Shown in pieces: positions 1 through 64,000 of a stretch of DNA of 64,000 nucleotides. Source of the stretch: a virus; the IMG/VR virus record IMGVR_UViG_3300011335_000900, positions 1 through 64,000 of that record; one strand, given 5' to 3'. How positions within the stretch are numbered: position 1 is the first letter of the stretch; each line of letters begins with the position of its first letter. Both the position numbers and the translations under genes were made by a program. Below the pieces are notes generated by a model. It ran no database searches, was not told the DNA's origin, and saw only the letters and a list, made by a program, of their open reading frames with translations.

Positions 1-2
1 AA

Positions 3-3000
3 CAAACTAATATTTTTATACAAGAACGAGAAAATAGTGCCTATTTTTTAGATTTTTATTTAAATTTTGGAGATAATAATTTATTTATATCTAATAATAT
101 TTCATTAGATAATCAAGATCCAACTAATCCAACAGTATTAATTAAATTATATGAACCCCTTTCGGATGAATTTGATATAAATTCTACATTATGGGTTGTA
201 ACTATTGTAGAAGAACCAATAGCTTATAAAGTTACCTTTGAAGATATTCCTATAATATTTACAGATACTACTAGTATTGGGGGACCTAATTTTAATTTAG
301 ATTTAAAAGATCAAGTTAACAATTCATCATTAGAGTTATCATATGCTGATTTAGTTTTAACATCTTTAACTAGTTCTGCGAATCAACTAAATAGTTTACT
401 TGAGGAAAAAGAAATAGATATAAATGTTGATTACACAGATTTTTCTAATTTTACCCATTTTAGTTCAGTTCAATCAAGAATTGAAAATTTTTATTATAAA
501 GTTGGTTTAATAGAAAATTATTCATCTTCTATTGCTACATTAAATAATACTATTAATAATAATCCAAGTGCTAGTATAGCTATATATGAATCTAAAATAA
601 ATTCTATTATAACTAATTTTGATGGTTATGATTATTATTTATATTATTCTAGTGAGTCTTTAGCTTACCCAAAAACAAATTCAACTCCACCTTATAATTT
701 ATATTCCACTACTAGCCCTACAGTTTTAACTTGGTTAGGAAGTGCTAATGAAACTAACATTTATTATGGAGGAATACTTCTTTCAGCTTCTATATATGAT
801 AACTTAAATCAAAATAATTTATACTTTACTATCCCAGAATATTTAAGAGAAGATCCTGCAAATGATCCATATCAATTATTTATTGAAATGGTAGGACAAC
901 ATTACGATAATATTTGGATATATTATAAAGATGTTACCCAAAAATATAATACAGACAACCGTTTAGAAAATGGTATTTCAAAAGATATAGTAGCGGATGC
1001 AATTAGAGATTTTGGAATCAAATTATATCAAAATAATTTTTCAACCGAGGATTTATACACAGCCTTTTTAGGTTTAACACCTGAAGGTGGTTTATTTCCA
1101 TTTCCAAACATAACTGGATCTTTACCTACTCCTAGTGGATACGAGTATGTTAACACAAAAATATCCGCTTCAAATGATTATTTACCGTTAGATGACGTTA
1201 ATAAATCGTTATATAAACGCATATACCATAATTTGCCATACCTATTACAAACAAAAGGTACATTGCCTGGTTTGCGTGCACTTATTACCTCATATGGTAT
1301 TCCTGATACAATATTAAGGATTAATGAATATGGTGGAAAAGATAAAACAAATACAAATGATTGGGATTATTGGCAAAATGAATTTAATTATGCTTATAAA
1401 CAAAATGGAGATAATTTTATTTCCTCTAGTTTTGTTCTAAATTCATCTTGGGGAGCATATACTAATAGTCGATCAACAGTAATGTTTAGGTTTAAAACTA
1501 ATGGTTTACCTACCTCATCAATTCCTTACTCTCAAAGTTTATTTTTAACTAACCAATCCGGATTTTCTAAAATATCAACCATAACTCTTCGCTATACAGG
1601 ATCAGCTTATTCTACAGTATTTCCTCCTTCTAGCTCTTATAGTGGTTCAATTATTGATCCATATTATCAATATGCTTTTTTAGATTTTCACCCTGATGCT
1701 CTTTCTAACCCATCTTTAAGTGCTAGTATTTACTTACCATTTTTTAATGGGGAATGGTGGTCAGTAATGGCTAAAAAAACCGGAACAGGAGTATCAACTA
1801 ATTTTGAATTATATTCTGGAAATAAAATGTATGATAGTGGTGAAAATGGAACCTCTATTGGTTTTATAGCTTCATCCTCTATTATATCTGATGATGCAAA
1901 TTATAACGCTTCCCATCATGCACTTTTTGGTTCTGGTTCAATTACTATAAATTCAAAAATATACAATAAATTTTCCGGATCCTTTCAAGAAATTAGATAT
2001 TATACTAAACCTATAAGTGAAAGTGTGTTTAAAGATTATATAATGAATCCTTCCTCAATTGAAGGAAACTCTTTAAATTCTGGAGCTGATCAATTAGCTT
2101 TTAGATTACCTTTAGGAGGAGAATTATATACAGGATCAAATTCAATTCATCCAAAAGTTACAGGTTCATGGATTACTACTTCTTCTTTTGCCTCTAACAG
2201 TACTGCTTTTTTTAATTCAACACCTACATTTGTACCTAATACAGAATATTTTTATTACGATCAACCAGTAGTGGGAATTAAAAATGCAATTGCTGATAAA
2301 ATTAGAGTAGAAAATAATGTAATACCTGAGGGAGATGTATTATCACCATTTATGTCTTTATCTCAACAAGCTAATATATCTCAAAGCTATACAGCAAATA
2401 CAAATTTACTTGAGGTAGCATTTTCACCACAAGATGAAGTAAATGATGATATTAATTCCTCTCTCGGATACTTTAATATAGGAGAATACATTGGAGATCC
2501 AAGACTACGTTCTTCATCAGCTGAATCATATCCATCTTTAGATGCTTTAAGAGATTCATATTTTCAAAAATATACTAAAAATTATAATTTAGTTGATTTT
2601 GTTCGTTTAATTAAATTTTTTGACAATTCATTATTTAAAATGATAAAAGATTTTGTACCTGCTCGTACAAGTCTTGCTTCGGGAATTGTAATTAAACAAC
2701 ATATTTTAGAAAGAAATAAATATCCTCAACCACAAGTTGATACTAATTCTACTATAGCATATTATACTAGTGGATCTATAGAAAATAAACCACTAACATT
2801 TCAAAATATATTAGTTTCGGGAACAATAGCTCCACAATGGAACGACTATAATGCGGGTACAATAGAAAATTTTGATGGAGGTACCGCAGGAGTATTTGAA
2901 ATGTTTAATGGAACTGCTTTTGCCCCATCCGGCTCTAATATATTTAATTTAACACAAAGTTGGTCTGAAAGTATTCAAACTATTTCAGGATCTATAAATA

Positions 3001-5621
3001 TAATTCATAACTCACAAGATGAATTTTATAATGGTGAATTTAATGGTTCAGTTTTAACAGTTACTACTCAAAGTTTAAATTTTCCCCTTTTAAATTCATC
3101 ACTTAATTTTAATTATACTCCCGTAAGGTATATCTCATCATATTATGGATTAGATACTTATATGGGAGCTGAGGAAGCATGGTATTTTACAGAAGATCAA
3201 TTCTTAAATATTCTTACAGTACCTGCTCAAGGAGAAATTTTAATTCTCCAACCATTCGATTATTCAGCTTTTTCCATCCCAACCCAACCAACTTGGATAA
3301 AAATCCATAAAAAAGATAATAATGCATTTGATAATAGTATAACTTTAGGACAAGCTACTCAATTAAGAATTAAAGATACTACTGAATTAGATTATCAAAC
3401 TATTGGAGATATTTTAGAAAATACAGAATATCCAACATATTGGCTATATAAAGTTCAATCAATAGGTACAAATCCATTTTCTAATACAGCAGACAATTAT
3501 ATTAAAGATTATAATGTATCTGCTTCAAATGTTACTCCTATATTATTACCATCTTATCCTGATACAATAAAATCCTTTAATACCATTTCTGGAAATACCT
3601 CAGGATTTTTTAATAACTCATCAGGAATATATACAATCTCCCAAACACCTAATGTTCTATTACAAATAACTGCTTCTATTACAACTAGTGGTTCTGCGAC
3701 AAATGGTTTTTTTGTAATAGCATCTACCAATAATGGAACTTTATCTCAAAAAATTATATCCCCAGGATCCAATGTTACTACAATTATATCCGCATCTTAT
3801 TATCCATTAGGTACAGATGGATTATATTTTGTTTACTCCCCTTCAATTGGAAGTTTAAATTTAAAATCAGGTAGTTTTTTAGTTACTCAAAGTATAGCCC
3901 CTTCAGCAGAAGAATATGATCCTGTTATAATTGAACCTTATATTACCGAACCTAATTTTTATAACAGCGATAATAATGCTCTTTTAAATAGTGTTAATGA
4001 ACAAAGAGAAAGTACTTTTGCTCTAGATGTAGACTACTCAGATGGAACAACTCCTGTAAATTTTGCATTATTAATTACTGGATCCGCAACCCCCGCTACT
4101 GTACCTGATTCAAATTATACTTCTAAAAAATCTACTATTTTAAAATATGATGGTTCAAAATCAACTTCTCAACATTTAAATTACTGGACCCCTGAAGATA
4201 CAGGAACATATGGTAAATTACCAACTATAGAAAGTTTAAAAACAGTAATAGCATATTGTGATGGGATTGGTGGATGGCCACCAGAAAAAGAAAATGCATC
4301 AGCAATGAATGTTATATATTTAATTAAAGCTGATGGTACTGTAGTTATTCCAAATACCTCAAAAGATTCACTATCAATAATGCAACAAACATTTCAAACT
4401 GGTGAAAGAGTAATTATTAATACAAAAAATGGATCTATATCCCCACTTGACCCTTACAGAACTGTTATTAGAGGAGGAACACACCTTGAACCTATTTTAT
4501 ATACTCAATATGGTCAACTTCCTAATGTTACATGGAATACTACTATGAGTTTTGAAGATATAATTCTTTCTCCAAATGGAACTGTAGGAAATTACCAGGC
4601 TTTATATACACAAAATCAAACAAATGGTGATATGAGCACTGGTCTTATCGCACCTAATACTATTACTCAAGTTACTTTTCCTATTATAAATTATGGTAAC
4701 TCCTTTTTTTCGGGAAATGGATATCAAATCCCCCAAACAGCTATAACTGATGGAGTTAATTTATCATTTACTACTGAAATAAATATTAGAACATTTGGTT
4801 CTTATGAGGGATCTAGTATTAATGTGTATCTTTATATTTATAAAAATGGAGCCCAATTGACCCTAGAAGATGGGGGTGAAGTTTATAGTTTTAATACTTT
4901 TTCCACACCAGCTTCTTCTCCACCAGTCCCCCAAAATTTTAATTTAACTTTAGACCCTATTACTATTCCCAATTCCTCACTAACAGTGGGTGACATATAT
5001 ACAGTTTATTATATGTGGGAACCAGTTATTAATAGCGTAAATTTTAAACTTTATGGAGTTTCCTCTCTACAAGTTTCCCAATACCCAATATTTACATTAC
5101 CTGTAACATCCTCTGGTGTTAATTCTATTTGGAATTGGGGTAATAAAACTACTTATCCATATATAATTACCTCTTCCCAAACCACTTTAACCCAATTATA
5201 TGGGAACCCTAATGTTAAAGCAAAAGATATCATAGGATCCGGTTTTAATACAATCCAATCACCTTGGAAAATAAATTATGGAGATGAATTTAAATTTGAA
5301 GGTAGAGAAGATTTTGCATATATGGTAAAAAATATCTTTGGTCCTGCAGAAAGTGGATCTGGAAGAATATTTCAAACAGGATCTATTGAAGTTCATTTTA
5401 ATGCAAACTTACCTGTTTCAGCATCTTCCAGTGTATTTAATTTAGATCACTTTTTAATTCGTAGATATGTTGATGATGCTGCACAAAATGTTATAACAGG
5501 GTTTAGACCCCCTAATTCAGAAGGTCCTTATCTTATAAAACCTGAATTTGTAGTTCCTGAATTAAATAAAAATATAGATGAAGTTATATTAGATCTTACG
5601 CAAAAAGGTTTGATTACATAA
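3..5621 (+). CDS. Large virion structural protein, probable baseplate wedge (5'-truncated)
   Basis: The frame is open from position 3 (QTNIFIQERENSAYFLDFYLNFG...) through the track ATG at 888, so the gene starts before the window. KGTLPGLRALITSYGIP resembles the KGT..G motif of P2 gpI-like wedge proteins. S/T/G/N-rich beta-type sequence follows. Confidence 0.65.
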   Translation, partial: QTNIFIQERENSAYFLDFYLNFGDNNLFISNNISLDNQDPTNPTVLIKLYEPLSDEFDINSTLWVVTIVEEPIAYKVTFEDIPIIFTDTTSIGGPNFNLDLKDQVNNSSLELSYADLVLTSLTSSANQLNSLLEEKEIDINVDYTDFSNFTHFSSVQSRIENFYYKVGLIENYSSSIATLNNTINNNPSASIAIYESKINSIITNFDGYDYYLYYSSESLAYPKTNSTPPYNLYSTTSPTVLTWLGSANETNIYYGGILLSASIYDNLNQNNLYFTIPEYLREDPANDPYQLFIEMVGQHYDNIWIYYKDVTQKYNTDNRLENGISKDIVADAIRDFGIKLYQNNFSTEDLYTAFLGLTPEGGLFPFPNITGSLPTPSGYEYVNTKISASNDYLPLDDVNKSLYKRIYHNLPYLLQTKGTLPGLRALITSYGIPDTILRINEYGGKDKTNTNDWDYWQNEFNYAYKQNGDNFISSSFVLNSSWGAYTNSRSTVMFRFKTNGLPTSSIPYSQSLFLTNQSGFSKISTITLRYTGSAYSTVFPPSSSYSGSIIDPYYQYAFLDFHPDALSNPSLSASIYLPFFNGEWWSVMAKKTGTGVSTNFELYSGNKMYDSGENGTSIGFIASSSIISDDANYNASHHALFGSGSITINSKIYNKFSGSFQEIRYYTKPISESVFKDYIMNPSSIEGNSLNSGADQLAFRLPLGGELYTGSNSIHPKVTGSWITTSSFASNSTAFFNSTPTFVPNTEYFYYDQPVVGIKNAIADKIRVENNVIPEGDVLSPFMSLSQQANISQSYTANTNLLEVAFSPQDEVNDDINSSLGYFNIGEYIGDPRLRSSSAESYPSLDALRDSYFQKYTKNYNLVDFVRLIKFFDNSLFKMIKDFVPARTSLASGIVIKQHILERNKYPQPQVDTNSTIAYYTSGSIENKPLTFQNILVSGTIAPQWNDYNAGTIENFDGGTAGVFEMFNGTAFAPSGSNIFNLTQSWSESIQTISGSINIIHNSQDEFYNGEFNGSVLTVTTQSLNFPLLNSSLNFNYTPVRYISSYYGLDTYMGAEEAWYFTEDQFLNILTVPAQGEILILQPFDYSAFSIPTQPTWIKIHKKDNNAFDNSITLGQATQLRIKDTTELDYQTIGDILENTEYPTYWLYKVQSIGTNPFSNTADNYIKDYNVSASNVTPILLPSYPDTIKSFNTISGNTSGFFNNSSGIYTISQTPNVLLQITASITTSGSATNGFFVIASTNNGTLSQKIISPGSNVTTIISASYYPLGTDGLYFVYSPSIGSLNLKSGSFLVTQSIAPSAEEYDPVIIEPYITEPNFYNSDNNALLNSVNEQRESTFALDVDYSDGTTPVNFALLITGSATPATVPDSNYTSKKSTILKYDGSKSTSQHLNYWTPEDTGTYGKLPTIESLKTVIAYCDGIGGWPPEKENASAMNVIYLIKADGTVVIPNTSKDSLSIMQQTFQTGERVIINTKNGSISPLDPYRTVIRGGTHLEPILYTQYGQLPNVTWNTTMSFEDIILSPNGTVGNYQALYTQNQTNGDMSTGLIAPNTITQVTFPIINYGNSFFSGNGYQIPQTAITDGVNLSFTTEINIRTFGSYEGSSINVYLYIYKNGAQLTLEDGGEVYSFNTFSTPASSPPVPQNFNLTLDPITIPNSSLTVGDIYTVYYMWEPVINSVNFKLYGVSSLQVSQYPIFTLPVTSSGVNSIWNWGNKTTYPYIITSSQTTLTQLYGNPNVKAKDIIGSGFNTIQSPWKINYGDEFKFEGREDFAYMVKNIFGPAESGSGRIFQTGSIEVHFNANLPVSASSSVFNLDHFLIRRYVDDAAQNVITGFRPPNSEGPYLIKPEFVVPELNKNIDEVILDLTQKGLIT

Positions 5622-5628
5622 TATTTAT
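5621..5628 (+). promoter_or_regulatory. Putative late-promoter motif ATATTTAT
   Basis: First intergenic copy of a motif found upstream of about 20 mostly structural genes (see findings). Confidence 0.5.
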
Positions 5629-5657
5629 TAGTATAATATAATATATAACACAATAAT

Positions 5658-6323
5658 ATGGGATATTTAAATAATAGCGTCGTTACAGTAGATGCAATTT
5701 TAACAACAAAAGGAAGAGAACTTTTAGCAAAAAATGATGGTTCTTTTCGAATTACACAATTTGCTTTTGCAGATGATGAAATAGATTATACTTTATATAA
5801 TCCAACCCATCCTTCCGGATCTGCATTTTATGGAGAAGCTATTCAAAACATGCCTTTACTTGAGGCTTTTCCTCAAGAAACTCAAATTATGAAGTATAAA
5901 TTAGCTACTTTACCTCGTGGAACAGCTAAACTACCAGTTTTAAATTTAGGCTATTCAGCTATTACTTTAAAACAAGGTGCTTCGTTAGCTATTACCCCAC
6001 AAACTTTAAATTATTTAGGTAATGCTCAAGCATATGAAACTAGTGGATATTCGGCTACAATTTCTGATGTTAGATTAATGAGTACATTTACGGGGATTGG
6101 AATTAATACAACAGCTGCACAAACATCAAATGCACCTATTACAACAACTTTAGGAACTAATGTTTCTCAAACTATAATTGGTTCTCAAATTAATTTAAGA
6201 GCAACAACAGTAAATACTTTATTTGGTACTAACACTCAACTTTCCGCTACATTAACTGTTGTAGGTCTAGATAGTGGAGCTCGTTTAACCATCCCCGTTT
6301 TAATTAATAAAACAATAGCTTAA
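5658..6323 (+). CDS. Virion structural protein (baseplate/tail-collar related)
   Basis: N-terminal VDAILTTKGRELLA...FRITQFAFADDEIDY resembles the start of tail-collar/fibre-attachment domains; structural context. Confidence 0.55.
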   Translation: MGYLNNSVVTVDAILTTKGRELLAKNDGSFRITQFAFADDEIDYTLYNPTHPSGSAFYGEAIQNMPLLEAFPQETQIMKYKLATLPRGTAKLPVLNLGYSAITLKQGASLAITPQTLNYLGNAQAYETSGYSATISDVRLMSTFTGIGINTTAAQTSNAPITTTLGTNVSQTIIGSQINLRATTVNTLFGTNTQLSATLTVVGLDSGARLTIPVLINKTIA

Positions 6324-6333
6324 ATTATAAAAT

Positions 6334-7350
6334 ATGTCATTTAAAAGATTAGACCCTGAAGATTTTTTAGTCAGTTCAGATTCAATTGTTAATACTCTGT
6401 GGTCAACAGATACCCCAAATTTAACTACTTTTTTTACTTCATCTACTCAAATTGCTTCATCTGCAGGTACTTATTACTATAGTGTTTATCAAACTGGATC
6501 TACACTTTCAAATGCTGCGGTACAATTTGATATAGCATATGCGGATCAATTAGGAAGTGGAAGTGTATTATATAATAATGCGGTTCCTGGAGTATCTCCT
6601 ACAAAAACTATATATGGTCAATATCGTTCTATGATTTTAGAGGATGAAAATTCATCTTTTATCTTTGGACAAGGAACTAATATTTATACAACTGATAATT
6701 TTTGGGTAATAAATTTTGAAAGAGCAAGATACAAACAATCTTTATTCCCTGGATCTTTAAATTTAAAACTTTCTGGATCTGGAATCCAATCTTTATTTCT
6801 TACAGATGACTCAGTAGATAATCCAGTATCTCAATTCTTAGGTTCAACTAGAGTATATCAATTAATTTCTGGATCTAATGGAACTGCAGGAACTTTAGCA
6901 AATAGTGGATATGTAGCCGGATCTGGTTCATATGGTTTAGTATTTCCTGATTTAGGAACTATATTAATTAACCCTGCTGCTGTATCTCGATCAATTAATT
7001 TATCTCCTAGTAGATCAAATAACTCAGATGGATTTAATAGTAGAAGATTATTCACAGCTATTTCTGGAGGAGCATCATTTACAGCTAATTCCCAAGAAAC
7101 ACTTACCTCAGATTATGTTTTTGTTAGAGCACGTAATAGTGAATTTAACTACTCTGAAAACCCATCATTTATTTCCGGTTCAACAGGTGAGGTAATTTAT
7201 GATGATTTTATTAATGCTCCCCAAGTTTATCTTACTACTATTGGAATGTATAACGATAGTAATGAATTGGTAGCGGTAGCTAAAATGTCAAGACCATTAT
7301 TAAAAGATTTTACAAAAGAAGCTTTAGTTAGAGTAAAATTAGATTTTTAG
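6334..7350 (+). CDS. Virion structural protein (baseplate/tail-collar related)
   Basis: C-terminal EFNYSENPS...YLTTIGMYNDSNELVAVAKMSRP...VKLDF is shared with the next ORF; SGS-rich. Confidence 0.55.
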   Translation: MSFKRLDPEDFLVSSDSIVNTLWSTDTPNLTTFFTSSTQIASSAGTYYYSVYQTGSTLSNAAVQFDIAYADQLGSGSVLYNNAVPGVSPTKTIYGQYRSMILEDENSSFIFGQGTNIYTTDNFWVINFERARYKQSLFPGSLNLKLSGSGIQSLFLTDDSVDNPVSQFLGSTRVYQLISGSNGTAGTLANSGYVAGSGSYGLVFPDLGTILINPAAVSRSINLSPSRSNNSDGFNSRRLFTAISGGASFTANSQETLTSDYVFVRARNSEFNYSENPSFISGSTGEVIYDDFINAPQVYLTTIGMYNDSNELVAVAKMSRPLLKDFTKEALVRVKLDF

Positions 7351-7355
7351 AATGA

Positions 7356-8387
7356 ATGAGCATATTCAAACCATTTATAACTTCTGATGTTATTGTTTCT
7401 CCTTTTAAGGTAAATAAATCTTTTACTTTTGATGGACATGCTAATATAACTGGTTCGGGCATTGATATTTTTACTGGAACAAATACCACAGCATCTTTAT
7501 GGGTATCTGGTTCAAACAATACTGGATATATTACATCTCAATCAAGTCAATTAATATATCGTTCTATTAAAGAACTTTATTACTCTAATTATCTTTTATC
7601 CCCTGTTGGTTCCCTTGCAGCAACTGCTTCATTTAATAACGATGGAACTATAACTGGTGATGCTTATACTCCAAATTATTATAATTATCCTTCTAGTACA
7701 TTTCTTAAAACATTTAATTTTGATTCATTAGATGGTTATTTGTTATCTGGTTCATATACTTCAACTTCAATTAGATTTTTTCCAACTTCCTCAAACGCCC
7801 AAATAGTAGTAATTTCAATTCCTTCTAATCTATTTGGAGAATATATAAAACCTGGCTCTTTTAGGATGGGATTTGATATAATTCAACAATACCCCTCTTA
7901 TTATTTTTATGATGATAGTGAAGGAAACATATTTTATTCAGAATTTTCGTATAATAATTATTATGAACCTGTAGGAAATATAATATATGAACATGGGATA
8001 ATAATTCTTACTCAACCTGTAAGTAATGATCACACTTTATTTCTAATCCCATTTAACCCCTTCGTATCTTGCTCATTTGAAAGTACAGTCACTATACATG
8101 AAACCCAATATAAATGCACTATTAGAGAAAACGAATTTAATTTTTCAAATAACCCATCATTAACATCAGGATCAGCAGCTATAAGTAATGGTAGTGGTAG
8201 TTTATTCCCTCAACCAGGAAGTGGACAATTAAATAATAACGTAACAGGTTCATATTTTTCTCCATATATTACAACTGTTGGGTTATATAATAATAATAAA
8301 GAATTATTAGCGGTAGCAAAACTTGCTCAACCGTTACCTGTATCCTCTGTTACAGACACCTCAATATTAATAAACTTTGATTTTTAA
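7356..8387 (+). CDS. Virion structural protein, paralogue of 6334..7350
   Basis: C-terminal EFNFSNNPS...YITTVGLYNNNKELLAVAKLAQP...INFDF. Confidence 0.55.
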   Translation: MSIFKPFITSDVIVSPFKVNKSFTFDGHANITGSGIDIFTGTNTTASLWVSGSNNTGYITSQSSQLIYRSIKELYYSNYLLSPVGSLAATASFNNDGTITGDAYTPNYYNYPSSTFLKTFNFDSLDGYLLSGSYTSTSIRFFPTSSNAQIVVISIPSNLFGEYIKPGSFRMGFDIIQQYPSYYFYDDSEGNIFYSEFSYNNYYEPVGNIIYEHGIIILTQPVSNDHTLFLIPFNPFVSCSFESTVTIHETQYKCTIRENEFNFSNNPSLTSGSAAISNGSGSLFPQPGSGQLNNNVTGSYFSPYITTVGLYNNNKELLAVAKLAQPLPVSSVTDTSILINFDF

Positions 8388-8392
8388 AATTT

Positions 8393-8851
8393 ATGTCAAA
8401 TTGGTTATATAAAGATAAAAGAATACAAGACATAACAGATTTTCCCCAAGGAACCTATGGTTTTATTTATATTTCTGTTCATATGCCAACCGGTAAATCT
8501 TATTTAGGTAAAAAATCTTTATACCACAATGTAAAGAAAAAACTAGGTAAAAAAGAATTAGCTGAACAACCTGTAACTAGGGGGAGAACATCTACTACAA
8601 AACAAATCATAAAAGAATCTGACTGGAAAACTTACTACGGCTCAGCAAAACCTATACTTGAACTTATAAAATTAGGAAAACAAAAAGATTTTGACCGTAA
8701 AATTTTATGTATTGTTTCAAACAAAAAACTATTGACATACTATGAATGCAAATATTTGTTTCAATTAGGTGTTTTAGAAAATCCAAACGATTGGATAAAT
8801 GATAATATTTTAGGAAAGTTTTTTCGAAAAGACTTTGTTCCCCAAGATTAA
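8393..8851 (+). CDS. GIY-YIG-fold nuclease-like protein
   Basis: YGFIY...GKSYLGKK matches the GIY-YIG bipartite motif; WKTYYGS downstream. Confidence 0.6.
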   Translation: MSNWLYKDKRIQDITDFPQGTYGFIYISVHMPTGKSYLGKKSLYHNVKKKLGKKELAEQPVTRGRTSTTKQIIKESDWKTYYGSAKPILELIKLGKQKDFDRKILCIVSNKKLLTYYECKYLFQLGVLENPNDWINDNILGKFFRKDFVPQD

Positions 8852-8864
8852 TATTGTATCTTAC
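8834..8864 (+). promoter_or_regulatory. Putative Bacteroidota-type sigma70 promoter (TTTG-N19-TATCTTAC)
   Basis: Directly upstream of primase ATG 8869; a weaker match to the -33/-7 pattern seen at 20096, 45152, 56099, 60031 and 63031. Confidence 0.4.
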
Positions 8865-8868
8865 ATTT

Positions 8869-9798
8869 ATGGTAAATGAATTACTAGTTAATTTAGTTAA
8901 TTCTGTTCTAGGAGCAGGCAAACGTACTGCAAGAGGAAATCAATCTTATACTTGTCCTTTCTGCCATCACCACAAACCCAAACTTGAAGTTAATTTTACT
9001 GAAAATAAAGATGGTATAAATCAATGGGCTTGTTGGACGTGTAGTAAAAAAGGAAAATCAATAAAAAGTCTTTTTAATCAAATTAAAGTTGATGCTAGTC
9101 ACTTTCATGAATTAAGTAAACTAGTTAAAAATGTATCTTTACACAATATAGGTGAATCAACTACAACAACATTAGAATTACCAAAAGAATTCAAAACATT
9201 TACAAATAGTAAGGATATTGTAGCAAGACATGCTTGGTCTTACCTTAAAAAAAGAAATATAACTCAACAGGATATTTTAAAATATAATATTGGTTACTGT
9301 AATTCAGGCCAATATAATAATATGATAGTTATACCTTCATATAATAGCACCGGTAAATTAAATTATTTTACCGCTAGATCATTCGAACCAAATCCTTACA
9401 CCAAGTACCGCAACCCGGAAACGTCTCGCGATATTATACCGTTAGAATTGTTTATTAACTGGGATTTACCTATTATATTATGTGAAGGACCATTTGATGC
9501 TATGGCAATAAAACGAAATGCGGTTCCATTATTTGGAAAAAATATTCAACCTAGTTTAATGAAAAAATTAGTTGAATCAAAAGTACAAAAAATATATATT
9601 GCTTTAGATAACGATGCTATAAAGCAAGCACTTAGATTTTGTGAACAACTATTAGATGTTGGAAAGGAAGTTTATTTAGTAGAATTACAAGGGAAAGACC
9701 CTAGTGAATTAGGTTTTGAAAATTTTACAAAACTAATACAAACAGTGTCTCCATTAACACAATATAAACTTATGGAGAAGAAACTATCAACTATATGA
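8869..9798 (+). CDS. dnaG: DNA primase (Zn-binding domain + TOPRIM)
   Basis: CPFCHHH...CWTC zinc ribbon; YFTARSF; TOPRIM motifs EGPFDAM and ALDNDA. ATG 8869 preferred over track TTG 8854. Confidence 0.85.
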   Translation: MVNELLVNLVNSVLGAGKRTARGNQSYTCPFCHHHKPKLEVNFTENKDGINQWACWTCSKKGKSIKSLFNQIKVDASHFHELSKLVKNVSLHNIGESTTTTLELPKEFKTFTNSKDIVARHAWSYLKKRNITQQDILKYNIGYCNSGQYNNMIVIPSYNSTGKLNYFTARSFEPNPYTKYRNPETSRDIIPLELFINWDLPIILCEGPFDAMAIKRNAVPLFGKNIQPSLMKKLVESKVQKIYIALDNDAIKQALRFCEQLLDVGKEVYLVELQGKDPSELGFENFTKLIQTVSPLTQYKLMEKKLSTI

Positions 9799-10568
9799 CA
9801 AAAAGAAACATTAAAAGATCTTACAATAGGATCTTAGAAATTTCAGAAGATGCAAAACAAATAACATTACCCGATTCAAGATATTATCGTAGAAATGGTA
9901 AATATTACCCTTCTATTACTTATGTTTTAAGTTATTACCCAAAAGGTAAATTTTTTGAAAACTGGCTTAAACAAGTAGGATTTGCTTCAGAACACATTGT
10001 TAAAAAAGCAGGTGAAGAAGGTACTCAAGTGCATGAAATGATTGAAGAGTATTTAAACGGGAAAGAACTTAACTTTTTATCCCCAAGTGGAACTCCATTA
10101 TTTAATCCAGATGTATGGCAAATGTTTTTACGTTTTGTAGATTTTTGGGAAGAATATAAACCAACACTAATTGAAGCTGAAGTGCATTTATTTTCAGATG
10201 AAATAAAAGTAGCAGGTACTTGTGATATGGTATGCGAAATTAATGGTGAAATTTGGATTATTGACTTTAAAACATCAAATCACTTACAAACAACATATGA
10301 TTTACAAACTGCAATTTATGGTAAATGCTATGAAGAATGTTTTGGTAAAAAAGCAGATCGTTATGGAATTTTATGGTTAAAATCAAGCAAACGTAAAAGT
10401 GCTAAAGATAAAATACAAGGTAAAGGATGGGAAATGTATGAGTCATCTCGTACACAAGAGGAAAATATTGATATTTTCTTAACAGTTAAAAAATTATTTG
10501 ATTTAGAAAACCCAACCCACTCCCCAATATTTACTGAATTTAAAACTAGTGTTAAGCGAGAGTTGTAA
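9795..10568 (+). CDS. PD-(D/E)xK exonuclease (RecB/Cas4-like)
   Basis: YPSITYVL, GTQVHEMIE, AGTCDMV...IIDFKTS, QTAIY motifs. Confidence 0.8.
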   Translation: MTKRNIKRSYNRILEISEDAKQITLPDSRYYRRNGKYYPSITYVLSYYPKGKFFENWLKQVGFASEHIVKKAGEEGTQVHEMIEEYLNGKELNFLSPSGTPLFNPDVWQMFLRFVDFWEEYKPTLIEAEVHLFSDEIKVAGTCDMVCEINGEIWIIDFKTSNHLQTTYDLQTAIYGKCYEECFGKKADRYGILWLKSSKRKSAKDKIQGKGWEMYESSRTQEENIDIFLTVKKLFDLENPTHSPIFTEFKTSVKREL

Positions 10569-10579
10569 TATGTATAATT

Positions 10580-11380
10580 ATGATAAGTCTTATCCAATTA
10601 TTAAAGGAAGTGCAAGATAGTCCTAAAGCTATTATATTAGCGGGAGCACCAGGATCTGGAAAAGGAACTATCCTAAAAGATTTAAACTTAAGTAAATTTA
10701 AAATTCTTAACATTGATGATACTATAGCAGCGTTATCAAAACAAGATCAATTTACACTAGATCAAAAAACAGCAGATTCCGAAGATAGAAGTAAATTTAT
10801 GTCAGCAATGCAAACTGCTGCAAAACAATTAAAAACCCAAGATTTACCTCAAACTATATTAAATAAAGAATCATTTATTTTAGATGGTACCTCTTCATCC
10901 TCAAACCAAACATTAAAACTAAAATCTCAACTTGAAGAAGCGGGATATGAAGTAATGATGTTATATGTTTATACTGAACTAGAAACATCTTTAAAACGCA
11001 ATGAAGAACGATTTGAAAAATCAGGTGGAAAAGATAGGAGTTTACTCCCTGGTGCGGTATTAGGAACATGGCTTATGGTAGCTAAAAATTTCCCTTTATA
11101 TCAACAATTATTTGGTAATAACTTTATATCTGTATCCAATACTGGTAATAACGAAACATTAAAAGATATTGATCAAATTATTCAAAAGTATGTTACTCCA
11201 TTTGATCCAAAAGATCCAAAACAAAAAACTGAAAAAGAACAAGAAAAATCTAATAAATTAAAAGAAAAATTAAATATAGAAATTCAAAATTTCCTTGATT
11301 CTAATCTAGCTCAAAATATTATAAACTCCTCCATTTCTAAAGAAGAAGCTCAATCTAAAATAAATGAATTCATTAGTTAA
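10580..11380 (+). CDS. P-loop kinase (AAA_33/zeta-toxin/Pnk-like) with N-terminal tag
   Basis: Walker A GAPGSGKG; FILDGT; lid-like SLKRNEER; N-terminus MISLIQLLKE. Confidence 0.7.
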   Translation: MISLIQLLKEVQDSPKAIILAGAPGSGKGTILKDLNLSKFKILNIDDTIAALSKQDQFTLDQKTADSEDRSKFMSAMQTAAKQLKTQDLPQTILNKESFILDGTSSSSNQTLKLKSQLEEAGYEVMMLYVYTELETSLKRNEERFEKSGGKDRSLLPGAVLGTWLMVAKNFPLYQQLFGNNFISVSNTGNNETLKDIDQIIQKYVTPFDPKDPKQKTEKEQEKSNKLKEKLNIEIQNFLDSNLAQNIINSSISKEEAQSKINEFIS

Positions 11381-13415
11381 ATCACTTATATTTCCACTTT
11401 TAGAATCTGAACAAAAAGGTGTTGCTTTAATCCCTGGTGGATTTAAACCTCCAACTATAGGACATTTTGTATTAGTTAATGAAGTAGCACAAAACCCTAA
11501 TTTTGATAAAGTAATTGTTTTAATAGGTCATAAAATAAGAGATGGTGTAACTAAAGAAGAAAGTTTAGCAATATGGGATATCTATAAAAAATATCTCCCC
11601 TCTAATGTTGAAATTAAAATTTCAGATAACTCTTCACCTATTGCAGATATTAGCTCACTTATAAAAAACAATCCAGACACATATTTTTATCCAGTAGTTG
11701 GTATTAGAGGTGAAATGGATTTAGGTGATATAAAACGATTTGATAGTTTAAAAGGTAAATATCCTAACTTTAAAACAATAGTAATTAAAACAGAAGAAGG
11801 TGAAGATCGAATCAGTGGAACAAAAACAAGAGCTGCTTTAATTAGTGGAGATAAAGATAAATTTCAATCATATCTTCCAACTGAACTATCACAGGAAGAA
11901 AAAGATGGTGTTTGGTCTATTTTAACCAAAACACCACTAAATGAAATAAAGTATGCTGAACCTAGTAAATTTGATTACCCAAAACACTTAAAATCACTTA
12001 CCGAATTTATGTTAGATAAGGGAATGAATATTCATCCTTTACCTAAAGTAAAATTTGTAGAAGATGATGTTGAAAACGCTAGGAATTTTTTCGGTAAAAC
12101 GGCGTATTACGACCCGAATCAACGCGTTATAGTACTTTATACAATGGATCGTCATCCAAAAGACATTATGCGTTCATTTGCGCACGAAATGATTCACCAC
12201 ATGCAAAACTGTGAAAATCGTTTAGGTAATATTGCAACTCAAGATACAAATAAGGATGGAGATTTACCTAAAATTGAAAGAGAAGCATACGAAAAAGGTA
12301 ATATGACTTTCCGAAATTGGACAGATACAATAACTGAATGGATTGTTGATACTTCAAAATATAATTATACTCCAAAGCTTTCAAATAAAATATTTTCTCA
12401 ATTACATGAATTAAAAGTAAATGAAATATCTCTCAACCCAAATAATGCTGTTGAAATATATGGTGATTTATTTAGTGGGGAATTTAAAGTAGGAAATATT
12501 GAATATATTTACTCAATTAAAAATATTCCTAGCCCTTATAAAGATGAAGAGTTATTTTATAATATACAATTTGATGAAAAAAATAATAATGAATCTTCAA
12601 ATGAACCTACAAGAAATGCTAGAGAAAATTATATAAAAATATTATCAACAATGTATAAAATTTTATTAGATTTTGTTGAACAAGAAAAACCAGAATATAT
12701 AGGAATATCAAGTTTAGATAAAAGTGGATATGGAAATATCTACAATAATTTAACTAAAACCAATACACTCCCCGGATACTCAAGAAAAGATGCAGGTTTA
12801 GATTTTGTATCTAAATCAGGAGAAAAAGGTAAATTTATAGTATTAAAAAAATCTATTATTGATATAACTAAAGGTATTGAAGGCGATAGAATAGCATGTG
12901 ATAAATGTGATCATAGTTGGCCAATAGCAACCGGAGGCAAGGATTTATATGTTTGCCATAAATGTAGACATGATAATACACCTAAACAACTAAACGAGGA
13001 AGAAGATGATGATGGTACTTTATTATATAAAAGCATATTTAAACCAGATATAAACATATTAGTTGCTTTTAAAAATTACGAAAATTATAAAATTTTAAAA
13101 CCTTTATTTAATAAATATGGATATGGTTTTTACTCCCCAGAAGATAAAGTAATAATTCTTAATGGTGAACGTTTTATAAATTCTGATTTAGATTTTAGGG
13201 ATTTTAAATTTGTTGAAGCACACGAAATAACACATTTACTTTTAGGACATACAGGACCATATTCTGAAGAAGATGAAATGGATGCTGATTTAGGAGCATA
13301 TATTTTATTAAAAAATAAAAAGTTATCAACAGATAGACTTGTAAACGAATTTGAAAATAGACATGGTGTCCCATTTACTGAAGAATTACTTGAACGAGTA
13401 AAAAATAGGTTGTAA
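11364..13415 (+). CDS. Multidomain protein: HIGH-type nucleotidyltransferase, two HExxH zincin-like domains and a Zn ribbon
   Basis: PGGFKPPTIGH...ISGTKTR (cytidylyltransferase-like); AHEMIHH; CDKC...CHKC; AHEITH. Confidence 0.65.
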   Translation: MNSLVKSLIFPLLESEQKGVALIPGGFKPPTIGHFVLVNEVAQNPNFDKVIVLIGHKIRDGVTKEESLAIWDIYKKYLPSNVEIKISDNSSPIADISSLIKNNPDTYFYPVVGIRGEMDLGDIKRFDSLKGKYPNFKTIVIKTEEGEDRISGTKTRAALISGDKDKFQSYLPTELSQEEKDGVWSILTKTPLNEIKYAEPSKFDYPKHLKSLTEFMLDKGMNIHPLPKVKFVEDDVENARNFFGKTAYYDPNQRVIVLYTMDRHPKDIMRSFAHEMIHHMQNCENRLGNIATQDTNKDGDLPKIEREAYEKGNMTFRNWTDTITEWIVDTSKYNYTPKLSNKIFSQLHELKVNEISLNPNNAVEIYGDLFSGEFKVGNIEYIYSIKNIPSPYKDEELFYNIQFDEKNNNESSNEPTRNARENYIKILSTMYKILLDFVEQEKPEYIGISSLDKSGYGNIYNNLTKTNTLPGYSRKDAGLDFVSKSGEKGKFIVLKKSIIDITKGIEGDRIACDKCDHSWPIATGGKDLYVCHKCRHDNTPKQLNEEEDDDGTLLYKSIFKPDINILVAFKNYENYKILKPLFNKYGYGFYSPEDKVIILNGERFINSDLDFRDFKFVEAHEITHLLLGHTGPYSEEDEMDADLGAYILLKNKKLSTDRLVNEFENRHGVPFTEELLERVKNRL

Positions 13416-13433
13416 ATTTATTAAAATTAATAC

Positions 13434-13997
13434 ATGAAAAAAATACCAACTTTACTTGACTTATATGAAGCGATTAAGCCATACACTATATATTGTGATA
13501 TGGATGGTGTGCTTTGTGATTTTGATAAAGGATATGAAAATTTAACAGGAGAATCTACAGATGAAGCTAATGCTAAAGGTAAATCTTATTTTTGGAAACT
13601 TTTTAGAGAAAGCGTTGGAGAAAATGAAAAAGATTTTTGGGCTAACTTACCTTGGCAACCCGGAGGAGAAGAACTTTGGAATTACATTAAATCTTCTTCC
13701 CCAAATATCCTATCAGCACCCGCAGTAGATTTTAATTTACCTCAAGATCAACAATTAAATCCTGAATTTAATCAAGCTATTCAAGGTAAAAAAGAATGGA
13801 TTTCTAAACACCTTAATGGTGTAAATAAAGAAATATTTGTACCTGCTTCTCAAAAATCAACATTTGCAACATCAAAGCATATACTTATAGATGATATGCA
13901 AAAAAATATAGATGCTTGGAGAGCAGCTAGTGGTAAAGCAATTTTACATACTTCTACCCCAAAAACAATAGAGATTCTTAAAAAATACGATTTATAA
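13434..13997 (+). CDS. HAD-superfamily phosphatase, 5'(3')-nucleotidase-like
   Basis: Motif I YCDMDGVLCDF; ILSAP; K.W; motif IV LIDD. Confidence 0.8.
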   Translation: MKKIPTLLDLYEAIKPYTIYCDMDGVLCDFDKGYENLTGESTDEANAKGKSYFWKLFRESVGENEKDFWANLPWQPGGEELWNYIKSSSPNILSAPAVDFNLPQDQQLNPEFNQAIQGKKEWISKHLNGVNKEIFVPASQKSTFATSKHILIDDMQKNIDAWRAASGKAILHTSTPKTIEILKKYDL

Positions 13998-14570
13998 ATG
14001 TCAGATTCAGTTTTAAAAAAAGAATTTCAAAAAAGAGACGTTGAACGTTTACGTAACCTTGTTAAAGGTAAATATGGAGACAGAACAACTGTTGGAATAG
14101 GTTATAGTAAAACTCCTGAAGGAGAACATAAAGAAGGTGACATTTGGAAATCAGATGGTAAAGAATGGACTATCAAAGATGGTTTAAAAGAAAATATTAC
14201 TAAATTGGATAAATTTAAAAATTTATCTATTCCTATATTTTGTCCAAAATGTAAACAAAACATGGACAAACAATTAGACATACACTATTTTAAATCTTAT
14301 GGTGAATGTTTAGATTGTAGAGCTACAACAGAAACCCAACTAAAAATATCTGGAAAGTGGGAAAATTATGTAAATCAAACATTTAATAAAGAAATTGATC
14401 TTCATGTAGAAGATTATAAAAGTTTCATAGATAATAAGTTGTCAGAAAGTAATAATAGCTTTGTAACAGAAGCGGGTGATGTACAAAAATGGGTCGGTGG
14501 GATTGATAAAGATCGTGCATTAAAGGCTATGGAAGAATCTATTAATTATTTAAATTCACTTAAAAAATGA
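13998..14570 (+). CDS. Hypothetical protein with CxxC...CxxC zinc site
   Basis: CPKC...CLDC; intact ORF in the operon. Confidence 0.55.
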   Translation: MSDSVLKKEFQKRDVERLRNLVKGKYGDRTTVGIGYSKTPEGEHKEGDIWKSDGKEWTIKDGLKENITKLDKFKNLSIPIFCPKCKQNMDKQLDIHYFKSYGECLDCRATTETQLKISGKWENYVNQTFNKEIDLHVEDYKSFIDNKLSESNNSFVTEAGDVQKWVGGIDKDRALKAMEESINYLNSLKK

Positions 14571-15187
14571 CAACAACTGTATTTACAACAATTTTAGTAG
14601 CATTAATAACTGCTGTGCTAGGTCCTATTATAGTAGCTTGGTTTAAACTAAAAATGGAAAAAAAATCCCAAAATACTTTAATGTTTGATGCTCTTGAAAC
14701 TTCAACTTTAGTAGACAATCAACTTGAAATCGTATTAGAGGAACTAGAATGTGATAGAGTATGGATTGCTCAATTCCATAACGGAGGCCATTTTTACCCT
14801 ACAGGCAAATCTATCCAGAAATTTTCTATATTTTACGAAAAATGTACCCCTGAAACTCCAAACATACAAGGTACATTTCAAAATATTCCTGTATCTTTAT
14901 TTCCTAGAGTACTTTCTAAAGTATATAAAGACAATGAATTGTATGTTTCTGATATAAACAATGCTGAAGATAGTTATGGGTTAGAATTTTTTACTAACCA
15001 ATGTGGTACTAAAGCATCTTGCATAGTGGGCTTACACAGTTTAGATGACCATTTAATAGGAATAATGGGGATATCATTTAAAGAACCACATCATTTAGAA
15101 AAAGAAAAATGGATATTCCTTAGACAAAAAGTAGGAGTTATAGGAACATTACTTTCTGAATATTTATACGCGACAACTAAAAAATAA
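14567..15187 (+). CDS. Single-TM protein with GAF-like domain (candidate T4 T-type holin)
   Basis: N-terminal hydrophobic helix, then CDRVWIAQFHNG...LIGIMGISF typical of GAF folds. Confidence 0.5.
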   Translation: MTTTVFTTILVALITAVLGPIIVAWFKLKMEKKSQNTLMFDALETSTLVDNQLEIVLEELECDRVWIAQFHNGGHFYPTGKSIQKFSIFYEKCTPETPNIQGTFQNIPVSLFPRVLSKVYKDNELYVSDINNAEDSYGLEFFTNQCGTKASCIVGLHSLDDHLIGIMGISFKEPHHLEKEKWIFLRQKVGVIGTLLSEYLYATTKK

Positions 15188-15205
15188 TTTAATATTTATT
15201 ATAAA

Positions 15206-15766
15206 ATGAAAGATACTTTTGACTTAACAAAATTTTTAAAAGAAAATAAATCTCTTGAAAATTTAAATCCAACCTTTAAATCACTCAACGAAGAAGAATC
15301 TCGTGAAGAAAGGGCTGACGTAGACAAATATGAATACGAAAAAGGAAAAAAAGCTGGAATAAAAGCAAAAATCAGAGAATATATCTTATCTGAATTAGAA
15401 TTAGACATTGATGACAGTGACAAAACAGACGCAGAATTAAATGCTGATTACGATCCAGTTTATGAAGGTGGAGAACTTGAAGAAGCTAAAAAAGACAAAG
15501 AAGCAGATGTTGAAGATGTAAATATCGAAGATACAACCATCGAAGATGTACCTGCAGAAGATGCACCTATTGAAGATGTACCTGCTACAGGTGGTGGTTT
15601 AGAAGATATAGCTGCAGATATGAAAGGTACTGAAGCTGATCTAATGGATCACTTAATGAAATCATTTCAAATTGCTAAAGGAATGCAAAATGAAAAACTA
15701 GAAACACAAATAGGAAACACACTAAAATTTTTCGTTAGCGAATATATTGGTGGAGGAGAACAGTAA
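15206..15766 (+). CDS. Acidic putative head-internal protein
   Basis: Several L-x-E sites (FLKE, SLNE, ILSE, LEE); acidic EDVPA repeats; late motif at 15192. Confidence 0.5.
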   Translation: MKDTFDLTKFLKENKSLENLNPTFKSLNEEESREERADVDKYEYEKGKKAGIKAKIREYILSELELDIDDSDKTDAELNADYDPVYEGGELEEAKKDKEADVEDVNIEDTTIEDVPAEDAPIEDVPATGGGLEDIAADMKGTEADLMDHLMKSFQIAKGMQNEKLETQIGNTLKFFVSEYIGGGEQ

Positions 15767-15796
15767 ACAATTAAATCTATATAAACAATCAAATCT

Positions 15797-15970
15797 ATGA
15801 ACACAACAGAAATTTTTAACGCAATTCAAGAACAATTAGCTACTTTAGAAGCTGAACATGGTAAAACATCAAAAGCCGCTCGTGGTAGAGCACGTAGTGC
15901 CGCTAACAATATTAAAAAATTAGCAGCAGAATTTAAGAAAACTTCAACTGCAGAAGACAAAGCAGCTTAA
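15797..15970 (+). CDS. Histone H1-like (Hc1-family) small DNA-binding protein, 57 aa, not in ORF track
   Basis: My translation: MNTTEIFNAIQEQLATLEAEHGKTSKAARGRARSAANNIKKLAAEFKKTSTAEDKAA. The KAA..RAR.....L...F.K.S pattern matches Bacteroidota/Chlamydia Hc1. It fills the gap between neighbouring genes. Confidence 0.7.
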   Translation: MNTTEIFNAIQEQLATLEAEHGKTSKAARGRARSAANNIKKLAAEFKKTSTAEDKAA

Positions 15971-15973
15971 AAA

Positions 15974-16990
15974 ATGGAACAACCTATTAATGAACCTTTT
16001 ACTTCAGAGGAATCTCAAGAGATTTACCAGAATTTTAAGACCATTATTAATAGTCGTTTAGATAAACTTTACAACTCAAAAGGCTCGGACGGCGAACAAT
16101 ACGCATATAGTATCGCCGTTAAGCAAATGAGAAAAAAACAAGCTGAGAAATTAGCAGAACCAACAACTGAAGAACCTATGGAACAAGGAGACAAATTAAA
16201 AGAAATGATTCAATCAGTACTATCTAAACCATTATCTGAAAAGAAAAAATCATTCCCTGATTTAACTGGAGATGGCAAAGTAACTAAAGCTGATATCCTT
16301 AAAGCAAGAGGAGTTGAATTAGATGAAGATCTTGACTTAGGTCATGAAGATGATAAACCACATATGCTTAAAGGTGGTTTAAATAAAATGAACGAAAATA
16401 CTGGTTTAAAAAAAGGAGATACTGTTGAATTTGAAGGTACTAAATACAAAATAGGCAGTTTTGATACTGAAGCTAATTTAGTTTATTTAGATACAATGAA
16501 TGGAAAACCAGCAGAAGATAGTAAAGGTAGTTATTTAAAAGTAAATGCTACTAGAGTAAAACCTAGTATGAACGAAGACCTTGACTTAGGCCATACAGAT
16601 GATGAACCACATATGCTTAAAGCGGATCTATATCGTATTGGAAAATATGCTATGGAACTTTACAAAATGGTTGATCAATTTGAAGGTGAACAAGAAGTTG
16701 ATTTTCCACATTGGTGGCAAGCAAAAATTATTGAAGCTAAAAACATGTTAATTTCAGCTAAACATTACCTTGATTTTGAAATAAAAGAACCTCAACTAGA
16801 TGCTATGGTAGACGTAGCTTCTGAAGAAGGTGCTATTGATGAAATGTCAAAAAAACAAATTAAAAAACGTGGTGAAATATTTGATACTTTAACAGCTAAA
16901 GGTATGCCCGATGAAAAAGCAGGTAAAATTGCTACATCAACCGCAATGAAGAAAAAAATTAAAGAAGCTATTTTAGCTAAACTTAAATAA
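15974..16990 (+). CDS. Putative head-internal protein with EF-hand-like motif and internal duplication
   Basis: DLTGDGKVTKAD calcium-loop-like motif; EDLDLGH.DD.PHMLK occurs twice. Confidence 0.5.
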   Translation: MEQPINEPFTSEESQEIYQNFKTIINSRLDKLYNSKGSDGEQYAYSIAVKQMRKKQAEKLAEPTTEEPMEQGDKLKEMIQSVLSKPLSEKKKSFPDLTGDGKVTKADILKARGVELDEDLDLGHEDDKPHMLKGGLNKMNENTGLKKGDTVEFEGTKYKIGSFDTEANLVYLDTMNGKPAEDSKGSYLKVNATRVKPSMNEDLDLGHTDDEPHMLKADLYRIGKYAMELYKMVDQFEGEQEVDFPHWWQAKIIEAKNMLISAKHYLDFEIKEPQLDAMVDVASEEGAIDEMSKKQIKKRGEIFDTLTAKGMPDEKAGKIATSTAMKKKIKEAILAKLK

Positions 16991-16992
16991 AA

Positions 16993-17460
16993 ATGACTAA
17001 AGATCAACTTAAGAGAAGAATTCAAGACTTAGCTCGTCAAGTATACTCTGCTAACACTATTACCCCCGCAGAAGCTATCGAATACGATGAGTTAACTAAA
17101 TTCCCTGAACTTAAAAAAGTTATAGTTGATTTACTTACTTTAGAATATGATAATTTTTTATCCTCAATTGATTGGGTAGCACCTCGTCCTTCTACATTTA
17201 GAATTAATTTAAAAAACGACCAAAATTTTTATTTAATTTATGGAAGACGTAGTTGGATTGCTCAAGTAGAAGGTAAAAAATACTATTTACTTAATTTACC
17301 GGAAGAAGAGAGAGCTTCTCAATCTATAGCAAACATGCTAAGGTATGGCGTTAAAGGAGAAGAAGGTGACAGTGAAACTGGAGCTGGAATTGAAAGCTTA
17401 GAGACACCTCCTGCAGAAACACCTCCTGCAGAAACCCCAACAGAAGAAACACCAGCATAA
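16993..17460 (+). CDS. Hypothetical protein with ETPPA-repeat tail
   Basis: Intact ORF coupled to its neighbours (TAATG overlap with the next gene). Confidence 0.55.
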   Translation: MTKDQLKRRIQDLARQVYSANTITPAEAIEYDELTKFPELKKVIVDLLTLEYDNFLSSIDWVAPRPSTFRINLKNDQNFYLIYGRRSWIAQVEGKKYYLLNLPEEERASQSIANMLRYGVKGEEGDSETGAGIESLETPPAETPPAETPTEETPA

Positions 17461-18455
17461 TGGATATTTTAGAACAATTCATACGTGATGTATCTTACAA
17501 ATTTCCTAAAGGATATCCTGATATGAAGGATCCTAAGGATGTTGAATTACTTTATAAATTAATAAATGAAAATGTTTTAGTTCCAAAACTAACAACTATT
17601 AGTGAAGGAACTGAAGAAGATATATATGATGCTACAATCCGAAAAACATTAGGATTAAAAGAAGGCGAACCTATCCCAACTCCAAGAGGAAAATATACTT
17701 TAAAAAACGGTACTTTCATGGAACAAGTAAGTTCTGAGGATAAACCAACTTTTGATAAATTATATAATGTTGCCCCACCTAAAAAAGGTGAAGAAGAAGG
17801 TGAAACAAAAGGTGTAGGTAATGGAGAAATCGCTTTATATTGGCTTTACCAATTCTCAGGTAGTGATGTAAAAGTTGGACGATCAGGTGATGATCCCGAT
17901 TTATTCATTAATGGAAAAGGTGTTGAAGTTAAAGCATATAAATCTCACGTAGGTAAAATTGGTTTAGGTCGATTTGGAACTGATAGAGATAATCTTCAAT
18001 TATTAAGTATCATATTTGGTATTAAAGCATTAAGTGAAGTTTTAGGTAGCAAAGAAAAAGGTCCTGCTATTAACCCAACAAACTTTAAAGGAACAGATCT
18101 TATCCCAGCATTTGAACAATTACTTGAACTTGAACGCATTCCCGATTTAGAAAGATTAGCATCCCAATACAATGTATTTGCTACTATTAAACAAAATATA
18201 GATACTGTTAATACAGAATTAAAAAATCCAACAGATTCTAAAGAAGGTGCTAGAGCAATGGCATCTAAAATGGTTAAATCTAAGTTAAATAGAAAACCAG
18301 GTGATGGAAATTACTTAGCAAATGTTCTTCCTAATGGTAGTATAAAATTTTTTCAAATTAGTTTTGAAAAATTAGACAATAACGAAAATTTATTAGATAA
18401 TTTTGCTGCTAAGCAAAGTGCTATATATTTAGATTTTGATAAAATATTTGGATAA
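17460..18455 (+). CDS. Putative PD-(D/E)xK (restriction-endonuclease-like) nuclease
   Basis: GVGNGEIALYW...DDPDLFINGKGVEVKAY gives E, PD and ExK catalytic spacing. Confidence 0.5.
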   Translation: MDILEQFIRDVSYKFPKGYPDMKDPKDVELLYKLINENVLVPKLTTISEGTEEDIYDATIRKTLGLKEGEPIPTPRGKYTLKNGTFMEQVSSEDKPTFDKLYNVAPPKKGEEEGETKGVGNGEIALYWLYQFSGSDVKVGRSGDDPDLFINGKGVEVKAYKSHVGKIGLGRFGTDRDNLQLLSIIFGIKALSEVLGSKEKGPAINPTNFKGTDLIPAFEQLLELERIPDLERLASQYNVFATIKQNIDTVNTELKNPTDSKEGARAMASKMVKSKLNRKPGDGNYLANVLPNGSIKFFQISFEKLDNNENLLDNFAAKQSAIYLDFDKIFG

Positions 18456-18456
18456 C

Positions 18457-19134
18457 ATGGACAAATCCCGTTTAAAACACCTTATTAAAGAAGTATATTT
18501 AAAAAAAGATAGTTGCAACTGTGGTTGTCACAGCTGTGACAATGTAGGTAATACTGGTGTTGTACTAAATGAAAGTTTAGTTAAAAAAGAAATATTGTCG
18601 GAGAATCTGCGATATCACGTGGATAAACAACTCCCACTTACCGAAAACACGTTCCGATATGGTTCGCAATCATTCCTTAATTTATGGGCAGAAGCTCGTT
18701 CATTATATTTACGTGAAATTATTCATGTAAACGAAGATGATAAAGAAATTTTAGAGGAAACTGATTTAGGTAACTTTGGTTTATATGAAAATCAAAAAGT
18801 GCCTTTAGATTTACTTTTACTTGAAAACGAGGAACTTGAAGAAGCAGAAGATAAAAAGAAAAATCCCCCACTTGGAAAACCAAAGCGTGGAGGATCTAAA
18901 AAATTCTATGTTTACGTAAAAAACCCTCAAACTAAAAAAATTAAAAAAGTTAGTTTTGGAGACACAACAGGTCTATCAGCTAAAATAAATAATCCAAAAG
19001 CTAGAAAAGCATTTGCTGCACGTCACGATTGCAAAAATAAAACAGATAAAACTAAAGCTTCATACTGGAGTTGTAGGCTTCCAAGGTACGCAAAATTACT
19101 TGGATTAAAATCATCCTTTTCAGGATTCTGGTGA
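18457..19134 (+). CDS. Hypothetical phage protein (tagged N-terminus, basic C-terminal domain)
   Basis: ATG 18457 (MDKSRLKHLIKEV) preferred over TTG 18436; CNCGCHSC; C-terminal KKFYVYV...VSFGD...FAARHDC...YWSC. Confidence 0.55.
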   Translation: MDKSRLKHLIKEVYLKKDSCNCGCHSCDNVGNTGVVLNESLVKKEILSENLRYHVDKQLPLTENTFRYGSQSFLNLWAEARSLYLREIIHVNEDDKEILEETDLGNFGLYENQKVPLDLLLLENEELEEAEDKKKNPPLGKPKRGGSKKFYVYVKNPQTKKIKKVSFGDTTGLSAKINNPKARKAFAARHDCKNKTDKTKASYWSCRLPRYAKLLGLKSSFSGFW

Positions 19135-19508
19135 TGAATAGATTAGAAAAAATAGTACAAGAAGTACTTAAAGAACGTCCTGGTTTATGGGACAACATAC
19201 GTGCTAAACGTGAACGTGGGGAAAAACCATCTCCAAAAGGATCTAAAGCATATAAGACAGCTGTTAAAGCCGGAAAAGAAATTAATAAACTTTCCGAAGA
19301 AGAAACACCTGAACTCCAATTCCCCGATGGTTTTCAACCTGCAAAATCTGTTCCTCAAGGTGGTGCTATGTGTGCTAACTGTGCTAAATGGAATAAGAAA
19401 ACACAATTATGTGAAGGTCAATATTATATAGATTGGCATGGTAATGGTGAAATTCACGCTGATCCAACTGAATATATTTGTATCTGGTGGGTAGATAAGA
19501 GAAAATGA
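19131..19508 (+). CDS. Small protein with 4-Cys, HiPIP-like C-terminal domain
   Basis: GLWDNIRAKRERGEKP N-domain; CANC-x10-C...YICIWW. Confidence 0.45.
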   Translation: MMNRLEKIVQEVLKERPGLWDNIRAKRERGEKPSPKGSKAYKTAVKAGKEINKLSEEETPELQFPDGFQPAKSVPQGGAMCANCAKWNKKTQLCEGQYYIDWHGNGEIHADPTEYICIWWVDKRK

Positions 19509-19765
19509 TCCCATACACAGACATAGAAGTTACTGATAAATATATCATTCGTGAATTTAACGAAAATATAGATCCAATTGAACTTTTATGGCATCGTGAT
19601 GATGAAGCTAGAACAATTGAAATTCTAGAAGATACTAATTGGCAACTCCAGTTAGAAAATTGTTTGCCTACCTCACTAAAAGAACGTATATTTATACCAA
19701 GACACGAGTGGCATAGAGTCATTAAAGGAACAGGAACATTAAAGTTAAAAATACATAAATCATGA
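19505..19765 (+). CDS. Small cupin-fold protein
   Basis: WHRD..E and IFIPRHEWHRV match the two cupin motifs. Confidence 0.6.
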   Translation: MIPYTDIEVTDKYIIREFNENIDPIELLWHRDDEARTIEILEDTNWQLQLENCLPTSLKERIFIPRHEWHRVIKGTGTLKLKIHKS

Positions 19766-20034
19766 AATTAGATAATTTAAAACAATTAGTTAAAGAAGAA
19801 CTTAATCGTACTTTAAACGAAAATGTAAGAAACAATAAAGATATTAAAGCCGGAGAATATGAAATTACATATGAACCAATGATTGGAGAACCTAAAACTA
19901 TTACAGTTAAAGTAGAAGAGGACACTACTCCCCGTGATACAGAAAATTTTTGGAGAAGTTTATTATCTAAAACTAACAAAACATATAAATTAGAAGATCG
20001 TCAAAAGAAAATAAAAAAAATAGTAAAAAAATAA
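19762..20034 (+). CDS. Hypothetical protein with N-terminal tag
   Basis: MKLDNLKQLVKEELNRTLNE N-terminus is shared with 45239..45610. Confidence 0.55.
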   Translation: MKLDNLKQLVKEELNRTLNENVRNNKDIKAGEYEITYEPMIGEPKTITVKVEEDTTPRDTENFWRSLLSKTNKTYKLEDRQKKIKKIVKK

Positions 20035-20085
20035 CTTACAGACAGATTCATAGCCTGTCAACTTAAAAAAAATTATTAGAGATCT

Positions 20086-20116
20086 GTGGCCTCCTTTGGG
20101 AGGTCACTTTTTTTTT
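20086..20116 (+). terminator. Intrinsic terminator
   Basis: GTGGCCTCC-TTTG-GGAGGTCAC (9 bp, one G-U) followed by T9. Confidence 0.85.
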
Positions 20117-20126
20117 CGTATATTTA
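20096..20126 (+). promoter_or_regulatory. Putative Bacteroidota-type sigma70 promoter overlapping the terminator
   Basis: TTGG-N19-TATATTTA, 15 nt before ATG 20142. Confidence 0.55.
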
Positions 20127-20141
20127 AACATAAAATAAAAC

Positions 20142-21446
20142 ATGGACAAAAAAATAGTAATAGTAGGAGCAGGTGTAGCAGGTATAAATGCTGCAACTAA
20201 ATTAGTAGATAATGGTTATCCTGGAGAACTTATTACCATAATTGATATGGGTAAAGATCCATATAATCGCTTACCGGAGGAGGTAATGACAGGTATGCTA
20301 GGAGCTGGAGGATGGAGTGATGGCAAGTTAACTTACCATACAGCAATTGGTGGTGTATTATCAAAATACACAGGTGAGGAAAAAGCAATGGAATTGATGG
20401 ATCAAGTTATTACCAATTTTAAACGTTTCCACCCTAAACCAGAGGAAGTACAATGTTCAAACCCTGAATCTGAACCTGAATTTATTAAACCATACTTTGG
20501 TTTACGTTTGTTTCCTGTATGGCACGTAGGTACAGATTATCTATCTGAAATTGCTAAAAATTGGTACGATTATTTGGTATCTAAAGGTGTTGAATTTCAA
20601 TGGGAAACTAAAGTAACTAAAATTAATTTTAAACATAATATTGTAGTTACAAATGCTAGTGAAGTAGATAATTTTACTTTAGAATATGATGAACTTATAT
20701 TTGCAGTAGGTAAATCAGGAATTGATTTTGCTCAACAACTAGCAAACGAATATGAACTACCAGATGAACCTAAATCTGTACAAATTGGAGTTCGATTTGA
20801 GGCACCACAAGAACATTTTCAAAAATTAATTGATATTTCATATGACTTTAAGTTATATAGAAAATTTGAAGATAAAGGAGTATCATTACGTTCATTTTGC
20901 ACAAACAATAATGCAGCATTTGTTGCTGTAGAGGAAACATATGGTGATGTAAGTTACAATGGACATGCTAAAAAAGATCCTAAATATTTAAATGGAATGA
21001 CCAATTTTGGTATCTTAATGGAAATTAAAGGTATTGATAATCCATTTGAATGGTGTAGAGAAGCAGTTAAAAAAGTACAAATTGATGGAACTGGAACATA
21101 TTATAGCCCATCACGTAAACCATCATTAACATCAGAAGGTACAGATGTATCCTCGATTCAAGTAGAGGATTTAATGTATTTATATGATTCGTTAGGTGAA
21201 TATGCTCAATATATTGTTGATTTTATTGAAGATATGAAAAAAGTATTCCCTACACTTAAAGATGATTGGGGAATTTATATGCCGGAAGTTAAATATCTTT
21301 CACCAGAACCATTAGTAAATTATGAAGATCTTAGTTTAACAAAGTATCCTAACGTACATTTCGTAGGAGATGCTTTATCCGCTCGTGGTATAACAGTTTC
21401 GGGAGCGCATGGAGTTTATGTAGCAGAATCTATATTAAAAAACTAA
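20142..21446 (+). CDS. FAD-dependent oxidoreductase (COG2509-like)
   Basis: IVIVGAGVAG Rossmann motif; GAGGWSDGKL; RSFCTN; NGHA; NFGIL; C-terminal FVGD...GI. Confidence 0.8.
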   Translation: MDKKIVIVGAGVAGINAATKLVDNGYPGELITIIDMGKDPYNRLPEEVMTGMLGAGGWSDGKLTYHTAIGGVLSKYTGEEKAMELMDQVITNFKRFHPKPEEVQCSNPESEPEFIKPYFGLRLFPVWHVGTDYLSEIAKNWYDYLVSKGVEFQWETKVTKINFKHNIVVTNASEVDNFTLEYDELIFAVGKSGIDFAQQLANEYELPDEPKSVQIGVRFEAPQEHFQKLIDISYDFKLYRKFEDKGVSLRSFCTNNNAAFVAVEETYGDVSYNGHAKKDPKYLNGMTNFGILMEIKGIDNPFEWCREAVKKVQIDGTGTYYSPSRKPSLTSEGTDVSSIQVEDLMYLYDSLGEYAQYIVDFIEDMKKVFPTLKDDWGIYMPEVKYLSPEPLVNYEDLSLTKYPNVHFVGDALSARGITVSGAHGVYVAESILKN

Positions 21447-21451
21447 TTAAT

Positions 21452-21580
21452 ATGAAAAAAGAGAAAAAACAACTTACAGAATCTGAATCAAAACAAATTG
21501 ATCAAGATATTCTTTTTATTCGTCAAGCTATTCAAAAAGCTAAAAAAATTTTAAAAGAAAAATATGGGAAGGATATCTAA
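21452..21580 (+). CDS. Small hypothetical protein (42 aa), not in ORF track
   Basis: MKKEKKQLTESESKQIDQDILFIRQAIQKAKKILKEKYGKDI; fills the gap after the oxidoreductase. Confidence 0.4.
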   Translation: MKKEKKQLTESESKQIDQDILFIRQAIQKAKKILKEKYGKDI

Positions 21581-21821
21581 ATTACTTGCCGAAGTTTTAG
21601 CTTCTAATTACATTAAAATTATAAAATCTTTATTAACCCAAATTAATTGGGATGATTTAGATAGTAATTTTTTAGATATAAAAGAAGCATGTCATGTGTT
21701 AATTAAAAATATTTCTAGTATAGGGGAATATGAAGGGGAAAATGCTTCAAAATATTTAAAATTATTAAAAGATGAAGCTAAAGATCTTATATATGTTTTA
21801 AAAAGTTTAACAAATTATTAA
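21564..21821 (+). CDS. Hypothetical protein
   Basis: ORF in + strand run; no recognisable motif. Confidence 0.4.
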   Translation: MGRISKLLAEVLASNYIKIIKSLLTQINWDDLDSNFLDIKEACHVLIKNISSIGEYEGENASKYLKLLKDEAKDLIYVLKSLTNY

Positions 21822-21845
21822 AAATAAATATATAAAATAAAAGTT

Positions 21846-22385
21846 ATGAAAATAGGATTTTGCGGCACAATTTCAGTAGGTAAAACTACATTAGTTAATG
21901 CTTTAAAAGAACTACCAGAGTTTGCAGACTATCATTTTGCAACAGAGCGTTCAAAATATTTACGTGATTTGGGTATTCCATTAAACACAGATTCAACATT
22001 AAAAGGTCAACTTATATTTTTAGCTGAACGAGCTAGTGAATTACTTCATAAAAATATAATAACAGATCGTACAGTAATTGATGTTATGGCATTTAGTCAT
22101 TTATCAACTACTATCCCATTTTTTATATCTGCTGATTTAAATAAGGCTGTATCTGAATTAATACGAGATTATGATTACATATTTTATGTTTCACCTGAAG
22201 GTGTAGAACTAGAGGATAATGGAGTTCGTGTAGTAGATTCTAAATATAGAATAAAACTTGATAAAACTATTAAAAAATTACTAGAACAACATAAATCTAA
22301 ACTTAATACTATTAAAGGATATTCTGAACTATCAGGCACTACTGAGGAAAGAATACAAAAAATTAAACAAGTAATGTCCCTTTAA
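21846..22385 (+). CDS. P-loop nucleoside/nucleotide kinase (AAA_28, NadR/Ttd14-like)
   Basis: MKIGFCGTISVGKTT; ITDRTVID; YDYIFY...EDNGVR. Confidence 0.75.
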   Translation: MKIGFCGTISVGKTTLVNALKELPEFADYHFATERSKYLRDLGIPLNTDSTLKGQLIFLAERASELLHKNIITDRTVIDVMAFSHLSTTIPFFISADLNKAVSELIRDYDYIFYVSPEGVELEDNGVRVVDSKYRIKLDKTIKKLLEQHKSKLNTIKGYSELSGTTEERIQKIKQVMSL

Positions 22386-22406
22386 TATTTATTAATAAAA
22401 TACAAT

Positions 22407-23336
22407 ATGAAACAGACTCGATTACTTGAAATTATACGTGAAGAAATAGCTGGTGCTTTAAACGAAGCTGGACTTTTTACCTTAAAAGTACCTACAGATT
22501 CTAAAAAAGGTCTCCCCCAAACAACCGACCCTGATGATTCAACAGAAAAATCTCCAGATTTTTTAAAAAAATATAAAAAAGTAACTGAATCCGAAGAACT
22601 TGAAGAAGATACTTTAAATGAAGTTCCTGATTTTGGAGGTAGATATGATCAACAAGTAGCAGCAAAATATGGTGAAGATCAAACACTAGAAGATGCTACA
22701 AAAGATATAACAGATGAAATACTTAAAGATATGGGTGTTTCAAGAGATGACCTTAAAAAAGATGCAGATAAGGCAAAAGACGTACTTAAAGCTATCCGCT
22801 CTAAAGTAGTTGGTAAAGCTAGAGACCCAAGAGTTGCTAAAGCTTTAGAAAAACAAGAAGAATTTGATAATTCAGGTAATGCCCTTCAAGCAAACCAAAC
22901 AAACAATGCAATTTTAAAAGCACTAGGATTAAAAGAACCAGGACAACGTGGTAGAAAAGCTAGTGAAAAATCTGAACCTAAAGAAAAATCTACTAAAGCA
23001 AAATCTGAACCTAAAACAAAATCAGAACCTAAAGCAAAAGAAAGTAAAACAGATGCAGGAACAGATGACGAAGGAAATAAAGTAGAAATAGATACTACTG
23101 TTAAAACTCTTACAGGTGATAAAGAAATTGAAATTAAATTAAAAGATGTTATTTCTAAGAAAAAAGATAAATTAAAAGCAGCTTTAAAATCAAAAGATCA
23201 AGAAACATACAATAAAGAAAAAGCAGCTTTAAAGCAATTTTTAGAAAAAACAGAAATTGCAAAATATATTAAGAAAAAAACAGTTGATAAAGTTAATCCA
23301 TATACACTCTCTAATATAGAAAATGAGATAAAATAA
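22407..23336 (+). CDS. Charged putative head-internal protein
   Basis: MKQTRLLEIIREEIAGALNE tag; further VTE/LEE/LNE sites; KSEPK repeats; late motif at 22385. Confidence 0.5.
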   Translation: MKQTRLLEIIREEIAGALNEAGLFTLKVPTDSKKGLPQTTDPDDSTEKSPDFLKKYKKVTESEELEEDTLNEVPDFGGRYDQQVAAKYGEDQTLEDATKDITDEILKDMGVSRDDLKKDADKAKDVLKAIRSKVVGKARDPRVAKALEKQEEFDNSGNALQANQTNNAILKALGLKEPGQRGRKASEKSEPKEKSTKAKSEPKTKSEPKAKESKTDAGTDDEGNKVEIDTTVKTLTGDKEIEIKLKDVISKKKDKLKAALKSKDQETYNKEKAALKQFLEKTEIAKYIKKKTVDKVNPYTLSNIENEIK

Positions 23337-23337
23337 A

Positions 23338-23697
23338 ATGGAGAATAAAATATTTCAAATAAAGTTATCCCATCTTATCATAGGTGGGATACTTTTGTTG
23401 TTAACAATATTTTTACTTAAATGTAATGTTACTCCAACATTTGTCAACACATATGATAAAGAAAAAAAAGAAATAGACAGTTTACAAGTTGAAATTAGTA
23501 AATTAAAACAATCACAACTTAAATTAAATAAAGATATAGATAAACAAATATTAATCACAGATTCATTAAATAAAGAAATTAAAATTACAGAAAAAGAGCT
23601 AACACAAACACGCACATATTATGCTAACAAAATTAAAAATATTAATAGTTCTTCTCCTTCTGAGCTTAACGAGTTTTTCACAGAAAGATACAAGTAA
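23338..23697 (+). CDS. Membrane-anchored coiled-coil protein, candidate spanin subunit
   Basis: N-terminal hydrophobic helix ending LLKC, then coiled coil; overlaps the next ORF in another frame, as in Rz/Rz1. Confidence 0.5.
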   Translation: MENKIFQIKLSHLIIGGILLLLTIFLLKCNVTPTFVNTYDKEKKEIDSLQVEISKLKQSQLKLNKDIDKQILITDSLNKEIKITEKELTQTRTYYANKIKNINSSSPSELNEFFTERYK

Positions 23698-24049
23698 AAT
23701 TTGCTTTTCATACAGTAAAGCAAAACAAATAGCAATTGACTTAGTTAAGGGAGATTCAGCTATAGCAGAATTAAAAATCACAAATAAATTAGTTTGGCAA
23801 TTAAACGAAAAAATTAATACTCAAGATAGTACTATTACACTTTACATAGCTAAAGAACAAAATTATATTAGTCAAATAAACAATTACGATAAAATTTCCA
23901 CTAAAAAAGACGAAATAATAACGGGTCTTGAAAAAGATGTTACTAAATTAACTAAAAAAAATAACCGTTTAAAATCAGGACTTAAATACCTTGGTGGAGG
24001 ATTCGTGGCTTCCATACTTACTATTATTACCTTGACATTAATTAAGTAA
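23621..24049 (+). CDS. Signal-peptide coiled-coil protein with C-terminal TM, candidate spanin partner
   Basis: MLTKLKILIVLLLLSLTSFS|Q signal peptide; coiled coil; C-terminal YLGGGFVASILTIITLTLIK. Confidence 0.5.
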   Translation: MLTKLKILIVLLLLSLTSFSQKDTSKICFSYSKAKQIAIDLVKGDSAIAELKITNKLVWQLNEKINTQDSTITLYIAKEQNYISQINNYDKISTKKDEIITGLEKDVTKLTKKNNRLKSGLKYLGGGFVASILTIITLTLIK

Positions 24050-25647
24050 TGGCTGAAGATCTAAAAAAAGCGATAAGAGAAGAATATGTAAGATGTGCAA
24101 CATCTCCGGCATACTTTATGAAAAAGTATTGCTATATTCAACATCCAAAACGTGGTAGAATTCAATTTAATCTTTACCAATTTCAAGAAAAAGTATTAAC
24201 TTTATTCCAAGAAAATCCGTACTCAATGGTTTTGAAATCTAGGCAACTAGGAATTTCAACTTTATGTGCTGGTTATTCTTTATGGATGATTATTTTTCAT
24301 CAAGATAAAAATATACTTTGTATTGCTACAAAGCAAGAAACAGCTAAAAACATGGTTACCAAAGTAAGGTTCATGTATGAAAGTTTACCTTCTTGGCTTA
24401 AAGAAAAAGATAAACCTACCGAAGACAATAAATTAACATTACGCTTAAAAAACGGATCTCAAATTAAAGCAACAGCAGCATCAAGTGATGCAGGCCGTTC
24501 AGAAGCCGTTTCTTTGCTAATTATAGATGAGGCCGCATTCATTAACAATATTGGAGAAATATGGGCTTCAGCACAGCAAACATTAGCTACAGGTGGTGGA
24601 TGTATTGCTTTATCTACTCCTTATGGTACAGGTAATTGGTTCCACCAAACATGGGTTGCTGCCGAAATGTCAGAAAACAGTTTTTTACCAATTAAATTAC
24701 CTTGGCAAGTTCACCCTGAACGAGATCAAGTATGGAGAGATAGACAAGATTCTGACTTAGGAATTAGAATGGCAGCACAAGAATGTGACTGTGACTTTTC
24801 TACATCTGGAGATACTGTATTTTATTCTGACGATATAACATTTTACGAAAAAACATTTATAAAAGATCCATTAGAAAAACGAGGAGTAGACCAAAATCTA
24901 TGGATTTGGGAACCTGCAGATTATTCAAAAAATTATTTAATTGTGGCTGATGTAGCCCGAGGAGATGGAAAAGACTATTCTGCGTTTCACATATTTGATG
25001 TAGAAACATTCACTCAAGTAGGAGAATATAGGGGACAAATTGGTACAAAAGAATATGGTCATATGTTAGTAGGTATGGCTACAGAATACAATAATGCTTT
25101 ACTTGCAGTAGAAAATTCTAACATAGGATGGTCTACTATTCAAACTATTTTAGATAGAGGTTACCAAAACTTCTACTATTCACCTAAAGGTGGAAATATG
25201 AGTACCGATTCTTATTTTGATCCATATATGGATACAAGTAGAATGACACCTGGATTCTCTATGACTACAAATACTCGACCTATTGCTATTGGTAAATTTC
25301 AAGAAGCAATACAAGATAAAGGAGTTACTTTTTACTCTAATCGATTACTAGAGGAAATGAAAGTATTTATATGGAGAAATGGTAGAGCAGAAGCCCAATC
25401 AGGCTATAATGATGACTTAATGATGGCATTTGCTATAGGTTGTTATTTACGTGATACCTCATTTAAATTTAGACAGTCAAATATGGATATGACTAGAAGT
25501 ATGCTTAACGCTATATCAACTAATACCGCTAAATATTCGGGTGGGTATTCTTCTGGAGCAGCATATGCAGACAAATACAATAACAATCCATTTAATATTG
25601 ATAACCCTTATTCAAACGAACAAGAAGATATTTCTTGGCTTCTTTGA
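24049..25647 (+). CDS. terL: Terminase large subunit (T4 gp17-like)
   Basis: LKSRQLGIST Walker A; LLIIDEAAF Walker B; STPYG motif III; nuclease ADVARGDGKDYS and NDDLMMA. Confidence 0.95.
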   Translation: MAEDLKKAIREEYVRCATSPAYFMKKYCYIQHPKRGRIQFNLYQFQEKVLTLFQENPYSMVLKSRQLGISTLCAGYSLWMIIFHQDKNILCIATKQETAKNMVTKVRFMYESLPSWLKEKDKPTEDNKLTLRLKNGSQIKATAASSDAGRSEAVSLLIIDEAAFINNIGEIWASAQQTLATGGGCIALSTPYGTGNWFHQTWVAAEMSENSFLPIKLPWQVHPERDQVWRDRQDSDLGIRMAAQECDCDFSTSGDTVFYSDDITFYEKTFIKDPLEKRGVDQNLWIWEPADYSKNYLIVADVARGDGKDYSAFHIFDVETFTQVGEYRGQIGTKEYGHMLVGMATEYNNALLAVENSNIGWSTIQTILDRGYQNFYYSPKGGNMSTDSYFDPYMDTSRMTPGFSMTTNTRPIAIGKFQEAIQDKGVTFYSNRLLEEMKVFIWRNGRAEAQSGYNDDLMMAFAIGCYLRDTSFKFRQSNMDMTRSMLNAISTNTAKYSGGYSSGAAYADKYNNNPFNIDNPYSNEQEDISWLL

Positions 25648-25677
25648 TTTATTTCATATGTATAATAAAATAAATAT

Positions 25678-26349
25678 ATGAAAATTTGTACTAAGTGTAA
25701 TCTAAAAAAACCTATCCTAGAATTTTATTCTACTAAAAAAGGACATGAAAGTAGATGCAAAGAATGTAAACAAAACTACATTAAAGAAAATAATAAAAAA
25801 TACGGAAAAGAATATTTTTTAGAAAATACAAGAAAATATAAACAAAATAATAAAGAAAAAATTTTACAAGATCAAAGAACATATTATTATAATAATAAAG
25901 AATATTGGTTAAATAATTCTAAAAGAAAAGAATATTTAAAAAATTGGAGTTCTATTAACCGTAAAAAACTTAATGAGTATGCTTTAGATAGATATAAAAA
26001 TAATGAGCAATTTAAATTAAGTATTGTCTTAAGAAATAGATTTAAACAAGCTATTAAAGGATTTACTATTGGTAATATTGAAACACTAATAGGATGTTCT
26101 ATAGAAGAATGTAAAATATATTTAGAAAATTTATTTTATATTGAAATGTCATGGGAAAATCATGGTGATATATGGGAAATAGATCATATCAAACCATGTT
26201 CTTCTTTTGATTTAACTGATATTAATCAACAAAAATTATGTTTCCATTATACAAATATTCAACCACTATTTAAAACAACAGAAATAGCAGAAAATTTTGG
26301 ATATTTAAATCAAATTGGAAACCGAAATAAAAGTAATAAATTTATATAA
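25678..26349 (+). CDS. Free-standing HNH-type homing endonuclease
   Basis: N-terminal CxxC...CxxC; K/Y-rich linker; WEIDHIKP...HYTNIQPL...N..K; lies between terminase and portal. Confidence 0.75.
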   Translation: MKICTKCNLKKPILEFYSTKKGHESRCKECKQNYIKENNKKYGKEYFLENTRKYKQNNKEKILQDQRTYYYNNKEYWLNNSKRKEYLKNWSSINRKKLNEYALDRYKNNEQFKLSIVLRNRFKQAIKGFTIGNIETLIGCSIEECKIYLENLFYIEMSWENHGDIWEIDHIKPCSSFDLTDINQQKLCFHYTNIQPLFKTTEIAENFGYLNQIGNRNKSNKFI

Positions 26350-26358
26350 AAACAAATC

Positions 26359-28257
26359 ATGGCAGACACAGGCTTATTTAAAAGATTACAACGTTTATTT
26401 TCAACTGATGTTATTATCCGAAATGAAGGAGATAATAAACTAAAAGTATTTGACATCAACAAAATACAAGTTTCAGGAGAATATGAAACAAATTCCCTAG
26501 TAGACCGATTTTCTAGAATATTTACAAACTCAAACACTTCAATTTATGGATACCAAAGTAGTTTCAACTATCAAACAATACGCCCTACGCTTTATTCTGA
26601 ATATGACTCAATGGATACAGATGCTATTGTCGCCTCTGCTTTAGATATAATTGCTGATGAAAGTACATTACGTAATGATATGGGAGAAGTACTTCAAATA
26701 CGTAGCTCCGATGAAGATGTACAAAAAATACTATATAATTTATTTTACGATGTATTAAATATAGAATTTAATCTATGGCCATGGGTTAGAAATATGTTGA
26801 AATATGGAGATTTCTTTTTAAAATTAGAAATAGCAGAAAAATTTGGTGTATATAATGTTATCCCATACAATGCATTTCATATTGAAAGACAAGATGGATA
26901 CGATAAAGAACATCCTGCATCTATAAGATTTAAATTTGACCCAGATGGAATTACAGCTGCCTCAAGTTATGGATTCTACAATGTTCCAAATTCTGGAAAT
27001 CAAGCAAATGCTATTTATTTTGATAATTATGAAATGGCTCACTTTCGTTTATTAACGGATACTAACTTTTTACCTTATGGTAGATCTTATTTAGAACCAG
27101 GACGTAAATTATTTAAACAATACACTATGATGGAGGATGCAATGCTAATCCATAGAATTGTTAGAGCACCAGAAAAACGTATATTTTATATCAATGTAGG
27201 AAATATTGCACCTGCTGAGGTAGAAAACTTTATGCAGAAAACGATTTCAAAGATGAAACGTACTCCATACATTGATCAAGAAACCGGCGATTACAATTTA
27301 AAATACAACATGCAAAACTTGCTTGAAGATTTTTATATTCCTGTTAGAGGAACAGATCAAGCAACTAAAATAGATAATTTAGGTGGTTTACAATATGATG
27401 GAATCCAAGATGTTGAGTATTTAAGAGACAAATTATTTGCTGCTTTAAAAGTACCTAAAGCATTTATGGGCTACGAAAAAGATTTAACAGGTAAAGCTAC
27501 ATTAGCGGCTGAAGATATTCGTTTTGCTCGTACAGTTGAACGCATACAACGCATTATGGTGTCTGAATTAACTAAAATCGCATTAGTACATTTATACGCG
27601 CAGGGATACACAGATGAAAGTTTAACTAATTTTACTCTTTCATTAACAACCCCTTCAATCATTTACGATCAAGAAAGAGTTGCTTTACTAAAAGAAAAAG
27701 TAGATCTAGCTGCTCAAATGATCGAGCAAAAAATTATGTCTACAGATTGGATATATGAAAATATTTTCCATTTAAGTGAAGACCAATACGATGAAAATAG
27801 AGACTTGCTTATTCAGGATGCTAAACGTAAGTTTAGAATAACTCAAATTGAAAACGAAGGTAATGATCCATTAGAAACAGGTAAATCTTATGGAACACCA
27901 CATGATTTAGCTTCCCTATATGGTAGAAGTAGATATGAAGATGGTGAGGTTCCTGTTGGATATGACGAAAAAGAAACTTTAGGCAGACCAGCAGAAAAAG
28001 TAACTGATAGAAATACTCAAGATAATGCTTTTGGCAAAGACAGAATTGGAGCATCAGGTATGAAAAAAGATAATGATGAATCAGATTCTATTAAACCTAA
28101 ATATCAAGGTGGGTCTCCATTGGCGCTAGAAACTAAAAATACTAGAAATAAAAATTCTAAAATGTTTAATGATATTAAAAATCAAAAGAAACAAATGATT
28201 TTTGAAGCAGATATTAAAGGAAATTCATTATTAGATGAATCACAGATACGAGAGTAA
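26359..28257 (+). CDS. Portal protein (T4 gp20-like)
   Basis: YGRSYLE; MEDAMLIHRIVRAPEKRIFYINVGN; EDFYIPVRG; LFAALKVPK; EDIRFAR. Confidence 0.93.
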   Translation: MADTGLFKRLQRLFSTDVIIRNEGDNKLKVFDINKIQVSGEYETNSLVDRFSRIFTNSNTSIYGYQSSFNYQTIRPTLYSEYDSMDTDAIVASALDIIADESTLRNDMGEVLQIRSSDEDVQKILYNLFYDVLNIEFNLWPWVRNMLKYGDFFLKLEIAEKFGVYNVIPYNAFHIERQDGYDKEHPASIRFKFDPDGITAASSYGFYNVPNSGNQANAIYFDNYEMAHFRLLTDTNFLPYGRSYLEPGRKLFKQYTMMEDAMLIHRIVRAPEKRIFYINVGNIAPAEVENFMQKTISKMKRTPYIDQETGDYNLKYNMQNLLEDFYIPVRGTDQATKIDNLGGLQYDGIQDVEYLRDKLFAALKVPKAFMGYEKDLTGKATLAAEDIRFARTVERIQRIMVSELTKIALVHLYAQGYTDESLTNFTLSLTTPSIIYDQERVALLKEKVDLAAQMIEQKIMSTDWIYENIFHLSEDQYDENRDLLIQDAKRKFRITQIENEGNDPLETGKSYGTPHDLASLYGRSRYEDGEVPVGYDEKETLGRPAEKVTDRNTQDNAFGKDRIGASGMKKDNDESDSIKPKYQGGSPLALETKNTRNKNSKMFNDIKNQKKQMIFEADIKGNSLLDESQIRE

Positions 28258-28296
28258 ATAATCTCCATATATTTATAAATAAACAAATATAATAGA

Positions 28297-29154
28297 ATGC
28301 AAATTAATCATTCCAAGTATAAAAATACTGGTATCCTATTTGAGCTCTTAATTCGCCAAATCACTAATGATACATTAGATAGTAAGGATTCACAGGCAAC
28401 GAATATACTTAAAAAATATTTCGTTAAAACGGAATTAGGTCGTGAGTATAAGTTATATGAAACTCTATTAAAAAAAACATCTTTAACTGAAACTAAAGCA
28501 AATATTATCACTAATACATTGCTAGATTCATCTAAATCTTTAAATAGAGGTGTTATTAAAAGACAAAAATATAATTTAATTAAAGAAATTCAAAATCATT
28601 ACGATTTAAATGAATTTTTTAACCACAAATTACCTAACTATAAAGTACACGCTGCATTCTATACATTACTAGAAATATCCAATTCTACTAACCAAATAGA
28701 CCCAGAACAAATTATCAATAATAAAGTTACTATACTAGAGCACTTAACAGCTGCCCAAATTAAAGCAACTAAAATTAAAGATGAAGTAATGAGTGAATTT
28801 GAAAAATCAGATAAAGATGTTCGTTTTATAGCATATAAAATGTTACTAGAAAACTTTAATGTAAAATACGATACATTACATACCAACCAAAAAACAATCT
28901 TAAAAGAATATATTACATCAGTAGATAATACTTCTCGTTTAAAAGAATTTTATACTAATAAGATAAATGAAATTAAAACAGAATTAGCTGATTTAAATAA
29001 AAGAACTAAAAATAAAGTTACAAAAATTAAAATTAACGAAATTATATCCATTATCACACCACCATTGAAAAATGCTAAGATTACAGATAATGATTTAGTT
29101 GATTTGTTACAGTATTATGACTTAATTAATGAATTAGAAACTGTAAATGAGTAA
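28297..29154 (+). CDS. Head-module protein of unknown function
   Basis: HSKYKNTGILFELL; between portal and protease; late motif at 28269. Confidence 0.55.
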   Translation: MQINHSKYKNTGILFELLIRQITNDTLDSKDSQATNILKKYFVKTELGREYKLYETLLKKTSLTETKANIITNTLLDSSKSLNRGVIKRQKYNLIKEIQNHYDLNEFFNHKLPNYKVHAAFYTLLEISNSTNQIDPEQIINNKVTILEHLTAAQIKATKIKDEVMSEFEKSDKDVRFIAYKMLLENFNVKYDTLHTNQKTILKEYITSVDNTSRLKEFYTNKINEIKTELADLNKRTKNKVTKIKINEIISIITPPLKNAKITDNDLVDLLQYYDLINELETVNE

Positions 29155-29578
29155 TCTTAAAGAAATAATTAGAAAAAAATTAAAAGAAATGTCCGCTACT
29201 AATCAAGGCGGTGCTTCTTTTAGTGCGGGAAGTGGTGAAACATATGCTACCCCATTTGCTTTTTCTAAAACTTCAAAACCACCTAAATATTATTATAAAT
29301 TAGGATATAAACCTGTACCTAATAAAATTAAAGGATCTAGTTTACAAGTTAAACAACTTTGGGAAGAAGAAAAAGAAAAAACAGATGTTAAAAAATTTCA
29401 AGAAGCAAGATTAAACGAATTTGATGAAATACAAAACGAACTAAATTCTCTTATCTCAAACGCAAAAAACCAAACCATAGAATACTATACATCAAACCCA
29501 GGCCAATTTAGTATATATAAACCAACATCAATGGCCTTAGAATATATTAAAAAAGCAAAAGAACTATTAAGTAAATAA
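29147..29578 (+). CDS. Head-module hypothetical protein
   Basis: MSNLKEIIRKKLKE tag; YATPFAF; LWE/LNE sites. Confidence 0.55.
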   Translation: MSNLKEIIRKKLKEMSATNQGGASFSAGSGETYATPFAFSKTSKPPKYYYKLGYKPVPNKIKGSSLQVKQLWEEEKEKTDVKKFQEARLNEFDEIQNELNSLISNAKNQTIEYYTSNPGQFSIYKPTSMALEYIKKAKELLSK

Positions 29579-29580
29579 AA

Positions 29581-31242
29581 ATGAAACAGACACTACAAGA
29601 CCAGTATTTATTGATTAAAGAAGGTAAAGGACATAAAGGAGTTTTCCTTGCAGATGCAAAACGTCAATTCCCAAATATTGTACGTAACGCCGCTACATTT
29701 GAGGAAGCATCATCTTGTCTTAAAACTAAAAATATAATTGCTGAAAATGTAATTGGATTAACTGCTGTTAATTCACCATTTGAACCTAAGAAAAAGGAAT
29801 CATACGAGTTAGCATTTGAAAACTTTTTAGCAGAAGCTAAAAAGAAAAAAGAAGAAGATGAAAAAGCTGAATTAAAAGCTACATCAAAACAAGTAGAAAA
29901 AGACTTAGAGCATAACTTTGATCGTAAAGATAATAAAAATCCTGATAACTTGATATTTGATCAAATTATGACGGGTTATTATACGGAAATGAAAGATCCT
30001 AAAAATGCAGATAAAACCATGCAAGAATTAAAAGACATGGTATTTAAAAACTTACAAAAAGATCCAATCTTTTATACAAAAGATGGCCAATTTGGAGTTA
30101 AAGGTTTAGGCTATTCAGTAGACCATCCCGGATTAGGTGAACCAAAAGAGCCTAAAGGAAAATATAAATCATCTGGATATGGTGATTTAAATGAAGGCAT
30201 CCACGACAGAGATATATTATCAAGACCCTTATCAAACCCTGATTATGAATCATTCGAACGATCATCTGAAGAGTTAGGCAACGAGGCAGATAATAGATCT
30301 AAAAATATGTTGCTAATGAAATACTCCAAACAAATCAATGATCCTACAATATCAGATGAAGACTTAAGATATATATTAGGTGGTAAAGGTGTTAAGGGTT
30401 TTGGTGGTAGACCAAATGCAATTGACAAAATTATAAAAGATAGAAATGAAGGAACATTAAACGAAGAATATAAATTACGTAAAGTAATTCGTGAAATGAT
30501 TTCTAAAGAACTTAATTCAGAAGAATTTAAAGATGCTCTTTTTAAATTAGAACAACCATATTTAAATGATAAAAAAGCATTGAGTGATATTCAAAAAATC
30601 TATACTTCACATAGTGCTGGTTTAAATTCAATTAGCCAAAATCTTAAAGAAAGCGTTGAAAAAGAATTGGCTGCTATTAATAAAGAAGCAGAACATGAAA
30701 TTATTGCTTCTAAATTAGAAAAAGTACAAACATTAATTGACAAAAAACAAGCCCAAATTTCCAGATTAGATGAAGATGAAGATTTAAAAGATCTTACCGA
30801 CGCTAAAAAAGTTAAAGAAATTTCAAAAGACATCAAATCACTAGAAAAAGCAAAAGCGAAATTAGAGAAAATGATGCATAAAGGTAAAGCAAAATCACCA
30901 CGTAAGGAAGTAATTGATGAAACAGATGAAACCATTGATGAAGCTGAAAATGAGGAATACATTGAGGATGCTGAAAAACGTCAAGATGATGGACAAAAAA
31001 TCCCTTCTATTTTAGCAAATTACAATAACATATCAGCCGAAAAAAGAAGAGAGATAGGACAAGGTTTAGAAGCTAGAAAACAAGATTTTGAAATTGATAA
31101 AGAAACAGCAGTAAAAATTAAAGAAAAAGCAAACCAATATTATAATGAATATGGTACTTTAGAAGATACGTTGAGTGAATTTGAAAATGAAGATGAAAAA
31201 GAATTTGCAAGACAACATTTAACAGACGCATACGGACTATAA
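29581..31242 (+). CDS. Large charged putative prohead core/internal protein
   Basis: Many (L/I)-x-E sites (LIKE, IAE, LAE, LNE, LKE, IDE); coiled-coil C-terminal half; directly upstream of the protease. Confidence 0.55.
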   Translation: MKQTLQDQYLLIKEGKGHKGVFLADAKRQFPNIVRNAATFEEASSCLKTKNIIAENVIGLTAVNSPFEPKKKESYELAFENFLAEAKKKKEEDEKAELKATSKQVEKDLEHNFDRKDNKNPDNLIFDQIMTGYYTEMKDPKNADKTMQELKDMVFKNLQKDPIFYTKDGQFGVKGLGYSVDHPGLGEPKEPKGKYKSSGYGDLNEGIHDRDILSRPLSNPDYESFERSSEELGNEADNRSKNMLLMKYSKQINDPTISDEDLRYILGGKGVKGFGGRPNAIDKIIKDRNEGTLNEEYKLRKVIREMISKELNSEEFKDALFKLEQPYLNDKKALSDIQKIYTSHSAGLNSISQNLKESVEKELAAINKEAEHEIIASKLEKVQTLIDKKQAQISRLDEDEDLKDLTDAKKVKEISKDIKSLEKAKAKLEKMMHKGKAKSPRKEVIDETDETIDEAENEEYIEDAEKRQDDGQKIPSILANYNNISAEKRREIGQGLEARKQDFEIDKETAVKIKEKANQYYNEYGTLEDTLSEFENEDEKEFARQHLTDAYGL

Positions 31243-31244
31243 CC

Positions 31245-31877
31245 ATGAACAAAGAACTCTTAATAGAAACCAGACAATTTACCCCTAAACCAGTTCGTTT
31301 AATTGAAGGAATGGGCAATGGCGGTAATGTATTTGTTGAAGGTATTTTAGCTACTGTTGAAGTAAAAAATGGTAACGGAAGATACTATAAAAAAGAGTTA
31401 TGGGATCGTGAAATTGAAAATTTTCAAAATAAAATTAAACAAAAATCTACAGAAACTGTAGGTGAACTAGACCACCCCGATTCTCAAGTAATTAATTTAA
31501 AAAATGCATCTCACGCCGTTCGTGATTTATGGTGGGTTGGAGATGAAATTCATGGCAAAGTAGAAATATTTTGTGACATGGGAGATAAAGGCACTACTTC
31601 AGGCCGTATTGCGGGAGCATTAGTTAAAAATGGTTTAGTTATTGGTATTTCCTCTCGTGGGATGGGTTCATTGAAACAAATGGGTGAAGTAATGGAGGTA
31701 CAAGATGATTTTGAACTATTAACATGGGATTTAGTTTCAAACCCATCAAACCCAGATTCATGGATGAAAAATGGTGCATTAAATGAATCACGTACTACAT
31801 TTTTAGACCCATATTCAAAAACCAACTCAATTATTACCGAAATCCTTTGCGCAAAAGGAACTTGTCCTTTATTTTAA
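31245..31877 (+). CDS. Prohead core protease (T4 gp21-like)
   Basis: KNGNGRYY; GELDHP (His); GISSRGMGSL (Ser); WDLVSNPS (Asp). Confidence 0.92.
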   Translation: MNKELLIETRQFTPKPVRLIEGMGNGGNVFVEGILATVEVKNGNGRYYKKELWDREIENFQNKIKQKSTETVGELDHPDSQVINLKNASHAVRDLWWVGDEIHGKVEIFCDMGDKGTTSGRIAGALVKNGLVIGISSRGMGSLKQMGEVMEVQDDFELLTWDLVSNPSNPDSWMKNGALNESRTTFLDPYSKTNSIITEILCAKGTCPLF

Positions 31878-32016
31878 AACGCGACTTTAATAATCTTATA
31901 CATACGTATACTAGAATATACCATCCCCCTCAACATATATGGTATTAATTAAATGAATATCTATTACGTTTTTTAAATAAACGTACTTTCCCAACAAAAT
32001 TAAATTTAGGAAAAAA

Positions 32017-33351
32017 ATGGCAACAAACAGAGCAATGCTTAAAGAAGCAATCGCTGACGCTAAAGCTGTAAAAGAAACAGCAATAGCAAACGCAAAAGCA
32101 GCCCTAGAAGAAGCCTTCACACCTCAACTTAAGTCAATGTTATCAATGAAACTTCAAGAAATGGAATCCGATGAGGACGATCTTGAAGAAACATACATAT
32201 CTGAAAAAAAAGATGAAGATCTTGAAGAAATGTATGGTAAAAAAGATGATAAAAACATGATGGAAGTTGATTTAGAAGAGCTTTTGGCTGAATTAGAAGA
32301 GGAAGAAATGGAAGAAGGTCTTTACGAAGCTGAAGAAATGGAAGAAGAAACTGAAGAAACAGAAGAAACTGAAGAAGAAACAGAAGACGAAGCTGAACCA
32401 ATCAACCTTGAAGACATGACAGATGAAGATCTAAAATCAATGATTGAAGATGTAATCGCGGACATGATTAAATCAGGTGAACTTGAAGCTGGTTCCGAAA
32501 GTGAAGAAGATGAAATGGAAATGGAAATGGAACCTGAAGAAGTAGAAGTAGAAGACGAAGATGTAGATTTATCTGAATTGTTAAGAGAAATCGAAGGTTT
32601 AGAAGAAGAATCAATGTTAGAAGGAAAAATTCCATCTAAAGAAGAATTAGAAGCTAAATTAGCTACTTTAACACCAGAAGAAGAAAAAATGTTATTTAAA
32701 GCTATTCAAGATGTAAATGCTTCAACATTATCAGAAGAAGAAAACGGAGCAGAAAAAGAAATTGAAACTGTGAAACAAAAAGTAGCAAGAATTGCACAAA
32801 CCGTTGGCTTAGGAGCTTCAACACTTGGAACAATTGCATTTATAGCTGGTGTCATTAATGATTCAGGAGCTGCTAAAGCTGCAAAAATGGCACAAACCAT
32901 ACCTATGGATGCCCTAGCGGCAGCTGGAGGTGTAGGAATTCTTATGGGTTTAGCTACGGCAATGTATGGATATCTTAATAAAAAGATGGAAGAATCAATG
33001 TCTGAAGAACTTGAAGAAGCTTATTCTACTATTGAAACTTTAAAGTCTGAATTAAACGAGATCAATTTGTTAAACGCTAAATTGCTTTATACAAACAAAA
33101 TCTTCAAGTCTAAAACTTTAAACGAAAATCAAAAAGTAAAAGTGTTAAGTTCTTTTGACAAAGCTAAAAACGTAGGCGAAGTAAAAATGGTATTTGAAAC
33201 ATTAAATGAGGGAATCAAAGTTTCAAAAAATACTATTAACGAAAACCTAGGTAGAGCTTCAAAAGGAACAATGGCACCTAACGTTAAAAAACCAATCGTA
33301 GAGTCAAACGAGGCATTTTTAAGAATGCAAAAATTGGCTGGAATTATTTAA
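32017..33351 (+). CDS. Prohead scaffold/core protein with an internal hydrophobic insert
   Basis: Between protease and capsid; very acidic; MLKEAIADAKAVKETAIANAK start; ends RMQKLAGII. Confidence 0.8.
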   Translation: MATNRAMLKEAIADAKAVKETAIANAKAALEEAFTPQLKSMLSMKLQEMESDEDDLEETYISEKKDEDLEEMYGKKDDKNMMEVDLEELLAELEEEEMEEGLYEAEEMEEETEETEETEEETEDEAEPINLEDMTDEDLKSMIEDVIADMIKSGELEAGSESEEDEMEMEMEPEEVEVEDEDVDLSELLREIEGLEEESMLEGKIPSKEELEAKLATLTPEEEKMLFKAIQDVNASTLSEEENGAEKEIETVKQKVARIAQTVGLGASTLGTIAFIAGVINDSGAAKAAKMAQTIPMDALAAAGGVGILMGLATAMYGYLNKKMEESMSEELEEAYSTIETLKSELNEINLLNAKLLYTNKIFKSKTLNENQKVKVLSSFDKAKNVGEVKMVFETLNEGIKVSKNTINENLGRASKGTMAPNVKKPIVESNEAFLRMQKLAGII

Positions 33352-33380
33352 ATTATAAATTAAAAACAAAAAACAAAACA

Positions 33381-35129
33381 ATGTCAACAATTAATTCATT
33401 ACTCGAAAGTTCTGCTTCCGGATGGAAAAACATGCAGAACGATGCCGCTAGAATGGCATCAAAATGGGGTAAAACAGGTCTCTTAGAGGGACTTGGTAGC
33501 GAAGTTAACAAAAATAACATGGCTATGATCCTCGAAAACCAAGCAAAACAGTTAGTAACTGAGCAATCATCAACAGGTGGAGCAGGTACTCAAGGCGGTT
33601 TTACAGCTGGTCAAGGTGAACAATGGGCTGGTGTAGCGCTTCCATTGGTACGTAAAGTATTTGGTTCTTTATCAACTAAAGAATTCATGTCTGTACAACC
33701 AATGAATCTACCTTCAGGTCTTGTATTCTTTTTAGATTTTCAATATGGAGATGCAGGAGGAGCAAATGGTAAAGCAGCACCAACAGGTCCTTTTGGCCCT
33801 ACTGGAAATACTTATGCTGCCGCTTCATCTATGTACGGTGAAACTAACCCAGCAAATGGAGGAGATCCTACAAACGGTTTATATGGTGCAGGTCGATTTG
33901 CATATTCAATAAACCAATTCTCTGCATCTTTGCAAGTATCTCGTTCAGCTGCTCTTTGGAGTGACGTTGATTATGATACTACATTATCTGCATCAATTGC
34001 TGCTGGTAATGTTTATTCAAAAGTAACTTATTTTGTAGGTACTGGTACAAACGCTACACGCCCTGACTTTAAAGGTGTTCGTGCATTCGTTCCTGGTTCT
34101 GGATCAACAACAGCTCCAATAACTGAGACTTATACTCGTTTATTACCTCAGTACACTGCTACTAATGGTACTTCAACTATTACCTTTATTTTCTCTGGTT
34201 CCGCAACAGGAGCATATGATGCTGCTACAGGTATTCCAGCTACAGGATCAGTAGTAACTGCAAATACTTTATTCTACAATGTACAACCAACAGATAACAC
34301 TCGTGGTGACTTTGAAGATAAATCAGGAGCAGGATATGCAAATGCTGAATCTACAGCAGCAGATAACTTAGCTATTCCAGAAATCAATATCCAAATGAAA
34401 TCTGAAGCTATTGTTGCTAAAACTCGTAAGTTAAAAGCACAATGGACACCAGAATTTGCACAGGATTTGAACGCATACCAATCATTGGATGCTGAAGCTG
34501 AATTAACATCAATTATGTCTGAATATATTGCTCTAGAAATAGATCTTGAAAACTTAGATATGTTGATCCAAGATGCTTCTGCTGCAGATGAGTACTGGTC
34601 AGCTAAAAATAATAATAGCCTAAATGCTGCAAAAACAGCTTGGGATACTACAGCTAACTTTTACAACACACAAGGTGCATGGTTCCAAACTTTAGGTACT
34701 AAGTTTCAAAAAGTATCTAATAAGATTCACCAAAAGACTCTTAGAGGTGGTGCTAATTTCTTAGTATGTTCTCCAGCAGTAGCAACTATCATTGAATCAA
34801 TCCCAGGATTTGCTTCATCTTCAGATGGTGATGTTACTAAAGGTTCATATGCTTTTGGTATCCAAAAAGCAGGTCAATTTAACAGCCGTTACACAGTTTA
34901 CAAAAACCCTTACATGACAGAAAACGTTATTTTGATGGGTTATAGAGGAGCTCAATTCCTTGAAACTGGTGCTGTATTTGCTCCATATGTACCGTTAATC
35001 ATGACACCTCTTGTGTACGATCCAGTAACATTTACTCCACGTAAAGGTTTATTGACTCGTTACGCTAAGAAAATGATCCGTCCGGAATTCTTCGGTCGTG
35101 TATTTGTTAATGATTTAGCTGCAGTTTAA
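33381..35129 (+). CDS. Major capsid protein (T4 gp23-like)
   Basis: LPLVRKVF; SVQPMNLPSGLVF; AKTRKLKAQWTPEFAQDL; GAVFAPYVPL; TPRKGLLTRY. Confidence 0.95.
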   Translation: MSTINSLLESSASGWKNMQNDAARMASKWGKTGLLEGLGSEVNKNNMAMILENQAKQLVTEQSSTGGAGTQGGFTAGQGEQWAGVALPLVRKVFGSLSTKEFMSVQPMNLPSGLVFFLDFQYGDAGGANGKAAPTGPFGPTGNTYAAASSMYGETNPANGGDPTNGLYGAGRFAYSINQFSASLQVSRSAALWSDVDYDTTLSASIAAGNVYSKVTYFVGTGTNATRPDFKGVRAFVPGSGSTTAPITETYTRLLPQYTATNGTSTITFIFSGSATGAYDAATGIPATGSVVTANTLFYNVQPTDNTRGDFEDKSGAGYANAESTAADNLAIPEINIQMKSEAIVAKTRKLKAQWTPEFAQDLNAYQSLDAEAELTSIMSEYIALEIDLENLDMLIQDASAADEYWSAKNNNSLNAAKTAWDTTANFYNTQGAWFQTLGTKFQKVSNKIHQKTLRGGANFLVCSPAVATIIESIPGFASSSDGDVTKGSYAFGIQKAGQFNSRYTVYKNPYMTENVILMGYRGAQFLETGAVFAPYVPLIMTPLVYDPVTFTPRKGLLTRYAKKMIRPEFFGRVFVNDLAAV

Positions 35130-35150
35130 TAGCAAATAAACAAGTAATAA

Positions 35151-35177
35151 AGAGCCGAACGAAAGTTCGGCTTTTTT
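35151..35177 (+). terminator. Intrinsic terminator after the major capsid gene
   Basis: AGAGCCGAAC-GAAA-GTTCGGCTTT (GNRA loop) followed by a T-tract. Confidence 0.85.
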
Positions 35178-35213
35178 AGTTTTTTATTAATATTTATCAA
35201 CAAATATAGTTAT

Positions 35214-35912
35214 ATGAATGATTTTAACCGAACTCCGGAAGCAAAAAAGGTTTTTCAAGAAAAAAGAAAACCAAAAGGTCCAATTAAATTTAATATCCAA
35301 TTAAACGAAGAGCAAAAACGTGCTAAAGAACAAATTCTTTATAACACTGTAACTGTTTTAAAAGGTAAAGCTGGATCTGGTAAATCGCTATTAGCAGCAA
35401 ATATTGCTTTAGATTTACTTTTTAGTAGAGAAATTGAAAAAATAATCATTACTCGCCCAACAGTAGTAGCAGGACAAGATATTGGCTTCTTACCAGGAGA
35501 TGTAAACGAAAAATTAGCTCCATTTACTGCTCCTGTATATGAAAATATGCATCGCCTATACAATAAAGAAAAAATTGAAAAATGTATAGCGGATGGTGAA
35601 ATTGAAATTGTTCCTGTATCGTTTATGCGTGGTAGAAACTTTACTAATTGTTTAGTTGTAATTGATGAAGCTCAAAACTTAACAGATACACAAATGGAAC
35701 TTTTGCTAACTCGTATATGTCATGGTTCAAAAATGGTATTTTGTGGTGATGGTGCCCAAATTGACTTAAAAGATCGTAAATCTTCTGGATTTGATGTTGT
35801 ATGTAAACATATGAAAGATGTACCTGGATTTGAGGTAATTACCTTAGAAAAAAACCATAGACACGAAATTGTAGAATATATTTTAGACATATATAAAAAT
35901 CTTAGAGCATAG
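35214..35912 (+). CDS. phoH: PhoH-family ATPase
   Basis: GKAGSGKS; IIITRP; IGFLPG; FMRGRNF; IDEAQN; LLTR; GDGAQIDL; NHRH. Confidence 0.92.
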   Translation: MNDFNRTPEAKKVFQEKRKPKGPIKFNIQLNEEQKRAKEQILYNTVTVLKGKAGSGKSLLAANIALDLLFSREIEKIIITRPTVVAGQDIGFLPGDVNEKLAPFTAPVYENMHRLYNKEKIEKCIADGEIEIVPVSFMRGRNFTNCLVVIDEAQNLTDTQMELLLTRICHGSKMVFCGDGAQIDLKDRKSSGFDVVCKHMKDVPGFEVITLEKNHRHEIVEYILDIYKNLRA

Positions 35913-35957
35913 GATTAAGATTAAAGTTTTTGTCAATATTTATAACAAAAATATCAA

Positions 35958-36404
35958 ATGTCAACTACTTTAACACCATCAACATTTAGAGTAACTATCT
36001 CAGAGGAGCAAATAGTTAAAAATAAAACTATTCAAAACGATAGTGTATATTCTATCTCTAATGTAACTAATGTTGATAGAAGAATATTAACATGCCCTCA
36101 AACAACATCAATTAATTTATTTAATTTAAATGGCCCTAACCCAGGAGCGGGTACATTTCCCTCAAGTAGTTTAAAATATGCTCGTATTACAAATTTAGAT
36201 AATACAAATAATATTGCTTTAACAATAAGTGGTTCTACAACTTCATTTACTCAAGAGGTATTACCTCAATCAAGTATATTTGTTATAAGCTCAAATGTTA
36301 CCTCAAGTAAATTTAATGGTACTTTTGGAGACGATATTAATTTTATCCAAGCATACGCTATAAGCGGCAGCATTGATATAGAATATACACTAGTAAACTC
36401 TTAA
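35958..36404 (+). CDS. Putative virion protein
   Basis: Beta-rich; KYARITNLD; late motif at 35936. Confidence 0.5.
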   Translation: MSTTLTPSTFRVTISEEQIVKNKTIQNDSVYSISNVTNVDRRILTCPQTTSINLFNLNGPNPGAGTFPSSSLKYARITNLDNTNNIALTISGSTTSFTQEVLPQSSIFVISSNVTSSKFNGTFGDDINFIQAYAISGSIDIEYTLVNS

Positions 36405-36408
36405 AAAC

Positions 36409-37560
36409 ATGGCAAATATTCCCATATGGAGCGGAAGCTCTACATTTACCCCAGGAGAAACACCATTTGGTTTTTATGATAACGATCTACAATTCCAAGT
36501 AGATATTGATAAATTTGCTGTATTTGCTTCTCGTCGATTAGGATATCCAATAGTTGAAATTGAATTACAAGACTTAAATTTTTATGCTGCATTTGAAGAA
36601 GCAATTACTACATACGGAAACGAAATATATGCTTATCAAGTAGCTGAAAATTTATTAACTTTACAAGGAGCACCAACAAATGTAGCACCTGGTAATAATG
36701 AATTAGTTCAAGAAAATTTATCTAATGTTATTTTACTTTCAAACCAATATGGAACAGAAGCTGGAGTTGGAGGAACAGTATCTTGGTATACAGGATCACT
36801 TACATTAACTCCTGGAGTACAAAATTATGATATGAAATCTTGGGCAACGTCCCAAAATATTCAAGGTGGTATTGAAATTAAACGCATATTTTACGAAAAT
36901 ACACCAGCTATTACTAGATATTTTGACCCGTATGCGGGTGCAGGAGCTGGAATGATGAGCATGATGGATAGTATGGGATTTGGAGGATATTCTCCTGCAA
37001 TGAACTTTATGTTAATGCCTTTAAGTTACGATATGCAAAAATTTCAAATGATTGAATTTAATGATCAAATCAGAAAATCTCAATATTCATTTGAATTAGT
37101 AAACAATATGTTAAGAATATTTCCTATTCCAAATGGAGGTGTAGATACATTACGATTTGAATATATTTTATTATCGGATCGAAATCAACCTTATGTTGAA
37201 CGAAACGGTCAAAGCATAATTACCAACGCCTCTAATGTACCATATACTAACCCAACATATACTACGATAAACTCGATTGGTCGTCAATGGGTATTTGAAT
37301 ATGGACTAGCAATAGTTAAAGAAATTTTAGGATATGTAAGAGGTAAATACTCAACCGTACCAATCCCAGGATCTGAAGTAACCTTAAATCAAGGAGATTT
37401 AATTTCTGCAGCAACAACCGAAAAACAAGCATTAATTGAACGTTTAAGAGCATATTTAGACACAACATCACGTAAAGTTTTACTTGAAAACAAGTCACTT
37501 GAAGCAGAATTTCAGAATAAAACTATAGCACAAGTACCAATGACCATTTTTATAGGATAG
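36409..37560 (+). CDS. Neck/head-tail adaptor (T4 gp13-like)
   Basis: RRLGYPIVEIEL; AIVKEILGYVRGKYSTVPIPG..VTLN; C-terminal IFIG. Confidence 0.75.
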   Translation: MANIPIWSGSSTFTPGETPFGFYDNDLQFQVDIDKFAVFASRRLGYPIVEIELQDLNFYAAFEEAITTYGNEIYAYQVAENLLTLQGAPTNVAPGNNELVQENLSNVILLSNQYGTEAGVGGTVSWYTGSLTLTPGVQNYDMKSWATSQNIQGGIEIKRIFYENTPAITRYFDPYAGAGAGMMSMMDSMGFGGYSPAMNFMLMPLSYDMQKFQMIEFNDQIRKSQYSFELVNNMLRIFPIPNGGVDTLRFEYILLSDRNQPYVERNGQSIITNASNVPYTNPTYTTINSIGRQWVFEYGLAIVKEILGYVRGKYSTVPIPGSEVTLNQGDLISAATTEKQALIERLRAYLDTTSRKVLLENKSLEAEFQNKTIAQVPMTIFIG

Positions 37561-37561
37561 T

Positions 37562-38071
37562 ATGGCTCTTTACGGCACATCTCGAGACGTTTCATTATTT
37601 AGGCACATTAACCGTGAGTTGTTACATGATATCATCACTCAACAATGCGTGTATTACCAATTTAAAACAGCAGAAACTAAAGTAAACATTTATGGTGAAT
37701 CTGCAGGTTCAAAATATTATACAGAACCTGTTATTTTAAACATGCTTGTTGATAGAGGTGATAATACTTCCCCTACAGGAGACATGGGTGTAGATTACGA
37801 TCGTCCAATGACATTTAAATTCTTTAGAGATGATTTAGTTGATGCTAATTTAATCCCTGATGTAGGTGACATAATAATGTGGTACGAAGGGTACTGGGAA
37901 GTTGAAAATACAAATGCTAATCAATTATTTGTAGGCAAAGATCCAGCATACCCATATGATGTTAATCCTTTAAACCCAGGATTAGAAAATTTTGGTACTA
38001 ACTTATCAATAATGTGTGTATGTCATTATGTTCCTGCAGATAAAGTAGGTATAACTAAAGAAAGGATATAA
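37562..38071 (+). CDS. Head-closure/neck protein (T4 gp14-like)
   Basis: NIYGES; PDVGDII...YWEV; follows the gp13-like gene. Confidence 0.65.
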   Translation: MALYGTSRDVSLFRHINRELLHDIITQQCVYYQFKTAETKVNIYGESAGSKYYTEPVILNMLVDRGDNTSPTGDMGVDYDRPMTFKFFRDDLVDANLIPDVGDIIMWYEGYWEVENTNANQLFVGKDPAYPYDVNPLNPGLENFGTNLSIMCVCHYVPADKVGITKERI

Positions 38072-38075
38072 AATT

Positions 38076-39353
38076 ATGCCATCAATTAGAAAACCACAAC
38101 CAAAATCTCAAAAAGAGATATCAAATGGTTTAGTAGATCCTTATGTCTCTCCGGAAACAGGCCAATCTTTAGGCAACCCAAATACTCAAACAGAATTTAA
38201 TCAATTTTCTGCAAATGATCAAAATGGAGTTGATTTTAATAGATCTAATCAAATGTCATTTAAAGGTGACACAACAAAACCATTTACTTTAGGTTTACAG
38301 GATATAGATGAGTCAATAATGTATTATTTTCAAAATGTTATTAGACCTACAGTTTTACAAAATGGAGTAAAAATACCGGTACCTATTATATATGGTTCTC
38401 CTGAAAGATGGAAATCTACTCAAAAAGATGGATACTATAAAGATAAAAATGGTGCAATTATGTCTCCTTTAATTATGTTTAAACGAGATACAATTGATAA
38501 AAACCGTTCTCTTACAAATAAATTAGATGCTAATACACCCCATTTATATACATCTTTTAAAAAAACATATAATTTAAAAAATGATTATTCAAATTTTAAC
38601 ATATTAAATAATAGAATCCCAACTGAACAATTTATAGTAAATGTAGTACCTGATTATGTAACTTTAACATATAGTTGTACTATTCAAACATACTATGTTG
38701 AACAGCTAAATAAAATAATTGAGGCCGTTAACTATGCCTCCGATTCATATTGGGGAGATCCAGAACGTTTTAAATTTAAAGCATCTATTGATTCATATGC
38801 AACCACTGTAGAAATTACAGATAATACAAATAGAATTGTAAAAGGAACATTTACTATTAAATTATTTGGTTATGTAGTACCTGACACAATTCAAAAAGAA
38901 TTGACAGCAATTAAAAAATATAATAGTAAATCTCAAGTTATTATTGGTTTAGAAACAGTTAATGGAGTATCTGAATTTGTTTCTTCTGGAAAGAAAAAAT
39001 CTGCAACCTCGTTCCCACTTACTCCTTCTAGTGGTGGTGGTGGAGGTGGCGGAGGAACTATTAATCCTGCTACTTTAACGTATTTAAATACTAATATACA
39101 AAAATTAGGAACATTAGTTAATTCAACTACAATAACATTTGCTAGTGATTGGATTCCTTCTCCTGTAGGCCTCCCAGCAACCTCTATTAATAATTTTTCT
39201 ATATTCTGTAATGGTACTTTAATTGAAAATACTGCTATAGTTTCCTTTACTGAAAGTGGAGGTATAACAACATTAGTAATTAATCCATCATTATTAGAAT
39301 ATAGTTTTAATTCAAATGATGAAGTTATAGCAATTGGAAAATTTAGTAGTTAA
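38076..39353 (+). CDS. Tail terminator/sheath stabiliser (T4 gp15-like) with C-terminal extension
   Basis: KIPVPIIYGSPERW; PDYVTLTY...EQLNKIIE; poly-Gly linker before an extra beta domain. Confidence 0.65.
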   Translation: MPSIRKPQPKSQKEISNGLVDPYVSPETGQSLGNPNTQTEFNQFSANDQNGVDFNRSNQMSFKGDTTKPFTLGLQDIDESIMYYFQNVIRPTVLQNGVKIPVPIIYGSPERWKSTQKDGYYKDKNGAIMSPLIMFKRDTIDKNRSLTNKLDANTPHLYTSFKKTYNLKNDYSNFNILNNRIPTEQFIVNVVPDYVTLTYSCTIQTYYVEQLNKIIEAVNYASDSYWGDPERFKFKASIDSYATTVEITDNTNRIVKGTFTIKLFGYVVPDTIQKELTAIKKYNSKSQVIIGLETVNGVSEFVSSGKKKSATSFPLTPSSGGGGGGGGTINPATLTYLNTNIQKLGTLVNSTTITFASDWIPSPVGLPATSINNFSIFCNGTLIENTAIVSFTESGGITTLVINPSLLEYSFNSNDEVIAIGKFSS

Positions 39354-39379
39354 CGTTTAATATTTATGATAAAATGGCA
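39350..39379 (+). repeat. 30-nt direct repeat, copy 1 (late motif plus start codon)
   Basis: TTAACGTTTAATATTTATGATAAAATGGCA; copy 2 at 40509-40538 differs by one base. Confidence 0.8.
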
Positions 39380-40492
39380 TTAATTAAACCGGAACAGTTA
39401 AGATCAGGTTCATATAATATAACAGGATCATTATTTGGAACTGCTTCATATGCAACACAAGCATTAACTGCTTCATTTTCTCAAAATGCTCAAACTTCTT
39501 CATTTACTTTAAGTTCAAGCTTTGCTACAAATGGATTCCCTTTTACAGGAAACGCAATTATAACAGGCTCCCTAGGTGTAACAGGTTCAATTTCTACATC
39601 CGGTTCAAACGGTACCATCAATGGTTTATTTGTAAGCAGAGGTAATGGAAACGTTTCTACAAATATCTCAATTGGTTCAACAACAAACTTTAGCTCCTCT
39701 GCAACAGGCACACATAATTTTGCAGCAGGAAGTGGATCTTTAAGCAAAAATACAACAGGAAACACTAATACAGCAATAGGATATAGAGCTTTATCCCAAA
39801 ATACAACAGGAAATCTCAATACAGCAATAGGATGTAATGCTTTGCTATCTAATACAATAGGAGGATTTAACACAGCAATAGGATATGCTGCTTTACGCAA
39901 TAATACAACAGGAACTAACAATACCGCAATAGGATGTAGAGCTTTATGTTCTAATTGTACAGGGTGTCACAACTCATCAATAGGAGCTTGTACTTTACTT
40001 AATAATACAACAGGATGCCACAATACAGCAATAGGAAATTGTGCTTTAATTTGCAATACAACAGGACCCAACAACACAGCAATAGGACTTAGTGCTTTAG
40101 GTAATAATACAACAGGATGCCACAATATTGCAATAGGTCAGAATACTTTAGTAAATTCTCTAACAGGATCTAATAATATAGCATTTGGTCAAAATGCAGG
40201 ATGTTCATTTTTTGGAAGTTCCTTAAACAATATAGTAATTGGAAATGGAGCAGGTCCTTTAACATTAACAGATGAAAGCAACAAATTATATATTGCTTCG
40301 GGTTCCGGCACACCATTAATAAAAGGTGACTTTACTTGCAAAGGAGTATCTATAAATTCATTTTTAAATCTTTTAGGATCAGATCCACTCCCAACATCAG
40401 GTGAATTTAGTTGTGATGGTACCATAGCATTTTCTTCAAGTGGGAACTTTTTCTTTAGAAGTGCAAGTGCATGGTCTAAATTAAATCTATAA
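39374..40492 (+). CDS. Fibre/adhesin-like virion protein with 17-aa repeats
   Basis: About 9-10 repeats of NTTGxxNTAIGxxALxx (51-nt period), resembling trimeric beta-roll adhesin heads. Confidence 0.7.
   Translation: MALIKPEQLRSGSYNITGSLFGTASYATQALTASFSQNAQTSSFTLSSSFATNGFPFTGNAIITGSLGVTGSISTSGSNGTINGLFVSRGNGNVSTNISIGSTTNFSSSATGTHNFAAGSGSLSKNTTGNTNTAIGYRALSQNTTGNLNTAIGCNALLSNTIGGFNTAIGYAALRNNTTGTNNTAIGCRALCSNCTGCHNSSIGACTLLNNTTGCHNTAIGNCALICNTTGPNNTAIGLSALGNNTTGCHNIAIGQNTLVNSLTGSNNIAFGQNAGCSFFGSSLNNIVIGNGAGPLTLTDESNKLYIASGSGTPLIKGDFTCKGVSINSFLNLLGSDPLPTSGEFSCDGTIAFSSSGNFFFRSASAWSKLNL
39698..40206 (+). repeat. Coding tandem repeat, 51-nt period
   Basis: AATACAACAGGA...AATACAGCAATAGGA recurs every 51 nt (39749, 39800, 39851...). 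Confidence 0.8.
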
Positions 40493-40508
40493 TTGTAATA
40501 AAATATAT

Positions 40509-40538
40509 TTAACGTTTAATATTTATAATAAAATGGCA
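40509..40538 (+). repeat. 30-nt direct repeat, copy 2
   Basis: TTAACGTTTAATATTTATAATAAAATGGCA. Confidence 0.8.
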
Positions 40539-40679
40539 GCAAAAGCAAAATCACAAGCAACAATTTCATTTGTAAGAAAACCTAAAGTAAAAAGACCAGG
40601 CGTTCATGCTAAAACAAAATATAGCAAAAGTAAAAGTAGTAAAAACTATGTTAAACCATATGTGGCTCAAGGAAAATAA
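40533..40679 (+). CDS. Small highly basic protein (48 aa), not in ORF track
   Basis: MAAKAKSQATISFVRKPKVKRPGVHAKTKYSKSKSSKNYVKPYVAQGK; has its own late motif at 40519. Confidence 0.65.
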   Translation: MAAKAKSQATISFVRKPKVKRPGVHAKTKYSKSKSSKNYVKPYVAQGK

Positions 40680-40720
40680 ATTTATATATTTATTAACATA
40701 ACGTTATAAATAAAAAAATT

Positions 40721-40993
40721 ATGCCAATTATCCAAGAAGTTACAGAAAAAAAATTTTTAACAGAAGAAGAAAAAACTACATTAAAAGACTTACAAACCAA
40801 AACAGAATCTATAGTAGTAGAGTTAGGTGAAATATCACTAATTAAAATTCAGATTGAAAACAGATATGAAACTGCAAAATCATACCTAACAGAGATATCA
40901 AATCAAGAAAAAGAATTTACAAAATCTTTATTTGATAAATATGGAAAGTTTAATCTAGACCCAGAAACAGGCGAAATTATTAAATCAAATTAA
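40721..40993 (+). CDS. Small coiled-coil protein (possible fibre chaperone)
   Basis: Heptad-rich; ends KYGKFNLDPETGEI; late motif at 40686. Confidence 0.5.
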   Translation: MPIIQEVTEKKFLTEEEKTTLKDLQTKTESIVVELGEISLIKIQIENRYETAKSYLTEISNQEKEFTKSLFDKYGKFNLDPETGEIIKSN

Positions 40994-41040
40994 TATATTC
41001 AAATTTTTGCCATATTTATAATAAAAATAATTTATAACAA

Positions 41041-42801
41041 ATGGCGGAAACAATCGTATCACCTGGTGTATTAGCTATAGAAAATGATCAATCATTTATA
41101 ACACAACAACCTGTACAAGCTGGTGCTGCTATTATAGGCCCAACACCAAAAGGTAAAGTTGGTATTCCTGTTTTATGTACTACTTATAGTGATTATTTAA
41201 ATAAATTTGGCTCTACATTTTTAAGTGGTAGTCAAACTTACACATATTTTACCTCTATTGCAGCATATAACTATTTTAATAGTGGAGGAAATACACTATT
41301 AGTAACACGTGTAGTAAGTGGTAGCACATCTTTAGATTGGACTCCTGCTACATCATCATTTATATCATCATCTGCTCATTCTGCAGGTTCTCCATATAAT
41401 ACATCTCCTTTTATACTAGAAACTCTATCTGAGGGAATAATAATGAACAGCACGGGTCCTACAGGCTCATTTGGAACATTATTAAGTGGATCAGCTGATA
41501 ATTTTAGATGGCAAATAGCATCCCCAAATATAAATGATGGAACTTTTTCTTTACTTATTAGACAAGGAAATGACTCAGATATTAATCAATCCGTTGTAGA
41601 AAGTTGGGGTCCATTATCATTAGATCCTTTTGCTGCAAATTATATTGAAAAAGTAATAGGAAATCAAGTTGAAACTATTCTTTCAGATAATAATGAATAC
41701 TATATTCAATTAACTGGAAGTTATCAAAATAATTCCTCTATCATTAGAGTTAAACAAGTTAACCAAACTACTCCAAATTATTTAGATAATAATGGAGTTT
41801 TCCAACCTCAATTTACTGGATCACTTCCAATAACATCAAGTGGAACTTTTGGATCAGCTAAAGGAACTAACATTCCATCGGTAGCAGGTAATTATTATGA
41901 AACTATAACATCAAATAATATCCAAGGTCTTACAGCAAATGCATATACTGAATCTATTTCTTTATTAGCAAATAAAGATGCATATAAATACAATGTATTA
42001 GTTGCCCCAGGATTAATAAGTTCTCACGCTTTTGCTGGTAATTCTAGTTTTGCTGCTATTACACAAATTCAAACCACAGTACAAGAAAGAGGAGATGCTA
42101 TAGCTGTTATAGATTTAGTACCATATAATGCTACAATAGGTACTGTAACTTCAACAGTATCATCATACAATACACCATATATGGCTACTTATTGGCCTTG
42201 GTTAAAAACATTAGATCCTAATACAGCTAATCAAGTATGGGTTCCCGCTTCAACAATGATTCCTAGTGTATATGCTTTCAATGATAGTGTTGCTGCACCT
42301 TGGTTTGCACCCGCTGGTATAAACAGAGGTATTTTACCAACTGTTATTCAAGCTGAACGTATTTTAACTCAAGGAAATAGAGATACTTTATACCAATCAA
42401 ATGTAAATGCTATTGCAACATTTCCAGGAGCTGGAATTGTAGTATTTGGACAAAAAACATTACAAAAGAAAAAAAGTGCATTAGACCGTGTGAATGTAAG
42501 ACGTTTATTAATTGAGTTAAAAAATTATATATCTCAAGTAGCAGATACATTTGTATTTGAACAAAATGATGCAAATACACGAAGTGAATTATTATCAATA
42601 ATTAATCCTTATTTATCATCTATTCAACAACAACAAGGTTTAACTAGTTTTAAAGTAATTATGGATGAATCAAATAATCCACCCTCAGTTGTAGATCAAA
42701 ACCAATTAGTTGGACAAATTTATTTACAACCTACTAGAACAATTGAATTTATCCTTTTAGATTTTAATATTTTACCTACAGGTGCAGTATTCCCTGCTTA
42801 G
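41041..42801 (+). CDS. Tail sheath protein 1
   Basis: SPGV; AAIIGPT; YWPW; PWFAPAGINRG; VVFGQKTLQ; DRVNVRRLL; QPTRTIEFI. Confidence 0.93.
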   Translation: MAETIVSPGVLAIENDQSFITQQPVQAGAAIIGPTPKGKVGIPVLCTTYSDYLNKFGSTFLSGSQTYTYFTSIAAYNYFNSGGNTLLVTRVVSGSTSLDWTPATSSFISSSAHSAGSPYNTSPFILETLSEGIIMNSTGPTGSFGTLLSGSADNFRWQIASPNINDGTFSLLIRQGNDSDINQSVVESWGPLSLDPFAANYIEKVIGNQVETILSDNNEYYIQLTGSYQNNSSIIRVKQVNQTTPNYLDNNGVFQPQFTGSLPITSSGTFGSAKGTNIPSVAGNYYETITSNNIQGLTANAYTESISLLANKDAYKYNVLVAPGLISSHAFAGNSSFAAITQIQTTVQERGDAIAVIDLVPYNATIGTVTSTVSSYNTPYMATYWPWLKTLDPNTANQVWVPASTMIPSVYAFNDSVAAPWFAPAGINRGILPTVIQAERILTQGNRDTLYQSNVNAIATFPGAGIVVFGQKTLQKKKSALDRVNVRRLLIELKNYISQVADTFVFEQNDANTRSELLSIINPYLSSIQQQQGLTSFKVIMDESNNPPSVVDQNQLVGQIYLQPTRTIEFILLDFNILPTGAVFPA

Positions 42802-42847
42802 TAGTATACTTTAATAAAAAAATCAATATTTATAATAAAAAAATAAA

Positions 42848-44569
42848 ATGGCAAACTTTACAGTATCACCTGGTGTAACCACTAATGAATTAGATCAAAC
42901 ATTTTTAACAGGACAACCTGTGCAAGCTGGAGCCGCTATTATAGGCCCAACAGTTAAAGGTCCTTTTGAAGTACCAACATTAGTAACTTCATACTCACAA
43001 TATACATCATTATTTGGAGATTCATTCGTAAGTGGAGGAATAAATTATTCATATTTAACCTCAATTGCTGCATATAATTATTTTAATTATGGAGGATCTT
43101 CATTATTAGTAGCTAGAGTAGCAAGTGGATCATTTACCTCAGCAACATCTACTTTAATACCAACTGGTTCTGGAACTCCTAATGGAACTTTAGGTTTATC
43201 CCCATTTGTTCTAGAAACAATTTCACAAGGAATTATTATGAATAGTTCCGGATCAGAAATTAATGGAGCTTTAGTTAGTGGTTCAAAAGATAATATACGA
43301 TTTGAAACTACTAATTTAAATACAGGATCAGGTACATTTAATGTATTAATTAGACAAGGAAACGATACAACAAATAATAAAAATATACTTGAATCATTTA
43401 ATGGAGTTAATTTAGATCCAAATTCAGATCGTTTTATTTCTTTAGTAATTGGTGATCAAAAATTAGCATATAATTCAACAAATGTTCAAATGGAATTATC
43501 TGGAAGCTATCCAAATAATTCAAGATATGTAAGAGTTAAATCTGTTAACTATTCTACCCCAACTTATTTAGATTCAAACGGAAATATTTTAAACAATTTA
43601 TATACAGGATCTCTTCCATTAAATGGAAGTGGTTCATTTAGTGGTGCTACTGGTACAGTTGCCGCAAACGTAGGAGCATCAATGTATGAAAATATATCTA
43701 CTATAACACAAGGATTAACATCCGGTTCTTATGATAATATGGTTGCTTTATTTGGTAATCAAGAAGCATATCAATTTAATTTACTATTTACCCCAGGTCT
43801 ATTAAACGACAAACATGCCTCAGTAGTATCTACAATTATTACAAATACTCAAAATAGAGGAGATAATTTATATGTACTAGATTTAATTGATTACAATGGT
43901 ACAGTTTCATCTATTATAACGCAAGCACAAACCAGAAACACATCATATGCTGCCTCATATTGGCCTTGGGTTCGTATCGTTGATCCTGCAACAGGAAAAC
44001 AAATATGGGTACCGGCTTCAACTGTAATTCCAGGAGTATATGCTTTTAATGATAAAGTATCTGCACCTTGGTTTGCACCCGCAGGAATAAATCGTGGTGG
44101 ATTATCTACAGTATTACAAGCTCAATTTAAATTAACTCAAGCTAATAAAGATTCATTATATAGTAATAACATTAACCCATTAGCTACATTACCTAAAAAT
44201 GGTGTTGTAGTATTTGGACAAAAAACATTACAAAAACAATCATCTGCTCTTGATCGTGTAAACGTAAGACGTTTGATGATTGAAATGAAGAATTATATTC
44301 GTCAAATTGCAGATACAGTAGTATTTGAACAAAATACAATAGCAACAAGAAATTCATTTGTAGCTAGAGTAACTCCATTTTTAGAAGGCATTCAACAAAA
44401 ACAAGGATTATATGCTTATAAAATAATAATGGATGATTCAAATAATGGACCAGCAGTAATTGACCAAAATCAATTAGTAGGTCAAATTTATATTCAACCA
44501 ACTAGAACAGCAGAATTTATTTCATTGGATTTTATCTTATTACCAACAGGAGCTGAATTTCCTGGATAA
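42848..44569 (+). CDS. Tail sheath protein 2
   Basis: Same sheath motifs as 41041..42801; full-length paralogue with its own late motif at 42826. Confidence 0.93.
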   Translation: MANFTVSPGVTTNELDQTFLTGQPVQAGAAIIGPTVKGPFEVPTLVTSYSQYTSLFGDSFVSGGINYSYLTSIAAYNYFNYGGSSLLVARVASGSFTSATSTLIPTGSGTPNGTLGLSPFVLETISQGIIMNSSGSEINGALVSGSKDNIRFETTNLNTGSGTFNVLIRQGNDTTNNKNILESFNGVNLDPNSDRFISLVIGDQKLAYNSTNVQMELSGSYPNNSRYVRVKSVNYSTPTYLDSNGNILNNLYTGSLPLNGSGSFSGATGTVAANVGASMYENISTITQGLTSGSYDNMVALFGNQEAYQFNLLFTPGLLNDKHASVVSTIITNTQNRGDNLYVLDLIDYNGTVSSIITQAQTRNTSYAASYWPWVRIVDPATGKQIWVPASTVIPGVYAFNDKVSAPWFAPAGINRGGLSTVLQAQFKLTQANKDSLYSNNINPLATLPKNGVVVFGQKTLQKQSSALDRVNVRRLMIEMKNYIRQIADTVVFEQNTIATRNSFVARVTPFLEGIQQKQGLYAYKIIMDDSNNGPAVIDQNQLVGQIYIQPTRTAEFISLDFILLPTGAEFPG

Positions 44570-44621
44570 AAAATTAAATTATTAAATATTTATAATAAAA
44601 CAAAATTAAAATAAAAACAAA

Positions 44622-45110
44622 ATGGCAATTTTAAATCCGAACGAAATATTTTTTACCGCGTTTGAACCAAAACAATCTAATCGCTTTATCCTTTATATGG
44701 ATGGTATTCCATCATTTTTAGTAAAAGGAGTTGGAGGAATAAATGTAGCTCAAACAGCAGTTGCTCTTAATCACATTAACGTTCAACGTTATGTAAAAGG
44801 AAAAACTATTTGGGGTGCAATTTCAATGACTTTATTTGAATCTATTACACCATCTGGAGCACAAGCAGTAATGGAATGGATACGTTTAGGTCACGAATCA
44901 GTAACTGGTAGAGATGGTTATTCTGATTTCTATAAAAAAGATTTAACATTTAATGTACTTGGCCCTGTTGGAGATATTGTTTCAGAATGGATAATCAAAG
45001 GAGCAGTAGTTACAAGTGCTAACTTTGGAGATTACAATTGGGATGATGATGGAACAGTAGTAAATATTGCTTTAGAAGTACAACCAGATTATTGTATCTT
45101 AAACTACTAA
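44622..45110 (+). CDS. Tail tube protein (T4 gp19-like)
   Basis: FEPKQSNRF; YVKGKTIW; AVMEW; YKKDL...LGPVGDIVSEW; follows the sheaths. Confidence 0.88.
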   Translation: MAILNPNEIFFTAFEPKQSNRFILYMDGIPSFLVKGVGGINVAQTAVALNHINVQRYVKGKTIWGAISMTLFESITPSGAQAVMEWIRLGHESVTGRDGYSDFYKKDLTFNVLGPVGDIVSEWIIKGAVVTSANFGDYNWDDDGTVVNIALEVQPDYCILNY

Positions 45111-45134
45111 AATTAAAATTAAAAATAATTATAT

Positions 45135-45170
45135 AAGCTTCAACGTTTTCGTTGGAGCTTTTATTTTTTT
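45135..45170 (+). terminator. Intrinsic terminator after the tube gene
   Basis: AAGCTTCAACG-TTTT-CGTTGGAGCTT (11 bp, one G-U) followed by TTATTTTTTT. Confidence 0.8.
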
Positions 45171-45182
45171 ATTGTATATTAT
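45152..45182 (+). promoter_or_regulatory. Putative sigma70-type promoter overlapping the terminator
   Basis: TTGG-N19-TATATTAT, the same geometry as 20096. Confidence 0.35.
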
Positions 45183-45238
45183 CACATTAACACGTTAATT
45201 AAACTATATCTACCCATATTTATAACATATACCATAAC

Positions 45239-45610
45239 ATGAAATTAGATAATTTACGTGCGCTAGTAAAAGAGACATTAAACCATCGTTTAACTGAGGA
45301 ATACCAAGATAAGTTTAAAATGATAGGTATGCTTATTACCAACATTGATTTAAGACCACAAAAAGAAATATACTCAGATATTCGTTCTATCCCCGGTGTT
45401 ACAGTTATATCATCTAAAGAACCTTTAGAATTTAGTCAACAAGACCAATCTAAATTTCAAGCTATAATGACTGTTAAAGTAGATGGACATCCTTGGATTG
45501 CAAAAGGTGGATTTGATAGATCAAAAATGCAAGAAATACGAAAAGAAATATTAAAAGTAGAAGGAGTTTTATCATTTAACGTAAACCCTGATAATATTAC
45601 TACTCTTTAA
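45239..45610 (+). CDS. Small tagged protein, possible ferredoxin-like (ACT/Lrp-type) fold
   Basis: MKLDNLRALVKETLNHRLTEE tag; repeated IRSIPGV / ILKVEGV elements. Confidence 0.5.
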   Translation: MKLDNLRALVKETLNHRLTEEYQDKFKMIGMLITNIDLRPQKEIYSDIRSIPGVTVISSKEPLEFSQQDQSKFQAIMTVKVDGHPWIAKGGFDRSKMQEIRKEILKVEGVLSFNVNPDNITTL

Positions 45611-45652
45611 TATATGTATATAAGACAAATAAAGTTATATTAAATAAAAATT

Positions 45653-46384
45653 ATGGACGAAAAATTTAAATTACCAACAGAAATCATTGAATTACCCTCA
45701 AAAGGTTTACTTTACCCTGAAGATTCTGAATTAGCAAAAGGTACTCTTGAAATGAAATATATGACCGCTAAGGAAGAGGATATTTTAACAAATCAATCAT
45801 ATATTAAAAATGGTACTGTTCTAGATAAGTTAATGAAATCTTTAATTGTTTCAAAAATTAACTTTGATGATTTATTAATTGGAGACAAAAACGCTATAAT
45901 GGTTTCAGCTCGTATTTTAGGATATGGATCAGAATATTCATTTGAACATAATGGTGAAACTCAAACAATAGATTTATCTTCCTTAGAAAATAAACCACTT
46001 AAAGAAGAATTATATAAAAATCGTTTAAATGAATTTGAATTTACTTTACCACACTCAAAAAACTCAGTTACATTTAAACTTTTAACGCATAAAGATGAAC
46101 AAGATATTAGTCGTGAGTTAGAAGGACTTAAAAAAATTAATAAAGATTCTTCAACTGAACTTTCAACACGTTTAAAATATCTAATTACTTCTGTGGAGGG
46201 AAGTAGGGAAAAAAAAGATATTCGAGAATTTGTAGAAAATTATTTCTTAGCCAAAGATTCACGGGCACTAAGAGAATATATTAAAGAAATTCAACCAGAT
46301 GTTGATTTAACTTTTTTTCCCGACAACGGGAGCGACAGAACTAGTATCCCAATTGGGGTTGGCTTTTTTTGGCCTGACATCTGA
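45653..46384 (+). CDS. Baseplate-hub/tail assembly chaperone (T4 gp26-like)
   Basis: IELPSKG; MTAKEEDIL; LLIGDKNAI..ARI.GYG; ends FFWP; lies between tube and tape measure. Confidence 0.7.
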   Translation: MDEKFKLPTEIIELPSKGLLYPEDSELAKGTLEMKYMTAKEEDILTNQSYIKNGTVLDKLMKSLIVSKINFDDLLIGDKNAIMVSARILGYGSEYSFEHNGETQTIDLSSLENKPLKEELYKNRLNEFEFTLPHSKNSVTFKLLTHKDEQDISRELEGLKKINKDSSTELSTRLKYLITSVEGSREKKDIREFVENYFLAKDSRALREYIKEIQPDVDLTFFPDNGSDRTSIPIGVGFFWPDI

Positions 46385-46673
46385 TAATATTGCTCCTGCT
46401 AGAGCATCATTATTTTCTCAAATACATCAAATAGTTTTTCACGGAAAAGGAGGATATGATTGGCATACTGTTTACAATATGCCAATTTGGCTTCGTCGTT
46501 TTACTTTTAATGAAATTAAAAAACATTTTGAAGAGGAAAATGAATCTATACAAAATCAATCTAGAGGAAAAAGCTCAAATACAAAAACTGTAATTGATTC
46601 AGACGGTAAAGTTAAACTTCCAAATTTACTCCAAAAACCCGCTAATAGCAAAAAACCTATTAAATACGGTTAA
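46353..46673 (+). CDS. Second chaperone ORF (T4 gp51-like), probably expressed by frameshift from the upstream gene
   Basis: HGKGGYDWHTVYNMPIWLRRF motif; no ATG before residue 43; overlaps the upstream ORF in the +1 frame at a T7 run. Confidence 0.6.
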   Translation: MGLAFFGLTSDNIAPARASLFSQIHQIVFHGKGGYDWHTVYNMPIWLRRFTFNEIKKHFEEENESIQNQSRGKSSNTKTVIDSDGKVKLPNLLQKPANSKKPIKYG

Positions 46674-46711
46674 AAATGTTAATATTTAATATTTATAACA
46701 AAATATTTTAA

Positions 46712-48952
46712 ATGGCAAAACAACAACCCCAATCACCTGATAACGAATCTTTTAAAGATCAAAGAGATCTCCTTAAAGAAATAAATAAGGAAATAGGGAA
46801 ACAGAATGAGGCTATACAAGAAGCCACAAAATCCTATTCTGTTTTACAAAATGTTGCCTTTAAATTACAAAACTCAGAAGAAGAGATATCAACATTAAAT
46901 GAAAAACAATTAAAATCTCTTCAAGAACGTTCTCAAATAGCCCTTCGTGAACTAAAATCATCTGCTTCTCAATTAAAAAATAAAACAAATTTAAGTTCTA
47001 AAGAAAAAGCTCTTCTTAAAGCTGCTAAAGATAAATTTGCTATTGAAGAAGAATTTGTTCAAAAAGTTGAAAAAGAATTAGACTCTTATATTAAAATAAA
47101 CAAACAATTAGGAGTTATAGGTGGTGTTTTAAAAGGAATATCTAAAATTCCAATATTAGGAGATGTATTTGATGCTAATCAATCTTTAGATGCTGCTAGA
47201 AAAAAAGTAAAAGAAACAGGAAGTGGAGTTAAAGGATTAGGTGCAGCTTTTGGAGATATGGGTTCCCAAATATTAAGTGGTTTAACAGATCCATTAGCTA
47301 TAGTAGGACTTTTAGTAAAAGGTTTTCAAATGTTCCTAGATATAGGATTTGCTGCTGATAAACAAATTACAGATTTATCTAAATCTATGTCTGTTTCTAA
47401 AGAAGAAGCAACAGCTACTAGAGACAGATTTATAGAAATACAAAACTCAGGAGAAAGTATATTTAACACTACTAAAAATTTAGTTGCCGCTCAAATGGAA
47501 TTAGCGGATGCATTAGGAGCTACTAGGGGATTTACTGAACAACAAGTTAAAGACCAAGTTATGCTTACTAAAGAAATGAAACTTTCAGCTGAAGCTGCTG
47601 GGGGTATTCAACAATTAGCAATAGCTAATGGGATGACAGCTGAAGGTGTTACTGATTCTGTTATTAAACAAACAGCCGCTCTTGCTAAACAAACAGGAAT
47701 TCAATTAGATAATAAACAAATAACTGAAAAAGTAGCTAAAGTTTCAGGACAATTACGTTTACAATATGCTAATAATCCTACGCTAATAGCAAAAGCTGTA
47801 GTTCAAACTGAAAAATTAGGTATTAGTTTAGAAACCGCAGCTAATGCTGCTAAAGGATTACTCCAATTTGAAGACTCAATTGAAAATGAACTTTCAGCAG
47901 AACTATTAACTGGAAAGGCTTTAAACCTAGAAAGAGCTAGAGGTTTAGCTTTAAATGGGGATTCAGTAGAAGCAGCAAAAGAAATGCTAGCTCAAGTAGG
48001 ATCAGCATCAGATTTCCAAAACATGAATGTAATCCAACAAGAAGCTATTGCAAAAGCTGTTGGAATGAGTACAGATGATTTAGCTAACTCTCTAGTTACT
48101 CAAGAAAATTTAAAAAAATTAGGAAATGAAACAAGAAGTCAAGTAGAAGCAGAAATTAAAGCTGCAAAAAAGCTTGGGGATATGGATAAAGTTAGAATGT
48201 TAGAAGCTTCCATAGGTAATGAAGAAGAAGCACAAGCTGCTTTAAAAGATATTGATGCTCAAGCAACATTTAACCAATCTATAGAAACATTAAAATCAAT
48301 GCTTTCTTCTATAATAGAAGGACCTGCTGCTGATTTTGCAAATTGGATTGGAGATTCTGAAAAGGGGGCAGACAGATTAAAAGGATTATTTGAAAATATT
48401 AAAACTACCATTTCTATTGTAGCAGGAATAATTGCTGGAAGAATGGTATTTGGATTAGCTACCTCAGTGGCCTCTATGATAGCTCAAGTTGCTTTATCTA
48501 GAAAATTAAAAGCAGCTGCTCAAGAACAAGCGGTTGCTGAAGGTGTAGTTACTGCCTTAAAGGTAACAGGAGCAGAAGCATCTACTTTAGGAACAGCAAC
48601 TCCATTAATTTTAGGAGGTTTAGCAGCAGTTATGGCAGGAGCGGCAGCATATTCAATGATGAATGATGGAATTATTAGCCCTACTGGAGGGATGGTAGTC
48701 TCAGGCCCTGAAGGTTCAATTCAATTAAATAAAAAAGATAGCATTATTGCTGGAACTAATTTAGGTGGTGGAGGTAATAATGAAGGAAACTCATCAGCTG
48801 AAATCCGTGAACTTAAAAATATGGTAGCTGCTATTGCAAATAGACCAATCAATGTATCCATTGATGGTAAAAAAGTAATTGAAGCTACAATAGGTGCTAA
48901 TCCAAATACACAAGGAGACGAAAGTAGAAAAAATAGCTATCAAATTTCATAA
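46712..48952 (+). CDS. Tape measure protein
   Basis: Long A/Q/L-rich helical protein with hydrophobic segments; follows the chaperone pair. Confidence 0.75.
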   Translation: MAKQQPQSPDNESFKDQRDLLKEINKEIGKQNEAIQEATKSYSVLQNVAFKLQNSEEEISTLNEKQLKSLQERSQIALRELKSSASQLKNKTNLSSKEKALLKAAKDKFAIEEEFVQKVEKELDSYIKINKQLGVIGGVLKGISKIPILGDVFDANQSLDAARKKVKETGSGVKGLGAAFGDMGSQILSGLTDPLAIVGLLVKGFQMFLDIGFAADKQITDLSKSMSVSKEEATATRDRFIEIQNSGESIFNTTKNLVAAQMELADALGATRGFTEQQVKDQVMLTKEMKLSAEAAGGIQQLAIANGMTAEGVTDSVIKQTAALAKQTGIQLDNKQITEKVAKVSGQLRLQYANNPTLIAKAVVQTEKLGISLETAANAAKGLLQFEDSIENELSAELLTGKALNLERARGLALNGDSVEAAKEMLAQVGSASDFQNMNVIQQEAIAKAVGMSTDDLANSLVTQENLKKLGNETRSQVEAEIKAAKKLGDMDKVRMLEASIGNEEEAQAALKDIDAQATFNQSIETLKSMLSSIIEGPAADFANWIGDSEKGADRLKGLFENIKTTISIVAGIIAGRMVFGLATSVASMIAQVALSRKLKAAAQEQAVAEGVVTALKVTGAEASTLGTATPLILGGLAAVMAGAAAYSMMNDGIISPTGGMVVSGPEGSIQLNKKDSIIAGTNLGGGGNNEGNSSAEIRELKNMVAAIANRPINVSIDGKKVIEATIGANPNTQGDESRKNSYQIS

Positions 48953-48982
48953 CACTTAATATTTATAATAAAAACAATAATT

Positions 48983-49303
48983 ATGGGACTTTTAACAAAA
49001 TTAACAGTAGACGGATCAAATTTAAGCATTAATGATGGATTAACACCAGCTATAAATCCATTAACAACTCCTGGAAATTCAATCCATTCTACGGGAATTG
49101 TAAATAATTCATATTCATTAAATGGATCTAATGTAAATGCAATTGGTGCCCTTGTAGCACAGTATGAGGATGGTATAAACAATCCATTACCTTTACCATC
49201 AAATTTAGATTTAAATGGCCTTACACCATCCCAATATTTAAACAATTTGCCTGAAGGTGGAGGATTAATTGGTGACACAAATATTGCTACTCCATTCGGG
49301 TAA
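48983..49303 (+). CDS. Small tail/baseplate-associated protein
   Basis: MGLLTKLT.DGS.LS...YS.NG...YEDG..PLP.P..LDL; paralogue of the next ORF. Confidence 0.5.
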   Translation: MGLLTKLTVDGSNLSINDGLTPAINPLTTPGNSIHSTGIVNNSYSLNGSNVNAIGALVAQYEDGINNPLPLPSNLDLNGLTPSQYLNNLPEGGGLIGDTNIATPFG

Positions 49304-49319
49304 TTAAATATATAACATA

Positions 49320-49646
49320 ATGGGATTACTTAGTAAATTAACAATAGGAGACGGATCTACACTATCATACAGTGATGGAAGTACTCCACTTATTAACAAA
49401 CTATCTACTAAACAATCACCCCTCCATTACAACTCATATGATCTAGAACCAGGATACTCAGTAAATGGAACAGATGCTTCATATGTTAATTCTCTTTATC
49501 AAGGATATGAAGATGGAAAAAATACCCCAATACCTGAACCTACTACTTTAGATTTAACAGATTTATTAACATCAGATCCTAACAATAAACCAAAATATAC
49601 TCCAATACCTGGACAAACCTATTCTGATTTATATAATAAATTTTAA
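49320..49646 (+). CDS. Small tail/baseplate-associated protein, paralogue of 48983..49303
   Basis: MGLLSKLT.GDGS.LS...YSVNG...YEDG..PIP.P..LDL. Confidence 0.5.
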   Translation: MGLLSKLTIGDGSTLSYSDGSTPLINKLSTKQSPLHYNSYDLEPGYSVNGTDASYVNSLYQGYEDGKNTPIPEPTTLDLTDLLTSDPNNKPKYTPIPGQTYSDLYNKF

Positions 49647-49649
49647 GTC

Positions 49650-51653
49650 ATGGGTTCTTTTTTACAAAAACTATTAACTAACCCTGAAGATTTTAAATTC
49701 TATACAGGTAATCAAAAAGGTGCTGTTAGTCCTAATAACCAAAATCCAAGAACAATTCCTTTTGGACGTGATAGAGTTGGAGGAAAAGATAGTAATCAAC
49801 CATATATTAAAAAAGGATTATTAAATGTTTCTTTAGATTCTGCATTTTATAATGATTTTACAATCCGTGGTGGAATTTTAGCCCCATTAAATGCACTTGA
49901 GGATGTTGCCCGTTTAACAAAATATTTTGCAGATATAAAAAATCCAAAAGGACTTTTATTTTTAGCTAAAGAAAATATTCTTTCTCGAATAGGAACAAAA
50001 ACAGAAGCATCTAAAGGTTTAGGATATGCAGGAGGTGCTTTAAATGAAGGGATATACACTCCATTATCTACTATAGGACAAGCTTTAATTGGATTTGCTG
50101 GAGGACATTTAAATAAACAAGGACTTGATCCAACAGGTTTATTTCCTGGATCAAACATTAATAAATATCAAGATGTAATTACAATCAACCAATTAGAACG
50201 AGTTGAAGATGATTTATACATAAACACTAATAGGCTAATTCTTTTAGCTGAACCTAAAGAACCAAATCCTCTTAATCAAGTAACATCATTTGTTACTAAT
50301 TTATTAGGAGTTTCTGGGTTTCAATATAAACCTACTATAGATACTTTAATCCAATATGGAGGAGGTCCTGGATCTAAGTTAGGTTTTGGATCAACTAAAA
50401 TAAAATATGCTACAAAAAATGATGGTAATCCATTAACAGTATTTGATAGTAAAAATTCTAGCAATTTAGTAAATGTTAAAGGTGCACGTTACAAAACATG
50501 GGATTATTCGTTAATTAATTCTCAATTACTTAATTTAGATGGAAATATTAATGAAGATTTTAGAACAACTATGGGAGTTGATTCTTCTGGAGGTGATTCT
50601 ACATTTGTATCCTTTTCTCCAGACTACAAAAAATATAATATTGAAGACAACCTTAATTTAGGAAACCCAGGAAGAAGAGGTAGAAATAGATCAAGTTATA
50701 CATTTGGAACCGGTGAAGGTCCATTAGATAAATTAAATGCTTCACCTATATATAAAACACAGGTAAACACAAAAACCAACGATCCTTTATACAAAAAAGA
50801 TGGAAGTTATGTAGATATAATACCATTTATTATTTCAATATTAAATAACGACAACCAAGAAAAAGAAAATCCAGGAACATATAGAAAAAATATGCATTTT
50901 AGAGCATTTATAGATTCTTTTTCAGATTCATATGATGCTGATTGGTCACCTATAGAATATATGGGTAGAGCAGAAAAATTATATAAATATAAAGGTTTTG
51001 GAAGAAAAATATCAATGGCTTTTACAGTAGTAGCCCAATCTAGAGAAGAAATTACAGCAATGTATGATAAATTAAATTTCTTAGCTTCTTCTTTAGCTCC
51101 TGAATATTTAGATAGTTTAACTTCTGGATACATGGCTGGAAATATTGCCTATATTACTTTAGGAGAATATATATATGATCAACCCGGAATTATAACTTCA
51201 CTAACATTTGACATCCCTGAAGAATCACCTTGGGAAATAGGAATTGATGATGCTGGAAACCGTTTAGATATTAAAGACATCAGACAAGTTCCCCACATGA
51301 TAAAAGTTTCAGGATTTAATTTTACCCCAATCCATAAATTTAGACCAGAAAAACAAACCTTCTTAAATGATATACTTGGCACAGATAGTACCCGTTTACT
51401 AGGTACAGGAATACAAAGATATGTTGATCAACGAAGACCTGAAAGTACAAATTATGATGAGGAAGCATTAGCTGCATATAAAACAGAGGCAGAAAAAGAA
51501 AGACTACGAAAATTAGCAGATGCAGAAAGAGAAAGAATACAAAAACAAGCAGAAAATAATGCTGCTGTTGCAAGACTAAGTCCTCAACCACAACCCACAA
51601 CCACCGGAATTAACTTAAGCCCACTAACTTCCCAAAATACCTTAATCCCATAA
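49650..51653 (+). CDS. Baseplate/tube-initiator-like protein
   Basis: C-terminal FRAFIDSFSDSYDADW...MGRAE..Y.Y.GFGRKIS..F...ITLGEY...PGII tube-like domain. Confidence 0.6.
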   Translation: MGSFLQKLLTNPEDFKFYTGNQKGAVSPNNQNPRTIPFGRDRVGGKDSNQPYIKKGLLNVSLDSAFYNDFTIRGGILAPLNALEDVARLTKYFADIKNPKGLLFLAKENILSRIGTKTEASKGLGYAGGALNEGIYTPLSTIGQALIGFAGGHLNKQGLDPTGLFPGSNINKYQDVITINQLERVEDDLYINTNRLILLAEPKEPNPLNQVTSFVTNLLGVSGFQYKPTIDTLIQYGGGPGSKLGFGSTKIKYATKNDGNPLTVFDSKNSSNLVNVKGARYKTWDYSLINSQLLNLDGNINEDFRTTMGVDSSGGDSTFVSFSPDYKKYNIEDNLNLGNPGRRGRNRSSYTFGTGEGPLDKLNASPIYKTQVNTKTNDPLYKKDGSYVDIIPFIISILNNDNQEKENPGTYRKNMHFRAFIDSFSDSYDADWSPIEYMGRAEKLYKYKGFGRKISMAFTVVAQSREEITAMYDKLNFLASSLAPEYLDSLTSGYMAGNIAYITLGEYIYDQPGIITSLTFDIPEESPWEIGIDDAGNRLDIKDIRQVPHMIKVSGFNFTPIHKFRPEKQTFLNDILGTDSTRLLGTGIQRYVDQRRPESTNYDEEALAAYKTEAEKERLRKLADAERERIQKQAENNAAVARLSPQPQPTTTGINLSPLTSQNTLIP

Positions 51654-51670
51654 AAATATCCCCTAGATAA

Positions 51671-51985
51671 ATGTCAAGATATTCAAGAATTAATATAATA
51701 TCAACCCCCGAATCTCCTAAACTAAGGTATGTAAATGTTATTTACCCACAAATCCCCCTTGGTTCTCAAGATATTTATGTGTATACTACACAAGGTGATA
51801 GATATGATTCTTTAGCTTTAACATTTTATAAAGATTCAAGTTTATGGTGGATAATAAATCGTGCAAATCCTAACCAAGATTCTGCATCTTTATTTCCTTC
51901 AGTTGGAGCACAATTAAGAATACCCGCTCCTGTTCGGTTATCAAGCATAATATCACTTTATGAAAGATTAAATGGTATTACATAA
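51671..51985 (+). CDS. LysM/tail-X-like baseplate protein
   Basis: YTTQGDRYDSLA..FYKDSSLWWII..AN...G.QLRIP. Confidence 0.75.
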   Translation: MSRYSRINIISTPESPKLRYVNVIYPQIPLGSQDIYVYTTQGDRYDSLALTFYKDSSLWWIINRANPNQDSASLFPSVGAQLRIPAPVRLSSIISLYERLNGIT

Positions 51986-51995
51986 AAAGTAAAAA

Positions 51996-54900
51996 ATGGC
52001 AGTAATAGGTGAAGAGTTAGAAGGTTATGTAATAAACCAAATTAAGGCCCGTCAAACTTTACACGGTAGTGGAGTAGGCCATACTGGTACCCTTAGAACA
52101 GATAAACAAATAAACTTATTAAATTCTAATACATCTTGGATAAAACTAGCATCTGGAGTTTCTGTAAATGAAACAAGACTAAAAGATATTGATATAGACA
52201 ATTCCGATTTAAAAGATATGGGATTAGCTAAAAATAACATATTATTTTCTGGTATTTCTAAACTTTCTTCACAAACAGTAGAGGGAAACTCTTATACTCA
52301 ATTAGAACAAAGAGAAGGATTTTTACCAAGAAATGATAACAGTTCATATACTTATGGTTCTTTTGGATTTTCTCCAATGCCTGGAATTATTAGTGCTGAT
52401 ATTAAAACATTAACTAGAGGTTCACTTAAAAAAGCAACAGTTAAATTAATAGCAAATAATAAGCAACAATTTGATATTATTGATTTGCTTTATATGCGAT
52501 TAGGATATACGGTTTTACTTGAATGGGGTAATAGTATTTATACCACTACTGGTTTTGATAAAGAAATTTTACGTAATACTTTAATTGAAGAAAAATTTTT
52601 TGAATCTGCTGGAAGTGATTCATATTTTACATTTCTTGAAGATATTGAAAATAAAAGAGATAAATACGAAGGAAATTACGATGCTTTATTAGGTAAAGTA
52701 TCAAATTTTAATTGGTCATTTAATACTGATGGATCTTATGATATTGAATTAACTATAATTAGTTTAGGAGATGTTATTGAATCATTAAAATCAAATTTAT
52801 CGGTTGATACAAAAACCCTTGAATTTTTAAACACATTTAAAACAAACACCTCAGAAATTGCAGCAATAGATCCACCAGATCCTACAGTTGATGAAGAAGA
52901 TAGCAGTGCCGATATTATAACAGCAATGCTTGCTATATATAAATTTGTAAATAGAACCCAAGAAACAGGAACTAATGTTCAAATAATAGGAGCTGATGGG
53001 ACGCAACATGACGTAGGACTTTTATTAGATAATGACGACTCGGGAGATGGACAATATGTTGCATCTTCATCAACAGATTATGTACTTTCAAAAACCTTTA
53101 AAATTAAAGTATATTCAAATGCTAATGGTTTAAGTTCAATTAGTTATAAAGGAACAGGAAGATATAAAGTTACTCAAACATTTTCATCAAATAATGATGA
53201 AATTGGGAAAGATGATGCAGTAAAGAAAAAAAATGAATTCCAAAAAGCCACAAACGAATTAACTATTAATCAATTAATAAAAGGAGGTCAAGTAGGGGAA
53301 TTAGTAATAACTGAACTTGAAAAACTTACAGTAATACAAGCTACTAAAACTGGAGGAGTTTTTACTTATGTTGATGTATCTGATAGAACAGAAACTTTTG
53401 CAAATAATGAAGATCTTACTAAAAAAACAAAATCACCCTTAAAAGTAGAAAGAAACTCAGATACAAAAACTATACCAAATCCATTAGTTAACTTTGGATG
53501 GAATGATGCCTTTAAACTTTTAACAAAAGACTCTCCAATCTATTATATTAGATTTGGAGCATTATTAGAATACATTAAAGATAATATTATTATAAAAATA
53601 GCTAATACAAAAAAGGATCCTTTATTTGATATAGATTTTAGTGAATGGGATACTTATATGTATTCTTTACCAAATCAAATATCACTAGATCCAAGAGTAT
53701 GCATTGTTCGTAATAATAATATAGAAGTAGGAATTCCTGATAAAAAAACTCAAGCTTTTACTAAACTACAATATTTTAAAGTAGTAGATGCAGGGATTAG
53801 TAATGATAATGCTGCATTTACTTTAAATATTTATTTAAATTTTGATTTTGTATTAGAGTGTTTAAAAGTCGATAATAAAGGAAATGTTAGTGTATATGAA
53901 TTAATTTCTAATATATGTACAGGATTAAATAGAGCATTAGGTGGAATAAATAATTTAGAACCTATAATAGATGAAACAGATAATACACTCCGAATCATTG
54001 ACACTACCCCCATTCCTGGACACTCAGCAGAAGCTAATTTTTCAGAATATAAACTTCAAATATATGGATACGATAAAATAGCTAACGATTATATTTCTAA
54101 TTTTGTTCGTAAAGTTGATTTAAAAACAGCTATAACTCCTGAATATGCTACTATGATTACAGTTGGATCAACAGCTGGAGGATATGTTAAAGGAACAGAA
54201 GCAACAGCATTTTCTAAATGGAATATTGGTTTAACAGATCGATTTAAAGAAGAACTCCTCCCACCAGATGGAATAAAAAATAATACTGACACAAATGAAG
54301 CTGCATTAAATTATGTAGACATTTTTTATTACCCAAAAGGAAGAGCTAATCGTTTTGGTATCAATGACTTTGGATCAGGTATGAAACTTTCCGATAATAT
54401 TATAGAAAAAAATCTTTCTATAGTAACAGAATATTACAAATGGTTAATAGCATATTCATCCCCAGATGATAAACCATCAGGGGGAACAGTTGGATTTATT
54501 CCTTTTAAATTAGGTTTAACTTTAGATGGTATTTCGGGAATAAAAATATATAACGTTTTACGCATTAACACCGAATTTTTACCAAAAGCATATGGTAAAA
54601 CAGTTGACTTGATTGTAACAGGTGTTTCTCATAGATTAAGTAATAATGATTGGGAAACATCTATTGAATCTACTGTTATGCCAAAAACAGGAGAAATGGC
54701 TTTAGTAACAATTACTGCGGAACAGGCTGCAACTAGTATAAATAATGCTACTACAATTACCTCTTGTAAATCTCTTCCACCATCTAAAGGATTATCTAAT
54801 TCTGTTAAAGGTTTAATTAAAGCTTCAACAACTAAAGATAGTATTATAGTTCAAGCTATTGTTGATAATCTTGAAGGAGGATATTACCACCCAACCCATG

Positions 54901-55502
54901 CATTTAGTTTTAGTCAAACAGATAGAAATACATATAAAAACTCGGGAGAAACTTTATATGGATTAGATAGATATGCTGGAAATAATGAAGGAATAAGAAA
55001 AGGCCCTAAAAATCAATCTGGAATAGATTTCTGGGCAGCAGTAGATGCTATATCAGGAAATGGATCTTATAAAGATACTAGTAGAACTGTAAAGACAGGC
55101 CAATGGAATATTAAAAAATACCCTAAAAAATCAGGTATATGGTCTTGGAACTACATGCCTAAAAAATCAGAAAGTGGATATGATAATCTTCAAAAGAATT
55201 TAACTAAATATATTACTAATTCTTATAATTCATTGTTTAATAAATACCTTGCAGGTCATCCTGTAGGGCAATTAGTACAAAATGATGGTAGACTTAAATT
55301 TATGTATTATCGAGCTACTTGGAATGGAAGTGGTTTCTTTCAAAAATATGCTTCTAACTTAAAAGCAGTATATGATAAAGGAGAAAAAAATATTGACAAT
55401 TTAATTTGCGCAGATTTAACATTCCGATATAACACTAAAGCACCAGCATTTAAGCCTGGAGTATCTAAAATATCATTTATGATGGATTATAAAAAACCTT
55501 AA
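51996..55502 (+). CDS. Baseplate hub-like protein with C-terminal GH108-like lysozyme domain
   Basis: PMPGI; YMRLGYTVLLEWG; NFNWS..DGSYD (hub-like); C-terminal LEGGYYHP...SGETLYGLDR resembles the GH108 EGGY...GxT.xGI motif. Confidence 0.6.
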   Translation: MAVIGEELEGYVINQIKARQTLHGSGVGHTGTLRTDKQINLLNSNTSWIKLASGVSVNETRLKDIDIDNSDLKDMGLAKNNILFSGISKLSSQTVEGNSYTQLEQREGFLPRNDNSSYTYGSFGFSPMPGIISADIKTLTRGSLKKATVKLIANNKQQFDIIDLLYMRLGYTVLLEWGNSIYTTTGFDKEILRNTLIEEKFFESAGSDSYFTFLEDIENKRDKYEGNYDALLGKVSNFNWSFNTDGSYDIELTIISLGDVIESLKSNLSVDTKTLEFLNTFKTNTSEIAAIDPPDPTVDEEDSSADIITAMLAIYKFVNRTQETGTNVQIIGADGTQHDVGLLLDNDDSGDGQYVASSSTDYVLSKTFKIKVYSNANGLSSISYKGTGRYKVTQTFSSNNDEIGKDDAVKKKNEFQKATNELTINQLIKGGQVGELVITELEKLTVIQATKTGGVFTYVDVSDRTETFANNEDLTKKTKSPLKVERNSDTKTIPNPLVNFGWNDAFKLLTKDSPIYYIRFGALLEYIKDNIIIKIANTKKDPLFDIDFSEWDTYMYSLPNQISLDPRVCIVRNNNIEVGIPDKKTQAFTKLQYFKVVDAGISNDNAAFTLNIYLNFDFVLECLKVDNKGNVSVYELISNICTGLNRALGGINNLEPIIDETDNTLRIIDTTPIPGHSAEANFSEYKLQIYGYDKIANDYISNFVRKVDLKTAITPEYATMITVGSTAGGYVKGTEATAFSKWNIGLTDRFKEELLPPDGIKNNTDTNEAALNYVDIFYYPKGRANRFGINDFGSGMKLSDNIIEKNLSIVTEYYKWLIAYSSPDDKPSGGTVGFIPFKLGLTLDGISGIKIYNVLRINTEFLPKAYGKTVDLIVTGVSHRLSNNDWETSIESTVMPKTGEMALVTITAEQAATSINNATTITSCKSLPPSKGLSNSVKGLIKASTTKDSIIVQAIVDNLEGGYYHPTHAFSFSQTDRNTYKNSGETLYGLDRYAGNNEGIRKGPKNQSGIDFWAAVDAISGNGSYKDTSRTVKTGQWNIKKYPKKSGIWSWNYMPKKSESGYDNLQKNLTKYITNSYNSLFNKYLAGHPVGQLVQNDGRLKFMYYRATWNGSGFFQKYASNLKAVYDKGEKNIDNLICADLTFRYNTKAPAFKPGVSKISFMMDYKKP

Positions 55503-55507
55503 TAAAG

Positions 55508-56110
55508 ATGTACTACCCAAAATCTCAAATTAAACCAAATCTTTACACTAATGGAGAAGAATTTATCCTTTCTACTACTAAAGAAACCTATAAAGGACCT
55601 TACTACAAAATATCTTCAGGTAAGCAATATACTGGAAAAAATCCTCAAGATAAGCCTAATATTTTATTAATTTATTTTAATCAAATAAGCGAAACAAATC
55701 CACAAAATGAAAATGAATATACTCCTGTTGATATTATAGTCCCATTAATTAATAATGAATATTCTATATTAACTCCTCCTTTTAGAAATATCCCATTATT
55801 TAATCCTACATTACCAACTGATCAAGATAAACAAAACGGACAATTTAATAGATATTTCTGTAAAAAAACAAATGAATTAAAATATTTAGAAATAGATAAA
55901 GAAACACACACTAAATTACAAGCTAAAGATCCAAAAATAGCATGGGATTTATATGAACCTGCTTCTTTATTATGGGTTATTAAAGGAAATCAAGAAACAG
56001 TATTTAATACAAATAAATCATCTGTTTTTAAAATTGAACAAAACCAAAGATGGAATGGATTTTCCCAATACTTTAAAGAAAATTATTTAAAATATTACTT
56101 GGGATCATAA
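55508..56110 (+). CDS. Hypothetical protein at the end of the tail module
   Basis: Intact ORF; MYYPKSQI...YTNGEEF; RYFCKK. Confidence 0.5.
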   Translation: MYYPKSQIKPNLYTNGEEFILSTTKETYKGPYYKISSGKQYTGKNPQDKPNILLIYFNQISETNPQNENEYTPVDIIVPLINNEYSILTPPFRNIPLFNPTLPTDQDKQNGQFNRYFCKKTNELKYLEIDKETHTKLQAKDPKIAWDLYEPASLLWVIKGNQETVFNTNKSSVFKIEQNQRWNGFSQYFKENYLKYYLGS

Positions 56111-56129
56111 AATATAGTTTGTATCTTTA
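56099..56129 (+). promoter_or_regulatory. Putative Bacteroidota-type sigma70 promoter
   Basis: TTGG-N19-TATCTTTA immediately upstream of ATG 56134. Confidence 0.55.
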
Positions 56130-56133
56130 AAGT

Positions 56134-57381
56134 ATGTATTGGCTTATAGAAGATATTGAACATATAGAAACAATTTGTCGCACTAAGCACCAAGTAGCTT
56201 ATATCGATATTATCCCATGCTCACATACACTTCACCCTGTTGAAAACAGTGTATGTGCTATTTATCTTCGTTTTGAAAACGACAATAAAGGATATATTAT
56301 TTCTGTAAACCATAGCGAAACAATAAATTTTGATTTAGAGACAGTAGAGAGAGTATTAAATAGTATAGAAAAAATCAATGTAAGAGATAAAAAAGAATTT
56401 TTACATTATTTCTGTCTCAAGCATGTTTACCAACCACCCCCCACCCCTCATCCGTATATACCTCAATTAACACCTGCTCATAACCATATTTACAATAAGC
56501 ATCTAAATATACAAGATTTAAACACAATAGTGCCGATTGTAAAACACTATGAAGTATGTGAACAAAACTATTTAAACTTTAAAGAAGATGTAAATCCGTT
56601 TTATAATAAAGCAGCAACCGTGTTTGCTCAACTCGAACAAGCGGGTATAAAAATAGACCAAACTAAATTCGAGCAGTACTTCAATAAAGAGGTAAACGAG
56701 TTTATATACACGCAATATAACCTAAATACACTAACAACAAGACCCTCCAACGCATTTGGAGGAATTAATTTTTCAGCTTTAAATAAAGACAATGGAGAAA
56801 GAGAATGTTTTATACCGCGCAATGATCTTTTTATTGAAATGGACATTAGTGCTTATCATCCTAGTATTATTGCCAATTTACTTAATTACACTTTCGATAG
56901 TGGTGATGTTCATGGCTCTTTTGCTAAAATGTATGGAGTGGATTACGCCAAAGCAAAAGAAATCACGTTTAAACAAATTTATGGAGGAGTTTGGAAAGAA
57001 TATCAAGAACTTCCTTTCTTTAAAAAAGTAATAGCATATACTGATGATTTATGGGATACATTTAACTATGGTGGATATATTGAATGTCCAATTTCAAAGC
57101 ATAAATTTGTAAAAAGTGAAATGGAAAATATGAATCCACAAAAACTCTTAAATTACTTACTCCAAAACTTGGAAACCGCAAATAATGTTTGTATACTATA
57201 TGAAATATTTAAAATATTACGAGGGAAAAATACTAAACTCGTATTGTATGTTTACGATTCATTTTTATTTGATTTTGATGAAAATGAAAAAGACGTAATA
57301 GAACAAATATCTAAAATAATAAATGGTAAAAATTTTCAATTTAAAATTAAAACCGGCACAAACTACAATAATATAAAATAA
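56134..57381 (+). CDS. polA: Compact, divergent family A DNA polymerase
   Basis: LEQAGIKID; TTRPSN...INFSAL; motif A EMDISAYHP; motif B AKEITFKQIYG; LNYLLQ; motif C LYVYDSFLFD. Confidence 0.8.
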   Translation: MYWLIEDIEHIETICRTKHQVAYIDIIPCSHTLHPVENSVCAIYLRFENDNKGYIISVNHSETINFDLETVERVLNSIEKINVRDKKEFLHYFCLKHVYQPPPTPHPYIPQLTPAHNHIYNKHLNIQDLNTIVPIVKHYEVCEQNYLNFKEDVNPFYNKAATVFAQLEQAGIKIDQTKFEQYFNKEVNEFIYTQYNLNTLTTRPSNAFGGINFSALNKDNGERECFIPRNDLFIEMDISAYHPSIIANLLNYTFDSGDVHGSFAKMYGVDYAKAKEITFKQIYGGVWKEYQELPFFKKVIAYTDDLWDTFNYGGYIECPISKHKFVKSEMENMNPQKLLNYLLQNLETANNVCILYEIFKILRGKNTKLVLYVYDSFLFDFDENEKDVIEQISKIINGKNFQFKIKTGTNYNNIK

Positions 57382-57431
57382 GTATTAGGAGTATAATAGA
57401 CTTTTTTGTACATTTTAATATGTATAATAAA

Positions 57432-58118
57432 ATGGAAAATTTAAAAATTTGCTGTGAATGTAATATATCACTCACATTAAAACATTTTAGTAAAAATAAA
57501 AACACTAAAGATGGATATAATAATAGATGTAAATCTTGTTGTAGTTTTAGAAATAAAAAAAGATATGAACTAAACAAAGATAATATTAAAATTAAATGTA
57601 ATCAATATTATCATAGTAATAAAGAAATCATTAAAAATAAACAAATAGGAAAAATTAATTCATATCAAAAAAATAAAGAATGGCATTTAATTTATCGAGA
57701 AAAACACAAACAAAAATATCTTCAATATATTAAAGAATATCAAAAAATTAATCAACCTATAAAATATGCTACGGATTTAACATATAGAACTAAAAAATTA
57801 ATAGGAAACCAAATTAGAAATTTTTTAAAAGGAAATAAAAATAAAAAAACTGAAATACTTTTAGGATATTCATATCAAAACTTTATTAAAAATATAGGGA
57901 TTCCTAAAAAAAACGAACATATTGATCATAAAATACCAATAACCTGGTTTAAAGATATAACCCCAATCAACATTATTTGGAGTTTAGAAAATCTTCAAAT
58001 AGTTGATCAATTTTATAATCAATCAAAATCAAATAGATTTTTTGATATTGTTTCTTTAAAATATTTAAATATTGTTAAAATTTATATAAAAGAAGAATAT
58101 CAAAATAAATTAAATTAA
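57432..58118 (+). CDS. Free-standing HNH-type homing endonuclease
   Basis: CCEC...CKSC zinc finger; HIDHKIP...LENLQ...N.SKSN; same architecture as 25678..26349. ATG 57432 preferred because ATG 57420 lies inside the promoter motif. Confidence 0.7.
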   Translation: MENLKICCECNISLTLKHFSKNKNTKDGYNNRCKSCCSFRNKKRYELNKDNIKIKCNQYYHSNKEIIKNKQIGKINSYQKNKEWHLIYREKHKQKYLQYIKEYQKINQPIKYATDLTYRTKKLIGNQIRNFLKGNKNKKTEILLGYSYQNFIKNIGIPKKNEHIDHKIPITWFKDITPINIIWSLENLQIVDQFYNQSKSNRFFDIVSLKYLNIVKIYIKEEYQNKLN

Positions 58119-58134
58119 ATTAAAGTTATTAAAA

Positions 58135-58605
58135 ATGTTATATTCCGAACCTAACCTTAATATGTATAGTATATATCCACCATTGGAATATGATTTTGAT
58201 AATATATTAAACTATATGTCTAGCAATAGGTTGTTTTGCACTTTCTCCCCATTAGATGATTTAGATTCATTGATAAATGGACTTACATCACGTTATACAA
58301 TAATGTATAACAAAATGTTTGTGCTACATATTAAAAGCAACAATGAGTATGTTGTAACATACAATGTAGATCAAGGAAACATAAACGACATTCCAGACAA
58401 TACAATTTTAGTACATAGAAAAAAAGATTCCAACACACTCTATACAATTAATGCTTTAAATGAATTAATTAAAAAATTAAATGGTGGAGCAGTGGATACA
58501 AATTACCCAGTAAATTGGCAACATTACAGAAATTGTATATTGTTGACCCAACACAATGAAATTAAGCAACTTAATACAAAGATTTTTAAAATTATTGAAT
58601 TATGA
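58135..58605 (+). CDS. Hypothetical protein (true start possibly 58216)
   Basis: NRLFCTF; TILVHRKKDSNTLYTINALN; an ATATGTATA motif at 58160 suggests a later start. Confidence 0.55.
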   Translation: MLYSEPNLNMYSIYPPLEYDFDNILNYMSSNRLFCTFSPLDDLDSLINGLTSRYTIMYNKMFVLHIKSNNEYVVTYNVDQGNINDIPDNTILVHRKKDSNTLYTINALNELIKKLNGGAVDTNYPVNWQHYRNCILLTQHNEIKQLNTKIFKIIEL

Positions 58606-59153
58606 AGTTGTTAGATATATTAAGAGAATCAATTTCCTCTAACATATATAAAATTACATTTAATGATGATGAATTTGATATTGAAGGATCTAATTTAAAT
58701 GAAATATTAAAAATACCTAATTTAACATATGATATGGGTGGGGGGGAAAATGTTTATTATCCTTCTTCAAATGTTGTTGCTGTTGATTATATCGATGTTA
58801 ATGATTATGCTAGGTGGACTTTAGATGAATGGGGCGATGAATTAAGTGTAAAATATTACATATTACAAGATTTAAATATTCCATTTTCTTTCCCAAAAGC
58901 AAACGAAATCATTTTATCTAAAGTAGTAATTTATATAAAGAATATAGAAGCTTTAGCCCAATCAGTAAATAATTCATTAAAACCTAATGGAAAAATTGAA
59001 TTTTTTGCAGAACATGGGAAAAATACTTTAAGTAAAAAAGATATAAATTTTCTTCAAATATTAAATGAAAAATATTCTTTTCAATTTGAAAACAATCAAA
59101 CAATAGATCAATTAAAAAAAGATCCAACCCAAAGAATATACTTAAAAAAATAA
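58602..59153 (+). CDS. Divergent class I SAM-methyltransferase-like protein with N-terminal tag
   Basis: MKLLDILRE tag; YDMGGGE (motif I-like); VVAVD; SLKPNGKIEF. Confidence 0.45.
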   Translation: MKLLDILRESISSNIYKITFNDDEFDIEGSNLNEILKIPNLTYDMGGGENVYYPSSNVVAVDYIDVNDYARWTLDEWGDELSVKYYILQDLNIPFSFPKANEIILSKVVIYIKNIEALAQSVNNSLKPNGKIEFFAEHGKNTLSKKDINFLQILNEKYSFQFENNQTIDQLKKDPTQRIYLKK

Positions 59154-59154
59154 A

Positions 59155-60030
59155 ATGACACAAGAACAACTCCGTATGCAAATGTTGGCTGGTATCATTA
59201 CTAAAGATCAATATAAAGCTAAATTAAATGAAGATTCTTCTGATAAATTAACTCTATATCTTTATACCCAAACCCCCATAGGCTGGGAAGGAGTAACTCT
59301 AATAAACTCAGTATTATGTGAAGTATCATATTCAAGTGGTAAGTTTGATTATGTATCTCTTAGAAAATATAAACCTACCAAAATAGATAAATTTGCAATA
59401 GATCACAGGAATTTTTCCGAAAGTGAATATGAAATTGTTACATCTTATTTAGATAAATTAAATATCCAATATAATCAATATCTTTATATAAAAGATGCAA
59501 GTAGTTATTCAAATATAGAAACTATTTTTACAAAAAATCCCCCAAACTTTGTTCCAAAAGATATAAAATTAAACACTGAAATATTAGATTTTTTTATAAA
59601 AAGAGATAATCCTGAACAAATTGAAGGAGATATTGTTTATGGAGATGTTTATGATTTTGGAGGTGCTGAAGGACCAATAGATAGTTCTCAAGCGGTTGTA
59701 GTAGATCTTTATTTAACCCCTAAACAAAAGAAAAATCCTTCTAAGTTTATAGAAGCTGATTTGAGTAAATATGTTGAACTTCCCCCAAAAAATGGAATTA
59801 ATATTTTTTCTGCAGTAGCTCAAATTAATTCTCCTAATAATCTATCAAAAACTATTAAACATGCCTTAAAACCTGGAGGGTTATTAGTTATTAAAGATCA
59901 TTTAGGAGCAGTTCAAAATCTTTTAAAATACTTAAAAGAATTTAAACTTTTAGAATTTGAATATGTTGATATAGAAGATGAAGAAAATATTACTTTATCT
60001 GATCAAATTTTTGTAGTATTAAAAAAATAG
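59155..60030 (+). CDS. Divergent class I SAM-methyltransferase-like protein with scaffold-like N-terminal tag
   Basis: MTQEQLRMQMLAGII...KLNE; YDFGGAEG; VVVDL; IEADL; ALKPGGLLVIKDH. Confidence 0.5.
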   Translation: MTQEQLRMQMLAGIITKDQYKAKLNEDSSDKLTLYLYTQTPIGWEGVTLINSVLCEVSYSSGKFDYVSLRKYKPTKIDKFAIDHRNFSESEYEIVTSYLDKLNIQYNQYLYIKDASSYSNIETIFTKNPPNFVPKDIKLNTEILDFFIKRDNPEQIEGDIVYGDVYDFGGAEGPIDSSQAVVVDLYLTPKQKKNPSKFIEADLSKYVELPPKNGINIFSAVAQINSPNNLSKTIKHALKPGGLLVIKDHLGAVQNLLKYLKEFKLLEFEYVDIEDEENITLSDQIFVVLKK

Positions 60031-60061
60031 TTGGCTTAGCAAATAAAGGTTATTATATTTA
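60031..60061 (+). promoter_or_regulatory. Putative Bacteroidota-type sigma70 promoter
   Basis: TTGG-N19-TATATTTA upstream of the SSB gene. Confidence 0.6.
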
Positions 60062-60088
60062 GTTGTAAACAATAAAAAATAGTTATAT

Positions 60089-60907
60089 ATGAATCTAGAT
60101 GCAATCAAGAAGAAACTTGAATCCATGCAGTCCAAACCAACAGGGGGAGGTGCAAACAATCAAACCAAGCGATTTAAACCGCAAATTGGTAAACAAACGG
60201 TACGTGTTGTTCCGTTCAAATACAACAAGGAATTTCCATTCACGGAAATGAAATTTTACTATGGAATTGGTAGTAAAAAAGTAATTGCTTCTCCATTAAA
60301 TTGGGGTGAAAAAGATCCAATTGCTGAATTTGCAAAACAACTTCGTGGTACAAATGACAAAGAAAATTGGAGATTAGCTAAGAAATTAGACCCTAAAAAC
60401 CGTATTTTTGCTCCTGTAATTGTACGTGGTGAAGAGTCGGAAGGAGTTCAAATGTGGGAATTTGGTAAAGAAATTTACGAAGCATTTTTACAAATGGCCG
60501 CAGATGAAGAAGTAGGTGATTTTACAGACATTATGATGGGACGTGACATTAAGTTAGTTACAGTTGGACCTGATTCTACAGGAACAGTTTATAACAAAAC
60601 TACAATTACACCTTCTATGAAAACATCACCATTAACTGAAGATGAAAAATCTTTAGAATTATGGTTAGAGGATCAAGTTAATCCAAAAGAATCTTACAAA
60701 ATGCTTCCATTTGATGAAATCAAAGCAGCACTTGCAGAATGGTTAAATCCTGAAGAGGAAGAAGAATTTACTCCTGCTGATGGAAAATTAACAGTAGAGG
60801 AAAAACCAAAATCAAATTACAGTTTAACTACAAAACCAGAATCTAAGAAATCTAAAGCAGATAATTTTGATGCTTTATTTGAAGAAGATGATGATTTGCC
60901 ATTTTAA
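60089..60907 (+). CDS. Single-stranded DNA-binding protein (T4 gp32-like)
   Basis: FKP..GKQTVRVVP; DPIAEF; VIVRGEE.EGV..WEFGK; GRDI; acidic tail ending DDDLPF. Confidence 0.8.
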   Translation: MNLDAIKKKLESMQSKPTGGGANNQTKRFKPQIGKQTVRVVPFKYNKEFPFTEMKFYYGIGSKKVIASPLNWGEKDPIAEFAKQLRGTNDKENWRLAKKLDPKNRIFAPVIVRGEESEGVQMWEFGKEIYEAFLQMAADEEVGDFTDIMMGRDIKLVTVGPDSTGTVYNKTTITPSMKTSPLTEDEKSLELWLEDQVNPKESYKMLPFDEIKAALAEWLNPEEEEEFTPADGKLTVEEKPKSNYSLTTKPESKKSKADNFDALFEEDDDLPF

Positions 60908-60920
60908 TTTATATTAAAAT

Positions 60921-62015
60921 ATGGCAAAAACAATAACAACTAGAAAATCGCTAACTGAAGCGGCGGATAAAGAATTAAAATCCGCCTTTAGTTTAGACAA
61001 ATTTAAAGCGAATAAAGGTTTAGCATCTAATGTTAAATTCAAAGAACAAAAGTGGATACCATTTTCACCAGCGTTACAAGAAGCTTTATCTATTCCTGGA
61101 ATCCCTTTAGGCCATAATTCAATGGTTAGAGGAAAAAGTAACACAGGAAAATCTACTATGACCATTGAAGTAGCAGTTAATGCTCAAAAAATGGGAATAT
61201 TACCTGTATTAATCATCACTGAGATGAAACACGATTGGAACCACTGGAAAACAATGGGGTTTGAAATCGATGATGTAGTTGATACCGATACAGGAGAAAT
61301 AGTAGATCAAACTGGATTCTTTATTTACAGAGATAGAAGCTCTTTAAATTCAATTGAAGATATTGCTACATTCATAATTGATTTATTAACTGAACAAAAG
61401 AAAGGTAATCTACCATATGATTTACTCTTTATATGGGATTCAGTTGGTTCAATTCCTTGTGACATGTCCATTAATCAGGGGAAAAACAACCCAATGTGGA
61501 ACGCAGGAGCAATCGCAACTCAATTCGGTAACTTTATCAATCAACAGATTGTAATGTCTCGTAAGGAAAGTTCAAAATACACGAATACTCTGTTTATTGT
61601 AAACAAAGTAGGTGTAGCACCTGCCTTAACTCCAATGTCACAACCTAGAATGACAAACAAAGGTGGAGATACATTTTATTACGATGTTTCTTTATGTTTA
61701 ACATTTGGTAACGTTACAAATGCAGGTACATCAAAAATCAATGCTGTTAAAGATAAGAAAAAAGTTGAATTCGCATTACGTACTAAAATTGCTTGTGATA
61801 AAAATCACATTAATGGAATTACTACAATGGGAACTATTATATCAACAGTACATGGATTTATTAAAGATGACCCAAATGCAGTTAAAAAATATAAAGATGC
61901 ACACGTTAAAGAATGGGCAGATATATTGGGACAAGGTAACTACTCAGTCCAAGAAGATACTAGTGAGTGGGATGAAAAAGTAGCTACCCCAGATTTATTT
62001 GAAACCGAAGATTAA
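60921..62015 (+). CDS. uvsX: RecA/UvsX-like recombinase
   Basis: GIPLG...RGKSNTGKST Walker A; LFIWDSVGS Walker B; KGG; KNHI. Confidence 0.8.
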   Translation: MAKTITTRKSLTEAADKELKSAFSLDKFKANKGLASNVKFKEQKWIPFSPALQEALSIPGIPLGHNSMVRGKSNTGKSTMTIEVAVNAQKMGILPVLIITEMKHDWNHWKTMGFEIDDVVDTDTGEIVDQTGFFIYRDRSSLNSIEDIATFIIDLLTEQKKGNLPYDLLFIWDSVGSIPCDMSINQGKNNPMWNAGAIATQFGNFINQQIVMSRKESSKYTNTLFIVNKVGVAPALTPMSQPRMTNKGGDTFYYDVSLCLTFGNVTNAGTSKINAVKDKKKVEFALRTKIACDKNHINGITTMGTIISTVHGFIKDDPNAVKKYKDAHVKEWADILGQGNYSVQEDTSEWDEKVATPDLFETED

Positions 62016-62016
62016 T

Positions 62017-63048
62017 ATGAAAAAAGACCTCTTAAACCTCCTTGATACTGTGCAAGAACATGGAGAAGAATTGCCACAATCAGAACGCTACCTGCTAATA
62101 GATGGACTTAACTTATTTTTTAGAAATTTTAGTGCTATAAATGCCGTAAATTCAAATGGAGTCCATATAGGAGGTTTAGGGGGATTTTTTCGATCTTTAG
62201 GAGCTTTAATTAGAACAATACAACCAACCCAAGTTTACATGGTGTTTGATGGTGTAGGCTCTTCCAATATTAGAAAAAATATTATTCCTGAATATAAATC
62301 AAATAGAAATACATCTCGAATAACTAAACACGAATTATTTGATAATTTAGAAGAAGAAGATGACTCTAAAATAAATCAAATTGTTCGCATCATCCAATAC
62401 TTAAAAACATTACCTGTTAAAACAGTATCTTTACCTACAGTAGAGGCGGATGATATCATCGCATATTTAAGCAGTACATTGCCTACAAAACCCGAAGACA
62501 GAGTATTCATAGTATCTAGCGATAAAGATTACCTGCAGTTAATTAGCGATAAAGTTATAGTCTACAGACCAATTGAAAAAGAATATTACACTACAGACAC
62601 AGTAAAAGAAAAATTCAATATTACCCCCCATAACTTCTTACTTTACAAGTTACTAATGGGAGATAATTCAGATGGTGTAACAGGTATTAAAGGATTAGGG
62701 GCAAAAGGTTTATTTAAACGATTCCCTGAACTTGCAACCCAAGATTTATCCTTTGATGATTTAATAAACTTAGCTGAAACTAAATTAAAAGAGCATATTA
62801 TATATGCAAGGGTATTACATAACATACCATTACTAGAAGACAAATATAGGGTAATGGATTTATCAAATCCTATGATGGATGATAAAGATAAAATGTTTAT
62901 TGATAAATTTGTAGAAAATACACCCTTAAATTTTCTTCCTGATACATTTGTTGAAATGTGCAATGAAGATCAAATTGGGAACCTAATAAGAAATACAGAT
63001 TATTGGGTTCGTGATATTTTTAAAGATTTGTTGGAAAACCAACAATAA
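62017..63048 (+). CDS. 5'-3' exonuclease/flap endonuclease (T4 RNase H, PolI N-domain family)
   Basis: LLIDGLNLFFR; VFDG; YKSNR; EADDIIA; SSDKDYLQL; GDNSDGVTGIKGLG. ATG 62017 preferred. Confidence 0.9.
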   Translation: MKKDLLNLLDTVQEHGEELPQSERYLLIDGLNLFFRNFSAINAVNSNGVHIGGLGGFFRSLGALIRTIQPTQVYMVFDGVGSSNIRKNIIPEYKSNRNTSRITKHELFDNLEEEDDSKINQIVRIIQYLKTLPVKTVSLPTVEADDIIAYLSSTLPTKPEDRVFIVSSDKDYLQLISDKVIVYRPIEKEYYTTDTVKEKFNITPHNFLLYKLLMGDNSDGVTGIKGLGAKGLFKRFPELATQDLSFDDLINLAETKLKEHIIYARVLHNIPLLEDKYRVMDLSNPMMDDKDKMFIDKFVENTPLNFLPDTFVEMCNEDQIGNLIRNTDYWVRDIFKDLLENQQ

Positions 63049-63061
63049 GTTATTATATTTA
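63031..63061 (+). promoter_or_regulatory. Putative Bacteroidota-type sigma70 promoter
   Basis: TTGG-N19-TATATTTA; the last 14 nt (GTTATTATATTTA core) are nearly identical to the 60031 promoter. Confidence 0.6.
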
Positions 63062-63095
63062 AATAAAAGTTATTAACAATTAAAAAATTAAAGTT

Positions 63096-64000
63096 TTGAC
63101 ACTCTCCAGCATAGACGAATATGGCCCATCCTTCCAAATGAAGGTTATTTCATCACTCCTAACACATAAAGAATTTTTACAAAACATAAATGATGTACTA
63201 AGCGATGAATATTTTTCTAACCCTGCACATAAATGGGTTATAAATCAAATCATACAATATTATGAAAGCTATCACACAACTATATCCATGGATATTTTAA
63301 AAGTTGAAATGAAAAAACTTGATAACGAGGTACTTAAAGTATCTGTTAAAGAGCAATTACGTGAAGCATATAGAGCAGATTTAGAAGATTTAGAATATGT
63401 TCAACTTGAATTCTCAACATTTTGCAAAAATCAACAACTAAAAAAAGCACTACTAAATAGTGTAGATTTACTTAAAGCTGGAGATTACGATTCAATTAAA
63501 TACATGATTGAATCAGCAATGAAAGCTGGACAAGATAAAAACATAGGCCACGAATACAGAAAAGATACTGAATCACGTTATCGTGAAGATCACAGAACAA
63601 TAGTTCCATCTCCTTGGCCCGCTATTAATGAATTAATTCAAGGTGGTTTAGGAAACGGAGATTTAGGTTTAATTTTTGGTAGTCCGGGTGGGGGAAAATC
63701 ATGGACATTAGTTGCTTTAGGTGGATTTGCTGTTAAAATGGGATACAATGTTATTCACTATACTTTAGAATTAAGTGAATCCTATACAGGACGAAGATAC
63801 GATGCATTTTTTACAGGCTTACCAGTAGATTCTTTAGACAAAAATAAAGATCAAGTAAATAATATGATGTCTGATTTAAAAGGTGAATTGATAATTAAGG
63901 AATATCCTATGGGAAAAACTACAATAAACACAATAGAATCTCACATACAAAAAGTAAAAGATTTAGGGATTGAACCTGACCTTATCCTTATAGACTATAT
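63096..64000 (+). CDS. dnaB: Replicative DnaB/gp41-like helicase (3'-truncated), not in ORF track
   Basis: My translation from TTG 63096: MTLSSIDEYGPSFQMKVISSLL...GGLGNGDLGLIFGSPGGGKSW...HYTLEL...RRYDA...IIKEYP...PDLILIDY; open to the window end. Confidence 0.88.
   Translation, partial: MTLSSIDEYGPSFQMKVISSLLTHKEFLQNINDVLSDEYFSNPAHKWVINQIIQYYESYHTTISMDILKVEMKKLDNEVLKVSVKEQLREAYRADLEDLEYVQLEFSTFCKNQQLKKALLNSVDLLKAGDYDSIKYMIESAMKAGQDKNIGHEYRKDTESRYREDHRTIVPSPWPAINELIQGGLGNGDLGLIFGSPGGGKSWTLVALGGFAVKMGYNVIHYTLELSESYTGRRYDAFFTGLPVDSLDKNKDQVNNMMSDLKGELIIKEYPMGKTTINTIESHIQKVKDLGIEPDLILIDY

Follow-up and report, generated by a model that had tools for sequence, protein, structure and literature searches.

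Why the head-scaffold gene of a T4-like phage encodes two hydrophobic helices is the question raised by the locus analysed here, which lies in a stretch of viral DNA of 64,000 nucleotides, referred to below in its whole length as the window (positions 1 to 64,000 of IMG/VR record IMGVR_UViG_3300011335_000900). An initial annotation quoted, at 32611-33015 (+), a peptide of two Gly/Ala-rich hydrophobic helices bounded by x-x-E sites within an extremely acidic scaffold, and proposed that maturation would release it as a membrane-active product or that it tethers proheads to the membrane. The quoted peptide is exact on translation and in frame within an ORF of 444 aa, whose surroundings are as follows:

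31245..31877, + strand: prohead core serine protease of the T4 gp21 type, presumed cutter of the scaffold (Pfam Peptidase_S77, E 1.2e-26; PHROG 207, head maturation protease, E 7.5e-48)
32017..33351, + strand: gp22-like scaffold by position, 444 aa, host of the cassette (ORF between the protease and capsid genes)
33381..35129, + strand: major capsid protein, gp23 type (Pfam Gp23, E 4.7e-71)

TerL is followed by the portal gene, three small ORFs of the core region, the Peptidase_S77 protease, the scaffold ORF and the Gp23 capsid gene, with Portal_T4 and Terminase_6N matches upstream of the scaffold ORF, as in a T4-like head module, and the capsid protein conserves [VI]-[TS]-E61 where the propeptide junction is expected (alignment A3). 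ORF 32017-33351 is called a scaffold because it is placed between the Peptidase_S77 protease and the Gp23 capsid gene, and it is best explained as encoding the gp22-type scaffold for the heads of a freshwater, so far uncultured, T4-like myophage. The closest cultured relative of the source phage is Flavobacterium phage immuto, with 51% identity in the C-terminal scaffold domain (aa 331-444), the corresponding value for Microcystis phage Mel-JY01 being 40%. The description of the host protein as extremely acidic is borne out by a net charge of -72 over aa 46-240 (Glu 34%; 20.5% in the whole scaffold). It contains 20 [LI]-x-E and 30 [LIVM]-x-E sites, and its full-length AF2 model is all-helical at low confidence (mean pLDDT 39).

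The likeness to T4 gp22 lies in a gene located between those for the protease and the capsid, an acidic helical product and many L/I-X-E sites. Unlike gp22, with which no similarity was detectable using Pfam, PHROG, NCBIfam or tblastn, the scaffold studied here holds an 86-residue hydrophobic swappable module, and the fragment of gp22 retained in T4 heads is small, and is not known to be hydrophobic or variable. Pfam, PHROG and NCBIfam searches with the scaffold gave no match, and tblastn against 50,697 phage records matched six of them, T4 not being among these. The best E in a PDB profile search was not under 0.097, and the ESM Atlas yielded no usable feature match, its structure rows having TM <0.5. 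Since similarity to T4 gp22 is not detectable, the protease specificity applied to the scaffold is extrapolated.

At the DNA level, the ORF is divided into two conserved arms and a variable region between them:

32017..32596, + strand: left homology arm, comprising the conserved N-terminal helix (aa 1-49) and the acidic part (alignment A1 has invariant columns here)
32597..33005, + strand: variable cassette (DNA-level definition), two-helix hairpin group T2 (blastn breaks, contig loose ends)
33007..33351, + strand: right homology arm, conserved C-terminal scaffold domain, aa 331-444 (A1 columns nearly all invariant)

In nearly all of the 30 related viral contigs listed, blastn similarity stops at 32596-32646 and restarts at 32996-33043, the flanks reaching identities of up to 96%. 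In contigs from public runs, loose ends lie at 32596 and at 33006, and one joint connects 32596>33001. In four runs from four studies, one contig per run spans the cassette of the window, and further contigs of the same runs diverge at 32596 and 33006, continuing with letters that read as a T1 cassette. Contig depth in public runs falls over the cassette; summed contig depth is unfit to rank parts of a gene, and bridging contigs and loose ends were used instead. The RNA-library contigs X15 and X16 also span the cassette; DNA can occur in such libraries, so they do not prove transcription. The head-scaffold gene contains a cassette slot, of which region 32597-33005 represents one allele, and co-occurring relatives would exchange the slot by homologous recombination within its two conserved flanking arms.

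A second variable patch is present in an upstream ORF; allele mapping with the chosen anchors yielded one usable locus.

The variability of the insert among related scaffolds, which the initial annotation had put forward as a check, is evident both from these sharp boundaries and from a census of 164 sampled scaffolds, in which 125 distinct cassettes form 21 groups: six with one or two hydrophobic helices, seven soluble and eight short fillers. This sample (the best 120 of >8,000 matches, plus loci) was seeded throughout with the scaffold of the window and is biased accordingly. The contents of the slot vary in length from 24 residues, in acidic or Lys/Glu fillers, up to inserts of 173 residues, single-helix alleles being the commonest (84/164), and in Flavobacterium phage immuto it holds a soluble tandem cassette. 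Among the 126 scaffolds whose C-terminal domain is at least 95% identical to that of the window, 84 carry T1, 40 carry T2 and two, on an almost identical backbone, carry no cassette, which is the behaviour of a replaceable insert, as in T4-type internal proteins. Hydrophobic segments occur in 6 of the 13 long cassette groups; besides the scaffold ORF, the window has 58 ORFs, and 6 of these have such segments (Fisher p 0.006). With seven soluble groups and eight of short fillers, the slot as such does not exist for the sake of membrane activity; and, because some relatives have a soluble cassette or none at all, the membrane hairpin is one of many interchangeable cargoes rather than a fixed feature of the scaffold. 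Pfam, PHROG and NCBIfam searches with the window cassette and 10 other alleles gave no significant match. An intein or mobile element was also considered and rejected, no such domains having been found and the slot being filled elsewhere by 24-43-residue fillers.

Within the allele of the window, the following elements were delimited:

32605..32736, + strand: cassette lead, soluble and acidic/helical (aa 197-240), ending in L-S-E240
32737..32994, + strand: passenger, aa 241-326, which a limit digest by the protease is predicted to leave as a piece of 86 aa (largest [LIVM]-x-E fragment)
32791..32859, + strand: hydrophobic helix 1 (aa 259-281), Gly every 7 residues (KD19 1.75)
32911..32979, + strand: hydrophobic helix 2 (aa 299-321), Gly every 7 residues (KD19 1.64)

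The two helices with x-x-E bounds proposed initially are recovered as two hydrophobicity peaks limited by L-S-E240 and M-E-E326. In a predicted limit digest at [LIVM]-x-E, the largest piece of the scaffold is exactly 241-326 (86 aa), the runner-up having 43 aa. This region is Glu-poor; residues 241-325 have a net charge of 0, Ala and Gly accounting for 20% and 13% of them, and the passenger includes a 74-residue run without Glu, for which an arithmetic estimate gives a chance of ~1e-5 over all start positions. The 19-residue Kyte-Doolittle mean peaks at residue 262 (1.75) and again at residue 299 (1.64), in both cases just over the 1.6 that usually serves as the threshold on this scale. On the Eisenberg and Wimley-White scales, helices 1 and 2 have mean hydrophobicities of 0.58 and 0.60 with low moments (0.14 and 0.11) and octanol sums of -1.18 and -0.09 kcal/mol, respectively. 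Each has an uncharged stretch of 23 residues (H 1.41 for that of helix 1). As the Kyte-Doolittle, Eisenberg and octanol values are near threshold, the helices of this allele are marginal and not strongly hydrophobic. Its charges are +4/-2 in the N flank, +2/-2 in the loop and +2/-5 in the C flank; its own charge bias is therefore weak, the loop having two Lys and the C flank being acidic past two Lys.

Positions 32779-32802 and 32875-32898 share 83% identity over 24 nt, and helix 2 appears, from the sequence, to be related to helix 1 through a 32-codon internal duplication. AF2 was confident in one of five models of the cassette (75.8 vs 44-55), which had no match when compared with known folds. 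An exhaustive phmmer search with the passenger against 1.84 billion representatives gave three matches and no free-standing homologue, two being parts of the same scaffolds, broken by frameshift or truncation, and the third a spurious Ig-repeat protein. At 32605 and 32989, a 13-nt direct repeat gives each end of the cassette a similar Glu-Glu-Ser-Met site of protease type; as an insertion footprint it was discarded, a repeated 13-mer also arising in 201/1000 codon shuffles of the region.

Hydrophobic cassettes display the charge asymmetry of membrane proteins across the family: in single-helix types, the N flank has 0-1 basic and 2-5 acidic residues and the C flank 3-6 basic ones, with a predicted N-out/C-in topology, and in hairpin types the N flanks carry +3 to +6 and the loops are neutral or acidic. 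In five groups of single-helix cassettes, the nearest [LIVMT]-x-E is 0-9 residues upstream of the helix. Across hairpin alleles 27-89% identical, G66, G73 and G80 of helix 1 and G106 and G113 of helix 2 are invariant (alignment A2 numbering), and so are, across divergent alleles, Pro8 and Ser9 of the cassette lead; alleles only 27-31% identical retain the Gly heptads, the loop Ala-Lys, and the Tyr and Lys-Lys-Met past helix 2. For three pairs (73 codons), dN/dS was 0.26-0.67 in the hairpin, below 1 in all three, versus 0.34-1.06 in the acidic arm; that of the C-terminal domain was 0.04-0.24.

The unrelated inserts of the close relatives are mostly small peptides of membrane type lying between head-protease motifs; therefore, the scaffold is probably a cargo carrier too. 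The explanation that we prefer, tentatively and by analogy with T4 internal proteins, is that the passenger is an accessory cargo borne by the scaffold and freed by the protease. We infer that the process would occur as follows. The peptide would enter every prohead as part of the scaffold, being loaded at scaffold copy number without need for a targeting tag, since it is carried in as a part of that protein. While embedded between an acidic arm of ~240 residues and the capsid-binding arm, it would be prevented from productive membrane insertion. Cutting after [LIVM]-x-Glu, the gp21-type protease would release an 86-aa (or shorter) peptide, which should resist more cutting because it has no Glu. 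The freed peptide would then insert into a membrane, its basic ends facing the cytoplasm. Most likely, it would be retained in the head and pass with the DNA into the next host, as T4 internal proteins do. There, it may play an accessory, host-specific role, for example on membrane-bound host functions or defences.

In T4, ~1,000 internal proteins, cut at L/I-X-E, are ejected, with ~360 copies of each one being loaded via the prohead core; their poor conservation between close relatives has been attributed to an arms race (PMC9026906, PMC9958956). The likeness to IPI, IPII, IPIII and Alt consists of core loading, release at L/I-X-Glu and replaceability, both release and ejection being predicted in our case. 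T4 internal proteins are soluble basic products of separate genes with a 10-residue N-terminal tag. Unlike them, the cargo studied here is an internal cassette of the scaffold, tagless, 1:1 with the scaffold and often of membrane type; a capsid-targeting sequence of ~10 residues at the N-terminus of a separate product is absent, the passenger being internal to the scaffold ORF. Retention of scaffold pieces has a precedent in the T4 mature head, where a gp22 fragment of 2.5 kDa is present in 115 copies (PMC9026906), along with a 3.9-kDa gp67 fragment (PMC9026906 Table 1). P1 DarA/Hdf and the head-internal or ejection proteins of SPN3US/phiKZ are also cut by a prohead protease and co-ejected, some having a role in head morphogenesis, and the cited passages do not apply the term transmembrane to them (PMC12810830, PMC5694885). 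They differ from the cassettes in being separate, large soluble proteins with long propeptides, not cassettes of the main scaffold.

Other destinies of the peptide have to be weighed. It might be cut out, exit the prohead and act late in the membrane of the producing cell, as a holin/antiholin-like lysis timer tied to head maturation or as an exclusion or depolarising factor. Two-helix holins and pinholins and the coat proteins of Pf3 and M13 have ~50-90 aa, the hairpins having both ends basic, and the freed hairpin (~76-86 aa, two helices, basic ends) shares the architecture of small two-helix holins, which supports this possibility. Pf3/M13-type coats, with an acidic short N-tail, a basic C-tail and Sec-independent insertion, resemble the single-helix cassettes. 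Late action is also consistent with a charge asymmetry that fits insertion from the cytoplasm, with a weak match of the T1-type scaffold P0029 to Holin_LLH (E 0.0042; 17.9 bits, under the 24.9 cut-off), and with the departure of most T4 core fragments from the head (PMC9026906). However, we consider it unlikely. No significant holin family match was found for the window allele or any cassette searched (for the window cassette, none at E up to 1, nor in a second search at 0.1), and, unlike holins and coat proteins, cassette peptides are not free-standing genes, are not beside an endolysin and lack a family match. Moreover, release would precede DNA packaging, and a pore-forming peptide as abundant as the scaffold would hurt the energy supply of the phage; close relatives carry soluble cassettes or none; and lysis could be served by the small ORFs 14567-15187, 23338-23697 and 23621-24049 of the window, which have strong N-terminal hydrophobic segments and no Pfam match.

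A comparably low probability is assigned to a cassette without a function of its own, being either a spacer that is tolerated and evolves fast or a hydrophobic module whose self-association aids core condensation, and being degraded after assembly. The wide size tolerance of the slot, the near-neutral evolution of the adjacent acidic arm (dN/dS up to 1.06), and the lack of known-family matches for the cassettes searched and of a free-standing homologue of the passenger would agree with it. However, a spacer would need neither the membrane-type charge asymmetry shared by unrelated hydrophobic cassettes nor a cleavage motif right before the helix of single-helix types, and the residues kept by divergent hairpin alleles, the long Glu-free run inside a protein with ~20% Glu, and a hairpin dN/dS below 1 in all pairs also argue against it. 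Very improbable is the anchoring of the uncut scaffold, and hence of the growing prohead, to the inner membrane by the hairpin, with proteolysis freeing the head. A two-helix hairpin, for which M13 procoat offers a comparison, could insert with both scaffold arms cytoplasmic. T4 proheads are built on the inner membrane and come off it once gp21 has cut (PMC9026906, PMC9958956), but the T4 tether is the portal, not the scaffold (PMC9026906). The commonest alleles, being single-helix and predicted N-out/C-in, would leave one scaffold arm across the membrane, and hundreds of shell-enclosed scaffold copies could hardly all reach the bilayer. Taking into account these alleles, together with the relatives with a soluble cassette or with none on almost identical backbones, the membrane tether of the initial annotation fails as a general explanation.

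Returning to the scaffold-borne cargo, a bolder version, which is rather unlikely, may be envisaged. An essential scaffold gene would double as a delivery vehicle, its swappable slot loading hundreds of peptide copies per virion (here, a membrane hairpin) that would stay inactive as long as they were embedded, be activated by the protease and enter with the injected DNA to make a first attack on the host membrane, whether against membrane-bound defences, for the exclusion of competitors or as an aid to DNA entry, and the alleles would constitute a population-level arms-race arsenal.

Scaffold genes belong to the conserved core of T4-like phages, and the portions of the literature covered by our search contain no description of a cassette slot with such peptides in one of them. 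If the proposal is true, it would represent a new route for loading capsid cargo, tagless and with a fixed stoichiometry to the scaffold, and it would supply candidate phage membrane effectors of a new class, either injected or acting late. The natural alleles present on nearly identical backbones constitute a concrete, testable set, and the slot suggests a simple way of putting peptides into T4-like heads.

The source record is a 129-kb viral contig with an estimated completeness of 80%, and the stretch is present in runs of riverine, freshwater and lake metagenomes. Its head module runs from a Terminase_6N large terminase and Portal_T4, through three ORFs for which no family match was found, to the protease, the scaffold ORF, the capsid gene and PhoH, and includes the following features:

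31245-31877, prohead protease (Peptidase_S77, E 1.2e-26)
32017-33351, + strand, scaffold ORF of 444 aa (ORF translation)
33381-35129, major capsid protein (Gp23, E 4.7e-71)

Among cultured phages, the capsid protein is closest to that of Flavobacterium phage immuto (57.5% identity) and next to that of Microcystis phage Mel-JY01 (47%). The scaffold ORF has no match in Pfam, PHROG or NCBIfam, and a PDB search found no relative; it is named a gp22-like scaffold because of its position, its abundance of [LI]-x-Glu sites (20, rising to 30 when [LIVM] is allowed) and its composition, the extreme acidity noted initially being borne out by a net charge of -72 across aa 46-240.

Translation of 32611-33015 reproduces exactly the peptide quoted in the initial annotation, which was described as two Gly/Ala-rich hydrophobic helices bounded by x-x-E sites. 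An in-silico cut at every [LIVM]-x-E releases aa 241-326 (86 aa) as the largest fragment, the second largest having 43 aa. This passenger, in sharp contrast to the remaining protein, has a net charge of 0, Ala and Gly contents of 20% and 13%, and a 74-residue run free of Glu, a residue that makes up 20.5% of the whole protein. Its helices stand out as two peaks of the 19-residue Kyte-Doolittle mean (KD19; 1.75 and 1.64) and show high mean hydrophobicity with a low moment on the Eisenberg scale (0.58/0.14 and 0.60/0.11), but are only marginal on the octanol scale (-1.18 and -0.09 kcal/mol). Nucleotides 32779-32802 and 32875-32898 (24 nt, 83% identity) encode K-V-A-R-I-A-Q-T and K-A-A-K-M-A-Q-T, and the two helices appear to be related through an internal 32-codon duplication. 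No free-standing homologue of the passenger was found among 1.84 billion representatives, nor was any family or fold match.

The firm result is that the scaffold gene contains a hypervariable cassette slot. Scaffold relatives numbered at least 8,000 in a word-seeded search, of which the best 120 were used, and a viral contig scan located 46 loci, the scaffold ORF being present in 42. When window positions 29001-36500 were compared by blastn with related viral loci, DNA similarity ended at 32596-32646 and restarted at 32996-33043 in nearly all 30 loci displayed, with identity of up to 96% in the flanks. The variability of the insert, which had been proposed as a check, is evident: 125 distinct cassettes from 164 scaffolds fall by single-linkage into 21 groups.

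Cassette groups among related scaffolds
Hydrophobic-helix groups (n=6): T1, T2, T4, T7, T16, T20
T1: 84 scaffolds, one helix
T2: 43 scaffolds, two helices, window allele included
Soluble groups (n=7): T3, T5, T6, T8, T11, T15, T19
Filler groups (n=8): 24-43 residues, acidic or Lys/Glu

Among the 126 scaffolds whose C-terminal domain is at least 95% identical to that of the window, 84 carry T1, 40 carry T2 and 2 have no cassette, in a sample biased because all sequences were seeded with the window scaffold protein. The N-terminal helix and the C-terminal ~110 residues are common to the window, immuto and Mel-JY01 scaffolds; at the cassette site, immuto has a soluble, Lys-rich 53-residue module, tandemly duplicated, and Mel-JY01 has nothing comparable. 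The immuto homologue (3095-4336 of locus L001, from NC_055915) bears the annotation 'DNA polymerase phi-like protein', a label that is probably spurious and due to the acidic low-complexity region. In Mel-JY01 (1573-1800 of locus L002, from PP395634), a gene for ribosomal protein bS21 lies between the prohead protease and scaffold genes, a placement also described in freshwater Bacteroidetes myophages (PMC9723584).

Contigs from 4 runs of 4 studies were aligned over 31900-33500. Every run has one contig that spans the full cassette and differs in no more than 4 letters (records 6, 11, 22, 29). Other contigs break at 32596 and 33006; when translated by eye, their loose ends give E-M-E-D-N-E-K and I-S-D-T-G-M-G-G-S-G, the start and end of a T1 cassette, as in the related locus L005. 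Therefore, the alleles coexist in the same waters with identical break points. The joint 32596>33001 was found in 2 runs. It has to be noted that 2 of the 4 runs are metatranscriptome libraries, whose contigs are no proof of transcription.

Hydrophobic content is enriched in long cassettes (6 of 13 groups, versus 6 of 58 other window ORFs at KD19 >= 1.5; Fisher p 0.006). In single-helix cassettes (T1, T4, T7, T16, T20), basic residues number 0-1 and acidic ones 2-5 in the 12 positions upstream of the helix, basic residues number 3-6 in the 12 positions downstream, and the closest preceding [LIVMT]-x-E is separated from the helix by 0-9 residues; two-helix cassettes have 3-6 basic residues in the N flank and a neutral or acidic loop. 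Judged from sequence, these flank charges match, across the family but weakly in the window allele, the pattern of real membrane proteins, leading to a predicted topology of N-out/C-in for the single helix and N-in/C-in for the hairpin. Divergent hairpin alleles, 27-31% identical to that of the window, retain in each helix glycines spaced 7 residues apart, as well as the loop Ala-Lys, and Tyr plus Lys-Lys-Met past helix 2. In three pairs, with small counts, dN/dS was 0.26, 0.67 and 0.65 for the hairpin, 0.04-0.24 for the C-domain and 0.34-1.06 for the acidic arm. The capsid protein conserves [VI]-[TS]-Glu61 at the position of the T4 gp23 cut.

Other parts of the window also vary. The 553-aa ORF at 29581-31242, which directly precedes the protease gene and occupies the place of gp67/gp68 in T4, begins with M-x12-I-K-E, resembling a T4 capsid-targeting sequence, and its DNA similarity to relatives ends at 30195-30203 and restarts at 30638-30649; in the related locus L035 the middle segment is longer and of another kind (194 aa from one motif anchor to the other). 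This patch (~30198-30645) may be a second cargo slot. In the major capsid gene, similarity breaks from ~33922-34006 to 34265-34293 in many loci, and the region 33931-34290 seems to be a surface insertion that varies. Many otherwise unrelated ORFs within 10580-22500 and elsewhere (for instance 10580, 11364, 13434, 19762, 22407, 29147, 29581, 45239 and 58602) open with a short amphipathic leader that terminates in [LIVM]-x-Glu. Such leaders are reminiscent of T4 capsid-targeting sequences; the motif is loose, and the terminase matches it too.

The T4 prohead core contains 576 copies of gp22, and gp21 cleaves after L/I-X-Glu; core fragments mostly exit the head, but a gp22 fragment of 2.5 kDa (115 copies) is retained and ejected, as are ~1,000 internal proteins, which are poorly conserved among relatives (PMC9026906, PMC9958956). 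By analogy, helices still embedded in the scaffold would not insert productively into a membrane, and in single-helix alleles insertion would push one scaffold arm across it; cleavage would yield a short-tailed, Glu-free peptide capable of inserting. We favour the reading that the freed peptide is kept in the head and injected. Alternatively, it could exit the head and act late in the producing cell, for instance in a holin-like role. Candidate lysis genes elsewhere in the window bear on this alternative: two overlapping small ORFs just upstream of the terminase (23338-23697 and 23621-24049) have strongly hydrophobic N-termini (KD19 2.38 and 1.97) and no Pfam match at a limit of 0.01, and a 206-aa ORF (14567-15187) has a hydrophobic N-terminal segment (KD19 2.55) and, at the same limit, a sole Pfam match to GAF (E 0.0095, below cut-off). 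The tethering of proheads to the membrane, also suggested initially, is unlikely as a general role: the single-helix topology speaks against it, as does the occurrence of cassettes that are soluble or missing, and in T4 the portal serves as the tether (PMC9026906). The initial observation stands and its first interpretation is partly supported, the release, retention and membrane activity of the peptide being what we infer.

No description of such a cassette was found in the portions of the literature available on transmembrane segments in scaffolds or on hypervariability of gp22, nor any mention of it in the accessible text on related freshwater Bacteroidetes myophages (PMC9723584). The closest known system is that of the T4 internal proteins, with P1 Dar proteins and giant-phage ejection proteins as further analogues (PMC12810830, PMC5694885). 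Unlike in these systems, the cargo would here be a cassette lying inside the main scaffold gene, stoichiometric with the scaffold and often a membrane-type peptide. We propose that the slot may be a means of loading accessory cargo without a targeting tag.

Follow-up and report, generated by a model that had tools for sequence, protein, structure and literature searches.

A scaffold-tail peptide recurs as a putative removable capsid-targeting leader in a T4-related phage lineage

We analysed a window of 64,000 nucleotides, positions 1 to 64,000 of IMG/VR virus record IMGVR_UViG_3300011335_000900, together with the remainder of the 129-kb genome and its relatives. The window carries a set of head genes on the plus strand, with the following features.

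31245 to 31877, plus strand: prohead protease, Peptidase_S77 (T4 gp21 family; Pfam PF03420, E 1.2e-26)
32017 to 33351, plus strand: gp22-like head scaffold gene (444 aa), flanked by the genes of the S77 protease and of the gp23-like major capsid protein (MCP)
33295 to 33303, plus strand: I-V-E (scaffold residues 427-429), putative site of the prohead protease, six residues ahead of the tail motif
33322 to 33348, plus strand: scaffold C-terminal tail RMQKLAGII (regex scan, shuffles, relatives)
33381 to 35129, plus strand: gp23-like MCP (Pfam Gp23, E 4.7e-71)
33552 to 33563, plus strand: MCP propeptide L-V-T-E61, which falls on the maturation site of T4 gp23 in the alignment

Besides the S77 protease, the genome thus has a scaffold of gp22-like type and an MCP of gp23-like type whose maturation site is conserved. 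T4 gp21 and the protease share 30% identity (E 8e-26), and the N-terminal ELLIET of the protease aligns with T4 QLLIET, conserving the LIE self-cleavage site. BLASTP of the N-terminal segment (E 4e-7) places LVTE of the MCP, followed by QSS, on FLTE65 of T4, followed by AEI; the T4 gp23 propeptide is given as 65 residues in a review. The scaffold ORF has no Pfam or PHROG match, and its original designation as a scaffold is upheld by position, between the protease and the MCP, and by homology, with homologs in the same position in immuto (Flavobacterium phage vB_FspM_immuto) and Mel-JY01.

The scaffold ends in ...PIVESNEAFLRMQKLAGII followed by the stop, the full tail reading ...FLRMQKLAGII. 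The AF2 model has a confident helical domain (residues 305-399), a disordered linker (406-428) and a terminal helix (432-443), with a tail pLDDT of about 75 in a single-chain model from which a hook cannot be judged. The I-V-E site within this region is a predicted point of cleavage; among 53 distinct C-type copies of the motif, 48 carry [ILVM]-x-E 2-9 residues before it, 29 of them at six residues. Scaffold C-termini bind coat protein in P22, phi29 and herpesvirus.

Further downstream lies a gene whose product begins with a copy of this tail, and the features around it are as follows.

57418 to 57427, plus strand: promoter-like word (ATATGTATAA), nearest upstream copy, before a predicted HNH gene
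58602 to 59153, plus strand: upstream neighbour with a leader of another kind, MKLLDILRE (hhalign to the methyltransferase-like domain)
59155 to 60030, plus strand: tagged gene of a putative cargo protein, 291 aa, with leader, variable beta domain and methyltransferase-like domain (ORF 59155)
59155 to 59232, plus strand: leader MTQEQLRMQMLAGIITKDQYKAKLNE (residues 1-26), the same leader as on unrelated proteins
59173 to 59199, plus strand: core motif RMQMLAGII, the scaffold-tail copy (regex scan, shuffles)
59224 to 59232, plus strand: L-N-E (residues 24-26), first [IL]-x-E site after the motif, conserved in the family
59572 to 60027, plus strand: class I SAM-methyltransferase-like domain (about residues 140-291; Foldseek)

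The N-terminus of ORF 59155 reads MTQEQLRMQMLAGIITKDQYKAKLNEDSS and opens with MTQEQLRMQMLAGII. LRMQMLAGII here and LRMQKLAGII in the scaffold are identical at nine of ten positions, and re-derivation returned both the identity and the coordinates that had been claimed for the reappearance of the scaffold end at this gene's start. A six-frame regex scan of the window found the motif at 33322-33348 and 59173-59199 only. A degenerate DNA pattern likewise gave two matches in the window, with none in any of 100 dinucleotide-preserving shuffles, and 1.6e-4 matches are expected in 40,517 ORF residues at the genome's own amino-acid frequencies. Chance does not account for the match. The KLNE said to follow the motif is present, but eight residues on (residues 23-26) rather than adjoining it.

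AF2 models the leader as two short helices, 3-11 and 17-24, apart from the body, and the single-chain model breaks the first helix at AGII. The leader is present on 15 of 16 full-length homologs, so that the whole family is tagged. The window copy is atypical, reading ITK where 48 of 49 leaders have [ILV]-x-E, and the putative site of cleavage would be the conserved L-N-E further on.

The predicted structure gives the body of ORF 59155 the fold of a class I SAM methyltransferase. The Foldseek matches listed, down to rank 50, are all methyltransferases (among them NodS 3ofj, NNMT and TehB), led by NodS 3ofj at E 6e-6, with TM scores that reach 0.48 by target but only 0.3 by query; the model has a pLDDT of 74.5, and residues 171-205 fall below 50. 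YDFGG (Y166-G170), D184 (in VVVDL), EADL and PGG are invariant in 17 sequences, so that a Gly-rich motif I is present, as is an acidic residue closing strand 2; YDFGG and D184 may be the SAM contacts. Searches for the protein gave no Pfam or PHROG match and a best E of 0.6 against PDB profiles, and tblastn of the body gave no match in named phages. The earlier description as methyltransferase-like thus holds at the level of fold and not at the level of Pfam. Identity with DpdM, an idea that arose from 7-deazaguanine DNA in relatives, was rejected because DpdM, described as a dPreQ1 methylase, is a DUF3109 protein with a different fold. The product of the upstream neighbour is probably a paralog of the methyltransferase-like domain, as suggested by hhalign against alignment A2 (probability 66.8%, E 5.3e-5, 82 columns from the Gly-rich motif to PGG). 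ORF 59155 also stands in a run beside SSB and two ORFs that, from the ORF list alone, look RecA-like and flap-nuclease-like.

Across the whole genome the motif occurs six times and never away from a protein end. Four copies are N-terminal leaders and two are C-terminal, one of the latter being the scaffold tail. For the first five copies, the probability that all would be terminal under uniform placement is 4.5e-5. The search of related genomes that had been proposed, tabulated by position and by attached body, likewise returned a terminal motif on many unrelated bodies. Among 126 IMG/VR matches listed, 83 lie no more than 3 residues from the stop, 38 no more than 25 from the first Met and 5 elsewhere. 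Internal copies are few, P0118, P0159 and one ORF of G001 being examples. Leaving aside this genome's own 2 of 89 C-type copies, 81 of 87 end an ORF directly upstream of a gp23-like gene. The tag is usually N-terminal, sometimes C-terminal or at both ends.

Alignment A4 comprises 54 of 57 scaffold ORFs plus the window's own (L025, L053 and L127 were omitted for doubtful starts). Invariance of the tail in this alignment, and of the core in the IMG/VR motif scans and alignment A3, is circular with the search pattern, and the free observations in these sets are position, flanks and bodies only. We also retrieved relatives by MCP similarity alone, an unbiased sample from which 7 of 80 loci were dropped for having no upstream DNA, and R-[MFW]-[QKR]-x-[LI]-A-[GF] stands at the scaffold end in 73 of 73. 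The tail is also seen in immuto and Mel-JY01, and variants occur in RM378 (...RIKRLAGL) and LR756508 (...RMQKLADIS); it is absent from gp22 of T4 (ending ...VASRF) and of cyanophage S-RIM12 (...ARWSK). The core is spelled in 42 and 53 distinct DNA versions using all synonymous codons, which argues that selection acts on the peptide.

The leader marks a large, fast-changing set of mostly small and acidic proteins. A leader profile search returned 2,578 representative proteins at E<=1e-3, with the match in the first 22 residues for 141 of the best 150 of them. The 49 leaders examined sit on 43 BLASTP clusters of bodies, and none of the 49 proteins has a Pfam or PHROG match. Immuto has two tagged ORFs, located around 25.1 kb and 111.7 kb of its record. 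That every tail-bearing genome has leaders was rejected: a pattern search of G003, G002, RM378, Mel-JY01 and LR756508 found the scaffold copy only, with patterns that would miss variants such as LSG and with G003 (166 kb) rated 100% complete by CheckV. Thus, the tail does not need leaders. Covariation of leader and scaffold at tail position 2 (M/F/W) was absent from the two genomes that allow the comparison and lends no support, since the leaders ignore their own scaffold's change (RWQ in the scaffold and RMQ in the leaders of immuto; RFK and RMQ in G008).

Flanking sites suggest that the prohead protease acts beside the peptide. In 48 of 49 leaders a T4 gp21-type [ILV]-x-E follows LAG[IL] within 3 residues. 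The bodies behind the leaders (47 of the 49 exceed 40 residues and entered the comparison, 45 of them distinct) contain 49 [IL]-x-E sites, where shuffles give 74.5 +/- 7.7 and only 2 of 2000 have a count as low; the genome's ORFs taken together are instead enriched (562 against 458.6). A promoter-like word, ATAT[TG]TAT[AT]A, occurs 29 times in the forward and 2 times in the reverse direction. It stands upstream of both sheath genes, the tube gene and one head gene, and 22-23 nt before the free-standing tagged genes 97461, 101792 and 106235; a word tried earlier, ATATGTATA, is absent before this genome's tagged genes. ORF 59155 has no such word of its own and may be read from the copy at 57418-57427, which precedes a predicted HNH gene, the first in a run of genes whose last member is ORF 59155. 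The HNH gene has no Pfam match, its label coming from an earlier note and a Cys-rich start.

We consider it probable that these observations reflect a putative capsid-targeting leader, removable and modelled on the end of the gp22-like scaffold. R-M-Q-x-L-A-G-I-I is the conserved scaffold C-terminal tail of a large T4-related clade, in the model a short helix on a flexible linker of roughly 30 residues with [IV]-x-E six residues earlier, and part of the clade carries a copy of it as a portable leader on unrelated proteins. During prohead assembly the leader would take the docking site of the scaffold tail and the cargo would be enclosed. Most likely the gp23-like capsid protein would offer this site, on its inner face or its N-terminal arm; it is a candidate receptor by analogy with 80alpha and the other systems in which scaffold ends bind coat. 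The S77 prohead protease would then cut at [IL]-x-E, just past the motif where the leader is N-terminal and just ahead of it in the scaffold and C-terminal tags, and the freed cargo would stay in the head and could leave with the DNA at infection. Packaging, leader cleavage and ejection are all putative steps; loading of the tagged proteins into the capsid is the most likely fate. The original prediction that a single enzyme had captured the scaffold tail as a packaging address was too narrow, the leader being lineage-wide on thousands of unrelated proteins; the packaging-address idea itself gains from the terminal-only motif, the unrelated bodies, the adjoining gp21-type site, the late-promoter-like word on three tagged genes and the depletion of protease sites in the bodies. 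Against it count the missing covariation, the tail-only genomes, the few internal copies and, for ORF 59155, the ITK and a place beside SSB with no promoter word of its own.

The peptide could be the same address with another receptor, a helix for self-association or core binding on the scaffold, protease or portal, with tagged proteins entering by co-assembly with the scaffold core and not by docking to the coat. Reviews of T4 describe leaders as giving affinity for the core by an unknown mechanism, and the indifference of leaders to the scaffold's M/F/W change is easier to reconcile with a tolerant helix bundle. The protein at 102097-103056 (7097-8056 in L128), which starts with MKLTDILRE and ends with RMKKLAGL, even looks like a small scaffold. 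However, the C-terminal scaffold tail of 80alpha is reported to bind coat protein, and we judge entry with the core unlikely. Much less credit goes to a late-phase signal without packaging, in which the peptide serves protease docking, an inhibitory propeptide or a GroES/GroEL client tag on proteins that act in the cell. Tagged genes do lie among replication and chaperonin genes, with Cpn10 and Cpn60 directly upstream of 101792 and 102097, and ORF 59155 adjoins the SSB gene, but in T4 ipII and ipIII (near 65-66 kb) are also apart from the head genes (101-108 kb). Moreover, the scaffold itself bears the motif in all 73 relatives, the putative cleavage site lies between peptide and cargo whether the peptide is N- or C-terminal, and the [IL]-x-E depletion fits proteins enclosed with the protease.

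Least credible, to the point of being scarcely tenable, is a leader without function, spread by recombination as a promoter-plus-leader cassette or left over from common ancestry. It would suit the promoter-like word found just upstream of many leaders in relatives, where it reads in frame as NMYNKN, and the identity of this genome's two MTQEQL leaders over 17 residues. Those two copies nevertheless differ at synonymous sites, and copies in general use all synonymous codons. No promoter context accompanies the C-terminal copies, the bodies are unrelated, and the adjoining [ILV]-x-E is kept in all leaders but one.

The favoured reading, a removable leader that copies the scaffold tail, has partial parallels in several systems. 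The herpesvirus protease and scaffold share one C-terminal MCP-binding tail, with the passenger made from a nested gene, and encapsulins enclose cargo by loading peptides, with no scaffold or protease step. In both, as proposed here, a short terminal peptide encloses a passenger in a shell, and in herpesvirus that peptide is common to the scaffold; lineages and sequences differ, and herpesvirus has one passenger only. Another parallel is phage 80alpha, where the last roughly 16 scaffold residues are described as an amphipathic helix with an RIIK hook that binds the coat N-arm, and where CpmB of the satellite SaPI1 copies this tail and uses the same site. A second protein copying the scaffold tail is common to both cases, and the tail here, ...LAGII(K), is modelled as a terminal helix after a disordered linker. 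However, 80alpha lies outside the T4-like phages, and its tail is unrelated in sequence. CpmB, as described, is no cargo but a competing scaffold by which a satellite alters capsid size, whereas the copies here, thousands of them, belong to the phage itself and come with a protease site. In P1, the first 30 residues or fewer of DarB load this enzyme-bearing protein into a myovirus head, and the signal carries a reporter into capsids. The leader of ORF 59155, known from sequence alone, resembles it as an N-terminal signal on an enzyme-bearing protein. The authors, however, found neither a consensus among the P1 Dar proteins nor a connection with the end of a scaffold, and a separate scaffold seems to be missing from P1.

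The CTS leaders of T4 (IPII and IPIII; IPI and Alt propeptides), reported to be removed by gp21, are also short N-terminal leaders on unrelated, fast-changing proteins, ending in (L/I)-x-E, in a phage with an S77 protease, a gp22-like scaffold and a gp23-like MCP and with tagged genes scattered outside the head module. In contrast, the T4 leader MKTYQEFIAE has no sequence likeness to ...RMQxLAGIITE, the tag here is also C-terminal and double-ended, and T4 gp22 ends in ...VYAKVASRF, without the motif. That the leader here repeats the tail of its own scaffold hints at a receptor, while for T4 a 2023 review still speaks of a 'mysterious' mechanism. We conclude that the leader belongs to a separate peptide family from T4 CTS, with putatively CTS-like working. 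For the portable scaffold-tail leader no earlier paper with the motif strings was found (QKLAGI, QMLAGI, KKLAGI and QQLAGI gave 0 papers, LAGII only unrelated words), and CTS leaders are already known from T4. No virion proteome of immuto was among the literature matches listed, in a search that covered papers without their supplementary files.

More tentatively, T4-type cargo leaders in general might be copies of the scaffold's own ends, an idea that we regard as possible but short of probable. The T4 IPII/IPIII leader MKTYQEFIAEA resembles the gp22 N-terminus MLKEQLIAEA, and the 'L..L.KE' leaders of this genome resemble its scaffold N-terminus, RAMLKEAIAD. If mimicry of scaffold ends is general, the long unexplained rule of core loading in T4 would be scaffold mimicry.

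These findings bear on how T4-type heads choose their proteins, a question that the 2023 review still describes as 'mysterious'. As the leader copies the scaffold's own tail, a concrete and testable docking mechanism can be named. The leader marks a very large, unannotated and fast-changing protein set (2,578 representative clusters), whose members, the methyltransferase-like enzyme among them, are candidates for entering the host together with the DNA. As a practical handle for capsid loading one could use a short tag of natural origin with a putative built-in release site, as tags from T4 and P1 are described to be already, and a natural loading tag of 20 residues would be in hand if mimicry of scaffold ends is general. 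In that case sequence alone could reveal which proteins thousands of uncultured phages package and probably inject.

By its predicted genes the source virus (record of 129,105 bp, 30% G+C, with the window as its first 64 kb) is a T4-related myovirus, and its scaffold ends in a peptide that recurs at the ends of other proteins of the same genome. Besides the head module below, the window encodes PhoH, two tail sheath proteins, a tube protein and a gp32-like SSB. The sheath paralogs lie in tandem (41041-42801 and 42848-44569), each preceded by its own promoter-like word.

26359-28257, gp20-type portal
31245-31877, S77 prohead protease
32017-33351, scaffold, a 444-aa ORF
33381-35129, gp23-type major capsid protein (MCP)

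The closest named relatives by MCP identity are Flavobacterium phage immuto (57.5%), Microcystis phage Mel-JY01 (47%), the uncultured 484-kb phage LR756508 (45%) and Rhodothermus phage RM378 (35%). No family match was obtained for the 444-aa ORF lying between the protease and MCP genes; it sits at the scaffold position, and relatives carry homologs at the same place.

The scaffold C-terminus is ...PIVESNEAFLRMQKLAGII and the N-terminus of ORF 59155-60030 is MTQEQLRMQMLAGIITKDQYKAKLNE; the 9/10 match originally claimed between them is real. A six-frame scan of the window found no third copy of the motif, 0/100 window shuffles matched the degenerate DNA pattern, and amino-acid composition predicts ~1.6e-4 motif matches. 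Scanning the whole genome in six frames gave three further copies, and a wider regular expression added a sixth (whole-genome positions):

97461-97856, tagged ORF, N-terminus MTQEQLRMQMLAGIITESQYAAKLNE
101792-102094, tagged ORF, N-terminus MKKDLIRMQELAGLKEAKL
102097-103056, tagged ORF, C-terminus ...FDLYRMKKLAGL
106235-106747, tagged ORF, LSG variant, N-terminus MEKDTLRMQFLSGVITESEYKA

All six copies lie at protein ends, with a uniform-placement probability of 4.5e-5 for the first five. The two MTQEQL leaders do not reflect a recent DNA duplication, because their DNA differs at five synonymous positions. The 319-aa product of 102097-103056, which has no family match, carries both tag classes, a MKLTDILRE start and a RMKKLAGL end, ordered as the scaffold's own ends. 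A phage-encoded Cpn10/Cpn60 (GroES/GroEL) pair (99543-101487; 4543-6487 in L128, a stretch of this genome) immediately precedes tagged genes 101792 and 102097. A conserved hydrophobic stretch rich in Gly, ...SLNESMIGGIVGIGAINQIP..., is common to the product of 106235-106747 and tagged proteins from other phages (P0041 and P0118).

The tail itself is widespread. The motif or a near variant ends the scaffolds of immuto (...SRWQKLAGIIK), Mel-JY01 (...ERMKKLAGIVK), RM378 (...ERIKRLAGL) and LR756508 (...SRMQKLADIS), and is absent from the gp22 ends of T4 and cyanophage S-RIM12. In an unbiased sample of 80 IMG/VR loci chosen by MCP similarity alone (55-93% identity), 73 included sequence ahead of the MCP gene, and 73/73 of the ORFs preceding it ended in R-[MFW]-[QKR]-x-[LI]-A-[GF] (40 strict motif, 26 R-F-[QK], 7 L-A-F). 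A subgroup with Phe for Gly and a longer tail, ...RM[RQK][EQ][LI]AF... (loci L167, L164, L159, L179, L189, L180 and L198), would be useful for testing the role of the Gly. The scaffold model has a helical domain at 305-399 (pLDDT 93-98), a disordered stretch at 406-428 and a terminal helix at 432-443; the tail is modelled as a tethered peptide.

A pattern scan of at least 120 IMG/VR stretches returned at least 126 matches. Among the 126 listed, 83 lay within three residues of the stop, 38 no more than 25 residues from the first Met and five elsewhere; these five comprise two apparently N-terminal from a nearer Met, one with a four-residue tail, one ambiguous and one LAGLIDADG-type nuclease, a chance hit. 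Of 87 C-terminal copies among the matches listed, 81 close an ORF whose immediate downstream neighbour is a gp23-like gene; the others are one nine-residue chance frame and five in other proteins. A set of 49 leaders was assembled, 46 from the IMG/VR matches listed and three from this genome, and BLASTP groups the bodies behind them into 43 clusters; 0/49 of these proteins matched Pfam or PHROG, and for 37/49 the pI is under 6. The leader profile, searched in 1.84 billion representative proteins, gave 2,578 matches with E<=1e-3, of which 112 reached E<=1e-10. In the best 150 of these 2,578, 141 match within the first 22 residues, and the other nine include large proteins tagged at both ends and proteins with two copies. 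Of the metagenomic proteins P0046, P0051, P0035, P0034, P0036, P0115 and P0116, some large ones of 874-1005 aa bear the tag at both ends; others have a second, internal copy between x-x-E sites and look like polyproteins of two cargo modules.

Sites of the T4 gp21 type accompany the peptide. Among the leaders and C-terminal copies listed, [ILV]-x-E ends at most three residues after LAG[IL] in 48/49 leaders, mostly as LAGIITE, and [ILVM]-x-E stands 2-9 residues before the motif in 48/53 distinct C-terminal copies, most often at six, as in the window scaffold (IVE, 427-429). A site that follows N-terminal leaders and precedes C-terminal tails therefore always separates the peptide from the protein body. 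The sole exception among the 49 leaders is ORF 59155, with ITK and the next site, LNE, at residues 24-26; its intact homologs have ITE or AE in 15/15. T4-like specificity of the window protease is plausible: it shares 30% identity with T4 gp21, its N-terminal LIE site is retained, and MCP ...LVTE61|QSS lines up with ...FLTE65|AEI, the maturation site of T4 gp23. The bodies in this leader set hold 49 [IL]-x-E against 74.5 ± 7.7 expected (2/2000 shuffles as low), the pattern expected of proteins that must survive confinement with this protease; pooled ORFs of the genome are enriched (562 against 458.6 expected), and the scaffold has 4.5 per 100 residues.

Behind its leader, modelled as two short helices, ORF 59155 (pLDDT 74.5) has a beta domain and an alpha/beta domain. 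Among the Foldseek matches listed, to rank 50, there were only class I SAM methyltransferases, which bears out at fold level the 'methyltransferase-like' label of the original prediction. Across the family, YDFGG (the Gly-rich motif), D184 and PGG do not vary, and upstream ORF 58602-59153, which has another leader, is probably paralogous to this domain.

The word ATAT[TG]TAT[AT]A has 29 copies on the coding strand and two on the opposite one, with 27 copies 2-37 nt before a start, mostly at 12-37 nt (in the window, for example, at 28269, 41012, 42826, 44586 and 57418). Both sheath genes, the tube gene and one head gene have it upstream, and from the genes that it marks we infer a late promoter. 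It is also found ahead of predicted nuclease genes of the HNH and GIY-YIG types, and called starts reading MYNK... are false starts overlapping it. Tagged genes 97461, 101792 and 106235 have the word 22-23 nt upstream. ORF 59155 lacks its own copy. It closes a tightly packed set of genes opened by a predicted HNH nuclease gene, and the word at 57418 belongs to that first gene.

Other shared termini were seen. A third leader, MDNFDLK[KQ]YL[VA]EN[RK]L, begins genome ORFs 98676-99122 and 103056-103715 (L128 3676-4122 and 8056-8715); window ORF 15206-15766, of the same group, begins MKDTFDLTKFLKENKSLENL. ORFs 15206 and 103056 are preceded by the promoter-like word, and the LR756508 MCP begins MNNFDLSQF. 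The scaffold N-terminus, (D)L[LF]K[EQ]AIA[DE]AK (32017-32070), is conserved across the clade. The T4 IPII/IPIII leader MKTYQEFIAEA resembles it and the T4 gp22 start, MLKEQLIAEAQK, and the 'L..L.KE' leaders noted originally resemble the window scaffold start, MATNRAMLKEAIAD; both matches are short and weak. The acidic end of the SSB (60089-60907), ...EEDDDLPF, resembles the bacterial SSB C-terminal tip, and would be one more terminal docking peptide.

The most economical reading of these sequences is a T4-style capsid-targeting propeptide that copies the scaffold's own tail. The leader would dock where the scaffold tail docks, the docked cargo would become enclosed in the head, and the prohead protease would then remove the leader. 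Against this, leaders do not covary with their own scaffold tail, the window copy has lost its ITE site, the ORF 59155 gene sits among replication genes, and some genomes carry the tail without leaders. The favoured candidate receptor is the capsid protein, by analogy with another phage, 80alpha, whose scaffold tail consists of a helix and a hook, attaches to the N-arm of the coat protein and is copied by CpmB. A core component, or scaffold self-association, is a live rival as receptor.

Systems of this kind are already known from the T4 CTS, P1 DarB and CpmB mimicry. The novelty lies in which peptide is used, in its being identical to the scaffold tail of a T4-type phage, in its occurrence at both N- and C-termini and in the scale of its use; a literature search of partial coverage found no paper with the motif strings. 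Immuto has two tagged ORFs, and several tail-bearing relatives, including one record rated 100% complete, gave no leader with the patterns used. On this distribution the tail is the older and wider feature and leaders arose in part of the clade, which fits the proposal that the enzyme 'captured' the scaffold peptide.
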